Below are positions 1-61,928 of a stretch of DNA of 61,928 nucleotides, in pieces. The position numbers and the translations under genes were made by a program. Source of the stretch: Thermoanaerobaculia bacterium (lineage in GTDB: Bacteria; Acidobacteriota; Thermoanaerobaculia; Gp7-AA8); NCBI GenBank assembly GCA_035688915.1, contig DASSMK010000245.1:1-61928 (forward strand). The letters are read 5' to 3'. How positions within the stretch are numbered: the first letter of the stretch is position 1; each line of letters starts with the position of its first letter. The notes below the pieces were generated by a model. The model was not told the DNA's origin. It saw only the letters and a list, made by a program, of their open reading frames with translations, and ran no database searches.

Positions 1-56
1 TGTAAGTGTTCATATTCCTCGAGCAGGACTTTCCACAACGGCAGGCACTTGCTCAT
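1..56 (-). CDS. 5' end of an unidentified ORF leaving the window (MSKCLPLWKVLLEEYEHL...)
   Basis: ATG at 56-54 on the minus strand. AAGGAG at 72-67, ten nt upstream. Frame stays open to the window edge. Only 18 codons are visible. Confidence 0.3.
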   Translation of the reverse strand, partial: MSKCLPLWKVLLEEYEHL

Positions 57-74
57 GGGACGACCGCTCCTTAT

Positions 75-116
75 CAAGAAAGCGATTGGGGCCGGCCGAA
101 GGGAACGCGGCCGGCC
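75..116 (-). terminator. GC-rich hairpin, either a terminator or an attenuator, just upstream of the leftward ORF's RBS
   Basis: Perfect 9-bp inverted repeat GGCCGGCCG (90-98) / CGGCCGGCC (108-116) with a 9-nt loop. On the minus strand it is followed by CCAAUCGCUUUCUU. The U-tract is interrupted, so the call is weak. Confidence 0.3.
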
Positions 117-463
117 TTCGCAACATCAAGGGACCTTTACATGGGAGGGACAAACGAGGTGGATTCCCTACCTTAGACGCTGTCCACCGCGAGCGACCGG
201 CGGGATCGCGAGTCGATTTCCGGATGAAGCCTTCGGCCTCTGCAGGGCCGCCACGCGCGCCGTCGCGCGCCGTTTGCGCTGCTCTCCGGTCGCTTTTCAG
301 CCCGTGAAACAACGTCTCGTTCGCGTGAACATCGGGATTTTCTTATTGGGCGGGTTTCGCGGCCTCTCAACTGCCTCGTTTTGCGGAACCTTGTGCGGGT
401 TGTTTTCGCGCTTCTCGCTGCAGAACGAAAAGCCGCCAAGTGGCCACTGGTGAGAGCGTTAGA

Positions 464-514
464 TGGGCGGGCCGACGGCGCTCGAACCCGCGACGTCCGG
501 CGTGACAGCGCCGG
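464..514 (-). pseudogene. tRNA-Asp(GUC)-like 3' fragment (anticodon arm to CCA) lacking a 5' half; possible att-site remnant
   Basis: Minus-strand RNA reads CCGGC(G)CUGUCACGCCGG-ACGUC-GCGGGUUCGAGCGCCGU-CGGCCCG-C-CCA. It is colinear with canonical tRNA-Asp, and the GUCGCGGGUUCGAG block is identical to E. coli tRNA-Asp as I recall it. There is one extra nt in the anticodon stem and a G-G mismatch in the T-stem. No matching 5' acceptor strand or D-arm lies upstream. Confidence 0.45.
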
Positions 515-537
515 AGGCCTAGTGCACCTCGCGAACA

Positions 538-2226
538 TCACTGTCCGGAATGTCGCGGCAAACGATCACGTGGCGGAGGCGTGGCGAGCACCTTCAACTG
601 GTTCCCTTCGAGAAGGCAATGCCGGCCGGGCAGTGCGCGCGCCGCGGCGGAATCGTGCGGCGAACGGTCGTACGAGCCGTAGGTCACCCACGCGATGTCG
701 GGGCCGCCGAGGAAGGTGGAGCGGTAAGACACCCAGTAGTCGGCGTAGACCACGCGGCATTGCGCCGCGCGAGCGGCGCGGATGTCAGCGCGCGGATCGG
801 GCTGACGGACGATGGAATTGCGAAGCGGGAGGGTGGCGGACGCGAGCGATAGCGAGCCGACGAGCGCTGCGCATGCGGCCGCGATAGCGAGCAGCAGGCG
901 TCGCGAATCACACAACAACAACGCACCGAGCACCGCGAGCGCATAAAGCGGCGCGGTGGCGGTGATCAGGTAGTACGTCTTCGAATTCGTGATCACGTAG
1001 AACGCGACGTTGATCAGCGGTACGAGCGCGAGGAAGAGCACTGCATCTTCACGCGACCGACGCAGCACGGCGATCACGACGAGCACCACCAGCGCGATCG
1101 CGAAGAGCACGCCCGCGAACGAAGGCGCGATGCCGAGCCATGGTTTAACGGTATGAGTCACGAGCTCGCGCACGTGCGCCACGACGTAATCCGGCGGTTC
1201 TGGCGCAAAGTAAAACGAAAAATTCGGCTCGTACCAGTGCAGCCACCGCCCCAGCCACACCGGCGCGCGTCCGATCGCGAATCCCGCGCCGAGCGGCGCG
1301 AGCACGCGCAGCAAGCGCCAATCGAACATCCCGCGCCAGCGGCGCCATTCGCCTTGCGTCAGCGGCAGCACGATGTGCGGCACGAAGATCAGCAGCAGCG
1401 GATCGAGCATCGGTCCGAAGATCGCCAGCGCCAGCGGCTGTCCTCGCAGTGCGGTGATCACGTAAACCACGAGCATTACCGCGCCCGTGGCATGTATCAC
1501 GAAGACGAACGCCTCGGCGTAACCGTTCAGCGGACGCCAACCCAATCGCTCGCTGCGCAGCAGCAGCCTGTCGCGCAACGCCAGCTGTTCGCGCACACCG
1601 GCGAACGCGGGCGATCGAAAAAACAGCGCGCACGCGAAAGCGAGCAGCGTGAAGACGACCTGCTGATTCATCCACCAGGCGAAGCCGATCAACACGCCGA
1701 ATGCAAACTGCCCACGCCAGCGCAAGAGCCAACTGCGCGCGGACGTAAAGTGCTGCACCGCCACGGCCGCAATCGCCGCGGCGAAGAGAAACGCCATCTC
1801 GCCGCCGATCGGCGTCACCGACATCGAGAACAGATCGGGCGGCCCAACAGCCAGCATCAGCAGCACGACTGCCGCCGCTCGCCCGTCGATCCGCCGGATC
1901 GCCCACCAGTAGAGCAGCGCGCCGAGTGCCACTTCACTCATCGCCGCCAGACGCAAGGCGAGGGGCCCGCACGAGCCGACGACAAAAGCGAAGAGCGCGG
2001 CCACCATCGAGGTGAAGGAGCCGAGGTAATTCTGGCCCCAGAAGAAGACATCGAAGCCGCGGCCTTCGAACATCTTCCGGCCCATCAGGCCGATGATGGC
2101 CGAGTCGGAATTGACGCCGCGGAGCAGGCCGTCCGGCGTCAAGAGCGGTGCGCGCACGATGAAGAACAGTGCCGCGGCCGCCACGATGGCTCCTGCGTCC
2201 AAGGCCATCCGTCGCGGCGCATTCAT
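538..2226 (-). CDS. Polytopic membrane protein, putative GT-C fold (ArnT/PMT_2-like) glycosyltransferase
   Basis: 562-aa ORF with many hydrophobic helices. The N-terminal segment (SAIIGLMGRKMFEGRGFDVFFWGQNYLGS) resembles lipid-carrier-dependent glycosyltransferases. The family call is tentative. Confidence 0.65.
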   Translation of the reverse strand: MNAPRRMALDAGAIVAAAALFFIVRAPLLTPDGLLRGVNSDSAIIGLMGRKMFEGRGFDVFFWGQNYLGSFTSMVAALFAFVVGSCGPLALRLAAMSEVALGALLYWWAIRRIDGRAAAVVLLMLAVGPPDLFSMSVTPIGGEMAFLFAAAIAAVAVQHFTSARSWLLRWRGQFAFGVLIGFAWWMNQQVVFTLLAFACALFFRSPAFAGVREQLALRDRLLLRSERLGWRPLNGYAEAFVFVIHATGAVMLVVYVITALRGQPLALAIFGPMLDPLLLIFVPHIVLPLTQGEWRRWRGMFDWRLLRVLAPLGAGFAIGRAPVWLGRWLHWYEPNFSFYFAPEPPDYVVAHVRELVTHTVKPWLGIAPSFAGVLFAIALVVLVVIAVLRRSREDAVLFLALVPLINVAFYVITNSKTYYLITATAPLYALAVLGALLLCDSRRLLLAIAAACAALVGSLSLASATLPLRNSIVRQPDPRADIRAARAAQCRVVYADYWVSYRSTFLGGPDIAWVTYGSYDRSPHDSAAARALPGRHCLLEGNQLKVLATPPPRDRLPRHSGQ

Positions 2227-2349
2227 GAGCAGCGGCGGAGTATACGGCGGCGGGCGGGATTGATTTTGCCCCCTCCCGCTGTTAACCTGACGCGCTTTAG
2301 TAGCCAGACGTGTATCAGTCCCCGGTTAACTGTCTAAGGAGATTGGATT

Positions 2350-2619
2350 TTGTCGACGACGAAGGAACAGAAGACGGAGCTCATCAACCAGTATCGCGTC
2401 CATGACAGCGATACCGGATCGCCAGAAGTGCAGATCGCACTCCTCTCGAACCGTATTACCTACCTGACCGAGCATTTCAAGTCGCACGCGAAGGATCACC
2501 ACTCGCGCCGCGGACTTTTGAAGCTCGTTGGTCGCCGCCGCCGGCTGCTGGATTACCTCAAGCAGACCGATCTGGAGCGTTATCGCGCGATCATCGACAA
2601 GCTCGGCATCCGCAAGTAA
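2350..2619 (+). CDS. rpsO: 30S ribosomal protein S15
   Basis: 89-aa ORF with a TTG start and AAGGAG 8 nt upstream. Sequence ...[53 protein letters not shown]... is typical S15. Conserved rpsO-pnp synteny. Confidence 0.97.
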
Positions 2620-2634
2620 ACGGCAACGAGAAAT

Positions 2635-2670
2635 GCAGGGCCGGCGCAATCCGCCGGCCCTGCCTGTTTT
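2635..2670 (+). terminator. Rho-independent terminator/attenuator after rpsO
   Basis: 12-bp perfect stem GCAGGGCCGGCG (2635-2646) / CGCCGGCCCTGC (2652-2663), a 5-nt loop, then CTGTTTT. Confidence 0.8.
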
Positions 2671-2784
2671 CAGGCAACGTCCCTGCAAAACTTCCCCTCC
2701 GGCCGGATCCCATCATTCGGCCACCCCAGCGGCTAAATCAAACGCCCGTGGTGATGAGTGGCCACGGAGCATCGAAGGAAATCA

Positions 2785-5259
2785 ATGTTCAAAAGAGAAA
2801 TGGAGATCGGCGGCAAAGCCCTGTCGCTCGAGACGGGTGCGATCGCCAAACAGGCGCACGGCTCGTGCGTCGTCCGCTACGGCGACACGGTGGTGCTCGC
2901 CACCGCCTGCTACAAAGACGGCAACGTGATCGGCGACTTCATGCCGCTCACCGTCGACTACAAGGAGTACACCTACGCGGGCGGGCGCATCCCGGGCGGC
3001 TTCTTCAAACGTGAAGGACGCCCCACCGAGAAGGAAATTCTCACCTCGCGCCTCATCGACCGGCCGCTGCGCCCGTCGTTTCAGAAAGGCTACCGCCAGG
3101 AGACGCAGATCATCGCGCTCGTCCTCTCCGCTGACGGCGAGAACGATCCTGACGTCATGGCCATCAACGCCGCTTCCACGGCGCTGGTGATCTCCGAGAT
3201 TCCGTTCCACAACCCGATCGGCGCGGTGCGCGTCGGCTACGTGGATGGCCAGATCATCATCAATCCCACCAACTCGCAGCGCGATCTCTCCGACCTCGAT
3301 CTGATCGTGGCCGGCACCGACAACGCCATCGTGATGGTCGAAGCGGGCGCGCGCGAAGTGTCCGAAGCCGTCATCCTTGACGCGTTCGACGCGGCGCACG
3401 CCGAGATCCGCCGCATTTGCGATCTGCAGAAGCAGCTGCGCGGCGACGTCGGCAAGGACAAGCTGACCGTCGAGTTCAAGCCGAAGTTCACCGATGAGCT
3501 GCTGAACGAGCTGCTGGGCCAGTACGGCGCGCAGCTGAAGCAGGCCATGCTCACCACCGGCAAGCACCAGCGCTACGCCGCCATCAAAGCGGTGAAGCAG
3601 CAGATCGTGGAGAGCGTTCCGGCCGAAGACGCCGAGCGCCTGACCGCCGTCTCGGCCGCATTCGGCGAGATGGAAGTGCAGATCTTCCGCAACCTGATGC
3701 TGAACGACAACACGCGCGTCGACGGCCGCCGCTTCGATGAGATCCGCCCCATCTCCATCGACCTCGGCGTCCTCCCGCGTACGCACGGCTCCGCAATCTT
3801 CACGCGCGGCGAAACGCAGGCTCTCGTCACCATGACCCTCGGCACGCCGCAGGAAGCGCAGAAGATCGAAGACTTCGAAGGCGAGACCTTCCAGCGCTTC
3901 ATGCTGCACTACAACTTCCCGCCGTTCTCGGTCGGTGAAGTGAAGTTCCTGCGCGGTCCCGCGCGCCGCGAGATCGGCCACGGCAACCTCGCGCGCCGCG
4001 CGCTCGCGCCGCTGCTGCCGCCGGAAGACGAATTCGCGTACACCGTGCGCATCGTCTCCGACATCCTCGAGTCGAACGGCTCGTCGTCGATGGCTTCGGT
4101 CTGCGGCGGCTCGCTGGCCATGATGCAGGGCGGCGTGCCGATGCGCGCTGCCGTTGCCGGCGTGGCCATGGGCCTCGTTTCGAGCGAAGACAACAACAAG
4201 CACGTGGTGCTCACCGACATCGCCGGCATGGAAGACCATGAAGGCGACATGGACTTCAAGGTCGCGGGCTCCCGCGCCGGCATCACCGCGCTGCAGATGG
4301 ACATCAAGGTGTCGGGTCTGTCGCGCGAAGTGATGGCTCGCGCGCTCGAGCAGGCGCGCGCCGGACGCCTCTACATCCTCGACAAGATGGATGCGGCGAT
4401 CTCGACGCCCGCGGAGAAGCTCTCCGAGTACGCGCCGCGCCTCTACACGATTCAGATTCCGAAGGACCGCATCCGCGACGTCATCGGCTCGGGCGGCAAG
4501 ACCATCCGCTGGATCGTCGAAGAGACCGGCACGAAGATCGACGTCGAGGACGACGGCAAGGTGACGATCGCCGCGACGGACGCGAAAGCAGCCGAGCGCG
4601 CCATCGACATCATCAAGGGCCTGACCGCTTCGCCGGAAGTGAACACGAACTACAAAGGCACGGTGAAGCGCATCGAGCCGTACGGAGCGTTCGTCGAGAT
4701 CCTGCCGGGTCAGGACGGGCTGCTGCACATCAGCGAGATGGCGCACACGCGCGTCGGCCAGGTGACGGACATCCTCCAGCTCGGCGACGAAGTGGAAGTG
4801 CAGGTGGTCGGCATCGAGCCCGATACCGGCAAGATCCGTCTCTCGCGCAAACCGCTGCTGCCTCCTCCGACCGAGGAAGAGCTGGCGGCGGCGCGCAGTA
4901 GCCGTCCGCCGCGTGAAGGCGGCGATCGCGAGCATCGCGGAGACCGCGGTGATCGCGGTGGCGATCGCGGTGGACGCGGTGGCTTCGGCGGACGTGGCGG
5001 CAGTGGTGGTGGTGGTGATCGTGGTCCGCGCCGCGACGACCGTGGCCCGCGCAACGATCGCGGTCCGCGTCACGAAGGTGGCGACCGTGGTCCGCGCCGG
5101 GAAGGCGGAGACCGTCCGCCGCGCCGCGAAGGCGGCAACTTCGGTGGTGGCGAGAACAGCGGCGGTGGCAACACCGGCGGCGGAAACAGCGGCGGCGGCA
5201 ATGCCGGCGGCGGTTCGACCGGCAACGAAAGCGGCGGCGGCGGTTCCGATCAACAATAA
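2785..5259 (+). CDS. pnp: Polynucleotide phosphorylase with a 135-aa Arg/Gly-rich C-terminal extension
   Basis: Two RNase PH-like domains, KH and S1 regions are recognisable (MFKREMEIGGKALSLETGAIAKQAHGS..., ...GETQALVTMTLG..., ...SNGSSSMASVCGGSLAMM..., ...YKGTVKRIEPYGAFVEILPGQDGLLHISE...). The ORF opens at GTG 2758, but ATG 2785 matches the usual PNPase N-terminus. Confidence 0.95.
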   Translation: MFKREMEIGGKALSLETGAIAKQAHGSCVVRYGDTVVLATACYKDGNVIGDFMPLTVDYKEYTYAGGRIPGGFFKREGRPTEKEILTSRLIDRPLRPSFQKGYRQETQIIALVLSADGENDPDVMAINAASTALVISEIPFHNPIGAVRVGYVDGQIIINPTNSQRDLSDLDLIVAGTDNAIVMVEAGAREVSEAVILDAFDAAHAEIRRICDLQKQLRGDVGKDKLTVEFKPKFTDELLNELLGQYGAQLKQAMLTTGKHQRYAAIKAVKQQIVESVPAEDAERLTAVSAAFGEMEVQIFRNLMLNDNTRVDGRRFDEIRPISIDLGVLPRTHGSAIFTRGETQALVTMTLGTPQEAQKIEDFEGETFQRFMLHYNFPPFSVGEVKFLRGPARREIGHGNLARRALAPLLPPEDEFAYTVRIVSDILESNGSSSMASVCGGSLAMMQGGVPMRAAVAGVAMGLVSSEDNNKHVVLTDIAGMEDHEGDMDFKVAGSRAGITALQMDIKVSGLSREVMARALEQARAGRLYILDKMDAAISTPAEKLSEYAPRLYTIQIPKDRIRDVIGSGGKTIRWIVEETGTKIDVEDDGKVTIAATDAKAAERAIDIIKGLTASPEVNTNYKGTVKRIEPYGAFVEILPGQDGLLHISEMAHTRVGQVTDILQLGDEVEVQVVGIEPDTGKIRLSRKPLLPPPTEEELAAARSSRPPREGGDREHRGDRGDRGGDRGGRGGFGGRGGSGGGGDRGPRRDDRGPRNDRGPRHEGGDRGPRREGGDRPPRREGGNFGGGENSGGGNTGGGNSGGGNAGGGSTGNESGGGGSDQQ

Positions 5260-5270
5260 CGAGCGTTTCT

Positions 5271-5318
5271 GAATCGTGACGCGGCGCCGGCGCGGGCCGC
5301 GTCACGATTCGTTTCGTG
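5271..5318 (+). terminator. Rho-independent terminator after pnp
   Basis: Perfect 15-bp inverted repeat GAATCGTGACGCGGC (5271-5285) / GCCGCGTCACGATTC (5296-5310), followed by GTTTCGTG. Confidence 0.7.
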
Positions 5319-6143
5319 CCTCTCGACATTCATCTCAAGCCGGTCGAGACCCTCCTCTTTCGCAGCGACGTCGTCGCCATCGGCAAGTTCCGCTGCAGCG
5401 CGACGCATCCGCTCTATCGCGATTCCGGTCCCTGCAGCCATCACACGTTCGTCTTCCCGCGCACGCTGACGGAGATTCGTCACGCGGACGGCGCGACGTT
5501 CACCGGCTCGCCGAACGGCGTCGCCTTCTATAACCAGCACCAGCGCTACACGCGGCGGCAGGTGAGCGAGATCGACGCGTCGGACTGGTACACCATTGCC
5601 GACGACGTGCTGTTCGATCTGATGGCGCGCTACGACAGCCGCTCCGCGCGCGAGCGGCCGTTCCGCATCGCGGAGACGACCATCGATACGAGCACGTTCG
5701 TTCTGCAGCGCGCGCTGTTCGATTCATTGCGCGAACCGCACGACGCGGGCCGCATCGAAGAGTCGGTGCTGGCCATCGTCGATCGCGTTTTGCAGCGCGC
5801 CTATCGCGTCACGCCATCGATCGCGCCGTCGCATCGACGCGCGGCGCAGCACGCGCAGACGCTGCTCGCGCGTGATCCAATCGCGAATACGCCGTTGCGC
5901 ACGATCGCCGCGGAAGCGGGCGTGTCACTCGTGCAGCTCTGCCGCGCTTTTGGCGCGCAGACCGGCAGCACGATGACGCATTACCGCCACTCGCTCCGAC
6001 TTCGTCTCGCGCTCGACCGCCTCCACACCACTGATCTCTCCACCCTCGCGCAGGATCTTGGCTACGCCAGTCACAGCCACTTCACCGCCGTCTTCCGCCG
6101 CCACTTCCACGCGACGCCGTCGGCCTTTCGCGCAAAATCGTGA
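5316..6143 (+). CDS. AraC family transcriptional regulator
   Basis: C-terminal double HTH: LRTIAAEAGVSLVQLCRAFGAQTGSTMTHYRHSLRLRLALDRL...LAQDLGYASHSHFTAVFRRHFHATPSAFR. Confidence 0.85.
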   Translation: MPLDIHLKPVETLLFRSDVVAIGKFRCSATHPLYRDSGPCSHHTFVFPRTLTEIRHADGATFTGSPNGVAFYNQHQRYTRRQVSEIDASDWYTIADDVLFDLMARYDSRSARERPFRIAETTIDTSTFVLQRALFDSLREPHDAGRIEESVLAIVDRVLQRAYRVTPSIAPSHRRAAQHAQTLLARDPIANTPLRTIAAEAGVSLVQLCRAFGAQTGSTMTHYRHSLRLRLALDRLHTTDLSTLAQDLGYASHSHFTAVFRRHFHATPSAFRAKS

Positions 6144-6170
6144 TAGCGCGTTTCGCCGTGACGCTCCACG

Positions 6171-6947
6171 TTGGACGTCATGCGAGCTCTCGTTCTTCTT
6201 CTCGTTCTCTTCGACGCCACGGCGTGGTTTCGTGAAGGTGTGGCCAAACACGACGCCGGCGATTACAACGCCGCCATCGCCGCGTTCGCGAAAGCGCGTG
6301 AGGAAAAGTACGCGAACGTGCCGCAGCTCGATTACCGCACGGCGCGCACGCTCGCGCGGAAGGGCGACAATGCCGGTGCTCTCGATGCGCTGCAGCGCGC
6401 CGTGAACAACGGCTTTGGGCCGCTCGAGACGATCCTCGCCGAAAACGATTTCCTCTCCATCCGCAGCGAGGCGCGGTGGCCGGAGATCGTGGCCGCCGCA
6501 CGGAAAAGTGCGCATCCGTGCGCGAGCTCAGCGGAATCGCGGCAGTTCGATTTCTGGCTCGGCGAGTGGGATGTGGAGAACGCGCAGAAGCAGAAGATCG
6601 CGCGCAGCTCCATCCAGTTGATCCTCGATGAATGCGTGATCTTCGAGAATTTCGAAGCGTCCGGCGGCTACAGCGGCAAGAGCCTGAGCGCGTGGGACGC
6701 GGGCGAGCATGAGTGGGAGCAGCACTACACCGACACCACCGGCGCGTCGCGATACTGGACCGGCGCGCTGATCGACGGACGGATGGTGATGACCACGTCG
6801 TTCGCGCGCGGCGGCGCGAAGGTCACGCAGCGGATGACCTATTCGAAGGAAGGCGCCGATCGCGTGCGGCAGTTCATCGAGACGTCCACCGACGACGGCA
6901 AGACGTGGACGCCGGGCTTCGACGGCATGTACATCCGCCGTCACTGA
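6171..6947 (+). CDS. Secreted hypothetical protein (TPR-like N-terminal part, DUF1579-like C-terminal part)
   Basis: 258-aa ORF with an N-terminal hydrophobic signal (MRALVLLLVLFDATAW) and ordinary amino-acid composition. The C-terminal FDFWLGEWDVE... segment is reminiscent of DUF1579. Function unknown. Confidence 0.6.
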   Translation: MDVMRALVLLLVLFDATAWFREGVAKHDAGDYNAAIAAFAKAREEKYANVPQLDYRTARTLARKGDNAGALDALQRAVNNGFGPLETILAENDFLSIRSEARWPEIVAAARKSAHPCASSAESRQFDFWLGEWDVENAQKQKIARSSIQLILDECVIFENFEASGGYSGKSLSAWDAGEHEWEQHYTDTTGASRYWTGALIDGRMVMTTSFARGGAKVTQRMTYSKEGADRVRQFIETSTDDGKTWTPGFDGMYIRRH

Positions 6948-8000
6948 TCACGACACGCGCTCCCACCGTCCGTCGTTCGCGTTCGATCGTCGCGCGGCAT
7001 CGAGCACGCGTTGCTGCGCGAGGCCATCTTCGAACGTCGCGGCTGGAGCGAGTGCCGTGCGGTCGCCATTGTCGAGCGCCGTGCGCAGGGCGTGGCCGAG
7101 GTGGAGGGTGCCGGAGCCGAAGGCACCGCCGGGGGAGTTGCCGGGGCGCGGGGCCAGGTCATCGCCGAAGCGGCGCGTGAACGGCTCGCCGCGTTTTGCG
7201 AAGAGCACTTCTTCGCTGATGAAGCGCATCGCCGCATCTTCGCCGTGGATGGTCAGCGTGGCTGGTTCGTCGGGACCGGAAGCGACGACGCTGAACGACA
7301 TCGTGGCCACGGCTCCGCCGCGCAGGCGGAGATTCACGAAGGCCACGTCGTCACTTGTCACTGCTCGCGTTCCGTTCTCAAACGGACGCTCGGCGATGGC
7401 GGTGTGCAGCGTAGCCTGCACCGCGTCGATTTCTAGGCCGAGGTAACGGAGCGCGTCGACGAAATGGGAGCCGACGGCGCCCCAGATGCCGCCGCCGCGT
7501 TCCGCGTCGCTCCACCAGTTCCATGCGCGCGACCGATCGCCGCGACCGGGACTGGCGTAGCGCACTTCGGCGTAGCGAATCGCGCCGAGCTCCTGCATCG
7601 CCTCGCGGGCGACGCGCCAGGCGGGGAGGAAGCGCAGCTCGTGATCGATGATCGCGATCTGCTGCGCGTGTTCGCGCGCCGCCGCGACGAGCTGTTCGGC
7701 TTCGCGTGCGTCGAGAGCGGTCGGCTTCTCGCTCAGTACGTGCTTGCCGGCGGCGAGCGCTGCGGTCGCCATCTCGCGATGTTCGGACGGCGGCGTGACG
7801 ATGGAGACGAGATCGACGTCGCTCGCGACCAGCTCGCGCCAATCGGCGTACGCGCGCAGGCCGCCGAGCTCCTCCGCCAGCTTGCGCGTTTTCTCGTGCT
7901 GGAAGCCGGCCAGGGCGACCACTTCCAGCCCTGCTTCGCGGAAAGCCGGCACCTGCACGCGTGCGCCCCAGCCGGTCCCGACAATGCCGATTTTTGCCAT
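6948..8000 (-). CDS. Gfo/Idh/MocA family NAD(P)-dependent oxidoreductase
   Basis: N-terminal Rossmann motif MAKIGIVGTGWGARVQVPAF..., then EKPTAL.. and a C-terminal alpha/beta domain typical of the family. Confidence 0.85.
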   Translation of the reverse strand: MAKIGIVGTGWGARVQVPAFREAGLEVVALAGFQHEKTRKLAEELGGLRAYADWRELVASDVDLVSIVTPPSEHREMATAALAAGKHVLSEKPTALDAREAEQLVAAAREHAQQIAIIDHELRFLPAWRVAREAMQELGAIRYAEVRYASPGRGDRSRAWNWWSDAERGGGIWGAVGSHFVDALRYLGLEIDAVQATLHTAIAERPFENGTRAVTSDDVAFVNLRLRGGAVATMSFSVVASGPDEPATLTIHGEDAAMRFISEEVLFAKRGEPFTRRFGDDLAPRPGNSPGGAFGSGTLHLGHALRTALDNGDRTALAPAATFEDGLAQQRVLDAARRSNANDGRWERVS

Positions 8001-8044
8001 TTCTCCTCCATGTTGGCAGACCCTTTGAACTAATCACGTTCAAA

Positions 8045-8530
8045 ATGGTCCGTCGCCGCCCCGATCTTATCGTTCCGATTCGCGATCGCCGCCAGCACCG
8101 GCGGCTGCTCACGTTCCGGAACATCCGCAACGCGGTGCTGGTGATCGTGGCCATTTTCGCGGTGATCACGATCCGTTCCGAGATGCGCGACACGACCAGC
8201 GGCGAGTTCGGACGCCTCTATGGCGACGAAGTCGGCAAGCCTGCGGAAGTGAAGCGAGTGGAGGTGGTCGCGGAAGCGCCGCCTGCGCCCGTGCCCGATC
8301 AAATCGCCGCCGATCCGATGCTCACCGCGCCTGCCGCGCGCGAGCAGTGGTTACACGATCAGCCGCAGACGACCGCCGCCGTCATGACGCCCCTCGCGCC
8401 CGTTGCGCCCGTGACGCAGGCCCCAGTGCAAGGCGATTCGCGCGTAGCGATCGTGGGCGGCCCCGAAGGCGTGAGCGTTGTACAAGAGTCGCGTCATGCC
8501 CCGCTGCTACGCGGCGGCTTCGGCCACTGA
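8045..8530 (+). CDS. Hypothetical membrane-anchored protein
   Basis: ATG at 8045 avoids overlap with the divergent oxidoreductase. One TM helix (AVLVIVAIFAVITI) is followed by a Pro/Ala-rich region. No recognisable family. Confidence 0.5.
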   Translation: MVRRRPDLIVPIRDRRQHRRLLTFRNIRNAVLVIVAIFAVITIRSEMRDTTSGEFGRLYGDEVGKPAEVKRVEVVAEAPPAPVPDQIAADPMLTAPAAREQWLHDQPQTTAAVMTPLAPVAPVTQAPVQGDSRVAIVGGPEGVSVVQESRHAPLLRGGFGH

Positions 8531-8565
8531 CGCGCGACGCCAGTGGCCTCCCGTCGTTCCGCGCC

Positions 8566-9546
8566 TCAGTAGATCGATCCGTTGCTGGAGCTGAGCGCGC
8601 CGCTGTTGGCGCTCACGGTATATGCCGTGCCGCCGCTGCCCGTCCACGTCGACAGATTGAACGTGGCGGAGCCGCTGACTTTGTAAACCGGCAGGTTGGT
8701 GTACGTCAGCGGCGAGCCCGAGACGCAGAGCTGCGGTGCGCCGGCGGAGCTCATGAAGTACGCCGCGCCACTGCCGACTCGCGTCGCGGCGCCGGTGGGC
8801 TCGACCAGGATCGCCGTCGCTTCATCGATGCCGATGCCGCGCGCGGACGACGCCCAGCCGTCTTTGATGACGCGTGCAAGAAACGTCACCAGGCGGCCGA
8901 GTCGATCGCGCGTCACGAAATGCGAATCGGTGATCACGCCGCCGAGGTTCGCGATCTGCACGAAGTCGCGATCGAGCGTGACGTAGCGGTGGTAGGGATT
9001 GGCGAGCGCCTGGCTCGATGTCACCGAGCCGCTCGCGCCGGTGTAGATGAACTGGCCGAGGACGGCGAGGCCGGCGCTCGTGCCGCCGACCGGCGCGTGC
9101 TTCGTGTTCGCCACGTAATTGATCGCATCGGCGACCGGCGTTCCCTTCCAGTTGCTGATGTACGTCGACTGATCGCCGCCGGCGATCCACAGCGCCTCCG
9201 CGTTGCGGATTTTCGCCACGACGAACGGATCGGCCGCGGCGGTGCGCGAGGGGATGATCAGCGTTTCCACCGAATCGACAGTGCCCAGCGCGTAAATATA
9301 GGGGTTGTACGCGTCGGTGCCGGTCGTGCGGATCACGACGAAATCGCCGCCGCCCGATTTGCCGATCATCCATTGAAATGCGGCGTCGACGTCCGTGCCT
9401 CCACCCATCAGCACCGTTCCGGCGGCCGTGGTGGTGACGACGTCGTTCTGATTGCCGACCGCGAAGTATTGATAGCTCGACTTCGCCGCCGCCAGCGGCA
9501 GGGCGAAGAGGGAGAGCAGCAGACCGGTGATCAACGCTCGGGGCAT
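8566..9546 (-). CDS. Secreted cyanophycinase-like peptidase S51 / class I glutamine amidotransferase-like protein
   Basis: ATG at 9546 with AGGAGA 5 nt upstream. Signal peptide MPRALITGLLLSLFALPLAAA. Motifs LMGGGTDVD, WIAGGDQ and the nucleophile-elbow-like GGTSAG. Confidence 0.7.
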   Translation of the reverse strand: MPRALITGLLLSLFALPLAAAKSSYQYFAVGNQNDVVTTTAAGTVLMGGGTDVDAAFQWMIGKSGGGDFVVIRTTGTDAYNPYIYALGTVDSVETLIIPSRTAAADPFVVAKIRNAEALWIAGGDQSTYISNWKGTPVADAINYVANTKHAPVGGTSAGLAVLGQFIYTGASGSVTSSQALANPYHRYVTLDRDFVQIANLGGVITDSHFVTRDRLGRLVTFLARVIKDGWASSARGIGIDEATAILVEPTGAATRVGSGAAYFMSSAGAPQLCVSGSPLTYTNLPVYKVSGSATFNLSTWTGSGGTAYTVSANSGALSSSNGSIY

Positions 9547-9677
9547 TCGATTCTCCTTTTTCGTTCTCGCGTGTGTCACGGTGGATGGATGGCAGCGCGG
9601 AATTTACTGTGGAACGTGCGGCGGCGCCAGAGGGACCGACGGGCCCCCTCGTCGGGGCCCTGTAGAATTCGCGCGGC

Positions 9678-11081
9678 ATGACGCAAATCTCCTTCGGCAC
9701 CGACGGCTGGCGCGCCGTCATGGCCGAGCAGTACACCTTCGACAACGTCCGACTCGTCAGCGACGCCATCGCTGTCGCGGCGCGTACGCTCGAGCCGTCG
9801 GCGCATGTCGATCGCAACACGCTCATCGTCGGGTTCGACCGGCGCTTTCTCTCACGTGAATTTGCGCAGATCGTCGCGGAATCGCTGCGCGGCGCCGGCT
9901 ACGCGGTCCTGCTCTCCGATCGCCCCACGCCCTCGCAAACCATCTCCTTCACCGCCCACCATCGCCAGGTCCTCGGCGGCGTCGTCGTCACCGCCAGCCA
10001 CAATCCGGCGCGCTACAACGGTTTGAAATTCAAAGCGTGGTACGGCGGCGGTGCGTTGCCGGAGACCTACGCCACGATCGCCGCGAAGCTCGGCGAGCGT
10101 TCTGCGCGCGACGGCGGCTCGATCACCGAAACGAACATCCTCGACGACTACATCGCCGGTCTGCGCGCGCAACTCGACGTCAGCTCGATGCGATCGCTGA
10201 AGATCCTCCACGATCCGATTCACGGCGTCGCCGCCACGCTTCCCTCGCAAATTCTCGGGCGCGACGTCGACAGCATTCGCACCGAGGTGAATCCATCGTT
10301 CGGCGGCGTGAATCCCGAGCCCATTCCGGAGAACCTCGGCGCCTCGCGCGAAGTCATGCAGCGCGACGGCTACGACCTCGCCATCTGCAACGACGGCGAC
10401 GCCGATCGTCTCGGCATCCTCGACGAGCGCGGCGAATTCGTCTCACCGCACAAGATCCTGGCGCTGCTCGCGCTCTACCTCGTGCGCGAAAAGAAACGCG
10501 ACGGCGAAATCGTGAAAACGTTTTCCACGACGCGCCTGCTGGAGAAAGTGGCGCGCTCGCTCGGCGCGACGCTGCACGAAACGCCGATCGGCTTCAAGTA
10601 CGTCGCCGATCTCATGCTCACGCGCAGCATTCTCCTGGGCGGCGAGGAGAGCGGCGGCATCGGCTTCGGCCACTTTCTGCCGGAGCGCGATGGCATCCTC
10701 TCCGGCCTCGTCGTCGCCGAAGCCGTCGCGCACTACGGCAAGCCGCTGTCGCAAATCATCGCCGCGATGGAAGAGGAATTCGGCGCGCTGCACTACGACC
10801 GCCGCGACGTGCATCGTCCCATCGAACAATGCGCGCGCCTCATCGAGCGTGTGAAAGCGGGGGAGCTCGATGGCGCGTTCGGCCTCGACTTCACCAAGCG
10901 CGAAGAGACCGACGGCGTGAAAATGAACTTCGCCGACGGCTCCTGGATCCTCTTCCGCAAAAGCGGCACCGAGCCCCTCATCCGCATCTATTGCGAGTCG
11001 CCGTCAGCGGAGCAGGTCCAGTCGATGCTGAGACGGGCGGTGGAGGAGCTGGACCGGTCCCCCGGCCGGCCAGGCTCATAG
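9678..11081 (+). CDS. Phosphoglucomutase/phosphomannomutase family protein (alpha-D-phosphohexomutase)
   Basis: FGTDGWRA start, active-site TASHNPARYNGLKF, metal loop DGDADR, sugar loop GGEESGG. Confidence 0.9.
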   Translation: MTQISFGTDGWRAVMAEQYTFDNVRLVSDAIAVAARTLEPSAHVDRNTLIVGFDRRFLSREFAQIVAESLRGAGYAVLLSDRPTPSQTISFTAHHRQVLGGVVVTASHNPARYNGLKFKAWYGGGALPETYATIAAKLGERSARDGGSITETNILDDYIAGLRAQLDVSSMRSLKILHDPIHGVAATLPSQILGRDVDSIRTEVNPSFGGVNPEPIPENLGASREVMQRDGYDLAICNDGDADRLGILDERGEFVSPHKILALLALYLVREKKRDGEIVKTFSTTRLLEKVARSLGATLHETPIGFKYVADLMLTRSILLGGEESGGIGFGHFLPERDGILSGLVVAEAVAHYGKPLSQIIAAMEEEFGALHYDRRDVHRPIEQCARLIERVKAGELDGAFGLDFTKREETDGVKMNFADGSWILFRKSGTEPLIRIYCESPSAEQVQSMLRRAVEELDRSPGRPGS

Positions 11082-11307
11082 GCTCACAGGCTCACAGGCT
11101 CAGAGTAGCGGGGCGCTCCGAGCGCGAAGCGTGCGGAGTTGCAGCAGCGGGTTAGGCTCAAAGGCTCAGAGGCTGAAACGCTCAGAGTAGCGCGCGCGTT
11201 GCGAGAGCGATCCTTCGGGCGATTCAACACATGACAAGCGCGTGGTGCTCTCAACCTCGCGCTGCGCGTGCTGCTCTGAGCCTTTGAGCCTGTGAGCCTT
11301 TGAGCCT
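11072..11307. repeat. Intergenic element made of three copies of an (AGGCTCAN)x4-AG module: two direct, one inverted
   Basis: Module A at 11072-11105, module B at 11154-11187 (both followed by TAGCG), and inverted module C at 11274-11307. B and C plus flanking bases can form a long imperfect hairpin. Confidence 0.8.
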
Positions 11308-11365
11308 GGCCCCCCGGGTGGGCGGGGGCAACCGGCAATGCTAGGATTCGCCGCGGAGACTACGA

Positions 11366-13744
11366 GTGCCGACACCAGAGCAGACGCAGGACACGCGCAC
11401 GCAATTCACGCGTGAAAGCATCATCGACGACTATCGCATTGCCGTACGGAGCCGGCAGGCCAGTCTCATCGGACGCAAAGAAGTCCTGACCGGCAAGGCC
11501 AAGTTCGGCATCTTCGGCGACGGCAAGGAAGTGGCGCAGCTCGCGTGGGCGCGTGCGTTCCGCAAAGGCGACTGGCGCAGCGGCTACTACCGCGACCAAA
11601 CGTTCATCCTGGCCTGCGGCATCGGCACGCTCGACGAGTTCTTCGCGCAGCTCTACGCCGACGCCAACGTGGAGCACGACCCTTGGTCGGCCGGCCGTTC
11701 GATGAACGCGCACTTTGCGTCGCGCCTCCTCAATCCCGACGGCACCTGGCGCAGCCAGACCGACTCGTACAACACCTCCGCCGACATGTCGCCCACAGGC
11801 GGACAGATGCCGCGTCTCGTCGGCCTGGGCTGGGCTTCGAAGCTCTATCGCGAGCTCGGCGAGCTCAAAGATGCGACGCAGTTCTCGCGCAACGGCGACG
11901 AGATCGCGTGGGGCGCGATCGGCAACGCATCCACCGCCGAAGGGATGTTCTGGGAGTCGATCAACGCCGGCGGCGTCCTCGGCATCCCCATGGTCGTCTC
12001 CATCTGGGACGACGGCTACGGCATCTCCGTCCCGAACGAATTTCAGATCACGAAGAGCAATCTCAGCGAGCTGCTGAAAGGCTTCCAGCGCGAAGCGAAA
12101 TCGAAAGCCGGCTACGACATCTACACCGTCAAAGCGTGGGATTACGCGGCGCTGTGCGAAACGTACATCGCCGCGGCCACGATCGTGCGCATGGAGCACG
12201 TGCCCGCGATCATTCACGTCACCGAAGTCACGCAGCCGCAGGGGCACTCGACGTCGGGAAGCCACGAGCGCTACAAGTCGAAAGAACGGCTGGAGTGGGA
12301 AGTCGAGTACGACTGCATCCGCAAGATGCGCGAGTGGATGATCGCGCAGGGCATCGCCACGGCGCAGGAGCTCGACGCGCTCGAAGAAGAAGATCGCAAG
12401 ACCGTGCGCGATGCGCAGCGGCGCGCGTGGGAGGCGTATCGCGAGCCGATCGATGCCGAAGTGAAGGAAGCTCTGGCGCTGCTGGAATCGATCGGGGAAG
12501 CGGCGCAGCCATTCCGCAATGAATTGCAGCGCGTGCAGTCACCGTATCGCCGCGACGCTGTACGCGCCGTCGCCAGCGCCGCCATCGTCACGCGCAATGA
12601 CCGCGCGGTGGAGTGGGCGAAAGCGCGGCAGCAGGAAGGCGACACGCGTTACGGCGCGCATCTCTACAGCGAAACCGCCGAAGCCGCGCTGCGCGTCGAA
12701 GAAGTGAAGCCGCAGTACGCCGACGACGCGCAGGTGCTCAACGGGTTCGAGATCATCAACCACTGCTTCGATCACGCGCTGCGCCGCGACCCGCGCATCA
12801 TCATCTTCGGCGAAGACGTCGGCAAACTCGGCGACGTGAATCAGGGCTGCATGGGCCTGCAGGAAAAGTACGGCGCGTACCGCGTGCTCGACACGGGCAT
12901 TCGCGAATGCACCATCGCTGGCCAGGCCATCGGCGCCGCGCTGCGCGGCCTCCGTCCCATCGCCGAGATCCAGTACCTCGACTACCTGCTGTACGCGCTG
13001 CAGATCCTTTCCGACGATCTGGCGACCGTGCGCTGGCGCTCCGCGGGCGGGCAGAAGTGCCCTGTGATCATCCGCACGCGCGGCCATCGCCTGGAAGGCA
13101 TCTGGCACTCCGGCTCGCCGATGGGCGGCATCATCAATCTCGTGCGCGGCATGTACCTTTGCGTCCCGCGCAACATGACGCAGGCGGCGGGCATGTACAA
13201 CACGCTGCTGCGCTCCGACGATCCGGCCATCGTGGTGGAAGTGCTGAACGCGTACCGCTCCAAAGAAAAACTCCCCGCCAATATCTCCGACTTCACGCTC
13301 CCTCTCGGCGTCCCCGAAGTGCTGCGCGAAGGCAGCGACGTGACGCTCGTGTCGTACGGCGCGACGCTGCGCATCGTCATCGAAGCGGCGGAGCTGCTCG
13401 CGCAGAGCGGGATCGAGGCTGAGGTGATCGACGTGCAGACGCTGCTGCCTTTCGATACGAAGGGCGTCATCGTCGAATCGCTGAAGAAGACCAATCGCGT
13501 GGCGTTCATCGATGAAGATGTGCCGGGCGGCGCGACCGCGTTCATGCTCGAACAGGTCATCCAGCGCGATCGCGGCTACGAATGGCTCGACTCCGAGCCG
13601 CTCACCATCGCCGCCAAGGAACATCGTCCCGCATACGGTTCGGATGGCGACTACTGGTCGAAGCCGAATCGCGAGACGATCTTCGCGAGCGTGTACGAGC
13701 TGGTGCGCGAAGCGAATCCGCGCAAGTACCCGCGCATTTTCTAG
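11366..13744 (+). CDS. Fused E1 alpha/beta subunit of a thiamine-diphosphate-dependent 2-oxoacid (branched-chain type) dehydrogenase
   Basis: 792-aa ORF with a GTG start. The N-terminal half is E1-alpha-like (TPP-binding) and the C-terminal half is a transketolase-like pyrimidine-binding plus C-terminal domain (DTGIRECTIAGQAIGAA...). Confidence 0.85.
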   Translation: MPTPEQTQDTRTQFTRESIIDDYRIAVRSRQASLIGRKEVLTGKAKFGIFGDGKEVAQLAWARAFRKGDWRSGYYRDQTFILACGIGTLDEFFAQLYADANVEHDPWSAGRSMNAHFASRLLNPDGTWRSQTDSYNTSADMSPTGGQMPRLVGLGWASKLYRELGELKDATQFSRNGDEIAWGAIGNASTAEGMFWESINAGGVLGIPMVVSIWDDGYGISVPNEFQITKSNLSELLKGFQREAKSKAGYDIYTVKAWDYAALCETYIAAATIVRMEHVPAIIHVTEVTQPQGHSTSGSHERYKSKERLEWEVEYDCIRKMREWMIAQGIATAQELDALEEEDRKTVRDAQRRAWEAYREPIDAEVKEALALLESIGEAAQPFRNELQRVQSPYRRDAVRAVASAAIVTRNDRAVEWAKARQQEGDTRYGAHLYSETAEAALRVEEVKPQYADDAQVLNGFEIINHCFDHALRRDPRIIIFGEDVGKLGDVNQGCMGLQEKYGAYRVLDTGIRECTIAGQAIGAALRGLRPIAEIQYLDYLLYALQILSDDLATVRWRSAGGQKCPVIIRTRGHRLEGIWHSGSPMGGIINLVRGMYLCVPRNMTQAAGMYNTLLRSDDPAIVVEVLNAYRSKEKLPANISDFTLPLGVPEVLREGSDVTLVSYGATLRIVIEAAELLAQSGIEAEVIDVQTLLPFDTKGVIVESLKKTNRVAFIDEDVPGGATAFMLEQVIQRDRGYEWLDSEPLTIAAKEHRPAYGSDGDYWSKPNRETIFASVYELVREANPRKYPRIF

Positions 13745-13782
13745 CGTTGCACGCGTCCTTCTGCCAGATCGGTGCAGCCGTT

Positions 13783-14232
13783 TCAGATGCCGTTCATGTA
13801 GCGGCGGAGGAACTGGATGTACTTCGGATCTTCGTCCGCGAAGATGTCGGGGCCTCCCGCCATGTAGGCTCGGGCCAGCTCGTCTTTGGCACGCTCGACG
13901 TTCTTTAGTTCGTACTCGACCTCTCCGAGCCGGAGATGCATGAACGCGTTGCCGAGTGCGTCCGGGCAGAACATTGCATGCTGCAGCGTCTGCCGCGCTT
14001 CCTCGTGGCGGCCGAGAATGTAGAGGACATCACCGATGGCGGCGAGCACCCATGTCGACGCCTCCCAGTCCTCGATCGGCGCTGGCAGCATGGCCAGCGC
14101 CGATCGAAAACGTTCGAGTGCCGGTTCGTACTGGCCCGTGTCGACGAGCGCCTCACCTGCGTTGGTCGTAGCGACGAGGCGTTCGTAGAGCGCGTCGTCC
14201 AGTGCTCTTGGCGATCTCTTTTTGATCATCAA
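13783..14232 (-). CDS. TPR-like putative immunity protein of the upstream RHS toxin
   Basis: 149-aa ORF whose ATG overlaps the RHS stop (ATGA at 14229-14232). Helical TPR-like repeats (YEPALERFRSALAM..., GRHEEARQTLQHAM..., ELKNVERAKDELARAY). Confidence 0.7.
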   Translation of the reverse strand: MMIKKRSPRALDDALYERLVATTNAGEALVDTGQYEPALERFRSALAMLPAPIEDWEASTWVLAAIGDVLYILGRHEEARQTLQHAMFCPDALGNAFMHLRLGEVEYELKNVERAKDELARAYMAGGPDIFADEDPKYIQFLRRYMNGI

Positions 14233-17200
14233 TTGTCAGGTCCCGGCCAATGCCCGGACCAGCCGCTGGGTCTTCGGTATTTCGCCTTGAGGCTCGCGCC
14301 ATTGGAACTATTAAGCGGCCCGTACTCGAAGATGTAATTGGCAGGGTCGCGCATCCATGCCCTCACTTCCGGCGATCGCGCTCCGTACTCCCAGAACTCC
14401 TCGTTCCATGCAGTGACGGCATCCACGGGATTGTGTCCCATGTGGATATTCCTGTCCAACTTCATCCACACACGCGGACCGCCGTTCTTGACCGGCACTC
14501 TCACCCACCAGGCACCGGCGCGCTTTTCGGCCAGGTTTGCGCTTTTCATGTTCCTCAGAACTGCCTGACCGGTCGCGCTCCATTTTCCCGGAGTGGCACC
14601 GACGGACAGCCGGCGACACGATGCTTTGACGTTGTGGACGAGAACGCGGGCCGGCGAAACGTAGTAGTCCTCAGCTTTTTCGACGCTGACGTTGTAAACC
14701 GGGGCAGGCGTGCTCGTAGCCGTCGTTTCGACGGAGCGGATGGGCACCGGCTGGCCGCGGTCATCGACGAGCGAGATGGTGGAAGTCAGCTCGGAGGCGG
14801 CGATCCAGCCCATCCCGTAGCCGCGGAACCGATGCGACGGCGTGGCGAGGATCTCGGTGCCGTCTGCCGTGATGATTCGAGTGACGTGATTCGTCTCGCC
14901 CTGATGGGTTTCGTAGACGCTGAATCGTCCGTGACCTTCGCCGCCGAGCGCATAGCCGGAGACCGACTGTCCGCGGCGGACTTGCTCGATCGGTTGCAGC
15001 GAGCCGTCGGCCATGAGAACCGTCTGGCCCGCGAGGAAGCTCGAGCAGGGAACGGACGACTCGGCGACATCTGCCGCTTCTGCTGCTTCGGCGCCGACCG
15101 TCTCGGCCGCGTCGGCGGATTTGCCGCGCACCGCGCGCGACAGCGCGCTCGCACCGTGTCCGAGCATCGGCGTCAGTCCGGCGCCGAGGCCGCCCAGGAG
15201 GCCGCCCATCAGCGCGCCTTCGAGCACCTCCTCGCTGTCGCCTCCGCCCATGGCCGTGTACGCCGCCCCTTCGCCGGCGCCGACGAAGACTGCGCCCGCC
15301 ATTCCGAGCTCCGCGCTCGTAATGCCTGCTGCCGCCGCCGCGGTGCCGAGCACAGTGGCGCTGGCGACACCCGCTTCGATCCCGAAACCGACCGCGCCGA
15401 GGGCGGCTCCGCCGAAGATTCCGGCGTAGGTACTGCCGGATGTCCAGTCCCAATGGGCCGGGTTCCACCGGTGATTCACCGTCGCGCCTCCCATGTAGGC
15501 GCCGAGAGCTGCACCTGCCACGATCAACGCCGGGATCAGAAAGGCGAAGCGGCCGTCCGGATCGATGATGCTGGCCGGGTTGTTGCCGCCATAGAGATAC
15601 GGATTCATGTACTGGCCTGCCGGATCAGGCGTCGTGAAGCGGCCGGTGCGAGGATCGAGATAGCGCGCGCCGAAGTCGTAGAAGCCCGACGCCTCATCAA
15701 ACCGCTTCCCGCCGAACTTCGGACGCGAATCATCCACGCCGGCGGTGACGGTCGGTTCCAGAAGACCGAACGGCAGATACCGGAGCGAGGCGCGGTGAAC
15801 GCCGTCGGTTGCGGTGACAGCGATGGTGTTCCCGGCCTGATCCTGCGCGAAATACCGCACACCGATGATCGGGTTCCCCGCGCCGTTGGGGCCGGGGCTC
15901 AAAGACGCCCATGCCGGGTTGACGCCCTGCAGCAGGACCGTGAGCACGAGCAGGCGCGCCACGCTGGCGAAAAGCCGGCGCCGCCGCGGCAGAGGTGAGG
16001 CCGGCCTGCCGGAGATGAGGAGGAACAATACCGCCGCGAGGAGAGATACGGCCGCGGTGCCAAGCGGCGCCAGACGCAGTGTCCGGGCGAACCAGCGGTC
16101 GAACAGCGACCGCACGCGGAGCCAGGGGTCGGGGCTGTGGTCGTACATCCGCCCGCGCATCTCGTGATCGATGGCTGCCTTCCCACCACCGGGAATCGCT
16201 GGCAGATTGGCATTCTCGGTAATCGCCACCATCGGTCCATAGGGCCCCTGGATCGTCTTCGTGCTGATCACCCGGCCCGTCTCCGGGTAAAGGACGATCT
16301 CGTAATCGGGCATCACCAGGAATGTCGACGTGTCCTGATCGCCGCCGCGGCCGGTCAACTGCCGGTAGACGATGTCTCCCGCGAAATCCTCCGCATAAAG
16401 GGCACGCTTCGGGGTTTGTCCTTGCTGGACTGAAGACAGCCTTCCGTCGAAGTGGTAACGGTACGCATAGAGATCGCCGTCGCGGAGCAGCGTATGCAGC
16501 GTGCCGTTGCCGTTCCAGGTCATCTGCAGACCGGGACCGTTCAGCATTCGATCGTTGGACTGGTCATAGGCGTACGGTCGTGGCCCCGCGCCGGCGGAAA
16601 TGCTGAGGCGGTTGCCGGCGCGGTCATAGGTGAAGCTGTTCGTGGTGGGGCCGACCGTCGCGCTCTTCAGATATGACATGGGCGGCGTGTCGTAGACATA
16701 GGAGCCGATGGCGACGCTCGGCGCGCTCTCGGTGATGAGATTGTATAGACGGTTCCACTGGTATTGGCGTTTGGTGAGGTCGATGCCGTCGCGCTGCCGG
16801 TGCACTGTGATCGTGGAGATCGCGCCGCCGCTCAGCTTCGCCTCGTCGTAGTAGTCGTGGCTGACGGAGACGGTATTGTCGAACGTCTCGAGCGCAGGCA
16901 TTGCGTAGGCCGTGTAGCCGCTCAGCGTTGCGTAGGTTTTCTGCGTGCCGTTGACGTCGACGAGCGTGTGCGTGGATGGATTGCCGCCGGCGGTGTAACC
17001 AAAGTCGAGGCGCGAGCGGTCGGGGAAGTGCTCGGATGTGACGCGCCCTTCGGGCGAGAAATCATAGCCATAGAGGAACGACCAGTTGGCGATGACCGCA
17101 AGACCGGACGTGACGTGTCCGTACGCGTCATAGCCGAACTGATGCGAGACCGTGATGTCATCGGCCGTCCGTTGGACGCTGGTGAGATGCCCTAGTCCAT

Positions 17201-20200
17201 TGGACGTATTGCCGTCGAATGCGAACGTGGTCGTTGCTGCGGCGATGCTGTCGCCGCTCTCGATGATCGTTTGAGGACGTCCAAGCAGGTCCCACGTGTA
17301 ATCGATGCGGTTCTCTGCGCCGTCGGTGATCGACTCGACGCGGCCGTCGATGTCGTACGTATACGTGCGCGTGCCCGCGTCTGGCGTGGTGTGCGCGTGA
17401 ATCCGTCCGATCGAGTCCCAATCCAACGTGGTCAGCCGCTGGTCGGAACCGGCGGCGATGCTCAGCGGCTGGCCCAGAGGATCATAGGTATAGGTGAGCG
17501 TCGACTCGTTCGGGAGCGTTCGCTGGATGAGGCGGCCGCGCGGATCGTATTTTTGAATGTCGGTCACCGCGTCGTCAGTTCCGGCGGCGCGTGTGTGCGT
17601 GACGGTGCGCGCGCCGCGCGTGTAGACGAATGTCTCAGCGACTTTGTCCGGACGCGTGATCTTGACGGGGCGGTCGTAATCGTCGTAGTCGATGGTGGTC
17701 CACGCGGTGGTCTTTCCGCTCAATGACGGCGCGCCGGTGCTCGAAACTCTCCCCGCGCCATCGAACTGAAGCTCCTGTTCGATGACGACCGCGCCGTCGC
17801 TGTCGCCCTTACGGTCGGTTTTATAGGGACGGTCGAGCGCGTCGTAATACGTTCGTCGCCAATGCCACGAATCGGTGGCAGGCTGGCCCTGGGGAATGCT
17901 CGCGAAATCAGAAGAAGTCCAGTCGGGACGCGTACGCTGGACCATGACGGTGCCGCCGGCGGTGCTTTCCCAGTGCGTCGTCAGCAGAACCTTGCCAACG
18001 CCTTGCGGGTCCGGCCCGGTCACGGAGACCGGCCGTCCCATCTCGTCGAAGGAGTACTCGGTTACGTTGCCGTTCCAGTCGGTATGTTTGGTAATCGTGC
18101 CGAAGCGGGTGTCGTATTCATAGCTCTCGACGAGATGTTTTCCGTTGGGCGTATCCGGAGACGTCGACCTCGTCATGAAGCGATGACTGTCGTCCCACTC
18201 GTACGTCGTCTGTGCACCGTCGGCCGTCGTGACCGCGGTGAGATTGCCATACTGGTCGTACGTGTATTCGTTGCGGAGCCAGTCGCCGCGGTGGTCGTCC
18301 CAGAACGCTTCTGAGGCCGTATTCATCGCGCCGTCGTATGTGAGGTGACGCAGCTGGAGATCGCCGGTGGCGAAGCCGGGCGCGTCGCCGAGAAAATTCA
18401 CACAGTTGATGTAAGAGAGCGTGTCCTTCTGTGCCCGCAGGTATCCCAGACGCCACTCTGCGTCGTCGTTGTCGTACCGCATGCAGAGGTAGTGGTCGTC
18501 GGTCAGGTCGGTCGGATCGCCGAGCTCGTCGATGCGGACGACGTTTCCGCGCTTGCCATAGTGGTAGACCCGCCTCAGCGAAAATTCGGCGGCACCGTTC
18601 TTCTGGCCCGCGTACGTCGTAGCCGTCTCCATGACGGGCACGATCTGATGGATGCCACGCGACTGCATGTCGTCGGCGGCATTGTCGGCGTAGGTGATGG
18701 TCGTTGATGTGAGCGCAATCTTCGCCTTGTTGTAATTCGTCACGGTTGTGGCCTGGCCCACGACGGGCCACTTCTGGCTGTACTGAATGGTGGTGCTGCG
18801 CTTGTCCTGGTCGGTCGTGGTGATGCCGGAGAAGCCGAGCCAGCCTTCGCCGTGCGCGCCTACGCGTGCTCCCGTATACGTCTCCGTGTATTTGTAAGTG
18901 CCCTTTTGGCCGTCGTCGACGGAGTAGGAGGAAACGACCGGCAGAGGGACGACCACGTCGCGCACGCCCGGTTCCGTCGCCGTTCCCTTCGTGTAGACGC
19001 TCGAATCCGTCAACGGTGCGTACTCGATCTTCGTTTTGCCACCCGCCGCATTGGTGATTGTCGACACCAGGTCCGCTTGCGATGCGTTCGGATATAGCCG
19101 TGAGAGGTCGAAAGACGCGAAGTTTGCGTTCGTTGCAACGAGAAGGTCGTCATTAGCGTCGCCGTCCAGATCGGCCGACAGAACGCCGAACGGCCAGCGC
19201 CCCATTGAGCCGTCCAGTGTCGTTTGAGCTTCCGACGCGAGCTCCCACGAATGTCCGTTCCTGTTGTACAGAGGCGTGACCGCCGTCTTGCCGTTTACAG
19301 GTTGGATCATGGCCAGGTCCGCGAGCTTGTCATCATTGAAGTTCGCGGCCACGACCGTCGTCACCGGGCCTTGAAGCACGAACGTAGGCCCCGCGACGAA
19401 TCGCGTCTCATTCGTGCCGGCTGCACCGGTCGAAATGAAGGTTTCAATTTTCGTATCGAGCAGAGAGACCGTGGCAGCGATCAGATCGCTCAGACCGTCG
19501 CCATTGACGTCGGCGCTGAAAAATTTCGTGCTCTCCAGGAAACCGAAGGTGGAATGCTTGTACGTCGAATCGTAGATAAAGCTGTCGTTCTGTGCGCGGA
19601 ATGTGACGAAGCCGCTCGGCGAAGCGGCCACGACGTCCATACGCCCGTCGCCGTTGACGTCCATAGGCAGATAAACCGAGGAATCGGTGTCGTTGGCGTA
19701 GGAGTATTGAGCGCCCTTCGTGAATGTGCCGTCGCCGGCAGATAAGTACGGAGTGATCGAACTGATCGTCACGACCATGACATCGGACAAGCCGTCGGCG
19801 TTGACGTCGCCGGACACGAGCTTGAAGAAGGAAAAATCGCTGATCCCGGCGTCCTCGATCAAGTCGCTCGACCCGGCGGCGCCGAACATCGTGCCGTCGG
19901 AACGATAGCTGTAGAACTGCATCCTGGTCTTTTTCGGGTCGTTGGTCGGCAGCCGCCTCATGACGACGAGATCACCGCGGCCATCGCCGTCCACATCGTT
20001 CGGCACAATGGCGATGGCCGGCTCGCGCCCCCCGATGGCAGGGCCGAGGTCGAGCGTTTGTGGCGCAGACGTTTTCAACGCGGTACGCCCCGTCGAAGCG
20101 TGCACGCTCACGTAAACATTCGTCGCCCAGTAACCGGTGTGATCGTATGTGGACTGATACGTGGCGTTGACGATGTCGTCGCGTCCATCGCCGGTCATGT

Positions 20201-21227
20201 CGAATGCGGATACGTCACCGAGCCAGTAGACCGGCTGCTGCGCGTCCGACTTGGCAGTGAAGCCCTGCGCGGAGTTGACGTTCGTGAACTGCGTCGGCTT
20301 GTAGCACTTCGTCGCCCCGCATTCCTGAATGGCAGTGACGCGGCTGCGTGCCGTGGCCGCGGAGTACTCGTACGTCAGGTTCCAGGAGCGGAGATCGTTG
20401 CCGTCGTCGTCATAGGTAACCACTCGCGACAGCCGCTGCGTGACGTGCTCCGGCGAGCCGCCGGAGTAGCGCGAAATCGCATCGGTGCGGTCTTCGTATT
20501 CGAAGCCGATGCGTTTCGCTCCTGCGTATTCGATCGACGATACGTAATAGCCGGCGGCTCCATCGTGCGTGTACTTCGTGACTACGTTGACGCCGCGGAT
20601 GTCCTTCCATTCGTCGACGCTCCAGACGCGGATCGCGCCGTCCGCGCGTCCTTCGGCCGGGATCCGTCCGCCCGTTGCACCGGCCGATCCGCCGAACTCG
20701 AGCTGCGCCCCGTCTTTGTTTGTAGCGGTGAAGTAACAGGGTCCGTCGCCACAGAGGCCATGTGACACGAATTTCGTCCAGGTATCGCTCTCCGTCCTAT
20801 ATTCCGCTCCGTCGGCGCCGTATGTGCCGGACGTGGCAATGAGACTCATGCCGGAGATGCAGAACCGGTCGCCGCTGTCGTACGAAACGGTACCGGCAGT
20901 GGCGTGAGCGCGGACCGTCGCGCCACAGCGGCCGATCGCGTCAATGCCATTCAATGACCAGCCGACGCCCAGCAGGCCATTCCCCCGCTCGCTGTTGTAA
21001 GTCAGCGACAACGAGGGTGCGACGCCGTTGATGCCGGGAGGTGCCTCGATCGGTACTCTATACGTCGCCGCACCGGCCACGACGTCGAACGAACCCGCTG
21101 GCGTGCCGGCAATGAGCGTCGATGTCTGCGCCTGCATCTCCGCGTTCGGCTCGAGATGCACGGTGCCGGACACGATGAGGCTGACCGTGGCCAAGGCGAG
21201 AACTCTCCCCAGTCCGTGACGAGTCAT
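14229..21227 (-). CDS. Polymorphic toxin, 2332 aa. Domain order: signal peptide; SpvB/TcB-like domain; FG-GAP/VCBS propeller; RHS/YD-repeat shell; RHS core; Gly-zipper TM region; PT-HINT; HNH/EndoVII (GH-E-like) nuclease tip.
   Basis: SpvB-type motif TYRVPIEAPPGINGVAPSLSLTYNS. Repeated DVNGDGxxD FG-GAP motifs. Many YD repeats (YxYDxxGR). Core GARYLDPRTGRFTTPDP...NPYLYGGNNPASIIDPDG. Hint domain from CSSFLAGQTVLMADG to ...VLVHN. Tip motifs MGHNPVDAV...NYIFEYGPLNSSNG. Confidence 0.9.
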   Translation of the reverse strand: MTRHGLGRVLALATVSLIVSGTVHLEPNAEMQAQTSTLIAGTPAGSFDVVAGAATYRVPIEAPPGINGVAPSLSLTYNSERGNGLLGVGWSLNGIDAIGRCGATVRAHATAGTVSYDSGDRFCISGMSLIATSGTYGADGAEYRTESDTWTKFVSHGLCGDGPCYFTATNKDGAQLEFGGSAGATGGRIPAEGRADGAIRVWSVDEWKDIRGVNVVTKYTHDGAAGYYVSSIEYAGAKRIGFEYEDRTDAISRYSGGSPEHVTQRLSRVVTYDDDGNDLRSWNLTYEYSAATARSRVTAIQECGATKCYKPTQFTNVNSAQGFTAKSDAQQPVYWLGDVSAFDMTGDGRDDIVNATYQSTYDHTGYWATNVYVSVHASTGRTALKTSAPQTLDLGPAIGGREPAIAIVPNDVDGDGRGDLVVMRRLPTNDPKKTRMQFYSYRSDGTMFGAAGSSDLIEDAGISDFSFFKLVSGDVNADGLSDVMVVTISSITPYLSAGDGTFTKGAQYSYANDTDSSVYLPMDVNGDGRMDVVAASPSGFVTFRAQNDSFIYDSTYKHSTFGFLESTKFFSADVNGDGLSDLIAATVSLLDTKIETFISTGAAGTNETRFVAGPTFVLQGPVTTVVAANFNDDKLADLAMIQPVNGKTAVTPLYNRNGHSWELASEAQTTLDGSMGRWPFGVLSADLDGDANDDLLVATNANFASFDLSRLYPNASQADLVSTITNAAGGKTKIEYAPLTDSSVYTKGTATEPGVRDVVVPLPVVSSYSVDDGQKGTYKYTETYTGARVGAHGEGWLGFSGITTTDQDKRSTTIQYSQKWPVVGQATTVTNYNKAKIALTSTTITYADNAADDMQSRGIHQIVPVMETATTYAGQKNGAAEFSLRRVYHYGKRGNVVRIDELGDPTDLTDDHYLCMRYDNDDAEWRLGYLRAQKDTLSYINCVNFLGDAPGFATGDLQLRHLTYDGAMNTASEAFWDDHRGDWLRNEYTYDQYGNLTAVTTADGAQTTYEWDDSHRFMTRSTSPDTPNGKHLVESYEYDTRFGTITKHTDWNGNVTEYSFDEMGRPVSVTGPDPQGVGKVLLTTHWESTAGGTVMVQRTRPDWTSSDFASIPQGQPATDSWHWRRTYYDALDRPYKTDRKGDSDGAVVIEQELQFDGAGRVSSTGAPSLSGKTTAWTTIDYDDYDRPVKITRPDKVAETFVYTRGARTVTHTRAAGTDDAVTDIQKYDPRGRLIQRTLPNESTLTYTYDPLGQPLSIAAGSDQRLTTLDWDSIGRIHAHTTPDAGTRTYTYDIDGRVESITDGAENRIDYTWDLLGRPQTIIESGDSIAAATTTFAFDGNTSNGLGHLTSVQRTADDITVSHQFGYDAYGHVTSGLAVIANWSFLYGYDFSPEGRVTSEHFPDRSRLDFGYTAGGNPSTHTLVDVNGTQKTYATLSGYTAYAMPALETFDNTVSVSHDYYDEAKLSGGAISTITVHRQRDGIDLTKRQYQWNRLYNLITESAPSVAIGSYVYDTPPMSYLKSATVGPTTNSFTYDRAGNRLSISAGAGPRPYAYDQSNDRMLNGPGLQMTWNGNGTLHTLLRDGDLYAYRYHFDGRLSSVQQGQTPKRALYAEDFAGDIVYRQLTGRGGDQDTSTFLVMPDYEIVLYPETGRVISTKTIQGPYGPMVAITENANLPAIPGGGKAAIDHEMRGRMYDHSPDPWLRVRSLFDRWFARTLRLAPLGTAAVSLLAAVLFLLISGRPASPLPRRRRLFASVARLLVLTVLLQGVNPAWASLSPGPNGAGNPIIGVRYFAQDQAGNTIAVTATDGVHRASLRYLPFGLLEPTVTAGVDDSRPKFGGKRFDEASGFYDFGARYLDPRTGRFTTPDPAGQYMNPYLYGGNNPASIIDPDGRFAFLIPALIVAGAALGAYMGGATVNHRWNPAHWDWTSGSTYAGIFGGAALGAVGFGIEAGVASATVLGTAAAAAGITSAELGMAGAVFVGAGEGAAYTAMGGGDSEEVLEGALMGGLLGGLGAGLTPMLGHGASALSRAVRGKSADAAETVGAEAAEAADVAESSVPCSSFLAGQTVLMADGSLQPIEQVRRGQSVSGYALGGEGHGRFSVYETHQGETNHVTRIITADGTEILATPSHRFRGYGMGWIAASELTSTISLVDDRGQPVPIRSVETTATSTPAPVYNVSVEKAEDYYVSPARVLVHNVKASCRRLSVGATPGKWSATGQAVLRNMKSANLAEKRAGAWWVRVPVKNGGPRVWMKLDRNIHMGHNPVDAVTAWNEEFWEYGARSPEVRAWMRDPANYIFEYGPLNSSNGASLKAKYRRPSGWSGHWPGPDN

Positions 21228-21328
21228 GGGACTTCTCCTGCCGTTGATTTGGATTGCGACCGGAAGTCAGTATGGGCGGAAGAAAGTGCTTCGCGCCAGC
21301 TGCAATATTGGAAGCTCCATCTGGCAGA

Positions 21329-21664
21329 ATGAGTCGCATGCCTTCCGTCTCCACGCCCGAACCGCCGTACTACGCCGTGATCTTCACGTCGACGCGCACC
21401 GAGGGCGACGACGGCTACGGCGACATGTCGGTGAAGATGAACGAGCTCGCCGCGCAGCAGCCCGGCTTCCTCGGCGTCGAATCCGCCCGCGGCGCCGACG
21501 GCCTCGGCATCACCGTCTCGTACTGGGAAAGCGAAGAAGCGATCGCGAACTGGCGGAAGAACGTGGAGCACCGCGTCGCGCAGACACACGGGCGCGGTAG
21601 GTGGTACGACCAGTTCGTGACGCGCGTGGCGAAAGTGGAGCGGGTGACGCGCTTCAGCCGCTGA
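21329..21664 (+). CDS. Antibiotic biosynthesis monooxygenase (ABM) domain protein
   Basis: About 110 aa with ferredoxin-like ABM features (YYAVIFTS...GFLGVESARGADGLGITVSYWESEEAIANWRKNVEH). Alternative ATG at 21338. Confidence 0.65.
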   Translation: MSRMPSVSTPEPPYYAVIFTSTRTEGDDGYGDMSVKMNELAAQQPGFLGVESARGADGLGITVSYWESEEAIANWRKNVEHRVAQTHGRGRWYDQFVTRVAKVERVTRFSR

Positions 21665-22448
21665 CGATGCGCTCTGCGCTCGTGTAGACGTTGAAGCGCT
21701 CACCGCGCACGAAGCCGATGAGCGTCACGCCGAATTCGTGCGCCAGCTCGACGGCGAGCGTGGATGGCGCGCCAACGGCGGCGAGGATCGGGATGCCCGC
21801 CACAATCGTCTTCTGCACGATCTCGAAGCTCAGGCGGCCGCTCACCACCAGCGCGTGCTGCGCGAGCGGCGTCGCCGATTCGAGAAAGAACGAGCCGATC
21901 ACCTTGTCGACCGCGTTGTGGCGTCCGACATCTTCCCGCGCGCGGAGGATGTTGCCGTCCGCATCGAAGATTGCCGCGCCGTGAATCGCGCCGGTAGCGT
22001 CGAACGACGTTTGCTGCGCGCGCAGCAGTTCGGGCATGGCGATGATCTTTGCGGCGTGCATGCGCAGATCAGATTGCACGGGCGCAGTTTGCACGCGCAG
22101 CGCGTCGATCGACGTCTTGCCGCAAACGCCGCACGATGATGTCGAGTAAAAGTGACGCTGCAATCGCTGCAGATCGAGCTTCACGCCGTCGCGCAATTGC
22201 ACGCGCACCACATTCGGCGAGCCCCAATGGCGAATTGATTCGATTTCATCCGCCGCGTGCAGAATCGACTCGCTAAAGAGAAATCCTGCGGCGAGCTCAA
22301 AGTCTTCACCGGGCGTGCGCAGCGTGACGGAGACCGGCTTCTCGCCGATGCGAATCTCCAGCGGCTCTTCCACCGCCAGCACGTCCTCGTCGCGCGACGC
22401 GGCTTCGCCGCTGACGCGGGTGATGGGAACGCGCGAGGTGGGCTGCAT
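21654..22448 (-). CDS. fdhD: Formate dehydrogenase accessory sulfurtransferase FdhD
   Basis: 264 aa with the SSCGVCGK motif and a C-terminal GRHNAVDK... region. Divergent from fdhA. Confidence 0.9.
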   Translation of the reverse strand: MQPTSRVPITRVSGEAASRDEDVLAVEEPLEIRIGEKPVSVTLRTPGEDFELAAGFLFSESILHAADEIESIRHWGSPNVVRVQLRDGVKLDLQRLQRHFYSTSSCGVCGKTSIDALRVQTAPVQSDLRMHAAKIIAMPELLRAQQTSFDATGAIHGAAIFDADGNILRAREDVGRHNAVDKVIGSFFLESATPLAQHALVVSGRLSFEIVQKTIVAGIPILAAVGAPSTLAVELAHEFGVTLIGFVRGERFNVYTSAERIVSG

Positions 22449-22616
22449 GAGGTGCGGATTCTACGCATGCGCACAACAATTCGCGCGCACTGTGGAAACG
22501 CACCACGAACGTTGGAGCGGCGGGCGCCCTCGCCCGCCGGTGTGCGTGGACGGGCGAGTCGCCCGCCACCAGTCGCAAGCGCCGCTACCGGCAACGACCT
22601 CGCATACACTTCGTGC

Positions 22617-25600
22617 ATGCTCGCCGAGCTTCTCCTGAAGTGGCCGCTCATTCGCCAGTTGCGCGATCGGAAGGACGGCACCGGAGCGGAGTCGATGTCC
22701 GAGCGCACGCGGCAGCTCGTGCCGAAGAATGACGGCGCACAAGTCGCGCGATCCGTCTGCCCGTACTGCGCCGTCGGATGTGGTCAACTCGTTTACCATC
22801 GCGAAGGCCGCGTCATCAGCATCGAAGGCGATCCGCAGTCGCCCATCTCGCGCGGCCATCTCTGTCCGAAAGGCGCCGCGAGCCACGAACTGGTCACTCA
22901 TCCGAACCGCGCCACGACCGTGAAGTACCGCGCGCCGCACGCGAAGCAGTGGGTCGAGCTCGATCTCGAGAGCGCGGTGGAGATGGTCGCGGACCGCATC
23001 TGGTCGACGCGCGAGCGCACTTTCGACGACGAGCATCGCCACACCACCGGCCTCGCGCACCTCGGCGGCGCCACGCTCGACATCGAAGAAAACTATCTGA
23101 TCAAGAAGCTCTTCACCGCCGGATTGGGGATGGTCTGCCTGAGCAATCAGGCGCGCATATGACACAGCTCCACGGTGCCCGGTCTGGGCACCTCTCTCGG
23201 CCGCGGCGGCGCGACGACCGCGCAGCAGGACCTCGCCAATTCCGACGCCATTCTGATCATGGGCTCGTCGATGGCGGAGAACCATCCGGTCGGCTTCCAG
23301 TGGGTGATCGAAGCGCGCGAGAAGAACGGCGCGAAGATCATTCATGTCGATCCGCGCTTCACGCGCACGTCGGCCATGTCGGATTACTGGCTGCCGCTCC
23401 GCGCCGGCAGTGATCTGATTTTTCTCGGCGCGCTCATTCGTTACGTGCTCGAAGAACAGCGCGATTTTCGCGAGTACGTCGTGCGCTACACGAACGCCGC
23501 CGTGATCGTGCGCGACGACTTTCGGGACACCGAGGAGCTGGGCGGGATTTTTTCGGAGGCGGAGACTTGGTTGTATCCGGGCTCGCCCGGCGGCTCGCGC
23601 GACACAGGCCATCGCGGCGAAGGACAAGGCACGCCTCAGACGCCGTCCGATCCGCCGCGCGATGAAACGCTGCAGGATCCGCGGTGCGTCTATCAAGTGA
23701 TGCGACGCCACTTCGCGCGCTACACGCCCGAGCTGGTCGAGCAGGCGTGCGGCATTCCGCGCGAGCGGTTCCTCGAGATCGCGGACATCTACACAAGCGC
23801 GTCCGGTCCGGAGAAAACCGGCGCGATCTGCTACGCCGTCGGCTGGACGCAGCATTCGAGCGGCGTGCAAATGATTCGCGCCGCGTCGATCCTGCAACTG
23901 CTCCTCGGCAACATCGGACGTCCCGGCGGCGGCATCATGGCTCTGCGCGGCCACGCGTCGATTCAAGGATCGACGGACATCCCGACGCTCTACGACATCC
24001 TGCCCGGTTACTTGCCGATGCCGACGGAGAAGGAGCGCGATCTCGCCACGTATCTGAAAAAGCACAAGGCGGAGAAGGGGTGGTGGTTCAACACCGACAA
24101 GTACCTCGTCTCGCTGCTCAAGGCGTATTACGGCGACGCGGCCACGCGCGAGAACGACTTTGGCTACGACTGGCTGCCGCGCCTCACCGGCGATCACTCC
24201 TATTTTGGCTACTGGCTGGACATGGCCGATGGGAAGCTCGAGGGGTTGATCGTGATGGGGCAGAACCCGGCGGTCGGTTCGCCGAACGCGAAGCTCGAGC
24301 GCAAGGCGCTGGCGCAGTTGCAGTGGCTCGTCGTGCGCGACATGGTGGAAGTGGAGACGGCGACGTTCTGGCTCGATTCACCGGAGGTCGCGAACGGTGA
24401 GCTGCGCGCCGAAGACATCGCGACGGAGGTGTTCTTCTTCCCGGCGGCATCGCATGTGGAGAAGGAAGGAACGTTCACGAACACGCAGCGCCTGCTGCAG
24501 TGGCGGGAGAAAGCGGTCGATCCGCCGGGCGACGCGCGCAGCGAACTGCAGTTCATGGTGGCGCTGGGACGGAAGCTGAAAGCGAAGGCGACCAGCGCGG
24601 CGCGCGACGCGGGTCTGCGCGCGCTGACGTGGGACTACGCAGATGAAGATGCGGAAGAGGTGCTGCGCGAGATCCATGGCCCACCATCCATCAAGCATTT
24701 CGGCGAGCTGAAAAACGATGGCAGCACCTCGTGTGGCTGCTGGATTTACTCGGGCGTGTTCGACGGCTTCAATCGCGCGAACGCTCGCGAAGCGAAGGGC
24801 CGCTACGCGCATGGTTGGGGATACGCGTGGCCGCTCGATCGCCGCATTCTGTACAACCGCGCGTCGGCGCGTCCGGACGGCAAGCCGTGGAGCGAGCGGA
24901 AGGCGCTGGTGTGGTGGGATGAAGAGAAGCGCGAGTGGGTGGGCCACGACGTCGCCGACTTTACGCGCGGCAAAGCGCCGGACTACAAACCGAAGCAGGG
25001 GAGTGGCGGCGACGAAGCACTCGCCGGCGACGCGCCGTTCATCATGCATCCGGACGGCATGGGCTGGCTGTGGGTGCCGTCGGGTTTGAAGGATGGGCCG
25101 TTGCCCGCGCACTACGAGCCGCTCGAATCGAACGTGCGCAATCCGCTGTACGCGCAGCAGAGCAACCCTGCCGCCGATCGGATGGAGCGTCCCGACAACG
25201 TCTACGCCGCTTCGCCCGACGCGCGTTTCCCGTACGTGCTCACCACGTATCGCTTGACCGAGCATCACACCGCCGGCGGCATGTCGCGCACGCTCGCGCA
25301 TCTCGCGGAACTGCAGCCGGAGCTCTTCGCGGAAATGAGTCCCGAGCTGGCGGACGAAGTGGGCGTGCAGAACGGCGAGATGGTCACGATCTCGACGGCG
25401 CGCGCATCGATCCGCGCGCGAGCGCTCGTCACCACGCGCATGCCCTCGCTCGACATTGACGGAAAGCGCGTGCATCAGGTCGGCCTGCCGTATCACTGGG
25501 GACCGCGCGGCCTGGTGAAAGGCGATGTGGTCAACGACCTGCTGGCGATTTCCGAGGAGCCGAACGTGAAGATCTTCGAATCGAAGGGATTGACGTGCAA

Positions 25601-25622
25601 TCTGGTGCGCGCGCAGGCGTAG
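22617..25622 (+). CDS. fdhA: Selenocysteine-containing formate dehydrogenase alpha subunit (molybdopterin oxidoreductase), UGA-Sec at 23160-23162
   Basis: ORFs 22257..23162 and 23175..25622 share one frame. The junction reads QARI-U-HSSTVPGLGTSLGRGGATT, the canonical Sec site. N-terminus MLAELLLKWPLIRQL and the Fe-S motif CPYCAVGCG. No Tat signal. Confidence 0.92.
23163..23200 (+). promoter_or_regulatory. Bacterial SECIS element
   Basis: Hairpin GGTGCCC (23174-23180) / GGGCACC (23186-23192) with apical loop GGTCT. It starts 11 nt after the UGA and resembles the E. coli fdhF SECIS apical GGUCU loop. Confidence 0.8.
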
Positions 25623-26267
25623 TCATGATGCCCACGTAGCGGCGAGCTCTGCTCGTGATCTTTCGTAGTGGTTGCAGTCGAGGTTCCCCTTTGCGTCGCC
25701 AGGAATGCCCGGGACCGCGTTCGGCGTGAGGCCGTTGCGGCTGTCGGTGTACTGCCACAGCCAGAAGTCAGTCCAACTCGGCTGAATGACGGGTTCTTCG
25801 TTGTAGTGCGCCAGCCACAGGCGGTGACTGCCGAAGAACGCATCCCGTTTTTTGCGCAGCGCGTCTTTGATCGTGTGCCCGCTGTACAGAACCGGTTTCC
25901 GGCCGAGGCGTGCGGCGAGCTGTTCGAGGAACTCGCGGGCTTGCGTGAGAGTCATCTGGTTGCCCGCCGTGTCCTCAAAGTCGAGAGCGACGAGCGTCTC
26001 GTCGTCCGGTTCACTCCGCCGCAGGAAGTTCTCCACTTGCTTCGCGACGTTCGCATGCGTGCCCCAGTGATACGCGCCCCACAGCAGGCCCGCGTCCCGC
26101 GCAAGCGTCCGGCGCGCGGCGTACGTTTCATCTTTGCCGGTCGCGCCGGTCGTCGCTTTGTGAATGATTCCCCAGACGCCGGCTTCAGCGGCTGCGTGGA
26201 AATCCTCGACAACGTCGCCGTGGGACAGGTCAACGACACGAACCGCACGATCGATCACGACTCGCAC
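25623..26267 (-). CDS. Glycoside hydrolase family 25 lysozyme (muramidase), no signal peptide
   Basis: VVDLSHGDVVEDFHAAAEAGVWGIIHKATTGATGKDETY...GLLWGAYHW...ALDFED...LWLAHY...WLWQYT...GNLDCNHY matches the GH25 pattern. Confidence 0.8.
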   Translation of the reverse strand: MRVVIDRAVRVVDLSHGDVVEDFHAAAEAGVWGIIHKATTGATGKDETYAARRTLARDAGLLWGAYHWGTHANVAKQVENFLRRSEPDDETLVALDFEDTAGNQMTLTQAREFLEQLAARLGRKPVLYSGHTIKDALRKKRDAFFGSHRLWLAHYNEEPVIQPSWTDFWLWQYTDSRNGLTPNAVPGIPGDAKGNLDCNHYERSRAELAATWAS

Positions 26268-26370
26268 CTCCGACAGCTGGAGCGCTGATGCGCTCTATCT
26301 ATTAGGAGTGCCAGCAGTCGCATGTTTCCCTTCCCACCGCGACAACTTTCCGCGTGCTACTCTCGCGCGC

Positions 26371-27153
26371 ATGCCGACCACCGGCTTCTTCACCGATTCC
26401 ACGCTTTGCATAGGCTGCAAAGCCTGTGAGGTGGCGTGCAAGGAGTGGAACGGAGTTCCGGACGACGGCTTCGTCTTCTCCGGCCTCTCCTACGACAACA
26501 CGCTCGGCCTCGGCCACTCCACCTGGCGCCACGTCAAGTTCGTCGAGTTCGGCACGGAGATCGGGCGCGGCGGCAATGCGGTGGAAGGGGCGACGTGGCA
26601 GTTCTCGTCGGACGTTTGCCGGCACTGCGAAGTGGCCGGCTGTCTCGAAGCGTGTCCCACCGGCGCGATCGTGCGGACGGAGTTCGGCAGCGTCTACATC
26701 CAGCCCGACATCTGCAACGGCTGCGGCTATTGCGTCGTGACTTGTCCGTTCGGCGTCGTCGATCGTCGGCCTGACGACGGGCGCGCGTTCAAATGCACGT
26801 TCTGCTACGACCGCCAGAAAGCGGGACTCGTCCCCGCGTGCGCGAAAGCGTGTCCGACCGAATCGATTCTCTTCGGCGATCTCGATGAGCTGCAGCGCAA
26901 AGCCGACGAGCGCATCGAGAAACTGCATGCGATGGGGATGCGCGACGCCACGATTTGGAATCCGAAAGAGACCTCCGTCGGCGGTACGCACGCGTTCTTC
27001 CTCGTGCGAGGCGAGACGGAGCGCTACAACCTGCCGAAGACGCCGCAGGTGCCGACCACATTGCTGAAGGCCGGCTGGTCGTCGGCGGCCGTCGCCGCAG
27101 GTGCGATCGCAGTCGCGTCGCTCCTCGCGTTTGCGTTCGAGGCGCGGAAGTGA
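26371..27153 (+). CDS. Formate dehydrogenase iron-sulfur (4Fe-4S dicluster) subunit with a C-terminal membrane anchor
   Basis: MPTTGFFTDSTLCIGCKACEVACKEWN..., CRHCEVAGCLEACP, CNGCGYCVVTCP, CTFCYDR...ACAKACP. Hydrophobic C-terminus. Confidence 0.9.
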   Translation: MPTTGFFTDSTLCIGCKACEVACKEWNGVPDDGFVFSGLSYDNTLGLGHSTWRHVKFVEFGTEIGRGGNAVEGATWQFSSDVCRHCEVAGCLEACPTGAIVRTEFGSVYIQPDICNGCGYCVVTCPFGVVDRRPDDGRAFKCTFCYDRQKAGLVPACAKACPTESILFGDLDELQRKADERIEKLHAMGMRDATIWNPKETSVGGTHAFFLVRGETERYNLPKTPQVPTTLLKAGWSSAAVAAGAIAVASLLAFAFEARK

Positions 27154-28052
27154 AAGCGACCGAAGCGCGGCTCGACGAAATCCGCCGCACCGCAGCCGCT
27201 CTTCCCGCGAGCGCGCCGAAAGACTCGTATTACGACCTCCCGCTGCTCAAGGCACCGGTGTGGACGTGGGAAATCCCGACGTACTTTTTCATCGGCGGTG
27301 CGGCCGGCGCTGCCGCAGTGATCGGCGCCGCCGCGCGCATGACGGGCGCGAACGAGAAGCTCGTACGCGACGCGCGCTGGATCGCCGCCATCGGCGCCAA
27401 TCTCTCCACGCCGCTCCTCATCGCCGACCTCGGACGTCCCGAGCGTTTCCTCTACATGCTGCGCATCTTCAAGCCGCAGTCGCCGATGTCCGTCGGCGCG
27501 TGGATCGTCGCCGCATTCGGCGGCGCGTCGACGGCCGCGCTGTTCGTGCCGACGAAAACGCTGAAAGATCTCGCCGCGTTTGCATCCGCCGCAACGGGCC
27601 TGGGCATGGCCACGTACACCGGCGTGCTCCTCGGCGCCACCGCCATTCCGGTGTGGGCCGAGCACGTGGCGACGCTGCCGATTCACTTCGGCGCATCCGC
27701 GCTCGGCTCCGCCGCATCGCTGCTCCAACTGCGCGGCCACGACACGCGCGCCATCCGCTCGCTCGCCCTCGGCGCCGCGGTCGTAGAGACCGCGACCAGC
27801 ATCGCTATGGAACGTCGTGACCACGCCGCAGACGACGCGACAAAACGCACCACGCGCCTCGGCGGCATCCTGGCCGGACCGGTGCCGCTCGCGCTGCGTC
27901 TCCTCGGCGGACGCTCCAAAACGATGCGCCGCATGGCCGCGGTTTCCGCGCTGGCCGGATCGCTGATCACGCGGTTCGAGTGGGTGGCCGCCGGCAAAGA
28001 AAGCGCGCGAAATGCCGCCGCCGCGCTCGCTCCGCGCCGCGACTCGAAGTAA
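27150..28052 (+). CDS. NrfD/PsrC-like polytopic membrane subunit of the formate dehydrogenase complex
   Basis: GTG at 27150 overlaps the preceding stop (GTGA). About 300 aa with about 8 TM helices (YYDLPLLKAPVWTWEIPTYFFIGGAAGAAA...). Confidence 0.75.
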   Translation: MKATEARLDEIRRTAAALPASAPKDSYYDLPLLKAPVWTWEIPTYFFIGGAAGAAAVIGAAARMTGANEKLVRDARWIAAIGANLSTPLLIADLGRPERFLYMLRIFKPQSPMSVGAWIVAAFGGASTAALFVPTKTLKDLAAFASAATGLGMATYTGVLLGATAIPVWAEHVATLPIHFGASALGSAASLLQLRGHDTRAIRSLALGAAVVETATSIAMERRDHAADDATKRTTRLGGILAGPVPLALRLLGGRSKTMRRMAAVSALAGSLITRFEWVAAGKESARNAAAALAPRRDSK

Positions 28053-28122
28053 ACTTACGGCAATCCGTCCAAAGCAGTCGCACCCGTTGTCGCACCCGTT
28101 GTCCAACCACCGGAGGTGTCGA

Positions 28123-31100
28123 ATGTCGTCTTTACCGCTCGAGCTGCATCAGGTTCTGGAAGAAGAGTACGTGTCGATGTACGGGCCGCTCCCGCGAGGG
28201 CGCGTCGATTACGCGGCCGAGGACATCCTCGATGCGGTGTGGGCGCGGGCGGTGCTGCATGAATGCGGACCGGAAGCCGACGTGAAGTCGGAGCCGGAAG
28301 CGGTCGCGCAGTTTCTCTCCGCGATCGTCACGGACGACGCCGCGGCGGAAAAGAACCTGGAGATGCTGGAGCGCTCGCGCGCGTTGACGCCGCGCGGACG
28401 GCACTTCATCGACCACTACGACGAATACGCGAAATCGCTGCGCGACGAAGGCGGCGATGTGGCGGTGCGCGAGCTGCGCCGCGCCATCTGTGACGACGCA
28501 CTGTCCGGCGCTGTCCGCACGCGTTCCGACCAGCGGTTGGAGAGCATTTACCAGCAGATTCACAAACGCGGCGAGAAGAGTCCGCGCACCGCACTGTGCG
28601 TCTCCGGCGGCGGCATCCGCAGCGCCACCTTCGCACTCGGCGTGATGCAGGGACTGGCCAGCGCCGGGATGCTGCAGAAGTTCGACTATCTCTCCACCGT
28701 CTCCGGCGGCGGTTACATCGGCGGCTGGCTGTCGTCGTGGATGCGCCGTCATCCCGAAGGCGCGAGCGGCGTGGCCAGGGATCTGCGCGAAGCCGACACC
28801 GCCATCGTCGCGCGGCCGAAGAGCGTCACGCCGGATGGCGAGGTGCTGCCATCCGTCGACAAAGCGCCGCCCGCGCACAAGATCAATCCGGAACCGAAAC
28901 CGCTGCGCCATCTGCGCGCGTACAGCAACTATCTCAGCCCGCGCCTCGGCCTTTTCTCCGGCGACACGTGGGCCATGGCTTCGCTCTACATCCGCAATCT
29001 GCTTCTGAACCTGCTCGTGCTCGTGCCGCTGCTCGCGTTCGTGCTCGCGTTCCCGCGCATGTTCAGCGCCGTGCTCGAATTCAGCCGCGATCTCGATCAT
29101 CGTCACGTCTTCCAGCCGAGCGTCTGGGCGTATGTCGCTGCCGGTTTCGCGATCGCCGGCTTCGCGTATCTCGGATACAAACGTCCCGTTGCGCAAGGCG
29201 ATCGCGCGCAGCGGAAGTGGCGCGCCGTCACGACGGACGGTCGCTTTTTGGCCTTCTGCGTTCTGCCGCTCACGCTCTCGGGCGTTTCGCTGGCGGTCTT
29301 CTGGGCGCGCGTGCAGCAGCATCCCGGGCTGCTCGGCGAAGCGGCTCCGCAGCGCGCGATGTGGCTCGCCCTCGGCGGCATGACCGTCATCCCGTATCTG
29401 CTCTATTACGGCCGTTTCTGGGCCACGCTCCCGGCCGAGCGCCGCACTTCCTTTTCTGGCAGCGGCCGCAGCGCGCAACTCCTGAAGCAGGCGTGCGAGC
29501 TGTTCGCTGCGCTGGTGGCCATGGGCTCCGCGATCGCGTTGCTGACCCTCATTGCGAAGAAAGTATTTGCCGAGCCGCTGCGTCCCGTGCCGGTCACTGA
29601 CGCGGTCGAGCCGCTGCTGCGCGTCGGCATGGCCACACTGCCGCAGGCGCAGCTTTACGTCTGTCTGGCCGTGCCGTTGATCCTGCTCGTCTACTTCGTG
29701 CAGGCGAGCATCTTCGTCGGCATCTCCAGCCTCTTCAACGAAGACTCCGATCGCGAGTGGTGGGGCCGCGCCGGCGGCTGGCTGCTGCTCTCCGCCGTTT
29801 TCCTGGCCGTCTTCAATCTGATCTCTGTGTTCGGCCCGATCGCGTTTTACTACGCGCCCGCAATCGTCGCGTCGATCGGCGGCGTGGCCGGCATCGCGTC
29901 CGCGCTGCTCGGGTTCAGCGACAAAACGCCCGCCAATCAGAAGGAGAAAGAAGACGCCGGCATGACCGCGAAGGCGGGCAACGCCGCGTCGGTGCTGGTC
30001 GTGCCTCTCTTCGTCGTAGCGCTGCTGGCCGGAATCTCCCTCGGCACCACCTGGCTCATTCAGGAGATCGACAGCAACTACCTGAAGGACAAGATCATCA
30101 GCGCTGACGCCTTCGCGGAGAAGTCGCTCTACAACGCGCAGTACGAAGTGAAGCAGCCCATCACCACGCCGTCCGGCATCGTGCAGGCGACGCACAAAAC
30201 CGCCGCCGTCCCGGTCACGAGCCTGGAGGCGTTGCGCGCCGCCGCACACCTGCAGACGGTGCAAACCACCAACGCCGGCCAGTGCGCCGCCATCGCGCTC
30301 ATCGCGCTCGCGGCGCTCGGTCTCTCGCGTCTCATCGGCGTGAACAAATTCTCGATGCACGCGTTGTATCGCAATCGCCTGATCCGCGGTTACCTCGGCG
30401 CCTCGCGCTACAACCGCGATGCGGATCGCTTCACCGGCTTCGACGAAAACGACAATCTGCAGATGTGGGAGCTGCGGCCCGAGGTGCTGTGGGCGTGGAG
30501 CTTCATCGACGTGGAGGGTTTCGTCCGCGCGATGAAAACGCGCGACACGACGTTCACCAAACATCTATGGGACGACTGCCTGCACAAGAAAACGCGTCGC
30601 AAGCTCGAGACTACGCTGAAGATCGACGGCGTCGCGCTCGATGCGCTCGTGCAGAACCTGAACGAGATCATCGTCAACGGCTCGCTGGCCACGGAGTTTG
30701 CGGTACCGGACTGGTGCACGACTGACGATGACAAGCAGATCGGCTACTCGCGTGCGATCCGCAACCGCGCCGTGCTCGACGCGAACACCGCCGGCTGGAT
30801 CAAGCCGATGACGCCGCCGCTCGACGCGAAAGACGCACCCGATCCGAATTTCCGCCGCCCGCCGCTGCACGTCGTCAACACCGCTCTCAATTGCACGAGC
30901 GGCGAGAATCTGGCGTGGCAGCAGCGCATGGCCGAGTCGTTCACCGTCTCGCCGTATCACTCCGGAAGCCTCTTCCTCGGCTACCGCGGGTCGAAAGAAT
31001 ACGGCGGCGATGACGGCATCTCGCTCGGCACTGCGGTCACGATCTCCGGCGCCGCGGCCAGCCCGAACATGGGCTACCACTCGTCGCCGACGATGGCTTT

Positions 31101-31887
31101 CCTGCTTACCTTCTTCAATATCCGCCTCGGCGCGTGGCTCGGCAATCCGGGTCCCGACGGCCGCAAGTCGTACATGAAGGGACATCCGCGTTCCGGCATC
31201 GTGCAGTTCTTCGCGGAGCTCACGGGCAACTCCACCGACCGTTCGAAGTGGGTCTATCTCTCCGACGGCGGTCACTTCGAGAACCTCGGCCTGTACGAGA
31301 TGGTGCTGCGCCGCTGCCACACGATCGTGCTTAGCGACGCCGGCGCCGATCCGACGTACAACTTCGAAGATCTCGGCAACGCCATCCGGAAAATCCGCAC
31401 CGACCTCGGTGTGCCGATCGACATCAGCCGCATCGCCGAGGCGCCGCGCGGCGCGAACGGCGAGCCGGTCGACGGACGCTATCTCGCCGTTGGCAAGATC
31501 CGCTACAGCGCGGTCGACAAGAACGGCAAAGACGGAACGCTGATCTACATCAAGCCGGGCATCTTCAAGGATCCGGACGTGCCCGTCGACGTGTACAACT
31601 ACGCGCAGCAGTCGCGCGACTTCCCGCACGAATCGACGGGCGATCAGTTCTTCAGCGAGTCACAGTTCGAGAGCTACCGCGCCCTCGGCCGTCATGCGGT
31701 GGCGCAGCTCTTCGGCGGTGGCGACGGCGCGCCGTGGGAGCTGGCGGCCGATCCTCGTCTGCCGATCAAACGTTCGGATCTGAAGGGACTGTTCGGCGAT
31801 TCGCCGGTGGTTCCGCAGCTCCCGGCCGAGCCGAAACTGCAGCTACGTCCCAACGACGCAGCGCGTCGCCGACATCCGATCGGGTAG
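28123..31887 (+). CDS. Patatin/cPLA2-like phospholipase (1254 aa) whose catalytic domain is split by a large polytopic membrane insertion
   Basis: GGAGG 6 nt upstream of the ATG. Oxyanion motif SGGGIRS (aa 161-167), nucleophile elbow TVSGGG (Ser194), and dyad Asp in YLSDGGHFENLG (Asp1048). About 10 hydrophobic helices lie between aa ~283 and ~740. Confidence 0.8.
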   Translation: MSSLPLELHQVLEEEYVSMYGPLPRGRVDYAAEDILDAVWARAVLHECGPEADVKSEPEAVAQFLSAIVTDDAAAEKNLEMLERSRALTPRGRHFIDHYDEYAKSLRDEGGDVAVRELRRAICDDALSGAVRTRSDQRLESIYQQIHKRGEKSPRTALCVSGGGIRSATFALGVMQGLASAGMLQKFDYLSTVSGGGYIGGWLSSWMRRHPEGASGVARDLREADTAIVARPKSVTPDGEVLPSVDKAPPAHKINPEPKPLRHLRAYSNYLSPRLGLFSGDTWAMASLYIRNLLLNLLVLVPLLAFVLAFPRMFSAVLEFSRDLDHRHVFQPSVWAYVAAGFAIAGFAYLGYKRPVAQGDRAQRKWRAVTTDGRFLAFCVLPLTLSGVSLAVFWARVQQHPGLLGEAAPQRAMWLALGGMTVIPYLLYYGRFWATLPAERRTSFSGSGRSAQLLKQACELFAALVAMGSAIALLTLIAKKVFAEPLRPVPVTDAVEPLLRVGMATLPQAQLYVCLAVPLILLVYFVQASIFVGISSLFNEDSDREWWGRAGGWLLLSAVFLAVFNLISVFGPIAFYYAPAIVASIGGVAGIASALLGFSDKTPANQKEKEDAGMTAKAGNAASVLVVPLFVVALLAGISLGTTWLIQEIDSNYLKDKIISADAFAEKSLYNAQYEVKQPITTPSGIVQATHKTAAVPVTSLEALRAAAHLQTVQTTNAGQCAAIALIALAALGLSRLIGVNKFSMHALYRNRLIRGYLGASRYNRDADRFTGFDENDNLQMWELRPEVLWAWSFIDVEGFVRAMKTRDTTFTKHLWDDCLHKKTRRKLETTLKIDGVALDALVQNLNEIIVNGSLATEFAVPDWCTTDDDKQIGYSRAIRNRAVLDANTAGWIKPMTPPLDAKDAPDPNFRRPPLHVVNTALNCTSGENLAWQQRMAESFTVSPYHSGSLFLGYRGSKEYGGDDGISLGTAVTISGAAASPNMGYHSSPTMAFLLTFFNIRLGAWLGNPGPDGRKSYMKGHPRSGIVQFFAELTGNSTDRSKWVYLSDGGHFENLGLYEMVLRRCHTIVLSDAGADPTYNFEDLGNAIRKIRTDLGVPIDISRIAEAPRGANGEPVDGRYLAVGKIRYSAVDKNGKDGTLIYIKPGIFKDPDVPVDVYNYAQQSRDFPHESTGDQFFSESQFESYRALGRHAVAQLFGGGDGAPWELAADPRLPIKRSDLKGLFGDSPVVPQLPAEPKLQLRPNDAARRRHPIG

Positions 31888-32337
31888 CGAACGGCGCGAG
31901 GGGAGGGCGGCCAGGGCGAAGCCGATGCCCGCGGTCGCCAGTGATGCGAGCGTGGCGGCCCAGCGCAGCGATGCGCTCCGCCACGACATCGCGTCCATCG
32001 ATTCACGCGCGATCTTCACGTCGAAGATCGCGCCGCCGATCGTCTTTCCCCACAGCAGCCACGTGCCGACGAAGTAGTGGTACGAGAGCACCAGCACGAA
32101 GCCCGCGAGCGCTGTGATGGCGAGCCACGAAGCGGGGGAGGGGAGCAGCGGCGAGAGCGCGAGCACGATCGCCACGAAGAGCGATAGATCGGTGAGCAGC
32201 GCCAGCAGGCGTTTGCCGCGCGGCGCGTCGTCTCCGGTTGCCGCATCGTCTGCGGCGGCGTGGTGTGATGCCATTGCCGCCGCCGGTTCATCCACCAGTG
32301 GCACCGCGTCCAGCTCGATCTCGTCGAAGCGCATCAC
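31843..32337 (-). CDS. RDD family membrane protein
   Basis: 164 aa with TM helices, GKTIGGAIFDVKI and a C-terminal ...SLPDRMSATRCV typical of RDD proteins. Its 3' end overlaps the convergent patatin gene by 45 bp. Confidence 0.65.
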   Translation of the reverse strand: MMRFDEIELDAVPLVDEPAAAMASHHAAADDAATGDDAPRGKRLLALLTDLSLFVAIVLALSPLLPSPASWLAITALAGFVLVLSYHYFVGTWLLWGKTIGGAIFDVKIARESMDAMSWRSASLRWAATLASLATAGIGFALAALPSRRSLPDRMSATRCVVGT

Positions 32338-32367
32338 ACCCTCCCGTCCGTTCTTCAGCTTCTGGAA

Positions 32368-34536
32368 CTACGACACAGCTTGCCGCAACGGCAGATATTT
32401 TACGTAAATCTTGTACAGAAGGTCTCGCGGCTGATTGTCGTACCGCTGCGCGAGGTCTTTGCTGCGCTTGGCCAGCTCGTCGCTCGGATCGACTTTCAGC
32501 ACTTCATCGAACTCGCGAATGGCGTCCGGCAGACGCTCGTCCTGCAGCGCCTGGGCGCCGAGGTTGAAGTGGGCGTCGAGCGTCATGCGCTGGATATTCT
32601 TGTTGTCCGGATCGGCGATCGCGAGCTGCTGCAGATTCGCGAGCGCTTCGTTGTACTTGCGCTCCTGGAACAGCGCCTTCGCTGCGTCGAGCTTCGCCAC
32701 CTGCTGCGCGGCGGTGTCGTACGACGCCTTCATGTCGGCCGGCAGCGGCTTCACCTTCATCGCATCTTCGAAGGACTGTTTCGCTGCGGCGTAATCGTGC
32801 GTCTCCAGCGAGGCGCGCGCGGCCTGGATCTTTTCTTCGTAATAGACCGTGGCGGGCTGGCCGTCGATCATCTCGGAGGACTTGGCGCGCTTCGCTTGCA
32901 GGTCCGCGATCATTTCCAGCGCGCGGTCATGCTCCGGATCGTCCGGCTTGATGTCCTGCAGCACGGAGATCGCTTGCTCGTACTTGCCTTTGCCTGCGAG
33001 CGAAGACGCGCGCGCGAAGATCGCCTGCGTGGCCGCGGGATCGAACGCGGGCTGCGCGAAGAACTTCGTCCAGGCGAACCAGCCGCCGACCGCCAGCACC
33101 AGCACGACGAGCACGGTGAGGATCGTGCCCATCGGCAGCTTGCGCGCGGGAGCGGAGGTGGTGACGGCTTTGGTCGAACCGGTTTTCTTTTGTGCTTTGG
33201 CCGAGGGCGCGGGAGCGTCCATCGGGTCGGGTGGAATCAGCGAATCGTCGGACGATGGCCCTTCTTCGAAGAAATCGAGATTGACCTTCGGCTCGTCGAC
33301 ATACGGTACGTCAAAGTCTGGTGCGTCGACTTCCACCGCCGGAGCGGAAGCGAGCCGCTCCAGGTAATCGTTCGCGGTGCTGTTGTGTGGATCGAGCCGC
33401 AGCACTTCGGTGAAGCCGGCGCGCGCGCGATCGGCGTCTTTGCGATCGAATGCGGCGATGGCGGCGGCGAGCGGGCCTTCGATCTTCTGCTCGATGTCGC
33501 GGCGCTTCGTCTTCGCGCGCTCTATGCGATCGGAAGCCTGATCGTTCGTGACGTCGATGAGGAAGATGCGCGACCAGAGATCGATGGCTGATTGGTAGTC
33601 GCCCGCGTCGAAGGCGCGGTCGCCGTCGGAGAGGAACTGCTCGATTTTTTTCTGATCGTCCGGCGTCGTGCTCACCGTGGCGGTGGCGAAGTCGAATTGT
33701 TGCGGTGCGGGAGTGGCGGGCGCCGCCGGTGTTGCGGGCGTGGCGGGCGCGTCGAACGAAAAGCCGGCGAACGGAGCGTCCGTCGCGGCGGTGGTGCTCG
33801 GCGAATCGAACGAGAAATTCGAAAAGTCGACCGGCGCGGGAGCGGCGGGAGCGGCAGGCGCTGCGGCTTCTTCGAACGTGAATCCAAAGTCCGCTGCCTG
33901 GGCGGCGGGACGTCCCGACGCGGCCGCTTTCGCCGGATCGTCGACGATGAAAGACGGCGACGCGTCGAATGAGAATGCCACCGGCGCGGCCGCGGGGCCT
34001 CCGGCGGGTTGTCCATCGATCGCCTGAGCGAGGCGAATCACTTCGGGATGCGTCGGATCGAGCTGCCGCGCTTTTTCGAGATCCTGCCGCGCGCTGTTGA
34101 GATTCCCGGACGCCATGGACTGATTCGCCTTGCGGACGAACTGGTCGATGAACGGCGCGGCTTCGAGCTTTTCCCGCGCGTCGTCGCCGAGGACGCGGGC
34201 TTCGTCGTTCATGAGATCGTTGGTGAGGATCTCGGTGGTGATGTGGATGACGCGCTGAAAGTCGCGCGCGGCCATCGCTTCACGGGCCTGCTGCAGTGCG
34301 GTGGAATCGTCTGTCGGATTGAACATGTCCACGTCGATCGGCAAATTCGGATTGCGGCTTTTCTCGAGCAGCTTGCGTGCGGGCTCGAAGTGCGGGTCCA
34401 GCTGCAGGATCAGATTGCAGCCGGCCGCCACTTCGTTGGTGCGCCCCTGGTTGTACAGCGTCAGCGTCTGTTGGAATGTCGAGAGGACCCGATCCTTGAC
34501 GGCGTTCGCCAGCGAAGCAGTCCCCGGGTAAGTCAT
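32368..34536 (-). CDS. Tetratricopeptide-repeat protein with one central TM helix and a Pro/Ala-rich linker
   Basis: 722-aa ORF with multiple TPR-like units in both halves and the TM segment LPMGTILTVLVVLVLAVGGWFAW. Confidence 0.75.
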   Translation of the reverse strand: MTYPGTASLANAVKDRVLSTFQQTLTLYNQGRTNEVAAGCNLILQLDPHFEPARKLLEKSRNPNLPIDVDMFNPTDDSTALQQAREAMAARDFQRVIHITTEILTNDLMNDEARVLGDDAREKLEAAPFIDQFVRKANQSMASGNLNSARQDLEKARQLDPTHPEVIRLAQAIDGQPAGGPAAAPVAFSFDASPSFIVDDPAKAAASGRPAAQAADFGFTFEEAAAPAAPAAPAPVDFSNFSFDSPSTTAATDAPFAGFSFDAPATPATPAAPATPAPQQFDFATATVSTTPDDQKKIEQFLSDGDRAFDAGDYQSAIDLWSRIFLIDVTNDQASDRIERAKTKRRDIEQKIEGPLAAAIAAFDRKDADRARAGFTEVLRLDPHNSTANDYLERLASAPAVEVDAPDFDVPYVDEPKVNLDFFEEGPSSDDSLIPPDPMDAPAPSAKAQKKTGSTKAVTTSAPARKLPMGTILTVLVVLVLAVGGWFAWTKFFAQPAFDPAATQAIFARASSLAGKGKYEQAISVLQDIKPDDPEHDRALEMIADLQAKRAKSSEMIDGQPATVYYEEKIQAARASLETHDYAAAKQSFEDAMKVKPLPADMKASYDTAAQQVAKLDAAKALFQERKYNEALANLQQLAIADPDNKNIQRMTLDAHFNLGAQALQDERLPDAIREFDEVLKVDPSDELAKRSKDLAQRYDNQPRDLLYKIYVKYLPLRQAVS

Positions 34537-34608
34537 TCGTGCAGGCGCTCTCCGATTCCGGTCGGGCGATTATAGCTATACTGCGCGCGCAGAAAGGATT
34601 GCGCGCAA

Positions 34609-34989
34609 ATGGATACCGTTGCCACACCCGACGCCCCGAAGGCGATCGGCCCTTACTCGCAGGCCGTGAAGGCCAACGGAGTGGTTTACACCTCCGGCCA
34701 GATTGCTCTCGACCCCGCCACCGGTGCGCTGGTGGAGGGCGATTTCGAAGCGCAGGCGCGCCGCGTCTTCGAGAACCTGAAAGCGGTGCTCACCGAAGCG
34801 GGAAGCAGCTTCGACCGCGTCCTCAAGGCCACGGTCTACCTGCAGAGCATGAGCGACTTCCAGACGCTGAATGCGGTTTACGCCGAATACTTTGGCGAGC
34901 ACAAACCGGCGCGGACGACCGTGGCGGTGGCGGGATTGCCGAAAGGCGGAGCCGTTGAAGTGGATCTGGTAGCGCTCGTTGGGAATTGA
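34609..34989 (+). CDS. ridA: RidA/YjgF family reactive-intermediate (enamine/imine) deaminase
   Basis: 126 aa: APKAIGPYSQAVKANGVVYTSGQIALDP...ARTTVAVAGLPKGGAVEVDLVA is the canonical family sequence. Confidence 0.92.
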   Translation: MDTVATPDAPKAIGPYSQAVKANGVVYTSGQIALDPATGALVEGDFEAQARRVFENLKAVLTEAGSSFDRVLKATVYLQSMSDFQTLNAVYAEYFGEHKPARTTVAVAGLPKGGAVEVDLVALVGN

Positions 34990-35116
34990 AAATTGAAAAT
35001 TGAAAATTGAAAATTGCGCGATCGGCGGCGTGGTCGCGAACGGTGAATGCAAATGACGTCGCGGCGCCAGCCGCGCTCCACCATTTTCAATTTTCAATTT
35101 TTAATTTTCAATTCCG
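34981..35116. repeat. 36-bp near-perfect inverted repeat whose arms are tandem AT-rich heptamers (AATTGAA x4.7 / TTCAATT x4.7), 64-bp spacer
   Basis: Left arm 34981-35016 and right arm 35081-35116 match at 33 of 36 complementary positions. The ridA stop codon lies inside the first heptamer. Confidence 0.85.
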
Positions 35117-35199
35117 ATCCTCCTCACAACAAGCGAGTTACGCCCGCGCGAAAGCCGCTCGCGCCAATGGCATCTCGGTTGCAGTTCCGCCGGATCAAC

Positions 35200-36489
35200 A
35201 TGACCCGGAAACTCCCCGCTCTCGCAGTCTTCCTTCTGGTCGCGACTGCGCTGCCCGCGGTCGCGGGGACTCGCCTTACTTACGTCATCAACGGCTCGCC
35301 GAAAGCGATCTACTGGCCGCAGGCTTCGCTGCCGCTGCAGTACAAGATCGATCAGCGTGTCGTGAATGCGATGCCCGAAGCGAAGCAGGTCATCGAGCGC
35401 GCGTTTGCGGCCTGGGCCGGCGTGACCGATGGCAACCTGCAGTTTCAGGATGACGGCGTGGCCAACGCGCTCAGCGCGAGAAACGATTCGCGCAACGTGA
35501 TCACGCTCTCCGACGATCTCTTCGCCAATCAGGGCTGCATCGCGCTCACCACGTACACCTTCGACACTTCCGGCTCCACGCCGGGGCGTCTCACCGACGC
35601 AGACATTCAGCTCGACGCGTCGCTTTTCCGCGGCGGCTACAACGCCGAGATGGCCATCGAGCACGAGATCGGTCACATGATCGGGCTCGATCACAGCGCG
35701 GTGCTCTCCGCGATCATGTATCCGTACGTCAGCAAGGGTGCCGGCTCGCCGGTGCTCGACAGCGACGATCGCGTGGCCGTGGCCACGTCATATCCGAAAG
35801 CGGATGACTCCTTCGCCGGCGGCACACTCAGCGGCCGTGTTGTGGGCGATGGCGGCGGCATCTTCGCCGCGCAGGTCGTGGCGCTCAGCGAGCAGGGCGA
35901 GCCCGTGGCCACTGCGCTCACGAACAGCGTGGGCGAGTTCACGCTCTCCGGTCTTCCGAACGGCCGCTACCGCGTTTATGCCGAGCCGCTGGATGGTCCG
36001 GTCGATGTGTCGAAGCTCGAAGGCGTCTGGCGCCAGGCCAAGGTGCAATCGTTCCCGACGCAGTTCCTCGACGGCGATCCGATCGAAGTGACGAACGGCA
36101 AAGTGATCGGCAATCTGATCGTCTCCAGCTCGGGAGTGGTGCGTCTCAATCCGAAATGGGTCGGCGTCACGAGCGCGAACGGCGATCTCTCGCTCTCTTC
36201 CACACCCATCAGCCTGAAGCCGGGCGACAACGTCACGCTGGCGGTGGCCGGCGACGGCTTCACAAGCAGCATGACGCAGTTCGAAGTGCTGAACCCCGCC
36301 TTCCGCCGCACGTCCGACTTTACCTGGTCGGGTAACTACGTCTCGGCCAACTACGCCATCGCGCCGAATGCATCCTCGACGTCGGCGGTCATTCTCGTGA
36401 AGAGCGGGAACGAGACGGCCACGCTCACGGGCGCGTTGCGCGTGCGCGGGGCTCAGGGACCGACCAAGAGTCGAGCGGTGCGGCGCTAG
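35200..36489 (+). CDS. Secreted matrixin (M10) family zinc metalloprotease with a carboxypeptidase-regulatory-like beta domain
   Basis: Signal peptide MTRKLPALAVFLLVATALPAVAG. Zinc motif HEIGHMIGLDHS plus Met-turn IMYP. GTLSGRVVG...GRYRVYAEP is a CarboxypepD_reg-like segment. Confidence 0.85.
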   Translation: MTRKLPALAVFLLVATALPAVAGTRLTYVINGSPKAIYWPQASLPLQYKIDQRVVNAMPEAKQVIERAFAAWAGVTDGNLQFQDDGVANALSARNDSRNVITLSDDLFANQGCIALTTYTFDTSGSTPGRLTDADIQLDASLFRGGYNAEMAIEHEIGHMIGLDHSAVLSAIMYPYVSKGAGSPVLDSDDRVAVATSYPKADDSFAGGTLSGRVVGDGGGIFAAQVVALSEQGEPVATALTNSVGEFTLSGLPNGRYRVYAEPLDGPVDVSKLEGVWRQAKVQSFPTQFLDGDPIEVTNGKVIGNLIVSSSGVVRLNPKWVGVTSANGDLSLSSTPISLKPGDNVTLAVAGDGFTSSMTQFEVLNPAFRRTSDFTWSGNYVSANYAIAPNASSTSAVILVKSGNETATLTGALRVRGAQGPTKSRAVRR

Positions 36490-36508
36490 CCGCTCCGCTA
36501 CCGCTCGT

Positions 36509-36649
36509 TCAATACCGCAGCCGCCACCGTTCCGAAGATGCGCTGCCGCTGTCGGAGTTCTCGACCACGATGCCGTCGTTGCGCGCGGCCTCTGCGATGG
36601 TCGCAAGTCGCTCGCGGTCTCGTTCGACGATGAGAATCCGTCCGGTCAT
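36509..36649 (-). CDS. 46-codon ORF resembling the first third of a response-regulator receiver domain (truncated remnant?)
   Basis: Its ATG overlaps the DUF389 stop (ATGA at 36646-36649). Translation is MTGRILIVERDRERLATIAEAARNDGIVVENSDSGSASSERWRLRY. It is too short to be a functional receiver. Confidence 0.25.
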   Translation of the reverse strand: MTGRILIVERDRERLATIAEAARNDGIVVENSDSGSASSERWRLRY

Positions 36650-38412
36650 GTTGCGTTGGTTCCGTGTGTCACAGTGACGATGATCGCGTCGCTGTCCGGC
36701 GGTGGTGCGGTCGCGTCCGCGGTGCTCAGTTTGGCCTCCGGAGCTCCCGACGCGCGCAGAATCGCTGCAACCGCGGCTGCCCGCGCGACGGATCGTGTCG
36801 ATTCGTCGGGTATGTTGATCGTGACGCGAAGCTCGGCGAATTCGGCCACGCTCTGCGCGACGGCGACGAGCTGCTGTTTGGAGAGCGCCGGGACATCTGC
36901 AGAACGGCCGGCGAATGCGATCGTGGTCGTCTGCGGAATCCAGTGCAGAGCGACGCGCGCGTTCGGCAGGCCGAGTCTGGCGAGAACGTCGCGCACGATG
37001 AGCGATTGTGCATCCGCGCTGAACGCCGCTGGCGCGAGGTAGGTCAGCGTGACATCTGCGGCGTTCGAGCGAACGGTGAGCGCCGCGTCGACCAGCATGG
37101 AATCGCCCGGCAGCGGCGTTGCGGCCAGCGCAGCGATGCCGCGTTGCCGCACCGCATCGAGATGCGCGGTGAGCGGCACTTCGGCAGGGGTGGTCTCCGG
37201 CCGCGTGCGCGAGGCGATTTCGTAGCGCGAGGTCGGCACTTCGATGAGGCTCAGCACGAGCGACTCCGGCGGACGCCGCAGTTCGCGCGCCACGGTATCG
37301 ATGTACTCGGTCCGCTCGTCGGGCGAAAGAGGCCGGCCTGTGAAAACGCGCATCGACAGCGACGTGCTGCCATCTTCATCCTGCTTTGCCTCGAGCACAT
37401 CGATGAACGAGCGCGCCTCGCCGCTGGCGGTCGTCGCGAAACGCTCCTGCCACACTTCGGATGCCTTTCGCTGGATTGCGTTCAGCTGATGCCGCTCTGT
37501 AATCTCGCGCGACAAGGCATCGAAGGAGCGCTTCAGGGGAACGAAGATGATGCCCACGAGCATCACCAGCAGAACGATGCGCGCCGGCAGGCTTCCGATG
37601 CGCGCCAGCGCGGTCGGCAGCGGCAGGCGATCGAGAGCTCGCGTGGTGGTGCCGGGGTCTTGCTGTCGCCATTCGCGAATGTACGCGCGCACGGAATCCG
37701 CGTCGACGTGCAACGCGAGGAAGACGAGCATCGACGCGAACGTGATGGCCACGAGGTTCGTGACGAACAGCAGCGCGCCGCCGCGCATGATGACCAAGCC
37801 TTGCGCGCGCTCGACGGTGAGCAGCACGCCGACGCCGTAGCCGGTCACGCAGAGCGGAGGCATGAGTGCGACTGCGATCGCCACTCCCGGAATGGACGTC
37901 GGCACGCCGCGGAGACTCTTCGACGTGGCGAGCGCGCCGACGGCACCGGAGAAGAGCGCGACGATGAGATCGAGTGTGTTCGGTTGCGTCCGCGCGGCGA
38001 TCTCCGATGTCATCTCGCGGAAGGGCAGCAGGACGACGAGCAGTGTCGCGAACGCGACGGCGACGAGTGCCGCGACGACGACGTTCGCAGTGGAGCGAAC
38101 GGTCAGGATGAAATCGCCGGCGGCGAGGGCGAGGCCGGTCGCCATGATCGGACCCATGAGCGGCGAGATCAGCATCGCGCCGATGATGACGGCCGGGCTG
38201 CCGAGCGTGAGCCCGACCGTGGCGATGCCGGCAGCGAACACGATTTCGGCCCAATACGTCGCGTCGCGCATCGACGCCGATCGCGCGACGCTGCGGTAGA
38301 CCTCCACCTTCTGGTCGTCGGTCAAGCCGATGTGCGTCGCGAGCCAGTCCCGCCAAGACGCGTTCGGGGATTCGTCGCGTTCTCGTCGCAGCGGTGTTTC
38401 GCCGGCCGCCAT
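36646..38412 (-). CDS. DUF389 domain-containing membrane protein
   Basis: 588 aa. IVFAAGIATVGLTLGSPAVIIGAMLISPLMGPIMATGLALAAGD and following helices match the DUF389 hydrophobic domain. It has a long soluble C-terminal extension. Confidence 0.75.
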   Translation of the reverse strand: MAAGETPLRRERDESPNASWRDWLATHIGLTDDQKVEVYRSVARSASMRDATYWAEIVFAAGIATVGLTLGSPAVIIGAMLISPLMGPIMATGLALAAGDFILTVRSTANVVVAALVAVAFATLLVVLLPFREMTSEIAARTQPNTLDLIVALFSGAVGALATSKSLRGVPTSIPGVAIAVALMPPLCVTGYGVGVLLTVERAQGLVIMRGGALLFVTNLVAITFASMLVFLALHVDADSVRAYIREWRQQDPGTTTRALDRLPLPTALARIGSLPARIVLLVMLVGIIFVPLKRSFDALSREITERHQLNAIQRKASEVWQERFATTASGEARSFIDVLEAKQDEDGSTSLSMRVFTGRPLSPDERTEYIDTVARELRRPPESLVLSLIEVPTSRYEIASRTRPETTPAEVPLTAHLDAVRQRGIAALAATPLPGDSMLVDAALTVRSNAADVTLTYLAPAAFSADAQSLIVRDVLARLGLPNARVALHWIPQTTTIAFAGRSADVPALSKQQLVAVAQSVAEFAELRVTINIPDESTRSVARAAAVAAILRASGAPEAKLSTADATAPPPDSDAIIVTVTHGTNAT

Positions 38413-38415
38413 GGC

Positions 38416-39834
38416 TTACCGCACCACCGCTTCCTGTCGCCGCTCGCGCTGGCGCCGTTCGTCGTCATCTTCCATCGCTTCGGTCACCACATCGCAAACA
38501 GCGCTCTCCGCGTCCTGCGGTGCGCCCGCGGTTTTCGCCAGCAGCGCGCGCAACGCAGGAGGTGCGACGAACGTGGTGATCATCACCATCAGCGCCACGG
38601 AGCTGTAGAGCCCCGCGGAGAGAAGGCCCGCGGAGAGGCCGAGCTGCGCGAAGATCAGACCGACTTCGCCACGCGGGATCATCCCGACGCCAATCACCAT
38701 CTTCCGCAGCGGTCTTCCAAACGCGAAGAAGCCGGCGAGCATTTTCCCCGCGATGGCCACGAGCGTCAGGAGAATGCCGACCACGAAGAACGGCCGCGTC
38801 GCCGGATCGAACGGATTGATCGCCTTCAAATCGACCGCCGCGCCGACGGAGACGAAGAAGATGGGGATGAAGAACTGCGCGACGTCGAAGACTTAGTGTT
38901 CGATGTCGCGGCCGCGGTCCGTCTTCGCGAGCACGAGCCCCGCGGCGAACGCGCCGATGATGAGCGCGGATCCGATCGCGGAGGCGAGCCACGCCAGACC
39001 GAAGGCGAACATGATCGACGCGAAGAAGAGCGCCTTTCCGACGCGCAGCCGCGTCAGGAGCTTGATCAGCGGTGGCGCGAGCCACGAGCCGATCACGATC
39101 GCAAGAACGACGAAGCCGAACGCGACGCCGAAGATTTTGCTGACGCCGAGCACCGTCATCCGCTCGCCCGCGGCGATGGCGCTGATCACGGTCAGCAGGA
39201 CGAGGCCGAGGATGTCGTCCACGACGGCGGCGCCGAGAATGACCTGCGATTCATCCGACTTGAGATGGCCGAGATCGGACAGCACTCGCGCCGTGATGCC
39301 GACGGATGTGGCGGTGAGAGCCGCGCCGAGGAACACCGAGACCGTCGCCGGATAGTGCAGCCACATCCCGACGCCGTAGCCCGCGGCGAACGGCAGAACC
39401 ACTCCGGCCAGCGCGACGGCGAGCGACGCGCCACCGACGGAGAGCAGCCGGCCGATGTCGGTCTCCAATCCGATCAGGAAGAGCAACAGCAGCACGCCGA
39501 GCTCCGCGAGGACGTGCAGCAGAGGATCGTGCGTATCGATCAGATGGAGTCCGGAGACGCCGATGACGATGCCGCCGACCATCTCGCCGAGAACGGCCGG
39601 TTGTCCAATACGCTCGGCCAGCTCGCCGAACAGCTTGGCGGCGGCGAAGATCGCCACGAGAGCGATGAGAAGCGCGGTGATGGTCACGAGGCACGTCCCG
39701 CGGGAACGGCGAACGGGCGGCGCTGCGGCGTGAGGGAGTGCGGCCGCGGATTGCGAAGAATGTGATGTCGAGCCATGACGGAACTGCCGGAGTTGTCTCC
39801 CGGCATCTCTGCGAGCGGCGGCCCGACCACTCAC
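38416..39834 (-). pseudogene. CPA2-type cation:proton antiporter (Kef/NapA-like) interrupted by a single in-frame TAA
   Basis: ORFs 38893..39834 and 38416..38829 share one frame. The junction reads ...KTDRGRDIEH-TAA(38893-38895)-VFDVAQFFIPIFFVSVGAAVDLKAINPF..., colinear with Na+/H+ exchanger family proteins. The likely true start is GTG 39687 (VTITALLIALVAIFAAAKLFGELAE). Confidence 0.7.
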
Positions 39835-40063
39835 TGTTCCTGCGGAGAGGCATTCCCCGCACCCGTCGAAGCGTTGTTACGAACCGCGCGCCCGGCGTGG
39901 AAAATTGCGCAGCAACGTTCGATTGCCGGGCGCGCGCGATCAGGTTAGCCGATCGCACTTTGCGGCGCGAGAGAGCCGCACCGGCAGCGAGAGCAGCGCC
40001 GCACCACAAGCCCTCGCGCCACCCCAGTCCGCGCGCAGCGGCGATCGGTTGCGTGCGCACCGG

Positions 40064-41167
40064 CTACGCACGATTCTGTGGCGACGGCACCACGACTGGT
40101 TCACGCGCTCGCTGGCGCAGGTCGATCTCGCGCAGCAGCGGCACTTGCACCGTGAACGTGGCGCCGCGATTCCGGCCGGCGCTGTGCGCCGTGACGCTGC
40201 CTTCGTGCAATTCGACGATATGGCGGACGATCGACAGTCCGAGACCGAGGCCGCCTTTCCGGACGCTCCCGACACCTTGCGTGAAACGGTCGAAGAGGTG
40301 CCGCAGCAATTCGTCGCTAATGCCTTCTCCGTTGTCTGAAACTTCCACGATCGCGTCGTTCTGCTCGTGCAGAACGCGCACGCGAATCGAGCCGCTGTCC
40401 GGTGTGAACTTGACGGCGTTCGACAAGAGGTTCCACACGACCTGCTTGAGCCGCTCGCGATCGCCGCAGACGACGGACGTGTCTTGCAGCCCCTGCACGT
40501 CAATGCTGATCTTCTTCGTATCCGCATCCGGTTTGACGACCGCCACTGCATCGGTGACTACGTCGCGAATGAGCAGTGGCTCGCGGTGAACGTGGAGCTT
40601 GCCCAGAACGATGCGCGACGCGTCGAGCATGTCGTTGATCAACATGTTCTGGGTGCGGGCACTCTGCTCGATACTGTCCAACGCCAGCTGGCGAGTGTCG
40701 CCGTCCAGATCGCCGACGCGCAGGATTTTCAACCAGCCGAGAATGGTCGTCAGCGGTGTCCGCAATTCGTGTGAGACCGTGGCGATGAATTCGTCTTTCG
40801 ATCGGTCGAGCGCCGAAAGCTCGTCCAGCGCAATGCGCAATTCGCGTTCGGCCGCTTTCCTTGCCGCGCTGATCGAGCTGATGACGAGCGCTTCCACGAT
40901 GAACACCGTCAGCCGCAGCAGATCGTCGTATCCCAGATCGAGACTGCGCTCGGTGCCGAGATCGAACCACGCGGTGGCGAGCGACGCCAGGAACGTCGCC
41001 AGCAGTCCTGGTCCCGCGCCCGCGTAAGCGGCGACCAGCAGGATGGCGAGGAAATACGGCCCGGAGATCTGCGCGGAAAGCAGCGGCGCGAGCGCACGCG
41101 CCACGGCAGATGCCGTCGCGACAGCGACGACGGCCAACGCGTACCGCCGCGCGTCACGCCAGCCCAT
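40064..41167 (-). CDS. Sensor histidine kinase (DUF4118-like TM domain, HisKA, HATPase_c)
   Basis: H-box SHELRTPLTTILGW, N-box VVWNLLSNAVKFT, G-boxes DNGEGI and GGLGLGLSIV. Confidence 0.88.
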   Translation of the reverse strand: MGWRDARRYALAVVAVATASAVARALAPLLSAQISGPYFLAILLVAAYAGAGPGLLATFLASLATAWFDLGTERSLDLGYDDLLRLTVFIVEALVISSISAARKAAERELRIALDELSALDRSKDEFIATVSHELRTPLTTILGWLKILRVGDLDGDTRQLALDSIEQSARTQNMLINDMLDASRIVLGKLHVHREPLLIRDVVTDAVAVVKPDADTKKISIDVQGLQDTSVVCGDRERLKQVVWNLLSNAVKFTPDSGSIRVRVLHEQNDAIVEVSDNGEGISDELLRHLFDRFTQGVGSVRKGGLGLGLSIVRHIVELHEGSVTAHSAGRNRGATFTVQVPLLREIDLRQRAREPVVVPSPQNRA

Positions 41168-41795
41168 GGTCTCTCGCGTAGTTGATCAACGCGTAGCGGC
41201 CGTCGATGCGCAACTTTTCATAGATGCTGTGCAAGTGAAACTTCACAGTCCCCTCGGTCACCTCGAGACGCGAGGCTATCTCTTTGTTTCGCAAGCCGGC
41301 GGCGACCATCTTCGTGACCTCGACTTCGCGCGGCGTGAGCGTCGATGACGCCGCGGCGACTGCCTGCTCGCGTTGCAGTACCAGACGAAGCGCGCCGGCG
41401 ATGGCTTTGCCGTTCCAGCTTTGTTCGCCGGCGGCCACCTGGCGCACGCTTTGGGCGAGCAGGCGAGGTGCGGACTCTTTCAACACGAGGCCGCACGCGC
41501 CGAGGCGAAATGCTTCGAGCAGCCGGCCGTCGTCGAGCGACGCGGTGAGCAGCACCACTTTCACCGGCAGCTGGCGCTCGTGAATGATCCGCAGTAATTC
41601 GATGCCGTCCAGTTCGGGCATGCGCACGTCGAGGACGAGAATGTCGGGTCGATAACGTTCGACCGCTTCGAGCGCATCACGGCCGTTCAGGCAGCGCGCG
41701 ACGATCTCGCAGTCGGCCTCGCCGCGGAAGAGCTGCTCCAGCCCGTCGAGGATGAAGGGATGATCGTCGGCGATCACGATCCGGATGGCCATCAC
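41154..41795 (-). CDS. NarL/LuxR family response regulator
   Basis: Receiver IRIVIADDHPFILDGL...DILVLDVRMPELDG and a C-terminal LuxR HTH LTPREVEVTKMVAAGLRNKEIASRLEVTEGTVKFHLHSIYEKL. Confidence 0.92.
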   Translation of the reverse strand: MMAIRIVIADDHPFILDGLEQLFRGEADCEIVARCLNGRDALEAVERYRPDILVLDVRMPELDGIELLRIIHERQLPVKVVLLTASLDDGRLLEAFRLGACGLVLKESAPRLLAQSVRQVAAGEQSWNGKAIAGALRLVLQREQAVAAASSTLTPREVEVTKMVAAGLRNKEIASRLEVTEGTVKFHLHSIYEKLRIDGRYALINYARDHGLA

Positions 41796-43489
41796 GCCTC
41801 CTCACCGACAGGGAGGTGCATTTCGACGGACGCGCCGGCGCTGGATGACTCCACGACCAGAGTGCCGCCGAGGTTGCGCGCGCGTTCTTTCAGCGTGCGC
41901 GGGCCGAGGCCGGCGGCGTCGAGCGAAGGCATGTCACGACGGCCCGTGAACGGGAAGCCGCGGCCGTTGTCGCCAACGCGCATCTCGACATGGCCGTCGC
42001 GACGCAGGAGGGTCACCGTCGCGCGCGAAGCGGCGCCGTGCCGCGCAGCATTCGACAGCGATTCGTTGACCATCCGGCAGAGGTCGTGCGCGAGCCACGC
42101 GGGAACGGCGAACGGCGCCGGCAGATCGACGTCGACTTCCAGTCCCCATTCGAGCGGAAAGCGTTCGCTCATGCGGCGCAGTTCTTCGGCGACGATCGTC
42201 TGCCCATCGCGCGGATCGTGCGGTCTCAACTCGCGCACGAGCGTGCGCAATTCGCGCTGATCCTGTTCGAGCACGCGCTGCACGTCGACGAGCTCGCGCG
42301 CGATTTCTGAATCTGGCGGGAAGCGGCCGCGCAGGCCGTGCAGCCGCAGACCGATGCCGGCGAGCGACTGCACGATGCCGTCGTGGAGGTCGCGCGAGAT
42401 GCGGAGACGCTCTTCGGTGCTCGCCGTGTGGCGGACCTGCCGCAGAAAGAAAAATTGATCGAGCGTCGCGAGCACGAGCCGGCCGGCGACATGCGCGAGC
42501 GCGAGATCGTCGGCCGTTACCGTGCGCACGTCCGGAACGATGAAGCGTGCCGTCAGCGTCTCGCTGGCGAGCGACACGACGATCGCGCTTTGCAGAGGGA
42601 AGCGCTCGCGTAGTGCATCGCCGAGCGGGTCACCGGTCGCGTCGTGCACCGCGGATGACGTCGGGTCGTACATGAGCAACGATGCGCGATCGCGCACCCA
42701 CGCCGTGACGTTGCGCAACGCCTCCGCGCCCGGCGCATCGAACGTGCCGGGTGGCATCCGTTCGATGCGACAGCCCTCGCCCTCCAGTGCCGCGACGTAC
42801 ACCCACGGCTCTTCGTTCTCCTCCCACAGCAGCATCACGCCGTTGCTGCGCACGACGGCCGCTGCGTGCGCGAGAGTCACGCGCAGCACGTCATCGAGGC
42901 GTGATGTCAGTTCACGCGGCCACGCCGCGAGCGCCGCGAGCTCGGACCGCAGCTGCTGCTGGTAGACGCCGAGGTAGACGAGAAGGGCGGTGATGACGGC
43001 GAGGTAGGCGATGCGAATGACGGCACGGCTGGCTTCGAAGTCGGGCTGGCCGTATGACGCGAGGAGCGTCATCCCGCCGTAGATCGCCATCGCCGCAACT
43101 CCCGTGGCGAGGATGCCGCACCACGTGAAGCGCAAGGTCGCGCAGAACAGCGAGAAAACGAAGTAGAGGAAGAACGGGCTCGCGGGACCTTCGGTGAGAT
43201 AGACGAAGACCGTGAACAGCACGAGGTCGAGCGCGTGTGAGCCGAGACGCCAGCGCGGCGCGGGTACCGGCGAACGCCACGTCATCGCAGCCGCGGCGGC
43301 AGCGTAGATCGTGTAGACGCTCAGCAGCGTGTACGTGGCGCGTTGGAATTGCGCGGGCGTGGACGGCTCGAGGTAGACGGCAGCGAGCGACGAGAACGCG
43401 AGCACGAAGCGGCCCGCGGCGATGAGCCGTTCGGCGCGCGCGTGGGGCGTGTAGCCGGGTTGAAAGGCGATCGGATTCGTCGCGGTCAC
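41792..43489 (-). CDS. Membrane sensor histidine kinase, HisKA_3 (NarX/LiaS) type, with a GAF-like module
   Basis: Five to six N-terminal TM helices, H-box ISRDLHDGIVQSLAGI, and an ATPase domain ...MVNESLSNAARHG...DNGRGF. Confidence 0.88.
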   Translation of the reverse strand: MTATNPIAFQPGYTPHARAERLIAAGRFVLAFSSLAAVYLEPSTPAQFQRATYTLLSVYTIYAAAAAAMTWRSPVPAPRWRLGSHALDLVLFTVFVYLTEGPASPFFLYFVFSLFCATLRFTWCGILATGVAAMAIYGGMTLLASYGQPDFEASRAVIRIAYLAVITALLVYLGVYQQQLRSELAALAAWPRELTSRLDDVLRVTLAHAAAVVRSNGVMLLWEENEEPWVYVAALEGEGCRIERMPPGTFDAPGAEALRNVTAWVRDRASLLMYDPTSSAVHDATGDPLGDALRERFPLQSAIVVSLASETLTARFIVPDVRTVTADDLALAHVAGRLVLATLDQFFFLRQVRHTASTEERLRISRDLHDGIVQSLAGIGLRLHGLRGRFPPDSEIARELVDVQRVLEQDQRELRTLVRELRPHDPRDGQTIVAEELRRMSERFPLEWGLEVDVDLPAPFAVPAWLAHDLCRMVNESLSNAARHGAASRATVTLLRRDGHVEMRVGDNGRGFPFTGRRDMPSLDAAGLGPRTLKERARNLGGTLVVESSSAGASVEMHLPVGEEA

Positions 43490-43635
43490 TGCGCGTCCAA
43501 CGTACCGAAACGGGCGGACCTTTCCACCCTATCGAAAGTAGAGGGTGGCCTTGCCGCGCGAGCGATGCGCATCGCGCTCTCCGCTTCCTACACTGCGAGT
43601 CGGCCGGTACTGCCGGCGATCTTGTCGTCCCAAGG

Positions 43636-44220
43636 ATGTGTATGCGTAGACGGGTATTGCTTCTCATTCTCCTGTCCCTCTGTGTAGTGATCGCAACGAG
43701 CTGCCGGTCGCGCCGCAAAGTGCCGGCGCCACAAACCGCACCACCGGTCGCTGCGGCGACAACACCCGAGCCGTCGGTGCCGGTGGCTTCACCCGATCGC
43801 GATTTCGTCCAGCCGCAGGCGGAGCCGCGCGACGTGTTGAGCGAAGACATCGCGGAGGCGGATCGCATGGCGCGCGAGCGCGGGTGGATTCGCGATGCGT
43901 TCTTTGCGTTCGACGCCTGGACGCTCAGCTCCGAAGCGCAGGACGCGCTCCGGCAGTCGGCGACGTGGCTCGGCCAGCACCCTGAATTTCGGATCCGCAT
44001 CGAAGGGCATTGCGACGAGCGCGGCACCGAGCAGTACAACCTCGCCCTCGGCGACCGCCGCGCCGAAACGGCAGCGTCCTATCTCGTCGTTCTCGGCATC
44101 GATCGGTCGCGCATCGAGACCGTCAGCTATGGCGAGCAAAGGCCGTTTGAAGAAGGCTCGAACGAGTCGGCGTGGGCGCAGAACCGCCGCGCGCACCTCG
44201 TGCTCGCCGGCCGCCGTTGA
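43636..44220 (+). CDS. pal: Peptidoglycan-associated lipoprotein (OmpA-family C-terminal domain)
   Basis: Lipobox VIATSC after a hydrophobic signal. OmpA_C region FFAFDAWTLS...IRIEGHCDERGTEQYNLALGDRRAETAASYLV...NRRAHLV. Confidence 0.88.
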   Translation: MCMRRRVLLLILLSLCVVIATSCRSRRKVPAPQTAPPVAAATTPEPSVPVASPDRDFVQPQAEPRDVLSEDIAEADRMARERGWIRDAFFAFDAWTLSSEAQDALRQSATWLGQHPEFRIRIEGHCDERGTEQYNLALGDRRAETAASYLVVLGIDRSRIETVSYGEQRPFEEGSNESAWAQNRRAHLVLAGRR

Positions 44221-44287
44221 TCGCGAGCGGAGCGCAGCCGGAGGGAGACGCTTTCTTCCTCCGGCTCGTGCGACCGCCACAGCTGCC

Positions 44288-44476
44288 ATGACCCGCGAAA
44301 CCGCTGACACGCTCGTCGCGCGCATCGACTCGATGTCCGCCGAAATCGATCTGCTGCAGGCGGCGATCGACGCTGAGGAGCTTGCGCCGAATCAGCGGCA
44401 GTACATCTCCCGATGCTTCGAACTTCTTCACATCGAACTGACCACGGTCACGACGTACATCAAACAGTTGCGGTGA
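44288..44476 (+). CDS. Small hypothetical protein (62 aa, helical)
   Basis: ATG ORF whose stop overlaps the next gene's GTG (GTGA at 44473-44476). No family recognised. Confidence 0.4.
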   Translation: MTRETADTLVARIDSMSAEIDLLQAAIDAEELAPNQRQYISRCFELLHIELTTVTTYIKQLR

Positions 44477-45237
44477 CGCGTCGTGCTGCGATGTGGGTGC
44501 TGCCGGTGTGTCTGCTGGCGTTCGGCGGCGTCGTCGCACACACGCTCATGATGCCGATGCCGGCGGCGCCACCGCCTCGGCCCGCCGAGGTGGTGCGTTT
44601 CGATAGGACCATCCGTCTGGACATCGAATACGACCAGACGTTCGCCGCGCAGCATGGCGAGCACGCGTACTACCTCTTTCACCCGCTGGGGCACTGCTGG
44701 GACGCCAACGACATCCCTTTCCTCGGCGGCGAGACGACGTATGGAAGCAAGACCAGGATGACGTTCGACATCGACGCGGGAAACGAAGAGATCATGGACG
44801 ACTCGCCGGGGCCTGTATCGCGCTCGACGGCGCACCGCGCGCCAATGGTGCTGCGCGAAAAACTGGCGCGAGCGCGCGCTGTCGCTCGCGATCTGACGTT
44901 GTATCCGGCGGTGCACGATGCGTTGCTGCACGAGCCTTCGCCCGCGAATCCGGCGTACATCGAGAAGAAGGGGGCGATTCTCGCGGCGGCAGGCGACCAG
45001 CGCGCGAAGATCGCTGACCTATTCCGCGAATTCGAGATCACGCGGCGGCAGATGCGGGACGACGCGGAAGTGCGGCAACAGATTGCGGAGCACTATTGGC
45101 GCGCGAATGACGCAATCCGCCAACGCGACTACGAAAGAGCGGATGCAGAGCTACAGCTGATTCGCGCGATCCGGCCGCTTCCGGATGTGCACATGCTGAT
45201 CGGCGCCGTCGCGAAGAAGGTGAAGCGCAGCCGGTAG
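44473..45237 (+). CDS. Hypothetical membrane-anchored protein
   Basis: 254 aa with an N-terminal TM/signal (MWVLPVCLLAFGGVVAHTL) and normal coding composition. Alternative ATG at 44491. Confidence 0.55.
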   Translation: MTRRAAMWVLPVCLLAFGGVVAHTLMMPMPAAPPPRPAEVVRFDRTIRLDIEYDQTFAAQHGEHAYYLFHPLGHCWDANDIPFLGGETTYGSKTRMTFDIDAGNEEIMDDSPGPVSRSTAHRAPMVLREKLARARAVARDLTLYPAVHDALLHEPSPANPAYIEKKGAILAAAGDQRAKIADLFREFEITRRQMRDDAEVRQQIAEHYWRANDAIRQRDYERADAELQLIRAIRPLPDVHMLIGAVAKKVKRSR

Positions 45238-45275
45238 GTGCTGCCCGTCAAGATTTGGCGCGCAGCCGTGAGGTA

Positions 45276-46112
45276 CTAGCCGGCCGTCTCGTCGTCCGAC
45301 TCGTGCTGCGTGCTCGGTTGGCCGTACGCCGCGTGGACCGCTGCCATGCGCAGCTCAAACTCGTCCACTACCTGTTCGGCGAGTTCTTCGTCGCGATCGG
45401 TGAGCGCTTCCAGAAAACGCTCGCCTCTTCCTGGCTGTCCGCCGCCGTAGATGCTGATCAGGACGTCGACGTGACGCTCCACGTCGTCCGGCTCGATCTC
45501 CGCGGCTTCGCGGAACGCGCGCTCAGCGCGCCGAAAGTCCAGCTTCTCCAGATACGCATGGCCGAGGATCGACAGTACGTCAGCGTCCTTTTCGAATTTG
45601 CGGAGGTACGCGCGCGCACTCTCGATCAGCGTGTCGCCGGCCGCGAGATCGCGGAGCAACTCGAGTAGCGCGAAGTGGAGGTCGGGGTCTTCCGGAATCC
45701 GCGCGATGGCTTGCTGGTACGTCTCGACTGCGGCGGCGGTCTGGCCGAGCGCGACTTGCGCGGCGGCGAGAGCTTCGACGGCCGTGGAGGACGTGGGGTC
45801 GAGAGCGAGTGCGGTTTCGGCGGCGACGCGCGCTTCGTCGTTGCGCTGCAGCGCTGAAAACGCGAACGCCTTCAGCGTGTGGAGAGAGGCGGGACAGAGT
45901 CCGCGCAGGATGCCGGCGTCGGCGAGTGCGATGACGCGGGCCGCCGCTCCCATGTGCAGGTGGCAGCCGACCCACAGCTCGTACGCGCGCTCGTCGGACG
46001 GCGCGAACGCGACGGCGCGGGCGAGCAACGGCTGGGCGTCGGCGTACAAACCCTCCGCCATGAGGTCGAGCGCTTCCGTCACTTCCGAATCGATTGTGCG
46101 GAGACCTTGCAT
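45276..46112 (-). CDS. TPR repeat protein
   Basis: ATG at 46112 (MQGLRTIDSE...). The upstream part of the long ORF is Arg-rich GC noise. There are several TPR-like helical pairs. Confidence 0.65.
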   Translation of the reverse strand: MQGLRTIDSEVTEALDLMAEGLYADAQPLLARAVAFAPSDERAYELWVGCHLHMGAAARVIALADAGILRGLCPASLHTLKAFAFSALQRNDEARVAAETALALDPTSSTAVEALAAAQVALGQTAAAVETYQQAIARIPEDPDLHFALLELLRDLAAGDTLIESARAYLRKFEKDADVLSILGHAYLEKLDFRRAERAFREAAEIEPDDVERHVDVLISIYGGGQPGRGERFLEALTDRDEELAEQVVDEFELRMAAVHAAYGQPSTQHESDDETAG

Positions 46113-46147
46113 CGAACGGCGATGGTAGCCGAGAGATGAACGCTCCG

Positions 46148-47131
46148 CTACGCGCGCGGCAACGCGTTCAGCGCACCTTCCTGGTCGGGCAGCAGCGCCA
46201 GTGCGGTGACGCGCTTCTGCAATCCGGCCAGACCGTGCACGACCACCGGCTCGTGAAAACGCACCAGCCAGCGCGGCTCGTCGAGGATCGCGACCTTCAG
46301 CACGTCTTTGCGCTTCCAGTCCGCTTCGCCGTGCACGGCTTCGACCGCGGCGATGTTGGCGAGCGGCACGTCCACGCTCCAGCGCAGACCGAAGCGCAGA
46401 TGAAGCATGTCCGCGCTGATCGTGGAGCGGCGCAGACGCAGCGCGTGGTAATCGCCGAACAGCCAGAGCACAGCGTAGACGTCGAATGAAGTCCACACCC
46501 ACGCGGCGATGGGGCTCCAGCGCAGAAGCAAGAGGTGCATGCCGAATGCTTCGGCGGTCACCACCACGAGAATGCAGGCGAGGATCGAGCCCCAGCCGTT
46601 GCGCTGGTGGAACGTGAAGCCTTCCGATTCATCCGGTTTGCGGCGCCAGGTAAAGAAAGCGTAGTAGAGCACCGCCACTTCGCTCGCGACGATCTCCGCC
46701 GCGCGGTTGTTGCCGAACATCTCGCGCGCGGCAATGGTCATGCGCGCCAGCGGATCGGCGTCGCCAAACCGGCCGCGCAGTTTCGACATCCGTCGCACGA
46801 GCAGCACGATGGTCACGACTTCGAGCGGTGCGGAGAGCAGATGCAGATCGCGCAGAAAGAACTGCTGGCCGCGCGGAATCACCAGTGCCGCCAGCGTCAT
46901 GCAAACCACGAACACCGGCGCGATCGTGATCGGCCGCACTCCACGGCCGCGCACGACGAAGAACCAGTACAGCAGCGGGATCGTGATCGTCAGGTCGAAC
47001 GTCGCGCCCCATGCCGCGATATCCGGCACGGTGACGAAGAGACGCGAGCGGAGGATGGCGATGCACGCCGCCGTCACGGTCAGTGCGGCGAGGAGAAAGA
47101 GAGTGGCGGGGTTGCGTTGGGTGCGCGTCAT
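46148..47131 (-). CDS. Hypothetical polytopic membrane protein (third gene of the Trx-HMA operon)
   Basis: Its ATG at 47131 overlaps the upstream stop (ATGA). About 6 TM helices are followed by a soluble C-terminal domain. Confidence 0.65.
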   Translation of the reverse strand: MTRTQRNPATLFLLAALTVTAACIAILRSRLFVTVPDIAAWGATFDLTITIPLLYWFFVVRGRGVRPITIAPVFVVCMTLAALVIPRGQQFFLRDLHLLSAPLEVVTIVLLVRRMSKLRGRFGDADPLARMTIAAREMFGNNRAAEIVASEVAVLYYAFFTWRRKPDESEGFTFHQRNGWGSILACILVVVTAEAFGMHLLLLRWSPIAAWVWTSFDVYAVLWLFGDYHALRLRRSTISADMLHLRFGLRWSVDVPLANIAAVEAVHGEADWKRKDVLKVAILDEPRWLVRFHEPVVVHGLAGLQKRVTALALLPDQEGALNALPRA

Positions 47132-48102
47132 CGCGATTTGACCGTCACAGAGAGACCATACGTCCACTTCTGCTCGAAAGTTTCCTCTTCAGCGAGGCTG
47201 CGTGTCCAGAGCTCGCGATAAACGTTCGGCGTAATTGTGAGAGCGCCGACCGGCAGCGCCACGTCGACGCGCAGGCCGCCCGTTTGGAATCCGCTGCCTT
47301 CATCGATCTCGCCGTGCCACCGGCCGATCGACTGGTACTGCCCGGCCAGACGCGTGGAGAGCGTCGCGCGATCGATGCGGAACGAGCGGCCCGCCGACCA
47401 GAGCACGAGATTCGGTGCGCGGAAGCCTTCGCGATTCTCGTAGAGCGTCAGCCGCGTTTCGGCGCCCGCGCTCCACTGCGCGCGACGCCATTGCGCGGAG
47501 AGCAGCGGCGCGAACGTGCCGGTGCCGAATTGCATGTGCTCGTGCGTCACGCCCGCGCGTCCGGCCGCGATCGGATCGCTTTCGATGCGACCCACCGGCA
47601 GCGACAGGCCACCGCCGAAGATCCACTCGCCGCGCTGCACGTCGAGCATGACCGACGGATCGCTGATGCCGGTCAGCGTTTCGGTGCGGTGATGGATGTC
47701 GCCGTACGGCGGCGTGAATGGCGCGCCGTCGAGCGTCGTGTAGCGCACGCGCATGTCCTTCACGTCATACGGCAGGCGCAGCACGAGTTGCATGGCGTCG
47801 CGGATGCCGTACGCCGCGGTCATCTCGTAATGCGCGAGGCCAACGCGCACGTGGTGTTCGTGCTCGGGAATGGTCATCGTCGCGCACTCGGGCGCTACGT
47901 CCGGGCACGTCGCTACGTGCGAAGTCGTGAGCGTGCCCCACGCGCTGTCGAAAGTGATGCGCCAGGCGCCTTGCGGCGCGATCGAGACGTTACCTGCTCC
48001 GCCGGAGAGGTTTGGATTCGCTCAAGCCGGTCAGGCGTATGCGGACGGCACGATGATCAGCGCCATCAGCGCGAGCGCCGCGAACAGCAGCACGCGCTTC
48101 AT
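47128..48102 (-). CDS. Secreted His-rich protein with two in-frame UGA codons right after the signal peptide (candidate selenoprotein, U-P-A-U), or alternatively a pseudogene
   Basis: Its ATG at 48102 overlaps the Trx-HMA stop (ATGA). Signal peptide MKRVLLFAALALMALIIVPSAYA is followed by TGA (48033-48031), CCG GCT, TGA (48024-48022). The same frame then stays open for about 298 more codons to 47128. The annotated ORF 47128..47877 is the in-frame 3' part. Confidence 0.5.
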
Positions 48103-48764
48103 CGCGCTTCCGCCTTCGTGAATCCGTCCAGCACCTGATCCCACATCCCGCCCGTCACCGCCGCCACGAACTTGCCGTTGCGATCGTAGATGCGCACGTA
48201 CGGCAGCGCTTCGGCGCGGAACTCGCGCGTGGCCTGCACCGCGGCGGGCGTGTCCCACTTGCCGACATTCACGCGCCGCAGCGCGAAGCCTTCGTGCGTG
48301 TGCATGTAATTGCGGATGCGCATCTCCAGCACGCTACAGGGACCGCACCAGTTCGCGTAAAAATCGACGATCGTTACTTTGCCCGGCACGAGCAACGTCT
48401 TCAGATCGAGCTTCTTCCCCTCTTCGTCCGTCTGGACGTCGAGCGCCTGATTCGCCGCCTCGGGCAGCGGCTGGAGGTCTTTGCGCGTTTCGCCGGGGAA
48501 AACCGCTTCGAAGCCGAGGTTGGTCAGCGCTTTATGCAGCTGTTCGCGATCGAAGCCGGCCGGAACATCGACAGTGGCCACGCCCGCTTTCCAGTCGAGC
48601 TTCACGCTCTTCACGCCGGGGACGGCGCGCAGCGCCTTCACGATCGGCGCGCTGCAGCCTTCGCAGTCGATGCCGACGACGGTGAACGTCATCGTGTCGG
48701 CAAAGGCGGGAACGGCGAGCGCGAAAAGGAAGATGGCCGCGAGTCGTTTCATCGACAGCGCCAA
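48099..48764 (-). CDS. Secreted fusion of a heavy-metal-associated (HMA) domain and a thioredoxin-like domain
   Basis: Signal MKRLAAIFLFALAVPAFA. HMA segment TFTVVGIDCEGCSAPIVKAL. Thioredoxin motif DFYANWCGPCSVLE. Alternative start at 48752. Confidence 0.85.
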   Translation of the reverse strand: MALSMKRLAAIFLFALAVPAFADTMTFTVVGIDCEGCSAPIVKALRAVPGVKSVKLDWKAGVATVDVPAGFDREQLHKALTNLGFEAVFPGETRKDLQPLPEAANQALDVQTDEEGKKLDLKTLLVPGKVTIVDFYANWCGPCSVLEMRIRNYMHTHEGFALRRVNVGKWDTPAAVQATREFRAEALPYVRIYDRNGKFVAAVTGGMWDQVLDGFTKAEAR

Positions 48765-48793
48765 ACGTCTCGCGTTGCGCGTTTAGTTCCGCA

Positions 48794-51430
48794 TCAAACG
48801 ACCGGGCGCGCGATCTCGAGCGTGCGCGGCTGGAAGACGGCCGTTTGCAGATACTCGAACGCGTTCGCAGCCGGGAGCGGCTTGCTGAACAGGTAGCCCT
48901 GCATCAGATCGCACGCGTAGTGGCGGAGGAAGTTGTACTGCTCCTCCGTCTCCACCCCTTCCGCCACGACGCGCAGCTGCAGCGTGTGGGCGAGATTGAT
49001 CACGTACGACACGATCGCCGCGGCCGTTTCGTCGCGCGTGACGTCGCGCAGAAACTCTTTGTCGATCTTGACCGTGTCGATCGGGAAGTCCTTCAGGTAG
49101 ATGAGCGACGACTGGCCGGTGCCGAAATCGTCCACGGCGATGCTGACGCCGAGCTCTTTCAGCTCGCGCAGCACTTTCGTGGTCTGCTCGATGTTCTGCA
49201 TGGCCGCGCTTTCGGTGATCTCGAGCTGCAGCAGTTGCGCGGGCAAACGGTTCTGTTCGAGCGCGTCGCGCACGACGTCGACGAGTCCCGGCTGCTGCAA
49301 CTGCACGGCCGAGATGTTCACCGCCATCTTCAGCGCCGTGAGACCGCGCTGATGCCATTCATGCAGCTGTTTGCACGCGGTGCGCAGCGCCCATTCGCCG
49401 ATCGGCACGATCATTCCGGTCTCTTCCGCGAGCGTGATGAACTCGGCCGGCTCGACGATGCCGCGATTCGGATCGCGCCAGCGCAACAGCGCTTCGAGCG
49501 AAACGATGCGGCGCCGGGCGCGGTCGTAGATCGGTTGGTAATACAGCTCAAGCTGCTGGCGCTCGATGGCGTGATGCAGATGCTGCTCGAGCGCGAGCCG
49601 CCGCACGTAGCGCTCGTTCATGCTGGCGGTGAAGAGCTGCGTCTGATTGCGGCCGAGCTCCTTCGCGCGATACATCGCCGCGTCCGCGCATTTCAGCAGC
49701 GATTCCACGTCGTCGCCGTCGGTCGGATAGAAGCTCACGCCGATGCTGGCAGTGACGAAGAGATCGTGACCGTCGACATCGAATGGCTCGGCGAGTGAGC
49801 CGAGGATCTTGCGCGCCACACCGGCGACGGCTTCGGTGTTCGTGACTTCGGGAAGGAGGATGCTGAACTCGTCGCCGCCGAGGCGGGAGATGGTGTCGGA
49901 GGCGCGGAGCGAGGCCTGGAGCCGCTCCGCGACGCGCGCGAGCAGCGTGTCGCCGGTGGTGTGCCCGAGTCCGTCGTTCACGAGCTTGAAGTGATCGAGG
50001 TCGAGATACATCACCGCCATGGCCACGTGATTGCGCCGCGCGTGTTGCAGCGCGTTGACCACGCGGTCGCGGAAGAGCAGGCGATTGGGCAGGCCGGTCA
50101 GCGAGTCGTAGTACGCGTGGTATTCGAGCTGCCGCTCGGTTTCCTTGCGCTGCGAGACATCGCGGTAATTGAGCACGATCGCGCCGACCGAGGGCTCGTG
50201 CAGCAGGTTCTGGCTGAAGCCTTCCAGCCAGATCCAGGTGCCGTTCTTGTGGCGGAAGCGCAGCTCGCCGTGCGCTTCGTGATTCGGCGACGCGACGACG
50301 GTATCGAAGACGCGCCGCGAAGACGCGAGCTCGCGCGGATGCACGAACTCGAGGAGCGAGCGGCCGAGGAGATCGTGTTCGCTGTAGCCGAGAAGATGCT
50401 GCGTGGATGAGCCGGCGAATGAGAAGCGGAGATCGCCGTCGAGCAGCGCCACGCCGCTCCAGCTTTTTTCGACGATGGTGCGGAAACGTTTCTCGCGGCG
50501 CTCCAGCTCACGCTCCGCGCGCTTGCGTCCGGAGATGTCGCGCACGAACGCGGTGAATGTCTGGTCGATCGCCGCGATGGTGATTTCGACCGGCATTTCT
50601 TCGCCGGTCGCGCGGCGTGCTTTCGATTCGAGGCGGCGCCGCGGCGTGTTCGAGGCGAGCGGCTCGCTGAGCATGCCGTCAGGCAGCGGCCGTCCGAGGA
50701 CATCGCGCGAGGCGAGGCCGAACGTCACTTCGGCCTGCGGATTCCATTCGATGACATTGCCCGCCGCGTCGACACTGATCACCGCGTCGAGCGCGCTCGC
50801 GATCAGCTGTCGCAACCGCGCTTCCGATTTGCGCAGCGCCAGTTCGGTCCGGCCGCGCGCGAGCGCTTCGCCGAGGATGTTGGCGGTAGCGACGAGGAAG
50901 CCGAGCTCGAAGTCGGCGAACGTGCGCTCGCTGTCGGAGTAGGCGAGGAGCACGCCCCACGGACCGTACTGCGTGCGCACGACCACGCCGGCGCCGCTGC
51001 GGATGTGGTGGTAGTCGCGAAGATGCGACGCCTTGAAGCGCGTCTCCGTGTCGAGATCGGGAAAGGTGATCGGGCCGTCTGCGAGCAGCGTGACCATCGC
51101 CAGCGCTTCATCTTCATCGCCATCGCGATCGCAGCGGCTGAAGGTGGCGTTCGCGCCGATGGCTGCGCGGACGAGCATGTTGCCGGAGCCGGAGAGCTCG
51201 AGCGCGCGGCAGTGGCTCACGCGCAGCGTCAGCTCGACGAGCGCGCAGGCCTGGCCGAGGAGGATGAAAGGGTCGACGCCGGTGAGAGCGGCCTGGCCGA
51301 GCTCCGCGATGGCGGTTTGCTGCCGGTCGCGCGCTTCGATTTCAGACTTCAGCCGCGCAAGCTCCGCGTCCGCCGCAGAACTCTGCGCTTCGCCGCCGCG
51401 GATGAGGTGGAGCGGCTGCTGCTCACTCAT
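48794..51430 (-). CDS. GAF-PAS-PAS-GGDEF-EAL signalling protein (c-di-GMP turnover)
   Basis: 878 aa. GGDEF site RLGGDEFSIL, EAL domain EALLRW...QLEITES...DDFGTGQSSL, and upstream PAS and GAF-like modules. Confidence 0.92.
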   Translation of the reverse strand: MSEQQPLHLIRGGEAQSSAADAELARLKSEIEARDRQQTAIAELGQAALTGVDPFILLGQACALVELTLRVSHCRALELSGSGNMLVRAAIGANATFSRCDRDGDEDEALAMVTLLADGPITFPDLDTETRFKASHLRDYHHIRSGAGVVVRTQYGPWGVLLAYSDSERTFADFELGFLVATANILGEALARGRTELALRKSEARLRQLIASALDAVISVDAAGNVIEWNPQAEVTFGLASRDVLGRPLPDGMLSEPLASNTPRRRLESKARRATGEEMPVEITIAAIDQTFTAFVRDISGRKRAERELERREKRFRTIVEKSWSGVALLDGDLRFSFAGSSTQHLLGYSEHDLLGRSLLEFVHPRELASSRRVFDTVVASPNHEAHGELRFRHKNGTWIWLEGFSQNLLHEPSVGAIVLNYRDVSQRKETERQLEYHAYYDSLTGLPNRLLFRDRVVNALQHARRNHVAMAVMYLDLDHFKLVNDGLGHTTGDTLLARVAERLQASLRASDTISRLGGDEFSILLPEVTNTEAVAGVARKILGSLAEPFDVDGHDLFVTASIGVSFYPTDGDDVESLLKCADAAMYRAKELGRNQTQLFTASMNERYVRRLALEQHLHHAIERQQLELYYQPIYDRARRRIVSLEALLRWRDPNRGIVEPAEFITLAEETGMIVPIGEWALRTACKQLHEWHQRGLTALKMAVNISAVQLQQPGLVDVVRDALEQNRLPAQLLQLEITESAAMQNIEQTTKVLRELKELGVSIAVDDFGTGQSSLIYLKDFPIDTVKIDKEFLRDVTRDETAAAIVSYVINLAHTLQLRVVAEGVETEEQYNFLRHYACDLMQGYLFSKPLPAANAFEYLQTAVFQPRTLEIARPVV

Positions 51431-51649
51431 GGTTGGTGTTCGGGCTCAGCTATGCGAGATCGCTGCCGTAGGGGTGGAGTGAATGTATACGCGGCCGGGG
51501 TGGGGACGTGTGATGGGGATCGCAGGGGAGGGGATTTTTTCGGGGTCGAAGGGGGGCAACCAGCCGCACATTCAGAAGGGATCGTGCAAAACATTCGAAG
51601 GATCGTCCAACGGTTCGCCTCCGCCGCGCTATCTCTGGTGCTGGTGAAA

Positions 51650-51890
51650 CAAGAAAGGCCGCATCGACGTGCTGGTCAAACAATCCTGAATTTCTACGCT
51701 GGCTATTTCGAGGAGCTGACGCCGGAGCAGGTCGACCGGCAGTTAGCAGTGAGTCTCGTCGGCCCGATGAACGTCACCCGCGCGGTCGTGCCCGTAATGC
51801 GCGCCAGCAGCGCTCGGGGCACATCATCTCTATCTCCTTGTCAGCAGGTCTGGCCGCCGGTTTCGACTTCCCCGCACGGCGTGCCGCCAC
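51650..51890 (+). pseudogene. Decayed short-chain dehydrogenase/reductase fragment
   Basis: SDR signature pieces are spread over three frames with stops between them: GRIDVLV (51657-), NFYAGYFEELTPEQVDRQLAVSLVGPMNVTRAVVPVMRA, and GHIISIS. Confidence 0.5.
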
Positions 51891-51904
51891 CGCGAGACGC
51901 TCGC

Positions 51905-52436
51905 TCGTTGTATGTCGGCGAGGCCGACACGAACATCATTGACGCGGCGACGAGACTCCTCGAGCTCATGGCGCAGCCGGCCGATGCCGAGCTGCGCATC
52001 CCTCGTGCGCGACGAGATTCTGATCCGCCTGCTTCGCAGTGCCCTCGGCAGTCGCGTCGTGCAGACTGGCCATACCGGATCAAGCGTGCAGCGAATCGCG
52101 AGCGCTGTGTCACGGCTGCGCGCGAATTTCGACCAGACCGCGACCATCGAAGAGCTGGCGAAGCTGGTGAACATGAGCGTCACGTCGTTTCACCGGCAGT
52201 TCGAAGCGATCACGCGCATGAGCCCATTGCAGTATCAGAAAACGCTCCGGCTGCAGGAAGCGAGACGGCTGATGCTGGCGGCGATGATCGACGCGGGCAG
52301 TGCCGGCCGGCGCGTCGGCTACGGCAGCGCGTCCCAGTTCAGCCGCGAATACAACCGCTTCTTCGGGAGCGCGACGGCGAAGGACATCAACCGCGTGCGC
52401 GAAGACGGTTTGCGGACGACAGGCGCGCCCGAATAG
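51905..52436 (+). pseudogene. N-terminally truncated and frameshifted AraC-family regulator (AraC_N + HTH_18 type)
   Basis: ...DAATRLLELMAQPADAEL in one frame, then VRDEILIRLLRSALGSRV...IEELAKLVNMSVTSFHRQFEAITRMSPLQYQKTLRLQEARRLML...VGYGSASQFSREYNRFFG in the next. The frameshift is near 52001-52005. Confidence 0.6.
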
Positions 52437-52623
52437 CCGGCGTTCGACCGGATTCAAACGTCCGACTCCAACGTCGTGGGGGCGCCGGCTCCGTGGCACG
52501 CGTGATTGTGGCCTCCCTCGAATTCGATTTCGTCGAGCTCCAGCCGCGTGTCTACTTTATTGATCCGCGCGTGCGCCTCTGCGAAACGCGATCACAATCG
52601 CATCCATGATGACGCGACCGACT

Positions 52624-53367
52624 TCACTTCGCAGCCTGACCCTCGAGCTGGCGACGCGGAATGATGGCTGTGCCGCCGATGAACCAAAGTGCGACAAGGC
52701 GACGCTGAAGCGGTGAGGGATTCGGTCCCGATCCGTGTGCAAGGTGCGGGTGAAAGACAATCGCGTCACCGGGATCGAGCGGGATCAGCGTTCGCCTGCT
52801 CTCGTCGAAGACGCCCGCGTTCGTATGGGAAGTGTCGTAGTCGAAGGTCACCGCGCCGCCCAAATGGGTGCCGGAGAGTACCTCGAACCCGCCGTTCACC
52901 TCGTCGGCACGATCGAGCGCAATCACCAGATTTGCTCCTCCGTATTTTGAGATCGCGTCACGCTGCTGCCAGGCGACGAACGCCGCATCCTGGTGCCAGG
53001 GAAAGCCAGTGCCGACTTTGGGCGCCTTCAGGTTGATCTGATCGACGATCCACCGTGGCGAGGTCACGCCTACGGACTCGATGAGCTTCAGGACACGCCG
53101 GTCGTTGCGGAGGAGGGCGACCTCCACGCTCGCGGACGACGCAAACGTGATTTTGCGCAGCGCGCCGGCCTCGATCGCGGTCTCCCCTCGGCGACCGCTC
53201 GCAGTTTGCACCTGATAGCGCGCGCCGTCGATCTCGGCGTCGGCCCGCAGGTTCGCACCCTTCGACGCCAGCTCATCGCTCGCCGTGCGAAGGGCTTCGA
53301 CGTCTCGCGGTGTGAGAAAACGCTGAACGAGCACCCACCCGTCGCGGTCAAAACGTTCGCGGATCAT
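52624..53367 (-). CDS. Phytanoyl-CoA dioxygenase (PhyH) family Fe(II)/2-oxoglutarate oxygenase
   Basis: MIRERFDRDGWVLVQRFL..., metal motif FPWHQDAAF, distal HPHLAHGSGPN. Same strand as hsdR and about 210 bp downstream of it. Confidence 0.75.
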   Translation of the reverse strand: MIRERFDRDGWVLVQRFLTPRDVEALRTASDELASKGANLRADAEIDGARYQVQTASGRRGETAIEAGALRKITFASSASVEVALLRNDRRVLKLIESVGVTSPRWIVDQINLKAPKVGTGFPWHQDAAFVAWQQRDAISKYGGANLVIALDRADEVNGGFEVLSGTHLGGAVTFDYDTSHTNAGVFDESRRTLIPLDPGDAIVFHPHLAHGSGPNPSPLQRRLVALWFIGGTAIIPRRQLEGQAAK

Positions 53368-53578
53368 GGGTGCACCCGCAAGCGGCGGTGCGACTGCTCC
53401 ATCACGCCGGATTGTCCCATCACAGGCGATTGGATGAGAGCGCACGAGGCGGACGGTACTCGTCGGTGAGACCGTAATTGTTCCGCGCCGCTTTGTGCAC
53501 CGGGCCTCCGCTACTTCGCTGCCGGGCTGTCCCTCTCGCACCGGGCCGTCGCTGGCGCTGACCGCCACGACGCGCGCT

Positions 53579-56670
<3,092 letters not shown>

Positions 56671-56674
<4 letters not shown>

Positions 56675-57876
56675 ACGGCTGCTCCCGCAGTTGCGTCGGC
56701 CACTACGTCTTCCGCGTCGCGTACGCGGAGCTCACCGGAGAGGAGTTTGGGGAGGAGCGTGTCGCGGATTTGGGCGAGCGTCGCGCTTTCGTGTTCGTTT
56801 GACAGTTGTCGCTGCACGAGCGGCTTTGCGATCTGCGCGAATACGCGTTGCTTTTCGAGCGGTGCGTACGGTATTTCGAAGCTACCTAGGCGAGCGCCGC
56901 TCAATTCCGTCTGACCGGTGGAGCCCTCACCAAGCTCCTCAATGTCATCCTGGCTCATTCGAAGTACAAATCCGACGTATAGCTCGTCAACAACGTCCAC
57001 GTCCGGCCGCACCACCGTCACGTGAGAATCAAACGTTGTCCGCTCGGTCAGGTCATGCACTTGAGCAACCCGACCGAGAGTTCCGACCCCTGTCGAGTTC
57101 ACGACGATGTCGCCGACCCTGAGAAGAAGTCCGTCCACTGCTCGGCCATGGGTATCATCGTGCCTTCGACACGCGTCAAATGACAACCATCCATCGCGAA
57201 CACACTTTTGGTTGACGACCCGCACGCCGCCAGCAGGAACGTACGTCGGGCTGACGCCGCGACGGAGGGCTGTGACCACATCACGGAGTTCAGCGCGGCT
57301 TGTTTCGGACGCAAAGTGCTTGAGAAACACTGCGCGCGCGATCGCCTCCAGCGTCTCGTTCATGCGCCGGTTCAACTCGATCTTGTCATCAAGTGCGCAA
57401 AGGATCTCGGCGATACGACGCTGTTGCGGTCTCGAAGGAAGCACGATTTCGAAGCGTCGTAGTTCCTCGCTATTAAGCCGTCCGGTGCCGTGTCCTGCCA
57501 GGTCGACCATGGAGAGGAGATCAAGCTTCCGACCGACGAGGATGTATGGCAGAAACGTCGGATCCAGTGCGGGCTTAGCAATCAGCGCTTTGATGTCCTG
57601 ATTGAAAGTCATGCGTGTTTTTGCGACCACGACCGGCACATCTTTCAACAGGGTCATGCCTCGCGTGAGGAGCAACGTGGTACCGGGATTGACGAATCGC
57701 GTTCCGGCCGCGGCACCGTCTTCAGAAACGTGATCGGCGGTGTCCCAAAGGTAAAACGATTTCAGGTCCTTGGCAGATGCCCACGGAATCGAGCCGCTCC
57801 AGTAATGTGGCGTTGACGTATTCGGTGTCCCCCCCGAGATGAAATCCACAACATCGCCGAGATGCACTTTACGCAT
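56671..57876 (-). CDS. hsdS: Type I restriction-modification specificity subunit
   Basis: 401 aa with two target-recognition domains separated by conserved helices ([39 protein letters not shown]; ...[10 protein letters not shown]). Overlaps hsdR by 4 nt and hsdM by 8 nt. Confidence 0.9.
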
Positions 57877-59464
57877 TGGATATCATCTTTAGCTTTACAC
57901 GGATTACGTCGGTCAGGTGCTGAGATTGGTCGAACTGCTGTTCAAGTGTCTTGATCAGTCGGATGACTTTCTCTTCAAATGGCTCGGCGTCCTCTTCGAC
58001 GTTAGCGGCACCCACATACCGCCCAGGCGTCAGCGCGTATCCATGCTCCTTAATCTGCCCGACCGTCGCGCTCGCGCAGAATCCCGCAATATCCACGTAC
58101 TCCCCAGCGCCTTTGTCCCCGCGCCACGCGTGATACGTCCCGGCAATCCTGGCGTTGTCCTCATCGGTCAGTTCGCGGTGCACACGATCAATGAGCGTCC
58201 CGAGCTTCCGCGCGTCGATGAACAGCGTCGACCCGCGGCGGTCGCGATGGCGTCCATCATTCTTGTTGCGGGTGAGGAACCAGAGGCAGACCGGGATTTG
58301 CGTCGAGTAGAAGAGTTGTCCCGGCAGCGCCACCATGCAGTCGACCAGGTCGGCCTCGATGATGTTCTTTCGGATCTCCCCTTCGCCTGATTGGTTCGAC
58401 GACATGCTGCCGTTGGCCAGGACGAAGCCGGCCGTGCCATTGGGAGCGAGGTGATGAATGAAGTGCTGGACCCAGGCAAAGTTCGCGTTGCCGGCCGGTG
58501 GGACGCCGTACTTCCAGCGGACGTCGGTCTTCAACTTCTCGCCGCCCCAGTCGCTGTCGTTGAACGGCGGATTGGCTAGAACGTAGTCGGCCTTCAGGTC
58601 TTTGTGCAGGTCATTGTGAAACGTGTCGCTGTTCGCCGGCCCAAGATTCGCGTCGATGTGGCGGATGGCGAGGTTCATCTTCGCCAGACGCCAGGTAGTG
58701 TGGTTCGACTCCTGACCATAGACGGCAATGTCGCCGAGCTTGCCGCCGTGGGCCTCGATGAACTTCTCGCTCTGCACGAACATCCCACCCGACCCGCAGC
58801 ACGGGTCGTAGACGCGCCCTTTAAACGGCGCGAGCATTTCGACGAGCACGCGCACGACCGATTGCGGCGTGTAGAACTGGCCGCCCTTCTTCCCCTCGGC
58901 GCTCGCGAACTGCGAGAGAAAATATTCGTAGACGCGTCCGAGGGTGTCTTTCGAGCGGTTCTCGCGATCGCCGAGGCCGATAGTGCCGATCAGATCGATC
59001 AGCTCGCCGAGGCGACTTTTGTCGAGTGCCGGACGGGCGAAATCCTTCGGCAACACGTGTTTCAGCGACGGGTTGTCACGCTCGATGGACGTCATGGCGT
59101 CATCGATGATCTTCCCGATCTCCGGCTGCTTGGCGTTGTCCCGCAGCTTCCTCCAGCGCGCCTCGAGCGGCACCCAGAACACGTTGTGCGACGCGTACTC
59201 ATCGCGATCCTCGAGCAGCTCTTCACGCTCCGCCTCGTCCTTGACGAACCACTGACTCGCGGGCTCGGAGCTCTCGACGAGAATCTGGTTGCGCCGCTCG
59301 TCGAAGGCGTCGGAGATGTACTTCAGGAAGATGAGGCCGAGGACGACGTGCTTGTACTCGGCCGCATCCATGTTGTTGCGGAGCTTGTCCGCCGCCGCCC
59401 AGAGCGTGGCTTCGAACCCGAGGCTCGCTGACGAGCCGTTCTTCTGTTTCGCTTTCCTTGGCAA
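57869..59464 (-). CDS. hsdM: Type I restriction-modification N6-adenine DNA methyltransferase subunit
   Basis: [39 protein letters not shown]-terminal domain, SAM motif DPCCGSGGM, catalytic NPPF. The likely start is TTG 59464 with GGGAGA upstream. The ORF opens at GTG 59545. Confidence 0.93.
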
Positions 59465-59695
59465 GAGATCTCCCGATAACGACGACCGAAGGCGACATTC
59501 TCGCCGATGTCGACGTCCATGCCCACCGGCTTCAAGCGCGTCCACCCGAGAGTACGTCCCATTCGCCGTTGAGTCGCCAGCTTCGACTTTGCTTCGTCAC
59601 GAATGACACGGTAGGACGGCCAGAAGGAGCGCGCCTGCGACCGACGTCTCACAGCGTCGGCGGCGGCTCGGAACAGCGCACCGTGTCCGTCGCCG

Positions 59696-59955
59696 TCACT
59701 TCGGCAACAACGCCTGCAAGTTCGTCTTATCGAACGTGCCCACGAGATCCATCACCTTGCAGTCCAGGGCAACCGCAAGCCGAATGATCGTCGTGAGGCT
59801 CGGCACCTTGAACCCATTTCCATGTTGCTGATGTAGGCCTCTGACATCCCTGCGGCTACCGCGAGTGCCTGCTGGGTGACGCCTCGCTTCAGACGCACGG
59901 CGCGGAGTCGTTCGCCGAAGAGCTTTCCTTCCGGCTGAACATTTTTCGCTACCAC
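59696..59955 (-). pseudogene. XRE-family HTH regulator carrying a -1 frameshift in an A-run (or a sequencing error)
   Basis: KLFGERLRAVRLKRGVTQQALAVAAGMSEAYISNME in one frame. The expected continuation GFKVPSLTTIIRLAVALDCKVMDLVGTF...LLPK-stop (59698-59696) is in the -1 frame. The shift occurs at GAAATGGG (about 59813-59820). Confidence 0.6.
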
Positions 59956-59983
59956 GCGTCGCACTACTTGTCTTTTGGAGTAA

Positions 59984-60360
59984 TCGGGTGCGTGCTTGGA
60001 GTTCCCAACGTGCGCGCTGAGACCGTCAAGGATGCACACCGAGAGCTCCGAGGTGCGCACAATACACCTTCAACGATGCGCACATGACGCTTCAGTGTGC
60101 GCGCCGGCAGCTTCAAGCTGCGCGACGACAGCATCAAGGTGTGCCCTTGAGTCCTTCAACATGCCGCACAAACAGGTTCAACGTGTCTAACCAAGCGTGT
60201 CATCGTGCGCACCAAGCGTCGCGAGGTGCGTCGACAACAGCTTCAACGTGCGCACCGGTGAGCTTTCAAGGCACGACCGATAATCCTTGTAAACAACACC
60301 GAAGCTGCAATTGCGCACGTCTCGCGCGTTCAGCACACCTCGCCGGCCCGCCAAGGCAAC
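59984..60360. repeat. Array of about 17 contiguous degenerate 19-24-bp repeats (mean about 21-22 bp), consensus ..GCTTCAAC-GTGCGCAC
   Basis: Exact GTGCGCAC palindromes at 60053-60060, 60205-60212 and 60248-60255. One-mismatch copies at 60010, 60076, 60097 and 60311. CTTCAAC/CTTCAAG half-units at 60068, 60111, 60154 and 60241. The period varies, so no reading frame is maintained. Confidence 0.8.
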
Positions 60361-60405
60361 GGCTTGGCGGGCTGGCGATGCGGCGATTGAGCAGCGATTG
60401 TTGCG

Positions 60406-61928
60406 TTACCTGGCTTCCAGCTTCGCCAGACGATCGGCCAGCGCGGCGAGCTGCGCGCGCAGCTCATTGATCTCCTGATCCTTCTGCTGCAGCTTCGCGT
60501 CGAGCTCTTTCACCGCGGCAAGGCTCACGCTCGCCAGATCCTGCACGCCGATGCTCGTCTCGCTCGTCCCAAGATGGAACGCGCGGTAAAAGTCCTCGGC
60601 CATCGGACCGATGTGGCGCGCGCCGCGGCCTTCGGCGATGTAGTTCCACGTCGCCACGGGAACGGTGCGGAGACGCGCGAGCACATCGCTGCCGTCGACG
60701 TTGACGAAGTTCTCTTTCGTCAGGCGCGAAGAAGTGCAGTTGAACACGCCGGAGCCCGCGGGGAGATTGCAGCCGGTCGTGCCGCTGAGGTTCGTGCGGA
60801 AGCGGAAGCCGCCGGTGGCGCGCGCCGCGAATTCGTTGTTCGCGCTGTTCCGGAACGTGTCGGCGGAAGACGTCGCCGAGCCGTCGCTCCAGACGAACGT
60901 GCCGGTGAAGCCGTTGTTCGACGCGAACTTGCCCATGGCGGTGGTGTGATCCTGATCGGCGGTGACGTTGTAGCCGATCGCGACAGCCGCCAGGCCGTGG
61001 ATGTTGAAGCTGTCGGGATCGCACTTGCCGTTGATGAGCGGGCCGCCCGATTTCGCGTTGTTGCCGAGGGCGACGCCGTACGTGTCGCAGACGCGGTTGC
61101 CCGCGCCGGCGGAGAAACCGGCGGCGCCTTTCACTTGGTTGCCGCTGCCGAAGACGATGCTGCTCGTGCTCTCGGCCTGATTCGTGTCGCCGAACGCGAG
61201 CGCGTAGAGACCGATTGCGGTCGAATTGCTCCCGCCGGCCCAGGAGAAGAAGCCGACGTTCGCGTCATCCCATTCGGCATCTGCATAGCCGGAGCGGAAC
61301 GCGCCTTTGTACGAATCCCACGACGTGCGATAGCCCTTGCCCTGCATGGGGCTGACGCCGATGCCGAGGTTGCCGGTGGCGACGAAGCTGCCGTTCTGGA
61401 AGACCTTGAACCAGGCCGGCGTGTGGCCACCCGGGCCGCTGCAGCACGTCGAGCCGCCGCGCAGGTTGATCATCGCTGCGGTGCCGTTCGCGTCGCCGAC
61501 GGAAAGCTGTTCGGCGCCGGGAACGAACTTCACAAAGTTCGCATCGACGTATGCCTTGTTCGTGGCGTCGTTCGCGTTCACCGGGTTGGCGAGATTGGAG
61601 ATGGACGTGCCGGCCAGCGAGATGCCGGCGTTGAACGTGTTGAGCGCGGCCCAGGTGTTGGGAAGGTTGTGGCGCGCGAGGTTCACGGAGACGTGGCCGT
61701 CGCTGATCGTGCCGGTGGTGGCGGGGTCGTTGATGGCGGTGATGATGCTGGTGCCGGACGGGATCGATCCGGCGACGCCGTTGGCGGTGGTGAGCATCGA
61801 GCCGTCCGAGAAGATGATGCCGTTCTTGGTCAGGGTCGTCTGGCCGGCCACATTCGTTGCCGGAGTGGTGGGACGGTGCGCGGGCGCATCCGCCGCGAAG
61901 AGCGCTGCGGGGGAGAGAGAAACTGCAA
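60406..61928 (-). CDS. Secreted tail-fibre-like protein with a C-terminal intramolecular-chaperone (peptidase S74) domain and coiled coil; 5' end lies outside the window
   Basis: The frame is open to the window edge, where upstream codons read ...AVSLSPAALFAADAPAHRPTTPATN, the end of a signal peptide. Gly/Asn/Thr-rich beta-type repeats. C-terminal CTSSRLTKENFVNVDGSDVLARLRTVPVATWNY...GPMAEDFYRAF...LVAVKELDAKLQQKDQEINELRAQL. Confidence 0.8.
   Translation of the reverse strand, partial: AVSLSPAALFAADAPAHRPTTPATNVAGQTTLTKNGIIFSDGSMLTTANGVAGSIPSGTSIITAINDPATTGTISDGHVSVNLARHNLPNTWAALNTFNAGISLAGTSISNLANPVNANDATNKAYVDANFVKFVPGAEQLSVGDANGTAAMINLRGGSTCCSGPGGHTPAWFKVFQNGSFVATGNLGIGVSPMQGKGYRTSWDSYKGAFRSGYADAEWDDANVGFFSWAGGSNSTAIGLYALAFGDTNQAESTSSIVFGSGNQVKGAAGFSAGAGNRVCDTYGVALGNNAKSGGPLINGKCDPDSFNIHGLAAVAIGYNVTADQDHTTAMGKFASNNGFTGTFVWSDGSATSSADTFRNSANNEFAARATGGFRFRTNLSGTTGCNLPAGSGVFNCTSSRLTKENFVNVDGSDVLARLRTVPVATWNYIAEGRGARHIGPMAEDFYRAFHLGTSETSIGVQDLASVSLAAVKELDAKLQQKDQEINELRAQLAALADRLAKLEAR

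Follow-up and report, generated by a model that had tools for sequence, protein, structure and literature searches.

In the TcB-TcC cocoon of Tc toxins (TcdB2-TccC3, YenB-YenC2/RHS2; PDB 4o9x, 4igl, 5kis) an SpvB N-terminus, a propeller, a midN domain and a YD shell are combined with an Rhs core aspartyl protease, and the enclosed C-terminal cargo is freed. T6SS Rhs effectors such as RhsA, Rhs1, TseI and Tse5 also have a YD cocoon, a self-cleaved C-terminal toxin and a cognate immunity gene, with Tse5 exemplifying a cocoon that is able to store and deliver a membrane-inserting fragment (PMC8765631, PMC8636562, PMC10684867). Bacterial teneurin-like proteins are Sec-exported YD shells around polymorphic toxins and are likewise accompanied by immunity genes (PMC13018210). 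Finally, Zhang, de Souza, Anantharaman, Iyer and Aravind tabulated in 2012 a 'TcdB/TcaC' trafficking class of polymorphic toxins, which comprises a signal peptide, SpvB, an integrin-like β-propeller, RHS repeats, a HINT peptidase just before the variable C-terminal toxin, and a downstream immunity gene (PMC3482391).

Here we analysed a window of 61,928 nt, which is a whole contig (61.9 kb) with ~40 ORFs, and scanned the gene content within it. The gene pair at 14229..21227 and 13783..14232, both on the minus strand, is probably an SpvB-RHS ('TcdB/TcaC') polymorphic toxin/immunity pair that acts against bacteria and needs no adjacent TcA partner. It is genuine but rather commonplace among the weapons of bacteria, and its class was catalogued in 2012. 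The novelty implied by an earlier, sequence-only reading of this DNA is not supported, as the architecture is already that of the 'TcdB/TcaC' class (PMC3482391) and the scaffold occurs in at least 698 proteins.

Domain architecture and relation to known cocoons

Direct reading of the sequence confirmed the two ORFs of the sequence-only reading: the first encodes 2332 aa and the second, downstream one a TPR protein of 149 aa with a TTG start or 148 aa with an ATG start. The large protein carries, from N- to C-terminus, a hydrophobic signal, SpvB, an FG-GAP propeller, TcdB_toxin_midN, RHS/YD repeats, the Rhs core, a Gly-rich hydrophobic region, Hint and a 133-aa tip (Table 1). All motifs quoted earlier were found in the stated order, i.e. 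TYRVPIEAPPG (residues 55-65), DVNADGLSD (474-482) and DVNGDGRMD (523-531) in the N-terminal half, RYLDPRTGRF (1855-1864) and IIDPDG (1887-1892) in the Rhs core, and CSSFLAGQTV (2061-2070), VLVHN (2195-2199) and MGH (2263-2265) in Hint and tip.

Table 1. Features of the toxin and TPR genes, with positions in the window.
Feature	Coordinates	Strand	Evidence
N-terminal signal peptide or signal anchor, aa 1-~33	21129..21227	-	hydropathy scan; hydrophobic core aa 5-25
SpvB-type N-terminal domain, best Pfam stretch aa 51-132	20832..21077	-	PF03534 E 1.6e-10
FG-GAP/VCBS β-propeller region, aa ~340-700	19128..20210	-	FG-GAP_3 E 1.7e-19, 5 stretches; FG-GAP E 3e-11
TcdB_toxin_midN, aa 684-818	18774..19178	-	PF12256 E 7.2e-9
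RHS/YD-repeat shell, aa ~820-1700	16128..18770	-	RHS_repeat E 1.7e-21; TIGR01643 E 1.7e-16
Pre-core insertion, aa 1712-1790	15858..16094	-	hydropathy 2.32 and 1.72
Rhs-associated core with aspartyl autoprotease motifs, ends IIDPDG, aa 1817-1892	15552..15779	-	NCBIfam TIGR03696 (Rhs_assc_core) E 3.1e-17
Post-core Gly/Ala-rich hydrophobic module, aa 1893-2060	15048..15551	-	phmmer vs PDB: 8fjp E 4.1e-16, 9on3 E 2e-8
Pretoxin Hint domain, aa 2061-2199	14631..15047	-	PT-HINT E 8.8e-5; PDB 2lwy E 1e-7
133-aa C-terminal toxin tip, divergent GH-E (HNH/EndoVII, NucA-like), predicted nuclease	14232..14630	-	GH-E E 0.0019
TPR protein, 148/149 aa, predicted cytoplasmic immunity protein	13783..14232	-	TPR_12 E 1.3e-10

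The matches to RHS_repeat, FG-GAP_3, SpvB and TcdB_toxin_midN each exceed their own Pfam gathering score and, together with the Rhs core match, bear out the claimed SpvB/TcB-type N-terminus with FG-GAP repeats and the claimed YD shell that ends in the core, whereas PT-HINT and GH-E score below their cut-offs. The claim of a Sec-type signal peptide stands only in part: hydropathy, judged by eye, reveals a hydrophobic stretch at residues 5-25 that fits either a Sec signal or a signal anchor, after which no AxA cleavage site clearly stands out. An N-terminal hydrophobic segment is present in 57/98 scaffold homologs.

The PT-HINT match (23.2 bits, cut-off 27.7) spans profile positions 4-136 of 137, residues 2062-2199 match the solved bacterial intein-like domain 2lwy, and the catalytic motifs are intact (Cys2061, a TPSH block and the terminal HN of VLVHN, ending in Asn2199), in agreement with the complete Hint domain described before. 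As the +1 residue is Val, cleavage is expected rather than splicing.

With at most 36% identity to any database entry the protein is rather divergent; the homolog at locus L001 is 31% identical over the full length. In sequence it resembles solved TcB/TcC proteins weakly (E 9e-4 to 1e-5, with the SpvB-type domain matching the TcB protein YenB at E 9e-4), and among PDB entries its Rhs core aligns with those of SGS1, TccC3, YenC2 and RHS2. Close scaffold relatives are named 'polymorphic toxin-type HINT domain-containing protein' by NCBI, and Hint is present in 23 scaffold relatives. The tip is shared by only 1 of 120 scaffold homologs, among the matches listed, and other homologs end in AHH, HNH, Endonuclease_NS_2 and further tips. 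Judging from these comparisons, the SpvB-RHS scaffold is conserved and combined with variable C-terminal toxin domains.

The locus also differs from each of the described systems. Unlike Tc TcB-TcC it encodes a single polypeptide with a putative Sec signal, and its predicted cargo consists of a hydrophobic module, Hint and a nuclease, with a predicted immunity gene. T6SS Rhs effectors have PAAR/prePAAR N-termini and need VgrG, whereas SpvB, a propeller and a putative Sec signal are found here with no T6SS genes nearby. The teneurin-like proteins have a TTR/FN-plug/NHL propeller superfold instead of SpvB/FG-GAP/TcdB_midN, and their description makes no mention of SpvB or TcB (PMC13018210). In the considered parts of the 2012 catalogue Tox-GH-E is not given under the TcdB/TcaC route, and the immunity families listed for it are Imm-SuFu and Imm-ank, in contrast to the TPR protein here (PMC3482391). 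In line with the earlier reading, a Pfam search of the ~40 ORFs detected no TcA, VgrG or PAAR gene in the contig; TcA-type domains (VRP1, TcA_TcB_BD, neuraminidase-like) were absent from the contig ORFs and from the flanks of the related loci examined, and neither VgrG nor PAAR occurred beside those loci.

Hydrophobic segments and the link to SGS1

The 168 residues between Rhs core and Hint, described earlier as a Gly/Ala hydrophobic region, indeed contain 44% Gly+Ala (vs 21% in the whole protein) and 10 GxxxG motifs, and matched no Pfam family. The best solved-structure match of the whole 2332-aa protein is mosquito SGS1/SGS4 (PDB 8fjp, 9on3; PMC9935623), and Rhs core plus post-core module align with SGS1 in one contiguous match (E 7.1e-38). 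This match runs from the Rhs core through the IDPDG cleavage site into the hydrophobic repeat GAxxGAYxGxAxxNxxWNPAxWDWxSxxTWxGxxxGA, and the two proteins also share the order of protease site, hidden helices, second cleavage site and terminal toxin-like domain; the WNPAxWDW-containing Gly-rich repeat directly follows the Rhs cleavage site, in one clear copy here and in three in SGS1. On sequence grounds, the post-core module is homologous to the 'daisy-chained' predicted TM helices of SGS1/SGS4, which in SGS1 sit inside the soluble shell, as seen by cryo-EM (PMC9935623), and this homology supports the earlier idea of a membrane-active region in the payload. SGS1 differs in being eukaryotic and in having a furin site in place of Hint and an arthropod-specific Tox-SGS end; moreover, it lacks both an immunity gene, predicted here, and a pre-core hairpin.

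This hairpin, which the earlier reading had missed, lies in an insertion before the Rhs core and contains two strongly hydrophobic segments (residues 1716-1746 and 1751-1770): hydrophobic helix 1 is followed by an Arg-rich loop (PRRRR), hydrophobic helix 2 up to NPAWA↓S, and then PGPNGAGNP. It is kept in 13/98 scaffold homologs, and a PGxNGxGxP motif accompanies it in 11 of these 13 vs 1/85 of the others. With a signal-peptidase-like site at its end, the predicted membrane hairpin sets apart a subclass of the SpvB-RHS scaffold, and such a hairpin was not found in the considered parts of Zhang et al. 2012 (PMC3482391). It would be expected to halt Sec transfer and to leave the protein anchored in the inner membrane of the producer, which is hard to reconcile with free release of the toxin from a bacterium with two membranes.

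A bolder proposal, which we regard as doubtful, is that the SpvB-RHS subclass including the 2332-aa protein is a self-contained 'A-less' Tc machine in which the pre-core hairpin and the SGS1-type glycine-zipper helices replace the TcA translocon. In the hairpin, a basic loop would connect a stop-transfer helix to a re-export helix, whose signal-peptidase-like AxA site lies just ahead of PGxNGxGxP; the hairpin would position or prime the cocoon at a membrane, while the stored helices would form a conduit for the Hint-nuclease cargo across the target membrane.

It is quite unlikely that the cocoon is never released and that the hairpin instead holds it on the periplasmic side of the producer's inner membrane, where it would serve contact-dependent kin discrimination or defence against periplasm-invading attackers and not act as a diffusible or injected toxin. 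The two hydrophobic segments around the Arg-rich loop do obey the positive-inside rule, with an AxA-type site behind them, those of the 13 hairpin-bearing relatives that are named belong to two-membrane lineages, and no export route across the outer membrane is evident in the contig. However, hydrophobic segments need not anchor the protein in the producer, since the homologous SGS1 helices are stored in a soluble shell; the same tip/immunity cassette serves classic offensive carriers, and the literature searched contained no experimental precedent for an anchored cocoon. That literature also yielded no delivery experiments on the SpvB-RHS 'TcdB/TcaC' class.

The GH-E-type tip and its TPR partner

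GH-E toxins are typically C-terminal in Rhs and PAAR toxins, as is the tip here (PMC3113570, PMC5714182). The tip itself matches Pfam GH-E (PF14410) with 19.2 bits, under the 25-bit cut-off, over profile positions 10-66 of 68, whereas two relatives (P0050 and P0053) pass it with 25.3 bits and 17/75 members of the tip family match at E<=1e-3 (best E 8.6e-8). The earlier GH-E assignment is sustained through the family, which by these profile matches overlaps GH-E, with the tip itself sub-threshold. The family has 406 members and is C-terminal in every one, whether it stands behind Hint, immediately behind an Rhs core, or on T6SS Tox-PAAR-like/PAAR carriers.

The candidate catalytic residues are His2265, Glu2301 and Asn2306; in tip numbering G65-H66, E102 and N107 are invariant within the close subfamily, and across 75 members M64, H66, N76 and N107 show conservation of at least 90%. 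The AF2 model of the tip is confident (pLDDT 95.9); its motifs fall on strands 62-66 and 99-103 and on helix 104-114, in a β-hairpin/helix layout that places GH, E and N as in GH-E. A Foldseek search of this model against the PDB gave no significant match (best E 2.3; NucA and EndoG at E 3-7), and no solved GH-E structure exists for comparison. The tip shares with GH-E toxins the conserved GH, E and N in the same order but differs in several respects: it is extended at the N-terminus, where a GxTPGKxSxTG motif is conserved, its two core strands are separated by a helical insert, it scores below the family threshold, and its partner is a TPR protein. We infer that it is a basic nuclease of the GH-E type, for which a ββα-metal (His-Me finger) fold and metal-dependent activity would be expected.

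The junction between toxin and TPR gene reads AAT TGA TGA TC, so that the ATGA overlap claimed earlier is incorrect; the genes overlap by TTGA (TTG start) or by one base in TGATG (ATG start), and database entry P0002 corresponds to the 148-aa ATG-start form. Either arrangement predicts translational coupling of the TPR gene to the toxin gene. A TPR homolog lies ~30-500 nt downstream of the tip in 19/21 genome loci from four phyla, and also downstream of the tip in L001-L003, with tip and TPR co-occurring whether the carrier is SpvB-RHS, plain Rhs or T6SS PAAR-like. At the loci examined, scaffold relatives with other tips have other downstream genes and no TPR homolog. The TPR gene thus located travels with the tip and not with the scaffold, which is the signature of a toxin/immunity cassette, and it most likely protects the producer, in accordance with the immunity position proposed before.

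Orphan immunity genes are a well-known pattern, and the TPR homologs that have no toxin nearby, such as P0019 (50% identical), fit it. Such stand-alone copies could also be expected if the TPR protein were not an immunity protein but a regulator or a chaperone for the hydrophobic cargo (cf. LcrH/SycD class II), which we consider very unlikely. TPR proteins often chaperone hydrophobic translocators, and a weak NCBIfam LcrH_SycD match was obtained (E 8.6e-4, far under the cut-off). Nevertheless, the TPR gene follows the tip where hydrophobic module and Hint are missing and the tip directly succeeds the Rhs core (L006, L014), it follows truncated orphan tips (L023, L024, L026), and it is absent from scaffold relatives with the hydrophobic module but other tips. 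The pI of 5.0 of the TPR protein vs 10.3 of the tip also speaks against a chaperone of the hydrophobic cargo, and this charge complementarity favours the toxin/immunity reading.

Proposed mechanism and implications

For the antibacterial toxin/immunity pair we propose the following sequence of events. The 2332-aa protein would be exported by Sec via its N-terminal signal, and SpvB, FG-GAP propeller, midN and YD repeats would, as in other family members, form a closed TcB/TcC-like cocoon. The Rhs core aspartyl protease, whose motif is present and whose cleavage is known in relatives, would cut after IIDPDG at ~residue 1892. The freed ~46-kDa C-terminal piece would begin with the glycine-zipper helices, hidden in the shell as in the SGS1 cryo-EM structure, and on target contact these helices may exit the shell, enter the target membrane and carry the rest across. 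Hint cleavage at Asn2199 would then release the basic 133-aa GH-E-type nuclease, which would degrade nucleic acid in the target cytoplasm, and synteny suggests that producer cells and their kin are spared because the TPR protein, which is acidic, cytoplasmic and predicted to be made in concert with the toxin, binds and blocks this nuclease.

That the protein is instead a conventional Tc BC subunit, docking on a TcA pentamer encoded elsewhere and injecting its cargo into eukaryotic cells, is highly improbable: SpvB, FG-GAP propeller, TcdB_toxin_midN, RHS repeats and Rhs core are TcB/TcC parts, B-C fusions are known in genomes (PMC7861908), and distant TcA genes would be out of view because the contig ends, but TcA-type domains are absent from the 61.9 kb and the examined flanks, a conserved immunity-type gene follows the tip whereas surveyed Tc loci have none (PMC7861908), the same tip is found on antibacterial T6SS PAAR-like carriers, and an N-terminal Sec signal and Hint are traits of the polymorphic-toxin class and not of Tc toxins (PMC3482391).

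The gene pair adds one further, rather divergent member to a toxin class that is abundant in environmental bacteria. The GH-E subfamily and its ~145-aa TPR protein constitute a well-supported new pairing, which serves the annotation of ~400 tips and their partners. The pre-core hairpin is a subclass marker and gives a tangible starting point for studying how cocoons that lack TcA engage membranes, and the SGS1 match links bacterial SpvB-RHS toxins at the sequence level to the helices of mosquito SGS1, whose structure is solved and whose function is puzzling. If the 'A-less' proposal were true, the same module would explain the original role of these enigmatic mosquito SGS helices.

Domain architecture, class and surroundings of the toxin gene

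Pfam profile searches of the 2332-aa ORF gave matches above the cut-off for SpvB (E 1.6e-10), FG-GAP_3 (E 1.7e-19), TcdB_toxin_midN (E 7.2e-9) and RHS_repeat (E 1.7e-21), and profile searching placed the Rhs-associated core (Rhs_assc_core) at residues 1817-1892 (E 3.1e-17). PT-HINT scored slightly below the cut-off (E 8.8e-5) with the whole profile being covered, and a PDB search matched the Hint domain to 2lwy, a solved bacterial intein-like domain (E 1e-7). Cys1, TxxH and the terminal HN are all intact, and HN is directly followed by Val. With Val at this position, established intein chemistry leads one to expect cleavage, not splicing. Core and Hint domain are separated by 168 residues, 44% of which are Gly or Ala and which contain ten GxxxG motifs. 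All motifs quoted in an earlier, sequence-only reading were found in the order stated there, and the profile searches confirm the architecture it had claimed. The observation is thus confirmed with minor corrections only, and its interpretation is supported as to the identity of the toxin. An ORF overlapping the toxin start (21224..21703, minus strand) was rejected as a gene, its GC3 being 0.575 vs 0.82 for an ABM-domain ORF on the opposite strand, which has a Pfam match.

Location of the toxin gene, its parts and associated genes (L001, L007, L008 and L011 are related genome loci)
Feature	Location	Strand	Basis
Toxin ORF, 2332 aa	14229..21227	-	ORF reading
Pre-core hairpin, aa 1712-1790 of the toxin	15858-16094	-	hydropathy and alignment
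TPR ORF, 149 aa, directly downstream of the toxin	13783..14232	-	ORF reading
Upstream gene of ~400 aa in related loci	L001 1782-2978; L008 2037-3314; L011 2014-3219; L007 ~2070-3307		

The SpvB-propeller-midN-RHS scaffold is common to at least 698 proteins, many of them with PT-HINT and with widely varied toxin tips; the best match is only 36% identical, indicating that the lineage is poorly sampled. The architecture is exactly that of the 'TcdB/TcaC' class, for which Table 1 of Zhang et al. 2012 gives a signal peptide, SpvB, an integrin-like propeller, RHS repeats and a HINT peptidase (PMC3482391). The sequence-only reading identified the system correctly, but systems of this kind were already known. 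Extra SpvB-RHS or RHS genes are located near the tip-bearing gene in a Prochloron MAG (L025 13371-19340) and in another related locus (L012 15182-17023), showing that toxins of such type can be clustered.

It had also been proposed that the toxin is a TcA-independent interbacterial nuclease delivery device, no TcA, VgrG or PAAR gene being present in the window. Domain searches of the ~40 ORFs of the 61.9-kb window, which is the whole contig, indeed revealed no TcA, VgrG, PAAR or Hcp domain, and neither further orphan tip/immunity cassettes nor Rhs fragments were found there. The neighbours of the toxin gene are housekeeping genes (PNPase, phosphoglucomutase, E1 dehydrogenase, FdhD and molybdopterin oxidoreductase). 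No TcA was detected beside the related loci examined either, the neighbourhoods of which consist of unrelated housekeeping genes. A 2091-aa minus-strand ORF adjoining the Aquimonas locus was considered as TcA and dismissed, having no Pfam match and not being TcA-like. Four related loci share a conserved gene of ~400 aa directly upstream of the toxin gene (31-75% identity among them), which has no homolog in the window and no Pfam family and could encode an accessory factor of the toxin system.

The window further contains a GH25 muramidase gene (25623-26267, minus strand) 4.4 kb upstream of the toxin gene and a gene for a 1291-aa patatin-like phospholipase protein (28012-31887, plus strand). 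In Yersinia, Tc toxins are released by a lysis-dependent route (PMC10847048). A Na+/H+ exchanger family protein is encoded by two adjacent ORFs of 313 and 137 aa (38416-39834, minus strand; profile positions 9-253 and 284-374), suggesting a frameshift, a pseudogene or a sequencing error. Type I restriction-modification genes (53579-59545, minus strand) are located towards the contig end of lower GC (0.59-0.63), with HsdR (1031 aa) and HsdM (558 aa) being separated by a gap of ~1.2 kb where a specificity subunit would be expected. The ORF reaching the contig end (60406-61851, minus strand) combines YadA-head repeats with Peptidase_S74 (tail-fibre/endosialidase chaperone) and resembles a tail-fibre-like protein of phages or a fibre protein of the cell surface.

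The C-terminal tip and its TPR partner

With the tip alone, i.e. the last 133 residues, the Pfam match to GH-E was below threshold (E 0.0019), and neither sequence nor profile searches of the PDB yielded a match. As a word-indexed search retrieved one homolog only, an exhaustive profile search was needed, which used the tip and that relative as seeds and gave a family of 406 proteins. In every member listed the match is C-terminal, in host proteins of 90 to 3455 aa, as is characteristic of toxin tips. GH-E was matched by 17 of the 75 short family members (best E 8.6e-8), two further members pass its gathering score, and the close subfamily shows no variation at the G-H, E and N residues. In the AlphaFold model, which is based on 75 sequences and is confident (pLDDT 95.9), GH ends strand 62-66, E is located in strand 99-103, and N opens helix 104-114. 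Foldseek found nothing significant in the PDB, with NucA and EndoG appearing only among the weak matches. Their appearance at least agrees with GH-E having been described as an active site of NucA type that stands alone (PMC3113570). We conclude that the tip is probably a His-Me nuclease of a divergent GH-E type, with presumed activity; the GH-E assignment made earlier is supported in that the family overlaps GH-E, although the tip itself stays sub-threshold.

The toxin/TPR junction reads AAT-TGA-TGA-TC. The TPR gene has two possible starts, a TTG that gives a TTGA overlap and the following ATG, with which the genes have one base in common (TGATG). The database form is the ATG version of 148 aa, and the two genes are coupled whichever start applies. 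The overlap reported previously therefore exists, but as TTGA or TGATG and not as ATGA.

A tip search covering a single genome of each species yielded 21 loci, and in 19 of them a TPR homolog follows ~30-500 nt downstream on the same strand; tip/TPR loci are spread over Acidobacteriota, Gamma- and Alphaproteobacteria and Bacteroidota, and the cyanobacterial tips (L022, L025) both lack a TPR partner. The tip is carried by SpvB-RHS-Hint proteins (L007-L013), by Rhs proteins with the tip straight after the core (L006, L014), by Tox-PAAR-like/PAAR proteins typical of type VI secretion (loci L016, L017, L020, L021; database proteins P0050, P0051, P0056), and by truncated orphan tips (L023, L024, L026). 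Downstream of the scaffold relatives with other tips no TPR homolog was present in the loci examined, other small genes being found instead. The TPR gene thus tracks the tip and not the scaffold, Hint or the hydrophobic module, which favours a role in immunity over one as a chaperone. With a pI of 10.3 the tip is basic, and the TPR protein, which has no signal sequence, is acidic (pI 5.0). P0019, a database protein 50% identical to the TPR protein, occurs without a toxin, which shows that members of the TPR family need not accompany a toxin; such a copy fits the usual orphan-immunity pattern. At loci L004/L005 (10001-10441), a 50%-identical homolog without a nearby toxin adjoins a ShlB/POTRA two-partner-secretion transporter and a 1638-aa protein, and is possibly an orphan immunity gene in a different toxin neighbourhood.

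Hydrophobic segments flanking the core

The toxin has two hydrophobic regions, one on either side of the core, and neither matches a Pfam family. Searching the PDB with the post-core region identified the mosquito salivary proteins SGS1 (E 4.1e-16) and SGS4 (E 2e-8), and with the Rhs core included the SGS match runs unbroken through the IDPDG cleavage site (E 7.1e-38); among solved structures this is the best match to the whole toxin. SGS proteins had already been considered descendants of bacterial RHS toxins (PMC3482391). The homologous segment of SGS1 had been predicted to be transmembrane, but cryo-EM located it within the Rhs shell once the aspartyl protease has cleaved; a second cleavage site and then a toxin-like domain at the terminus come after it (PMC9935623). 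An Rhs cocoon is able to deliver a membrane-inserting fragment to the membrane in the case of Tse5 (PMC10684867). Based on the homology to SGS1, the best available model of residues 1893-2060 is that they would form membrane-inserting helices stored in the cocoon. A hydrophobic segment after the core is common in the class (60/98 scaffold relatives).

The pre-core region, absent from the sequence-only reading, is an insertion ~45-100 residues ahead of the core. Its first helix is very hydrophobic and is linked by an Arg-rich loop (PRRRR) to another hydrophobic helix, which extends to NPAWA|S and is followed by PGPNGAGNP. This arrangement is kept in 13 of the 98 scaffold relatives, e.g. in Leptospira kobayashii and Arenibaculum proteins, and marks out a subclass: all 13 carry the post-core hydrophobic segment, 12 carry Hint, and PGxNGxGxP occurs in 11, vs 1 of the 85 other relatives. 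Most of 15 aligned sequences have, by eye, small residues at -1/-3 ahead of PGxNGxGxP, a pattern resembling a signal-peptidase I site (AxA-type). Read by ordinary membrane-protein rules, the hairpin would correspond to a stop-transfer helix and a re-export signal; the cocoon would thereby be tethered to the inner membrane of the producer, and the toxin chain might perhaps also be split. No description of the hairpin was found in the papers and passages searched.

Export, genome-wide TcA independence, nuclease activity, immunity and membrane translocation are mechanistic steps that we infer. In the 2012 catalogue (PMC3482391), GH-E was not yet combined with the 'TcdB/TcaC' route or with TPR immunity, and a GH-E-type tip with a TPR partner on this route is a small addition to that catalogue. 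The link to SGS1 and the conserved pre-core hairpin slightly raise the otherwise modest interest of the toxin.

Follow-up and report, generated by a model that had tools for sequence, protein, structure and literature searches.

The locus described here raises the question of how a reading frame that runs into two TGA codons directly after a signal peptide should be read, and what kind of protein would result. It lies in a window of 61,928 nucleotides (the whole stretch of DNA that was analysed) from a Thermoanaerobaculia bacterium (GenBank assembly GCA_035688915.1, contig DASSMK010000245.1). As a whole it is best explained, with a probability that we put at roughly 85%, as a single gene (48102-47128, minus strand) for one secreted outer-membrane (OM) β-barrel selenoprotein with two selenocysteines (Sec) and with an HMA-thioredoxin protein as its partner. 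The related proteins would constitute a previously unrecognised and widespread selenoprotein family, with 553 representatives at 50% identity, next to the roughly 119 prokaryotic selenoprotein families that are known.

Reading frame and conservation of the double TGA

The gene as re-read here (47128..48102, minus strand) comprises a signal peptide, the motif U-P-A-U (Sec-Pro-Ala-Sec), a mature β-barrel of 297 residues and a TGA stop at 47130-47128, and the frame with this same architecture was found in 79 loci. Its ATG (48102-48100) shares the sequence ATGA with the TGA stop of the upstream gene and starts the signal peptide MKRVLLFAALALMALIIVPSAYA (48034..48102, minus strand), whose A-x-A motif ends directly before the first Sec and marks the putative cleavage site. 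Then follow TGA (48033-48031, UGA1), CCG, GCT and TGA (48024-48022, UGA2), which together span 48022..48033 on the minus strand. Past the second TGA 297 codons are open, up to the stop inside a second ATGA junction, while the mechanical ORF call covers only 47877-47128 (249 aa) and lacks a signal peptide. A preliminary description of this DNA had reported the coupled ATG at 48102 with its signal peptide, the TGA-CCG-GCT-TGA at 48033-48022, the frame open down to the ATGA junction at 47128-47131 and the missing signal peptide of the ORF annotated from 47877, and we found all of these again in the sequence. A lipoprotein reading of A-Y-A|U was considered and rejected: by inspection, the three residues before the Sec (-3 to -1) are not those of a lipobox, and in many orthologues the first Sec or Cys is preceded by one or two additional residues.

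Taken by itself the window makes a weak case; at 65% GC, extended frames without stops are frequent. We compared 79 loci at the DNA level (78 related loci and that of the window) and observed a signal peptide, TGA-x-x-TGA and [A/S/G/T]NP[N..]L (summarised as [A/S]NPNL), in this order, in 74 of them; four loci have Cys-x-x-Cys and one has Cys-x-x-TGA. Position 1 of the motif is TGA in 74 loci and TGC or TGT in five, position 2 is TGA in 75 and TGC or TGT in four, and TAA, TAG or TGG occurred at neither position in any of the 79. The motif variants are UPAU (54), UAGU (8), UPGU (7), UAAU (3), UGAU (2), CPGU (1) and CAGC (4), so the sole mixed form (locus L056) is Cys-x-x-Sec and the reverse, Sec-x-x-Cys, was never seen among these loci. 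A signal peptide of the n-h-c type, recognised by inspection, ends just before U/C-x-x-U/C in all related loci. The conserved in-frame TGA codons are spread over several phyla, including the Acidobacteriota, the Myxococcota/'Deltaproteobacteria', the Planctomycetota and the Dormibacterota; UAGU is found in a myxobacterium, for instance. The full set of loci numbers at least 157. Near the TGAs variation resides mainly at third codon positions (entropies of 0.47, 0.50 and 1.22 for the three positions), and the two middle codons of the motif, too, differ mostly in their third base.

The preliminary description had suggested a search for Cys in place of Sec at the mature N-terminus of homologues, and the outcome is in its favour: these carry either TGA-x-x-TGA or Cys-x-x-Cys at the exact site right after the signal peptide. 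Trp, non-conserved residues or an absent N-terminal region in orthologues had been named as findings that would speak against Sec; instead the motif is kept, with Cys as the only alternative. The Cys forms are uninterrupted ORFs and include a large clade in Polyangiaceae/Labilithrix; full-length proteins with a signal peptide and CxxC-xNP, of several motif types, make up 11 of 150 family representatives. By contrast, every Sec member is truncated by gene callers. The best 120 homologues all lack a signal peptide and start at an arbitrary M, V or L inside a conserved block, from which we conclude that their ORF calls are truncated. Protein-level conservation extends over the sequence between the second TGA and 47877, in which no start codon is conserved. 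Accordingly, Sec members appear in public annotations, those of NCBI included, as N-terminally truncated 'hypothetical proteins' without a signal peptide, and because of this truncation current pipelines overlook the gene structure as well as the dependence on selenium.

The SECIS hairpin and selenocysteine decoding

Downstream of the second TGA we found a conserved hairpin of the bSECIS type, ACCUCUCC[GGC]GGAG(C)AGGU (47992..48011, minus strand; -9.1 kcal/mol, loop GGC at 48003-48001), which all 75 Sec-form sequences have at this site and all four Cys-x-x-Cys forms lack. In the window it begins 10 nt 3' of UGA2, has a stem of 4+4 bp with one bulge, and positions its loop 18 nt past UGA2 and 27 nt past UGA1. 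For both UGAs it agrees with all four published bSECIS constraints (an apical loop of 3-9 nt with G[G/U] first, an upper stem of at least 4 bp, 16-37 nt from UGA to loop and an MFE of -7.5 kcal/mol or lower). Among 58 unique sequences, 54 have the first loop base 17-18 nt past UGA2; the loops read GGC, GGU or GGUC, on stems of 6-8 bp (mostly 7-8 bp). Between clades the register of the loop differs by 1-2 nt, so a single consensus dot-bracket on the ungapped alignment was dropped and base pairs were tabulated per stem level; pairs alternate between UA, CG and GC at several levels, i.e. there are compensatory changes. The stem also codes for the conserved peptide N-L-S-G-G (or L-Q-A-G-G, L-P-V-G-G), and the third base of its Asn codon pairs with its stem partner as C:G in 23 cases and as U:A in seven, without mismatches.

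Local MFE was measured in a fixed window of 26 nt, since the MFE of the 42 nt after UGA2 fails to separate Sec and Cys forms in GC-rich DNA. It was -8 or lower in 91% of the Sec forms versus 18% of background windows, and ranged from -3.4 to -7.3 in the Cys-x-x-Cys forms, which have no hairpin at that site. Against shuffled sequences the hairpin of the window is marginal alone (z = -1.9) and does not stand out in a 51-nt context (z = +0.7). The preliminary description was right in expecting a SECIS-like hairpin downstream of the TGAs, and the one that exists is conserved and covarying, but the specific structure that it drew (48005-47975) is not conserved, and the 5' arm of that structure takes up the loop of the conserved hairpin. 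A scan of the window against Rfam at the gathering threshold, a collection without a general bacterial SECIS model, returned only an nhaA-I riboswitch elsewhere in the window.

The same genome offers a reference in fdhA, which the preliminary description had taken as a sign of UGA decoding as Sec. Profile position and SECIS bear this out: the TGA at 23160-23162 (plus strand) falls exactly at the Sec position, with the two ORF halves matching positions 3-185 and 187-1047 of the formate dehydrogenase profile, and it is followed by a canonical hairpin, GGUGCCC[GGUCU]GGGCACC (23174-23192; feature 23160..23192), whose loop starts 18 nt after the UGA. The distance from UGA2 to the hairpin of the barrel gene is identical. 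Neither selA, selB, selC, selD nor tRNA-Sec was recognised within the window, where no tRNA at all was found; that the genome has Sec machinery is implied by the presence of a Sec-dependent fdhA with a canonical SECIS in the same window, and it is fdhA alone that implies this trait.

Several other readings of the TGA codons have to be weighed against these data. A pseudogene, an assembly or sequencing error, or a true gene limited to the 249-aa ORF from 47877 would explain why gene callers give only that ORF, and a further point in its favour is that 65% GC readily gives rise to long open frames. Such readings are effectively refuted by comparison, for 74 independent loci, drawn from several phyla, have TGA-x-x-TGA at the identical place, never replaced by TAA or TAG, the stretch between TGA2 and 47877 is conserved as protein without a conserved start codon, and the Cys forms are continuous ORFs. 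The short ORF is further disfavoured because an OM barrel needs a signal peptide, and that lies upstream of the TGAs. Selenium-free readthrough, through reassignment of UGA to Trp or Gly or through insertion of Trp or Cys by near-cognate suppression, would be in line with a window devoid of visible Sec machinery genes; we consider it highly improbable nonetheless. TGA acts as an ordinary stop here, terminating both the barrel gene and its upstream neighbour in the window and the focal ORF in 41 of 75 orthologous loci; the residue that alternates with UGA is always Cys and never Trp or Gly; the covarying SECIS-type hairpin has the spacing found in fdhA and is lost in Cys forms; and fdhA in the same window requires Sec decoding. 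Rather less remote, though still unlikely, is a partial selenoprotein, in which UGA2, at the canonical distance from the SECIS, is decoded efficiently while UGA1 mostly terminates or is read poorly; little full-length protein would then be made, or UGA1 would act as a gate that couples expression to selenium. Such a difference would fit the spacing of the hairpin, which for UGA2 equals that in fdhA (18 nt) and for UGA1 amounts to 27 nt, and it would fit the lone mixed form, Cys-x-x-Sec. On the other hand, 27 nt falls inside the published range of 16-37 nt, the field accepts further bacterial selenoproteins with UxxU, and a UGA1 kept as TGA in 74 of the 79 loci would be hard to maintain if synthesis mostly aborted there.

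The Sec reading is settled by the comparative evidence, beyond the single window: both in-frame TGA codons almost certainly encode selenocysteine. On the same comparative footing we regard translation through the TGA region, the alternation of Sec and Cys, the SECIS hairpin and the linkage to the partner gene as shown. Decoding of UGA1 as Sec, at a site 9 nt beyond the distance between UGA2 and the hairpin, is assumed. The family would thereby offer a natural system for studying how one bacterial SECIS serves two UGA codons.

The predicted mature barrel and its HMA-thioredoxin partner

The mature protein after UxxU (47131..48021, minus strand) consists of an N-terminal segment of about 20 residues (ANPNLSGGAG...) and, with high confidence in the model, a 12-stranded OM β-barrel, an assignment based on an AF2 prediction, PDB matches and invariant columns. 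AF2 gave a pLDDT of 92.3 and a pTM of 0.87, and in the predicted structure long loops alternate with short turns. The best PDB matches were the COG4313 channel 4rl8 (E = 8e-10; matches overall at E ~1e-9) and FapF, with TM-scores of 0.55-0.63 and about 12% identity. The UxxU/CxxC segment was predicted with low confidence, also in a full-length Cys form. Hallmarks of OM β-barrels are present in the family, i.e. a signal peptide, an even number of strands, alternation of loops and turns and a C-terminal aromatic residue; the latter is F or Y in 91 of 120 relatives and is missing in the window protein, which ends in ...VKSR. The His-rich motifs noted earlier in the mature protein are real, and their His are invariant across homologues: seven invariant His (H35, H54, H56, H110, H111, H160 and H162) lie within or beside the long and highly conserved loops, which also hold acidic residues and so present an invariant His/Asp/Glu cluster. 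A conserved Cys pair (C39/C46) was found as well. Scans of the read-through protein against Pfam (E up to 0.1) and NCBIfam (E up to 0.01) returned no family, and the barrel family has no model in either collection and no description in the literature searched.

The gene directly upstream (48099..48764, minus strand) is coupled to the barrel gene through ATGA and encodes a secreted fusion, with its own signal peptide, of an HMA domain (GIDCEGC) and a thioredoxin domain (WCGPC), as the preliminary description had proposed for this neighbour. Of 80 related loci, 73 have an HMA-thioredoxin gene immediately before the barrel gene and in the same orientation, Cys forms included. The thioredoxin motif of this partner is conserved as WC[GSAE]PC, with WCAAC variants next to Cys forms, the protein nearly always has a metal-binding part (an HMA domain or a Cys/His-rich segment), and weak matches to MerP, CopZ and TlpA models were obtained. 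In a locus of the Planctomycetota (L075) the partner's own CxxC motifs are U-x-x-U (the HMA motif, U-I-G-U) and U-x-x-C.

Neighbourhoods, which were read from called genes with Pfam annotation (greedy ORF picking is unsuited, since antisense ORFs win at high GC), vary apart from the partner gene. We observed several metal-related contexts, mostly in Cys-form loci of Myxococcota: a CDF-thioredoxin fusion, CadD, ECF sigma factors with CorE-type Cys motifs and an ArsR/chromate/LMWPc island. Two other candidates were discarded. A downstream membrane protein of 327/339 aa belongs to no family and is conserved in only three loci, and the CorE2 operon of M. xanthus does not serve as a characterised context, for it has a CDF gene but not the barrel, and only the sigma-factor hallmarks carry over.

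Proposed function and relation to known systems

If both TGAs are decoded as Sec with the help of the single bacterial SECIS hairpin 3' of the second UGA, cleavage of the signal peptide would leave a mature protein that starts at, or within one or two residues of, Sec-Pro-Ala-Sec, followed by a short flexible segment and then by the 12-stranded barrel. The thioredoxin domain of the partner would keep the Sec-x-x-Sec pair reduced in the periplasm, and a thiophilic metal ion (of the Cu, Cd/Zn or Hg class) would be swapped between the partner's HMA domain and the diselenolate pair. By handing the metal to the His-lined barrel, or receiving it from there, the N-terminal segment could let it pass the outer membrane or stay bound there. 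The relay as such, the direction of transfer and the metal concerned are all inferred; a role of UxxU as a redox or metal site would agree with the HMA-thioredoxin partner and the metal contexts. More broadly, but tentatively, with the odds somewhat against it, one SECIS and two Sec may equip an OM barrel with an N-terminal diselenol 'hook' that, together with the HMA-thioredoxin protein (with three Sec in at least one lineage), forms a selenium-based relay that moves or traps thiophilic metals, the Sec form predominating over the Cys form in this family and being present in many soil and freshwater bacteria.

The same gene model would also suit a different function, in which Sec-x-x-Sec and thioredoxin form a redox relay and the barrel is an OM oxidoreductase or metalloenzyme (e.g. 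for reduction of metal(loid)s, peroxides or disulfides at a His-bound metal). A dedicated thioredoxin next to UxxU or CxxC is classic for redox systems, oxidoreductases are the majority among selenoproteins, a catalytic metal could be bound by the invariant His/Asp/Glu cluster, and one of the contexts is the ArsR/chromate/LMWPc island. Nevertheless, the partner nearly always brings a metal-binding domain too, other contexts contain CDF and CadD transporters and sigma factors of the metal-sensing type, and neither an electron source nor an enzyme-like domain was found, which makes this alternative doubtful, although it is the strongest of the competing explanations. A barrel that takes up hydrophobic molecules, as channels of the COG4313 family do, with UxxU being incidental, is suggested by the closest structural match, the channel Pput2725. 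We hold this to be very unlikely: the Pfam model of the COG4313-type family gives no match even at E = 0.1, TM-scores to a COG4313-type channel are only 0.57-0.62 at an identity of about 12%, and COG4313 proteins have nothing that corresponds to the invariant His cluster, UxxU/CxxC, the HMA-thioredoxin partner or the metal contexts.

The family would be of wider interest in that a rare two-Sec motif is placed at the mature N-terminus of an OM β-barrel, outside the cytoplasm, in carriers such as Thermoanaerobaculia and Myxococcota that are not the classic selenoproteome-rich anaerobes. The HMA-thioredoxin pairing and the metal contexts point to a selenium-dependent step in metal handling at the outer membrane and, if confirmed, would link the availability of selenium to metal tolerance in soils.

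UxxU is among the few two-Sec motifs known in prokaryotes, and two systems share it. The UxxU HMA selenoprotein NF041115 ('putative mercuric reductase') likewise has two Sec in a metal-binding U-x-x-U that alternates with CxxC in a soft-metal context. There, however, UxxU resides within a small soluble ferredoxin-like HMA fold, whereas the barrel protein has it at the mature N-terminus and has no HMA domain; the NF041115 model does not match the barrel protein and gives the partner protein in the window, which has CxxC, 28.2 bits versus a cut-off of 95. SelL and the Prx-like UxxU oxidoreductases, too, have a diselenide-capable UxxU in place of CxxC, and the preliminary description had drawn the parallel with SelL. 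This parallel does not extend to the protein itself: those are thioredoxin or peroxiredoxin folds with the motif at the active-site helix, while the barrel protein is a predicted OM β-barrel in which Pfam and NCBIfam scans detected no thioredoxin or peroxiredoxin domain, the thioredoxin fold of the module being located in the separate partner. With respect to decoding, E. coli-type SECIS elements (fdhF/fdnG) are the same kind of hairpin within the coding sequence just past the UGA, with a small apical loop starting with GG(U/C) about 18 nt after it; unlike these and the SECIS of fdhA in the same genome, the hairpin of the barrel gene apparently serves two UGA codons that are 9 nt apart.

The nearest solved folds, COG4313 channels (Pput2725, PDB 4rl8) and FapF, have no detectable sequence relationship with the barrel protein; they handle hydrophobic molecules or amyloid subunits and have no UxxU/CxxC, invariant His cluster or HMA-thioredoxin partner. 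Precedent for Sec in Gram-negative OM β-barrels is given by the FCYXU TonB-dependent receptor (NF049945) and the GSU2204 or MtrB-PioB barrel (NF041027), but these belong to other barrel families (22-strand TonB receptors and MtrB/PioB porins), have a single Sec each at another place, and neither model matches the barrel protein. Thiol-based metal relays in the periplasm run, for instance, from MerP to MerT for Hg, and through the reduction of ScoI/CoxB by TlpA for Cu. The module described here may be analogous, for in these relays as well the target of a secreted HMA or thioredoxin-like protein is a CxxC-type site on a partner associated with the membrane; the module would differ from them in that HMA and thioredoxin are fused, the acceptor is an OM barrel and the acceptor motif is mostly Sec-x-x-Sec.

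The reading frame and its reference in fdhA

The ATG at 48102 (-) shares an ATGA with the TGA stop of the upstream gene and encodes the peptide MKRVLLFAALALMALIIVPSAYA, directly followed by TGA CCG GCT TGA at 48033-48022 (-) and by 297 sense codons in the same frame, which end with the TGA at 47130-47128 (-) inside a second ATGA junction. A mechanical ORF list of the locus contains only 47877-47128 (249 aa) and a small ORF stopping at the first TGA. The preliminary description, which had reported this ATG, the overlaps, the two TGA codons, the open frame and the ORF from 47877, was correct in all these points on re-reading. By themselves the features are not compelling, and long open frames are common in the window because of its G+C content of 64.6%. 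The signal peptide alone is called as a small ORF ending at the first TGA both in the window (48031-48258, -) and in the related locus L084 (7923-8030, 35 aa); such ORFs could serve as a signature for overlooked N-terminal selenoproteins.

We found no selenocysteine (Sec) machinery within the window. It carries a formate dehydrogenase cluster (21654-28052) consisting of FdhD (21654-22448, -), a Sec-containing FdhA (about 22257-25622), a 4Fe-4S subunit (26164-27153) and an NrfD-like membrane subunit (26955-28052). The TGA of fdhA at 23160, described before as Sec-decoded and accompanied by a SECIS, indeed lies at the Sec position of formate dehydrogenase profiles and is followed by an 11-nt spacer and the hairpin GGUGCCC[GGUCU]GGGCACC. 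The loop starts 18 nt past the UGA, the same spacing as for the second UGA of the focal gene. Other features of the window include an nhaA-I riboswitch (Rfam RF03057, 49.9 bits; 39813-39864, -) immediately ahead of a gene for a Na+/H+ exchanger (38893-39834, -), in what looks like an ordinary arrangement, and a very large 2332-aa ORF (14229-21227, -).

Conservation of the motif and the hairpin

A search with the read-through product, in which Cys was the placeholder for Sec, yielded 393 protein relatives, none with a Pfam domain or with a name other than 'hypothetical', the NCBI records being truncated hypothetical proteins. The best 120 all lack a signal peptide and start at arbitrary M/V/L codons within the conserved block …WR.SFD.A.G.F.TSHVAECPDVAPECAT..IPPHEHH…, as would be expected if an upstream in-frame stop halted gene callers in every member. 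A profile search of 1.84 billion representatives recovered 553 family members with E values up to 1e-3; for 398 of these, E was at most 1e-10. Eleven of the best 150 members are full-length proteins with a signal peptide and CxxC-xNP, while the remaining 139 begin within the mature protein. The varied motifs of these 11 (CAGC, CAAC, CPAC and CPGC) and the differing compositions of their signal peptides suggest several independent Sec/Cys switches. A dense Cys-form clade, with all members labelled 'hypothetical', was found in Polyangiaceae/Labilithrix.

We also scanned DNA, using one genome per species, which gave 157 relatives; 80 loci were kept and each was read in frame upstream of the match. 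Their hosts are Thermoanaerobaculia and other Acidobacteriota, Myxococcota/'Deltaproteobacteria', Planctomycetota, Dormibacterota, a Sericytochromatia MAG and others. In the motif tally (n=79, window counted; the two motif-less loci are truncated matches), the signal peptide is followed by U-P-A-U in 54 loci, U-A-G-U in 8, U-P-G-U in 7, U-A-A-U in 3, U-G-A-U in 2, C-P-G-U in 1 and C-A-G-C in 4, and behind each motif stands [A/S/G/T]-N-P-[N/S/A/Q]-[L/I]. Codon 1 is TGA in 74 loci, TGC in 3 and TGT in 2, and codon 4 is TGA in 75, TGC in 3 and TGT in 1; TAA, TAG and TGG occur at neither position in any of the 79. The Sec/Cys pair test proposed in the preliminary description is thus positive, which excludes a pseudogene or a sequencing error as the origin of the two TGA codons. 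Reassignment of TGA could be ruled out as well, since the focal ORF ends in TGA at 41 of 75 loci, and so do both the upstream and the focal gene of the window. Mean entropy of the codons between and after the TGAs is 0.47, 0.50 and 1.22 for the three codon positions, and this variation mainly at third positions resembles that of translated sequence under purifying selection.

An ungapped alignment of the 60 nt starting at the first TGA (UGA1) revealed a hairpin in all Sec forms, beginning 10-12 nt past the second (UGA2). Among 58 unique sequences the loop is GGC in 33, GGUC in 10 and GGU in 8, it starts 17-18 nt past UGA2 in 54, and most stems span 7-8 bp. Their sequence varies by clade via compensatory changes, with UA, CG and GC exchanged at several levels (e.g. 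ACCUCUCC[GGC]GGAG(C)AGGU, CCUCUCC[GGC]GGAGGGG, UCUCUCC[GGC]GGAGAGA, AACCUCCA[GGC]UGGAGGUU, GCUCCA[GGU]UGGAGC, ACCUGCC[GGUC]GGCGGGU or GGCAGGU, AUCUCCC[GGUC]GGGGGAU, UCUGUC[GGUC]GGCAGA and CCUCCCU[GCCG]AGGGAGG). In Acidobacteriota the third base of the Asn codon and its partner in the 3' arm form C:G in 23 cases and U:A in 7, with 0 mismatches (Fisher p = 5e-7, not corrected for phylogeny). With a fixed 26-nt folding window, 91% of the Sec forms had an MFE no higher than -8 kcal/mol, compared with 18% of 18,047 background windows out of the same genes. The four Cys-x-x-Cys forms (-3.4, -4.7, -5.6 and -7.3 kcal/mol) have no hairpin at that place.

Under the published bSECIS consensus the loop measures 3-9 nt and has G[G/U] among its first positions, the stem is no shorter than 4 bp, UGA and loop are 16-37 nt apart, and the MFE is -7.5 or lower (PMC13188914). 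The hairpin of the window (48011-47992, -; loop GGC, -9.1 kcal/mol), located 18 nt past UGA2 and 27 nt past UGA1, fits this consensus in every respect for both codons. By itself it is only marginally better than shuffled sequence. The different hairpin put forward initially (48005-47975) is not conserved among related loci.

The predicted barrel and its gene neighbourhood

AlphaFold2, run with an alignment of 83 sequences, predicted (pLDDT 92.3, pTM 0.87) 12 long antiparallel strands, with long loops alternating with two-residue turns. Among PDB structures the model best matches the 12-stranded COG4313 channel Pput2725 (4rl8; E = 8e-10, TM 0.57-0.62) and FapF, followed by FadL, OmpG and autotransporter barrels. 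The usual barrel β-signal is a C-terminal F or Y, present in 91 of 120 relatives. The window protein (…VTVKSR; 47128-47145, -), whose stop is part of the ATGA overlap with the next gene, and its closest relative P0002 (…VTMRPR) both end otherwise. Invariant residues lie in or beside the long loops (H35, the C39/C46 pair, H54, H56, PPYGDIHHR with H110 and H111, HEHxQFGxG with H160 and H162, and DEGSGF), and by standard barrel topology these loops would be on the side opposite the termini. The loop-1 Cys pair (CPDVAPEC) is missing in one Sec-form subclade (proteins P0057, P0058, P0064, P0066 and P0075; loci L015 and L014; e.g. …SHVADDPALPPHEHH…), so the presumed disulfide is dispensable. The UxxU/CxxC-xNPNL segment, about 20 residues ahead of strand 1, has low confidence in the models of both the focal protein and a full-length Cys form; it may lie in the lumen or form a periplasmic tether. 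In Pput2725 the lumen is occluded by an N-terminal segment preceding strand 1 (PMC4493636).

In 73 of 80 loci, Cys-form loci among them, the gene immediately 5' of the barrel gene on its strand encodes a secreted HMA + thioredoxin protein; other neighbours vary. In the window this partner (48764-48099, -) carries GIDCEGC and WCGPC. Its thioredoxin motif WC[G/S/A/E]PC is conserved, being WCGPC, WCSPC, WCAPC or WCEPC by Sec forms and WCAAC, WCAAC, WCVPC and WCAVC beside the four Cys-form barrels (L067, L074, L076 and L077), a shift that could reflect redox tuning or mere shared ancestry (n=4, all Polyangia-like). The metal-binding part is, depending on lineage, an HMA with CxxC, an HMA-like 'DDCC' or a Cys/His-rich segment (C..HHPE…WC.EH…C..CHPDL). 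Adjacent cysteines (GMGDDCC, GMDDPCC) instead of CxxC were seen in the HMA-like domain at some 'Deltaproteobacteria' loci (L050, L051, L054, L057, L061). In a Planctomycetaceae MAG (CAZZBH010000081; L075:3100-3900, +) in-frame TGAs also fall on the CxxC positions of the partner, whose HMA reads GIT-U-I-G-U and whose thioredoxin-like part reads GPG-U-V-P-C, and a GG-loop hairpin lies about 23 nt past the second UGA of the HMA UxxU; this two-gene module would contain five Sec residues.

A PAS-GGDEF-EAL gene (c-di-GMP turnover; 48794-51430, -) lies 30 nt upstream of the partner on the same strand, and the recurrence of this order in several Thermoanaerobaculia loci, with a 4-nt overlap in L081 (4616-7258), suggests one operon. 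The ATGA-coupled gene 3' of the barrel (46148-47131, -) encodes a 327-aa multi-pass membrane protein without Pfam or NCBIfam match; it adjoins the barrel in only 3 related loci and is therefore probably not part of the module. In Cys-form Myxococcota loci (regions L082:6790-7308, L083:6097-6633 and L083:6964-8004) we found, upstream of the module, an ECF sigma factor that carries a CxC motif and ends in a Cys-rich tail, hallmarks of the metal-sensing ECF44/CorE group (PMC4937300). The L083 partner, ATGA-coupled to the barrel, is called as a Cation_efflux (CDF)-thioredoxin fusion and has C..HHPE…WCPEH…CLECHPDL in place of HMA. A CadD transporter adjoins the L082 module and an ArsR/chromate-transporter island is another such context; the M. 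xanthus CorE2 operon lacks the barrel gene.

Proposed function and relation to known selenoproteins

The comparison supports the core of our model, in which the mRNA would be translated from 48102, Sec inserted via the hairpin and the product exported. SelB on the hairpin 48011-47992 would bring Sec-tRNA to UGA2, which lies at the canonical distance, and is assumed to do so as well for UGA1, which precedes UGA2 by three codons. After export and signal peptidase cleavage behind A-Y-A, the barrel would insert in the outer membrane with its N-terminus, and hence Sec-x-x-Sec, on the periplasmic side. The partner's thioredoxin domain may then hold the Sec pair reduced, its HMA domain may trade a thiophilic metal with the diselenolate, and the His/Asp/Glu-lined barrel may take up or hand over metal. 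Such a metal relay is inferred from gene linkage and predicted structure, and a Sec-x-x-Sec barrel acting as a redox enzyme is a serious rival.

In a 2026 inventory of 119 prokaryotic selenoprotein families, UxxU occurs only in a Prx-like oxidoreductase, the HMA 'metal-binding protein' NF041115 and an FmdB-family protein, and the only outer-membrane selenoproteins are a TonB-dependent receptor and a GSU2204/MtrB-PioB family protein. Neither the NCBIfam models of these families nor any Pfam model matches the focal protein. Since, moreover, we found no description of the barrel in the literature searched and its records are truncated hypotheticals, we regard it as a family not recognised before that belongs to a known kind, the bacterial selenoproteins. 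Compared with these generally, the Sec insertion of the barrel is ordinary, whereas the placement of its two Sec residues is unusual.
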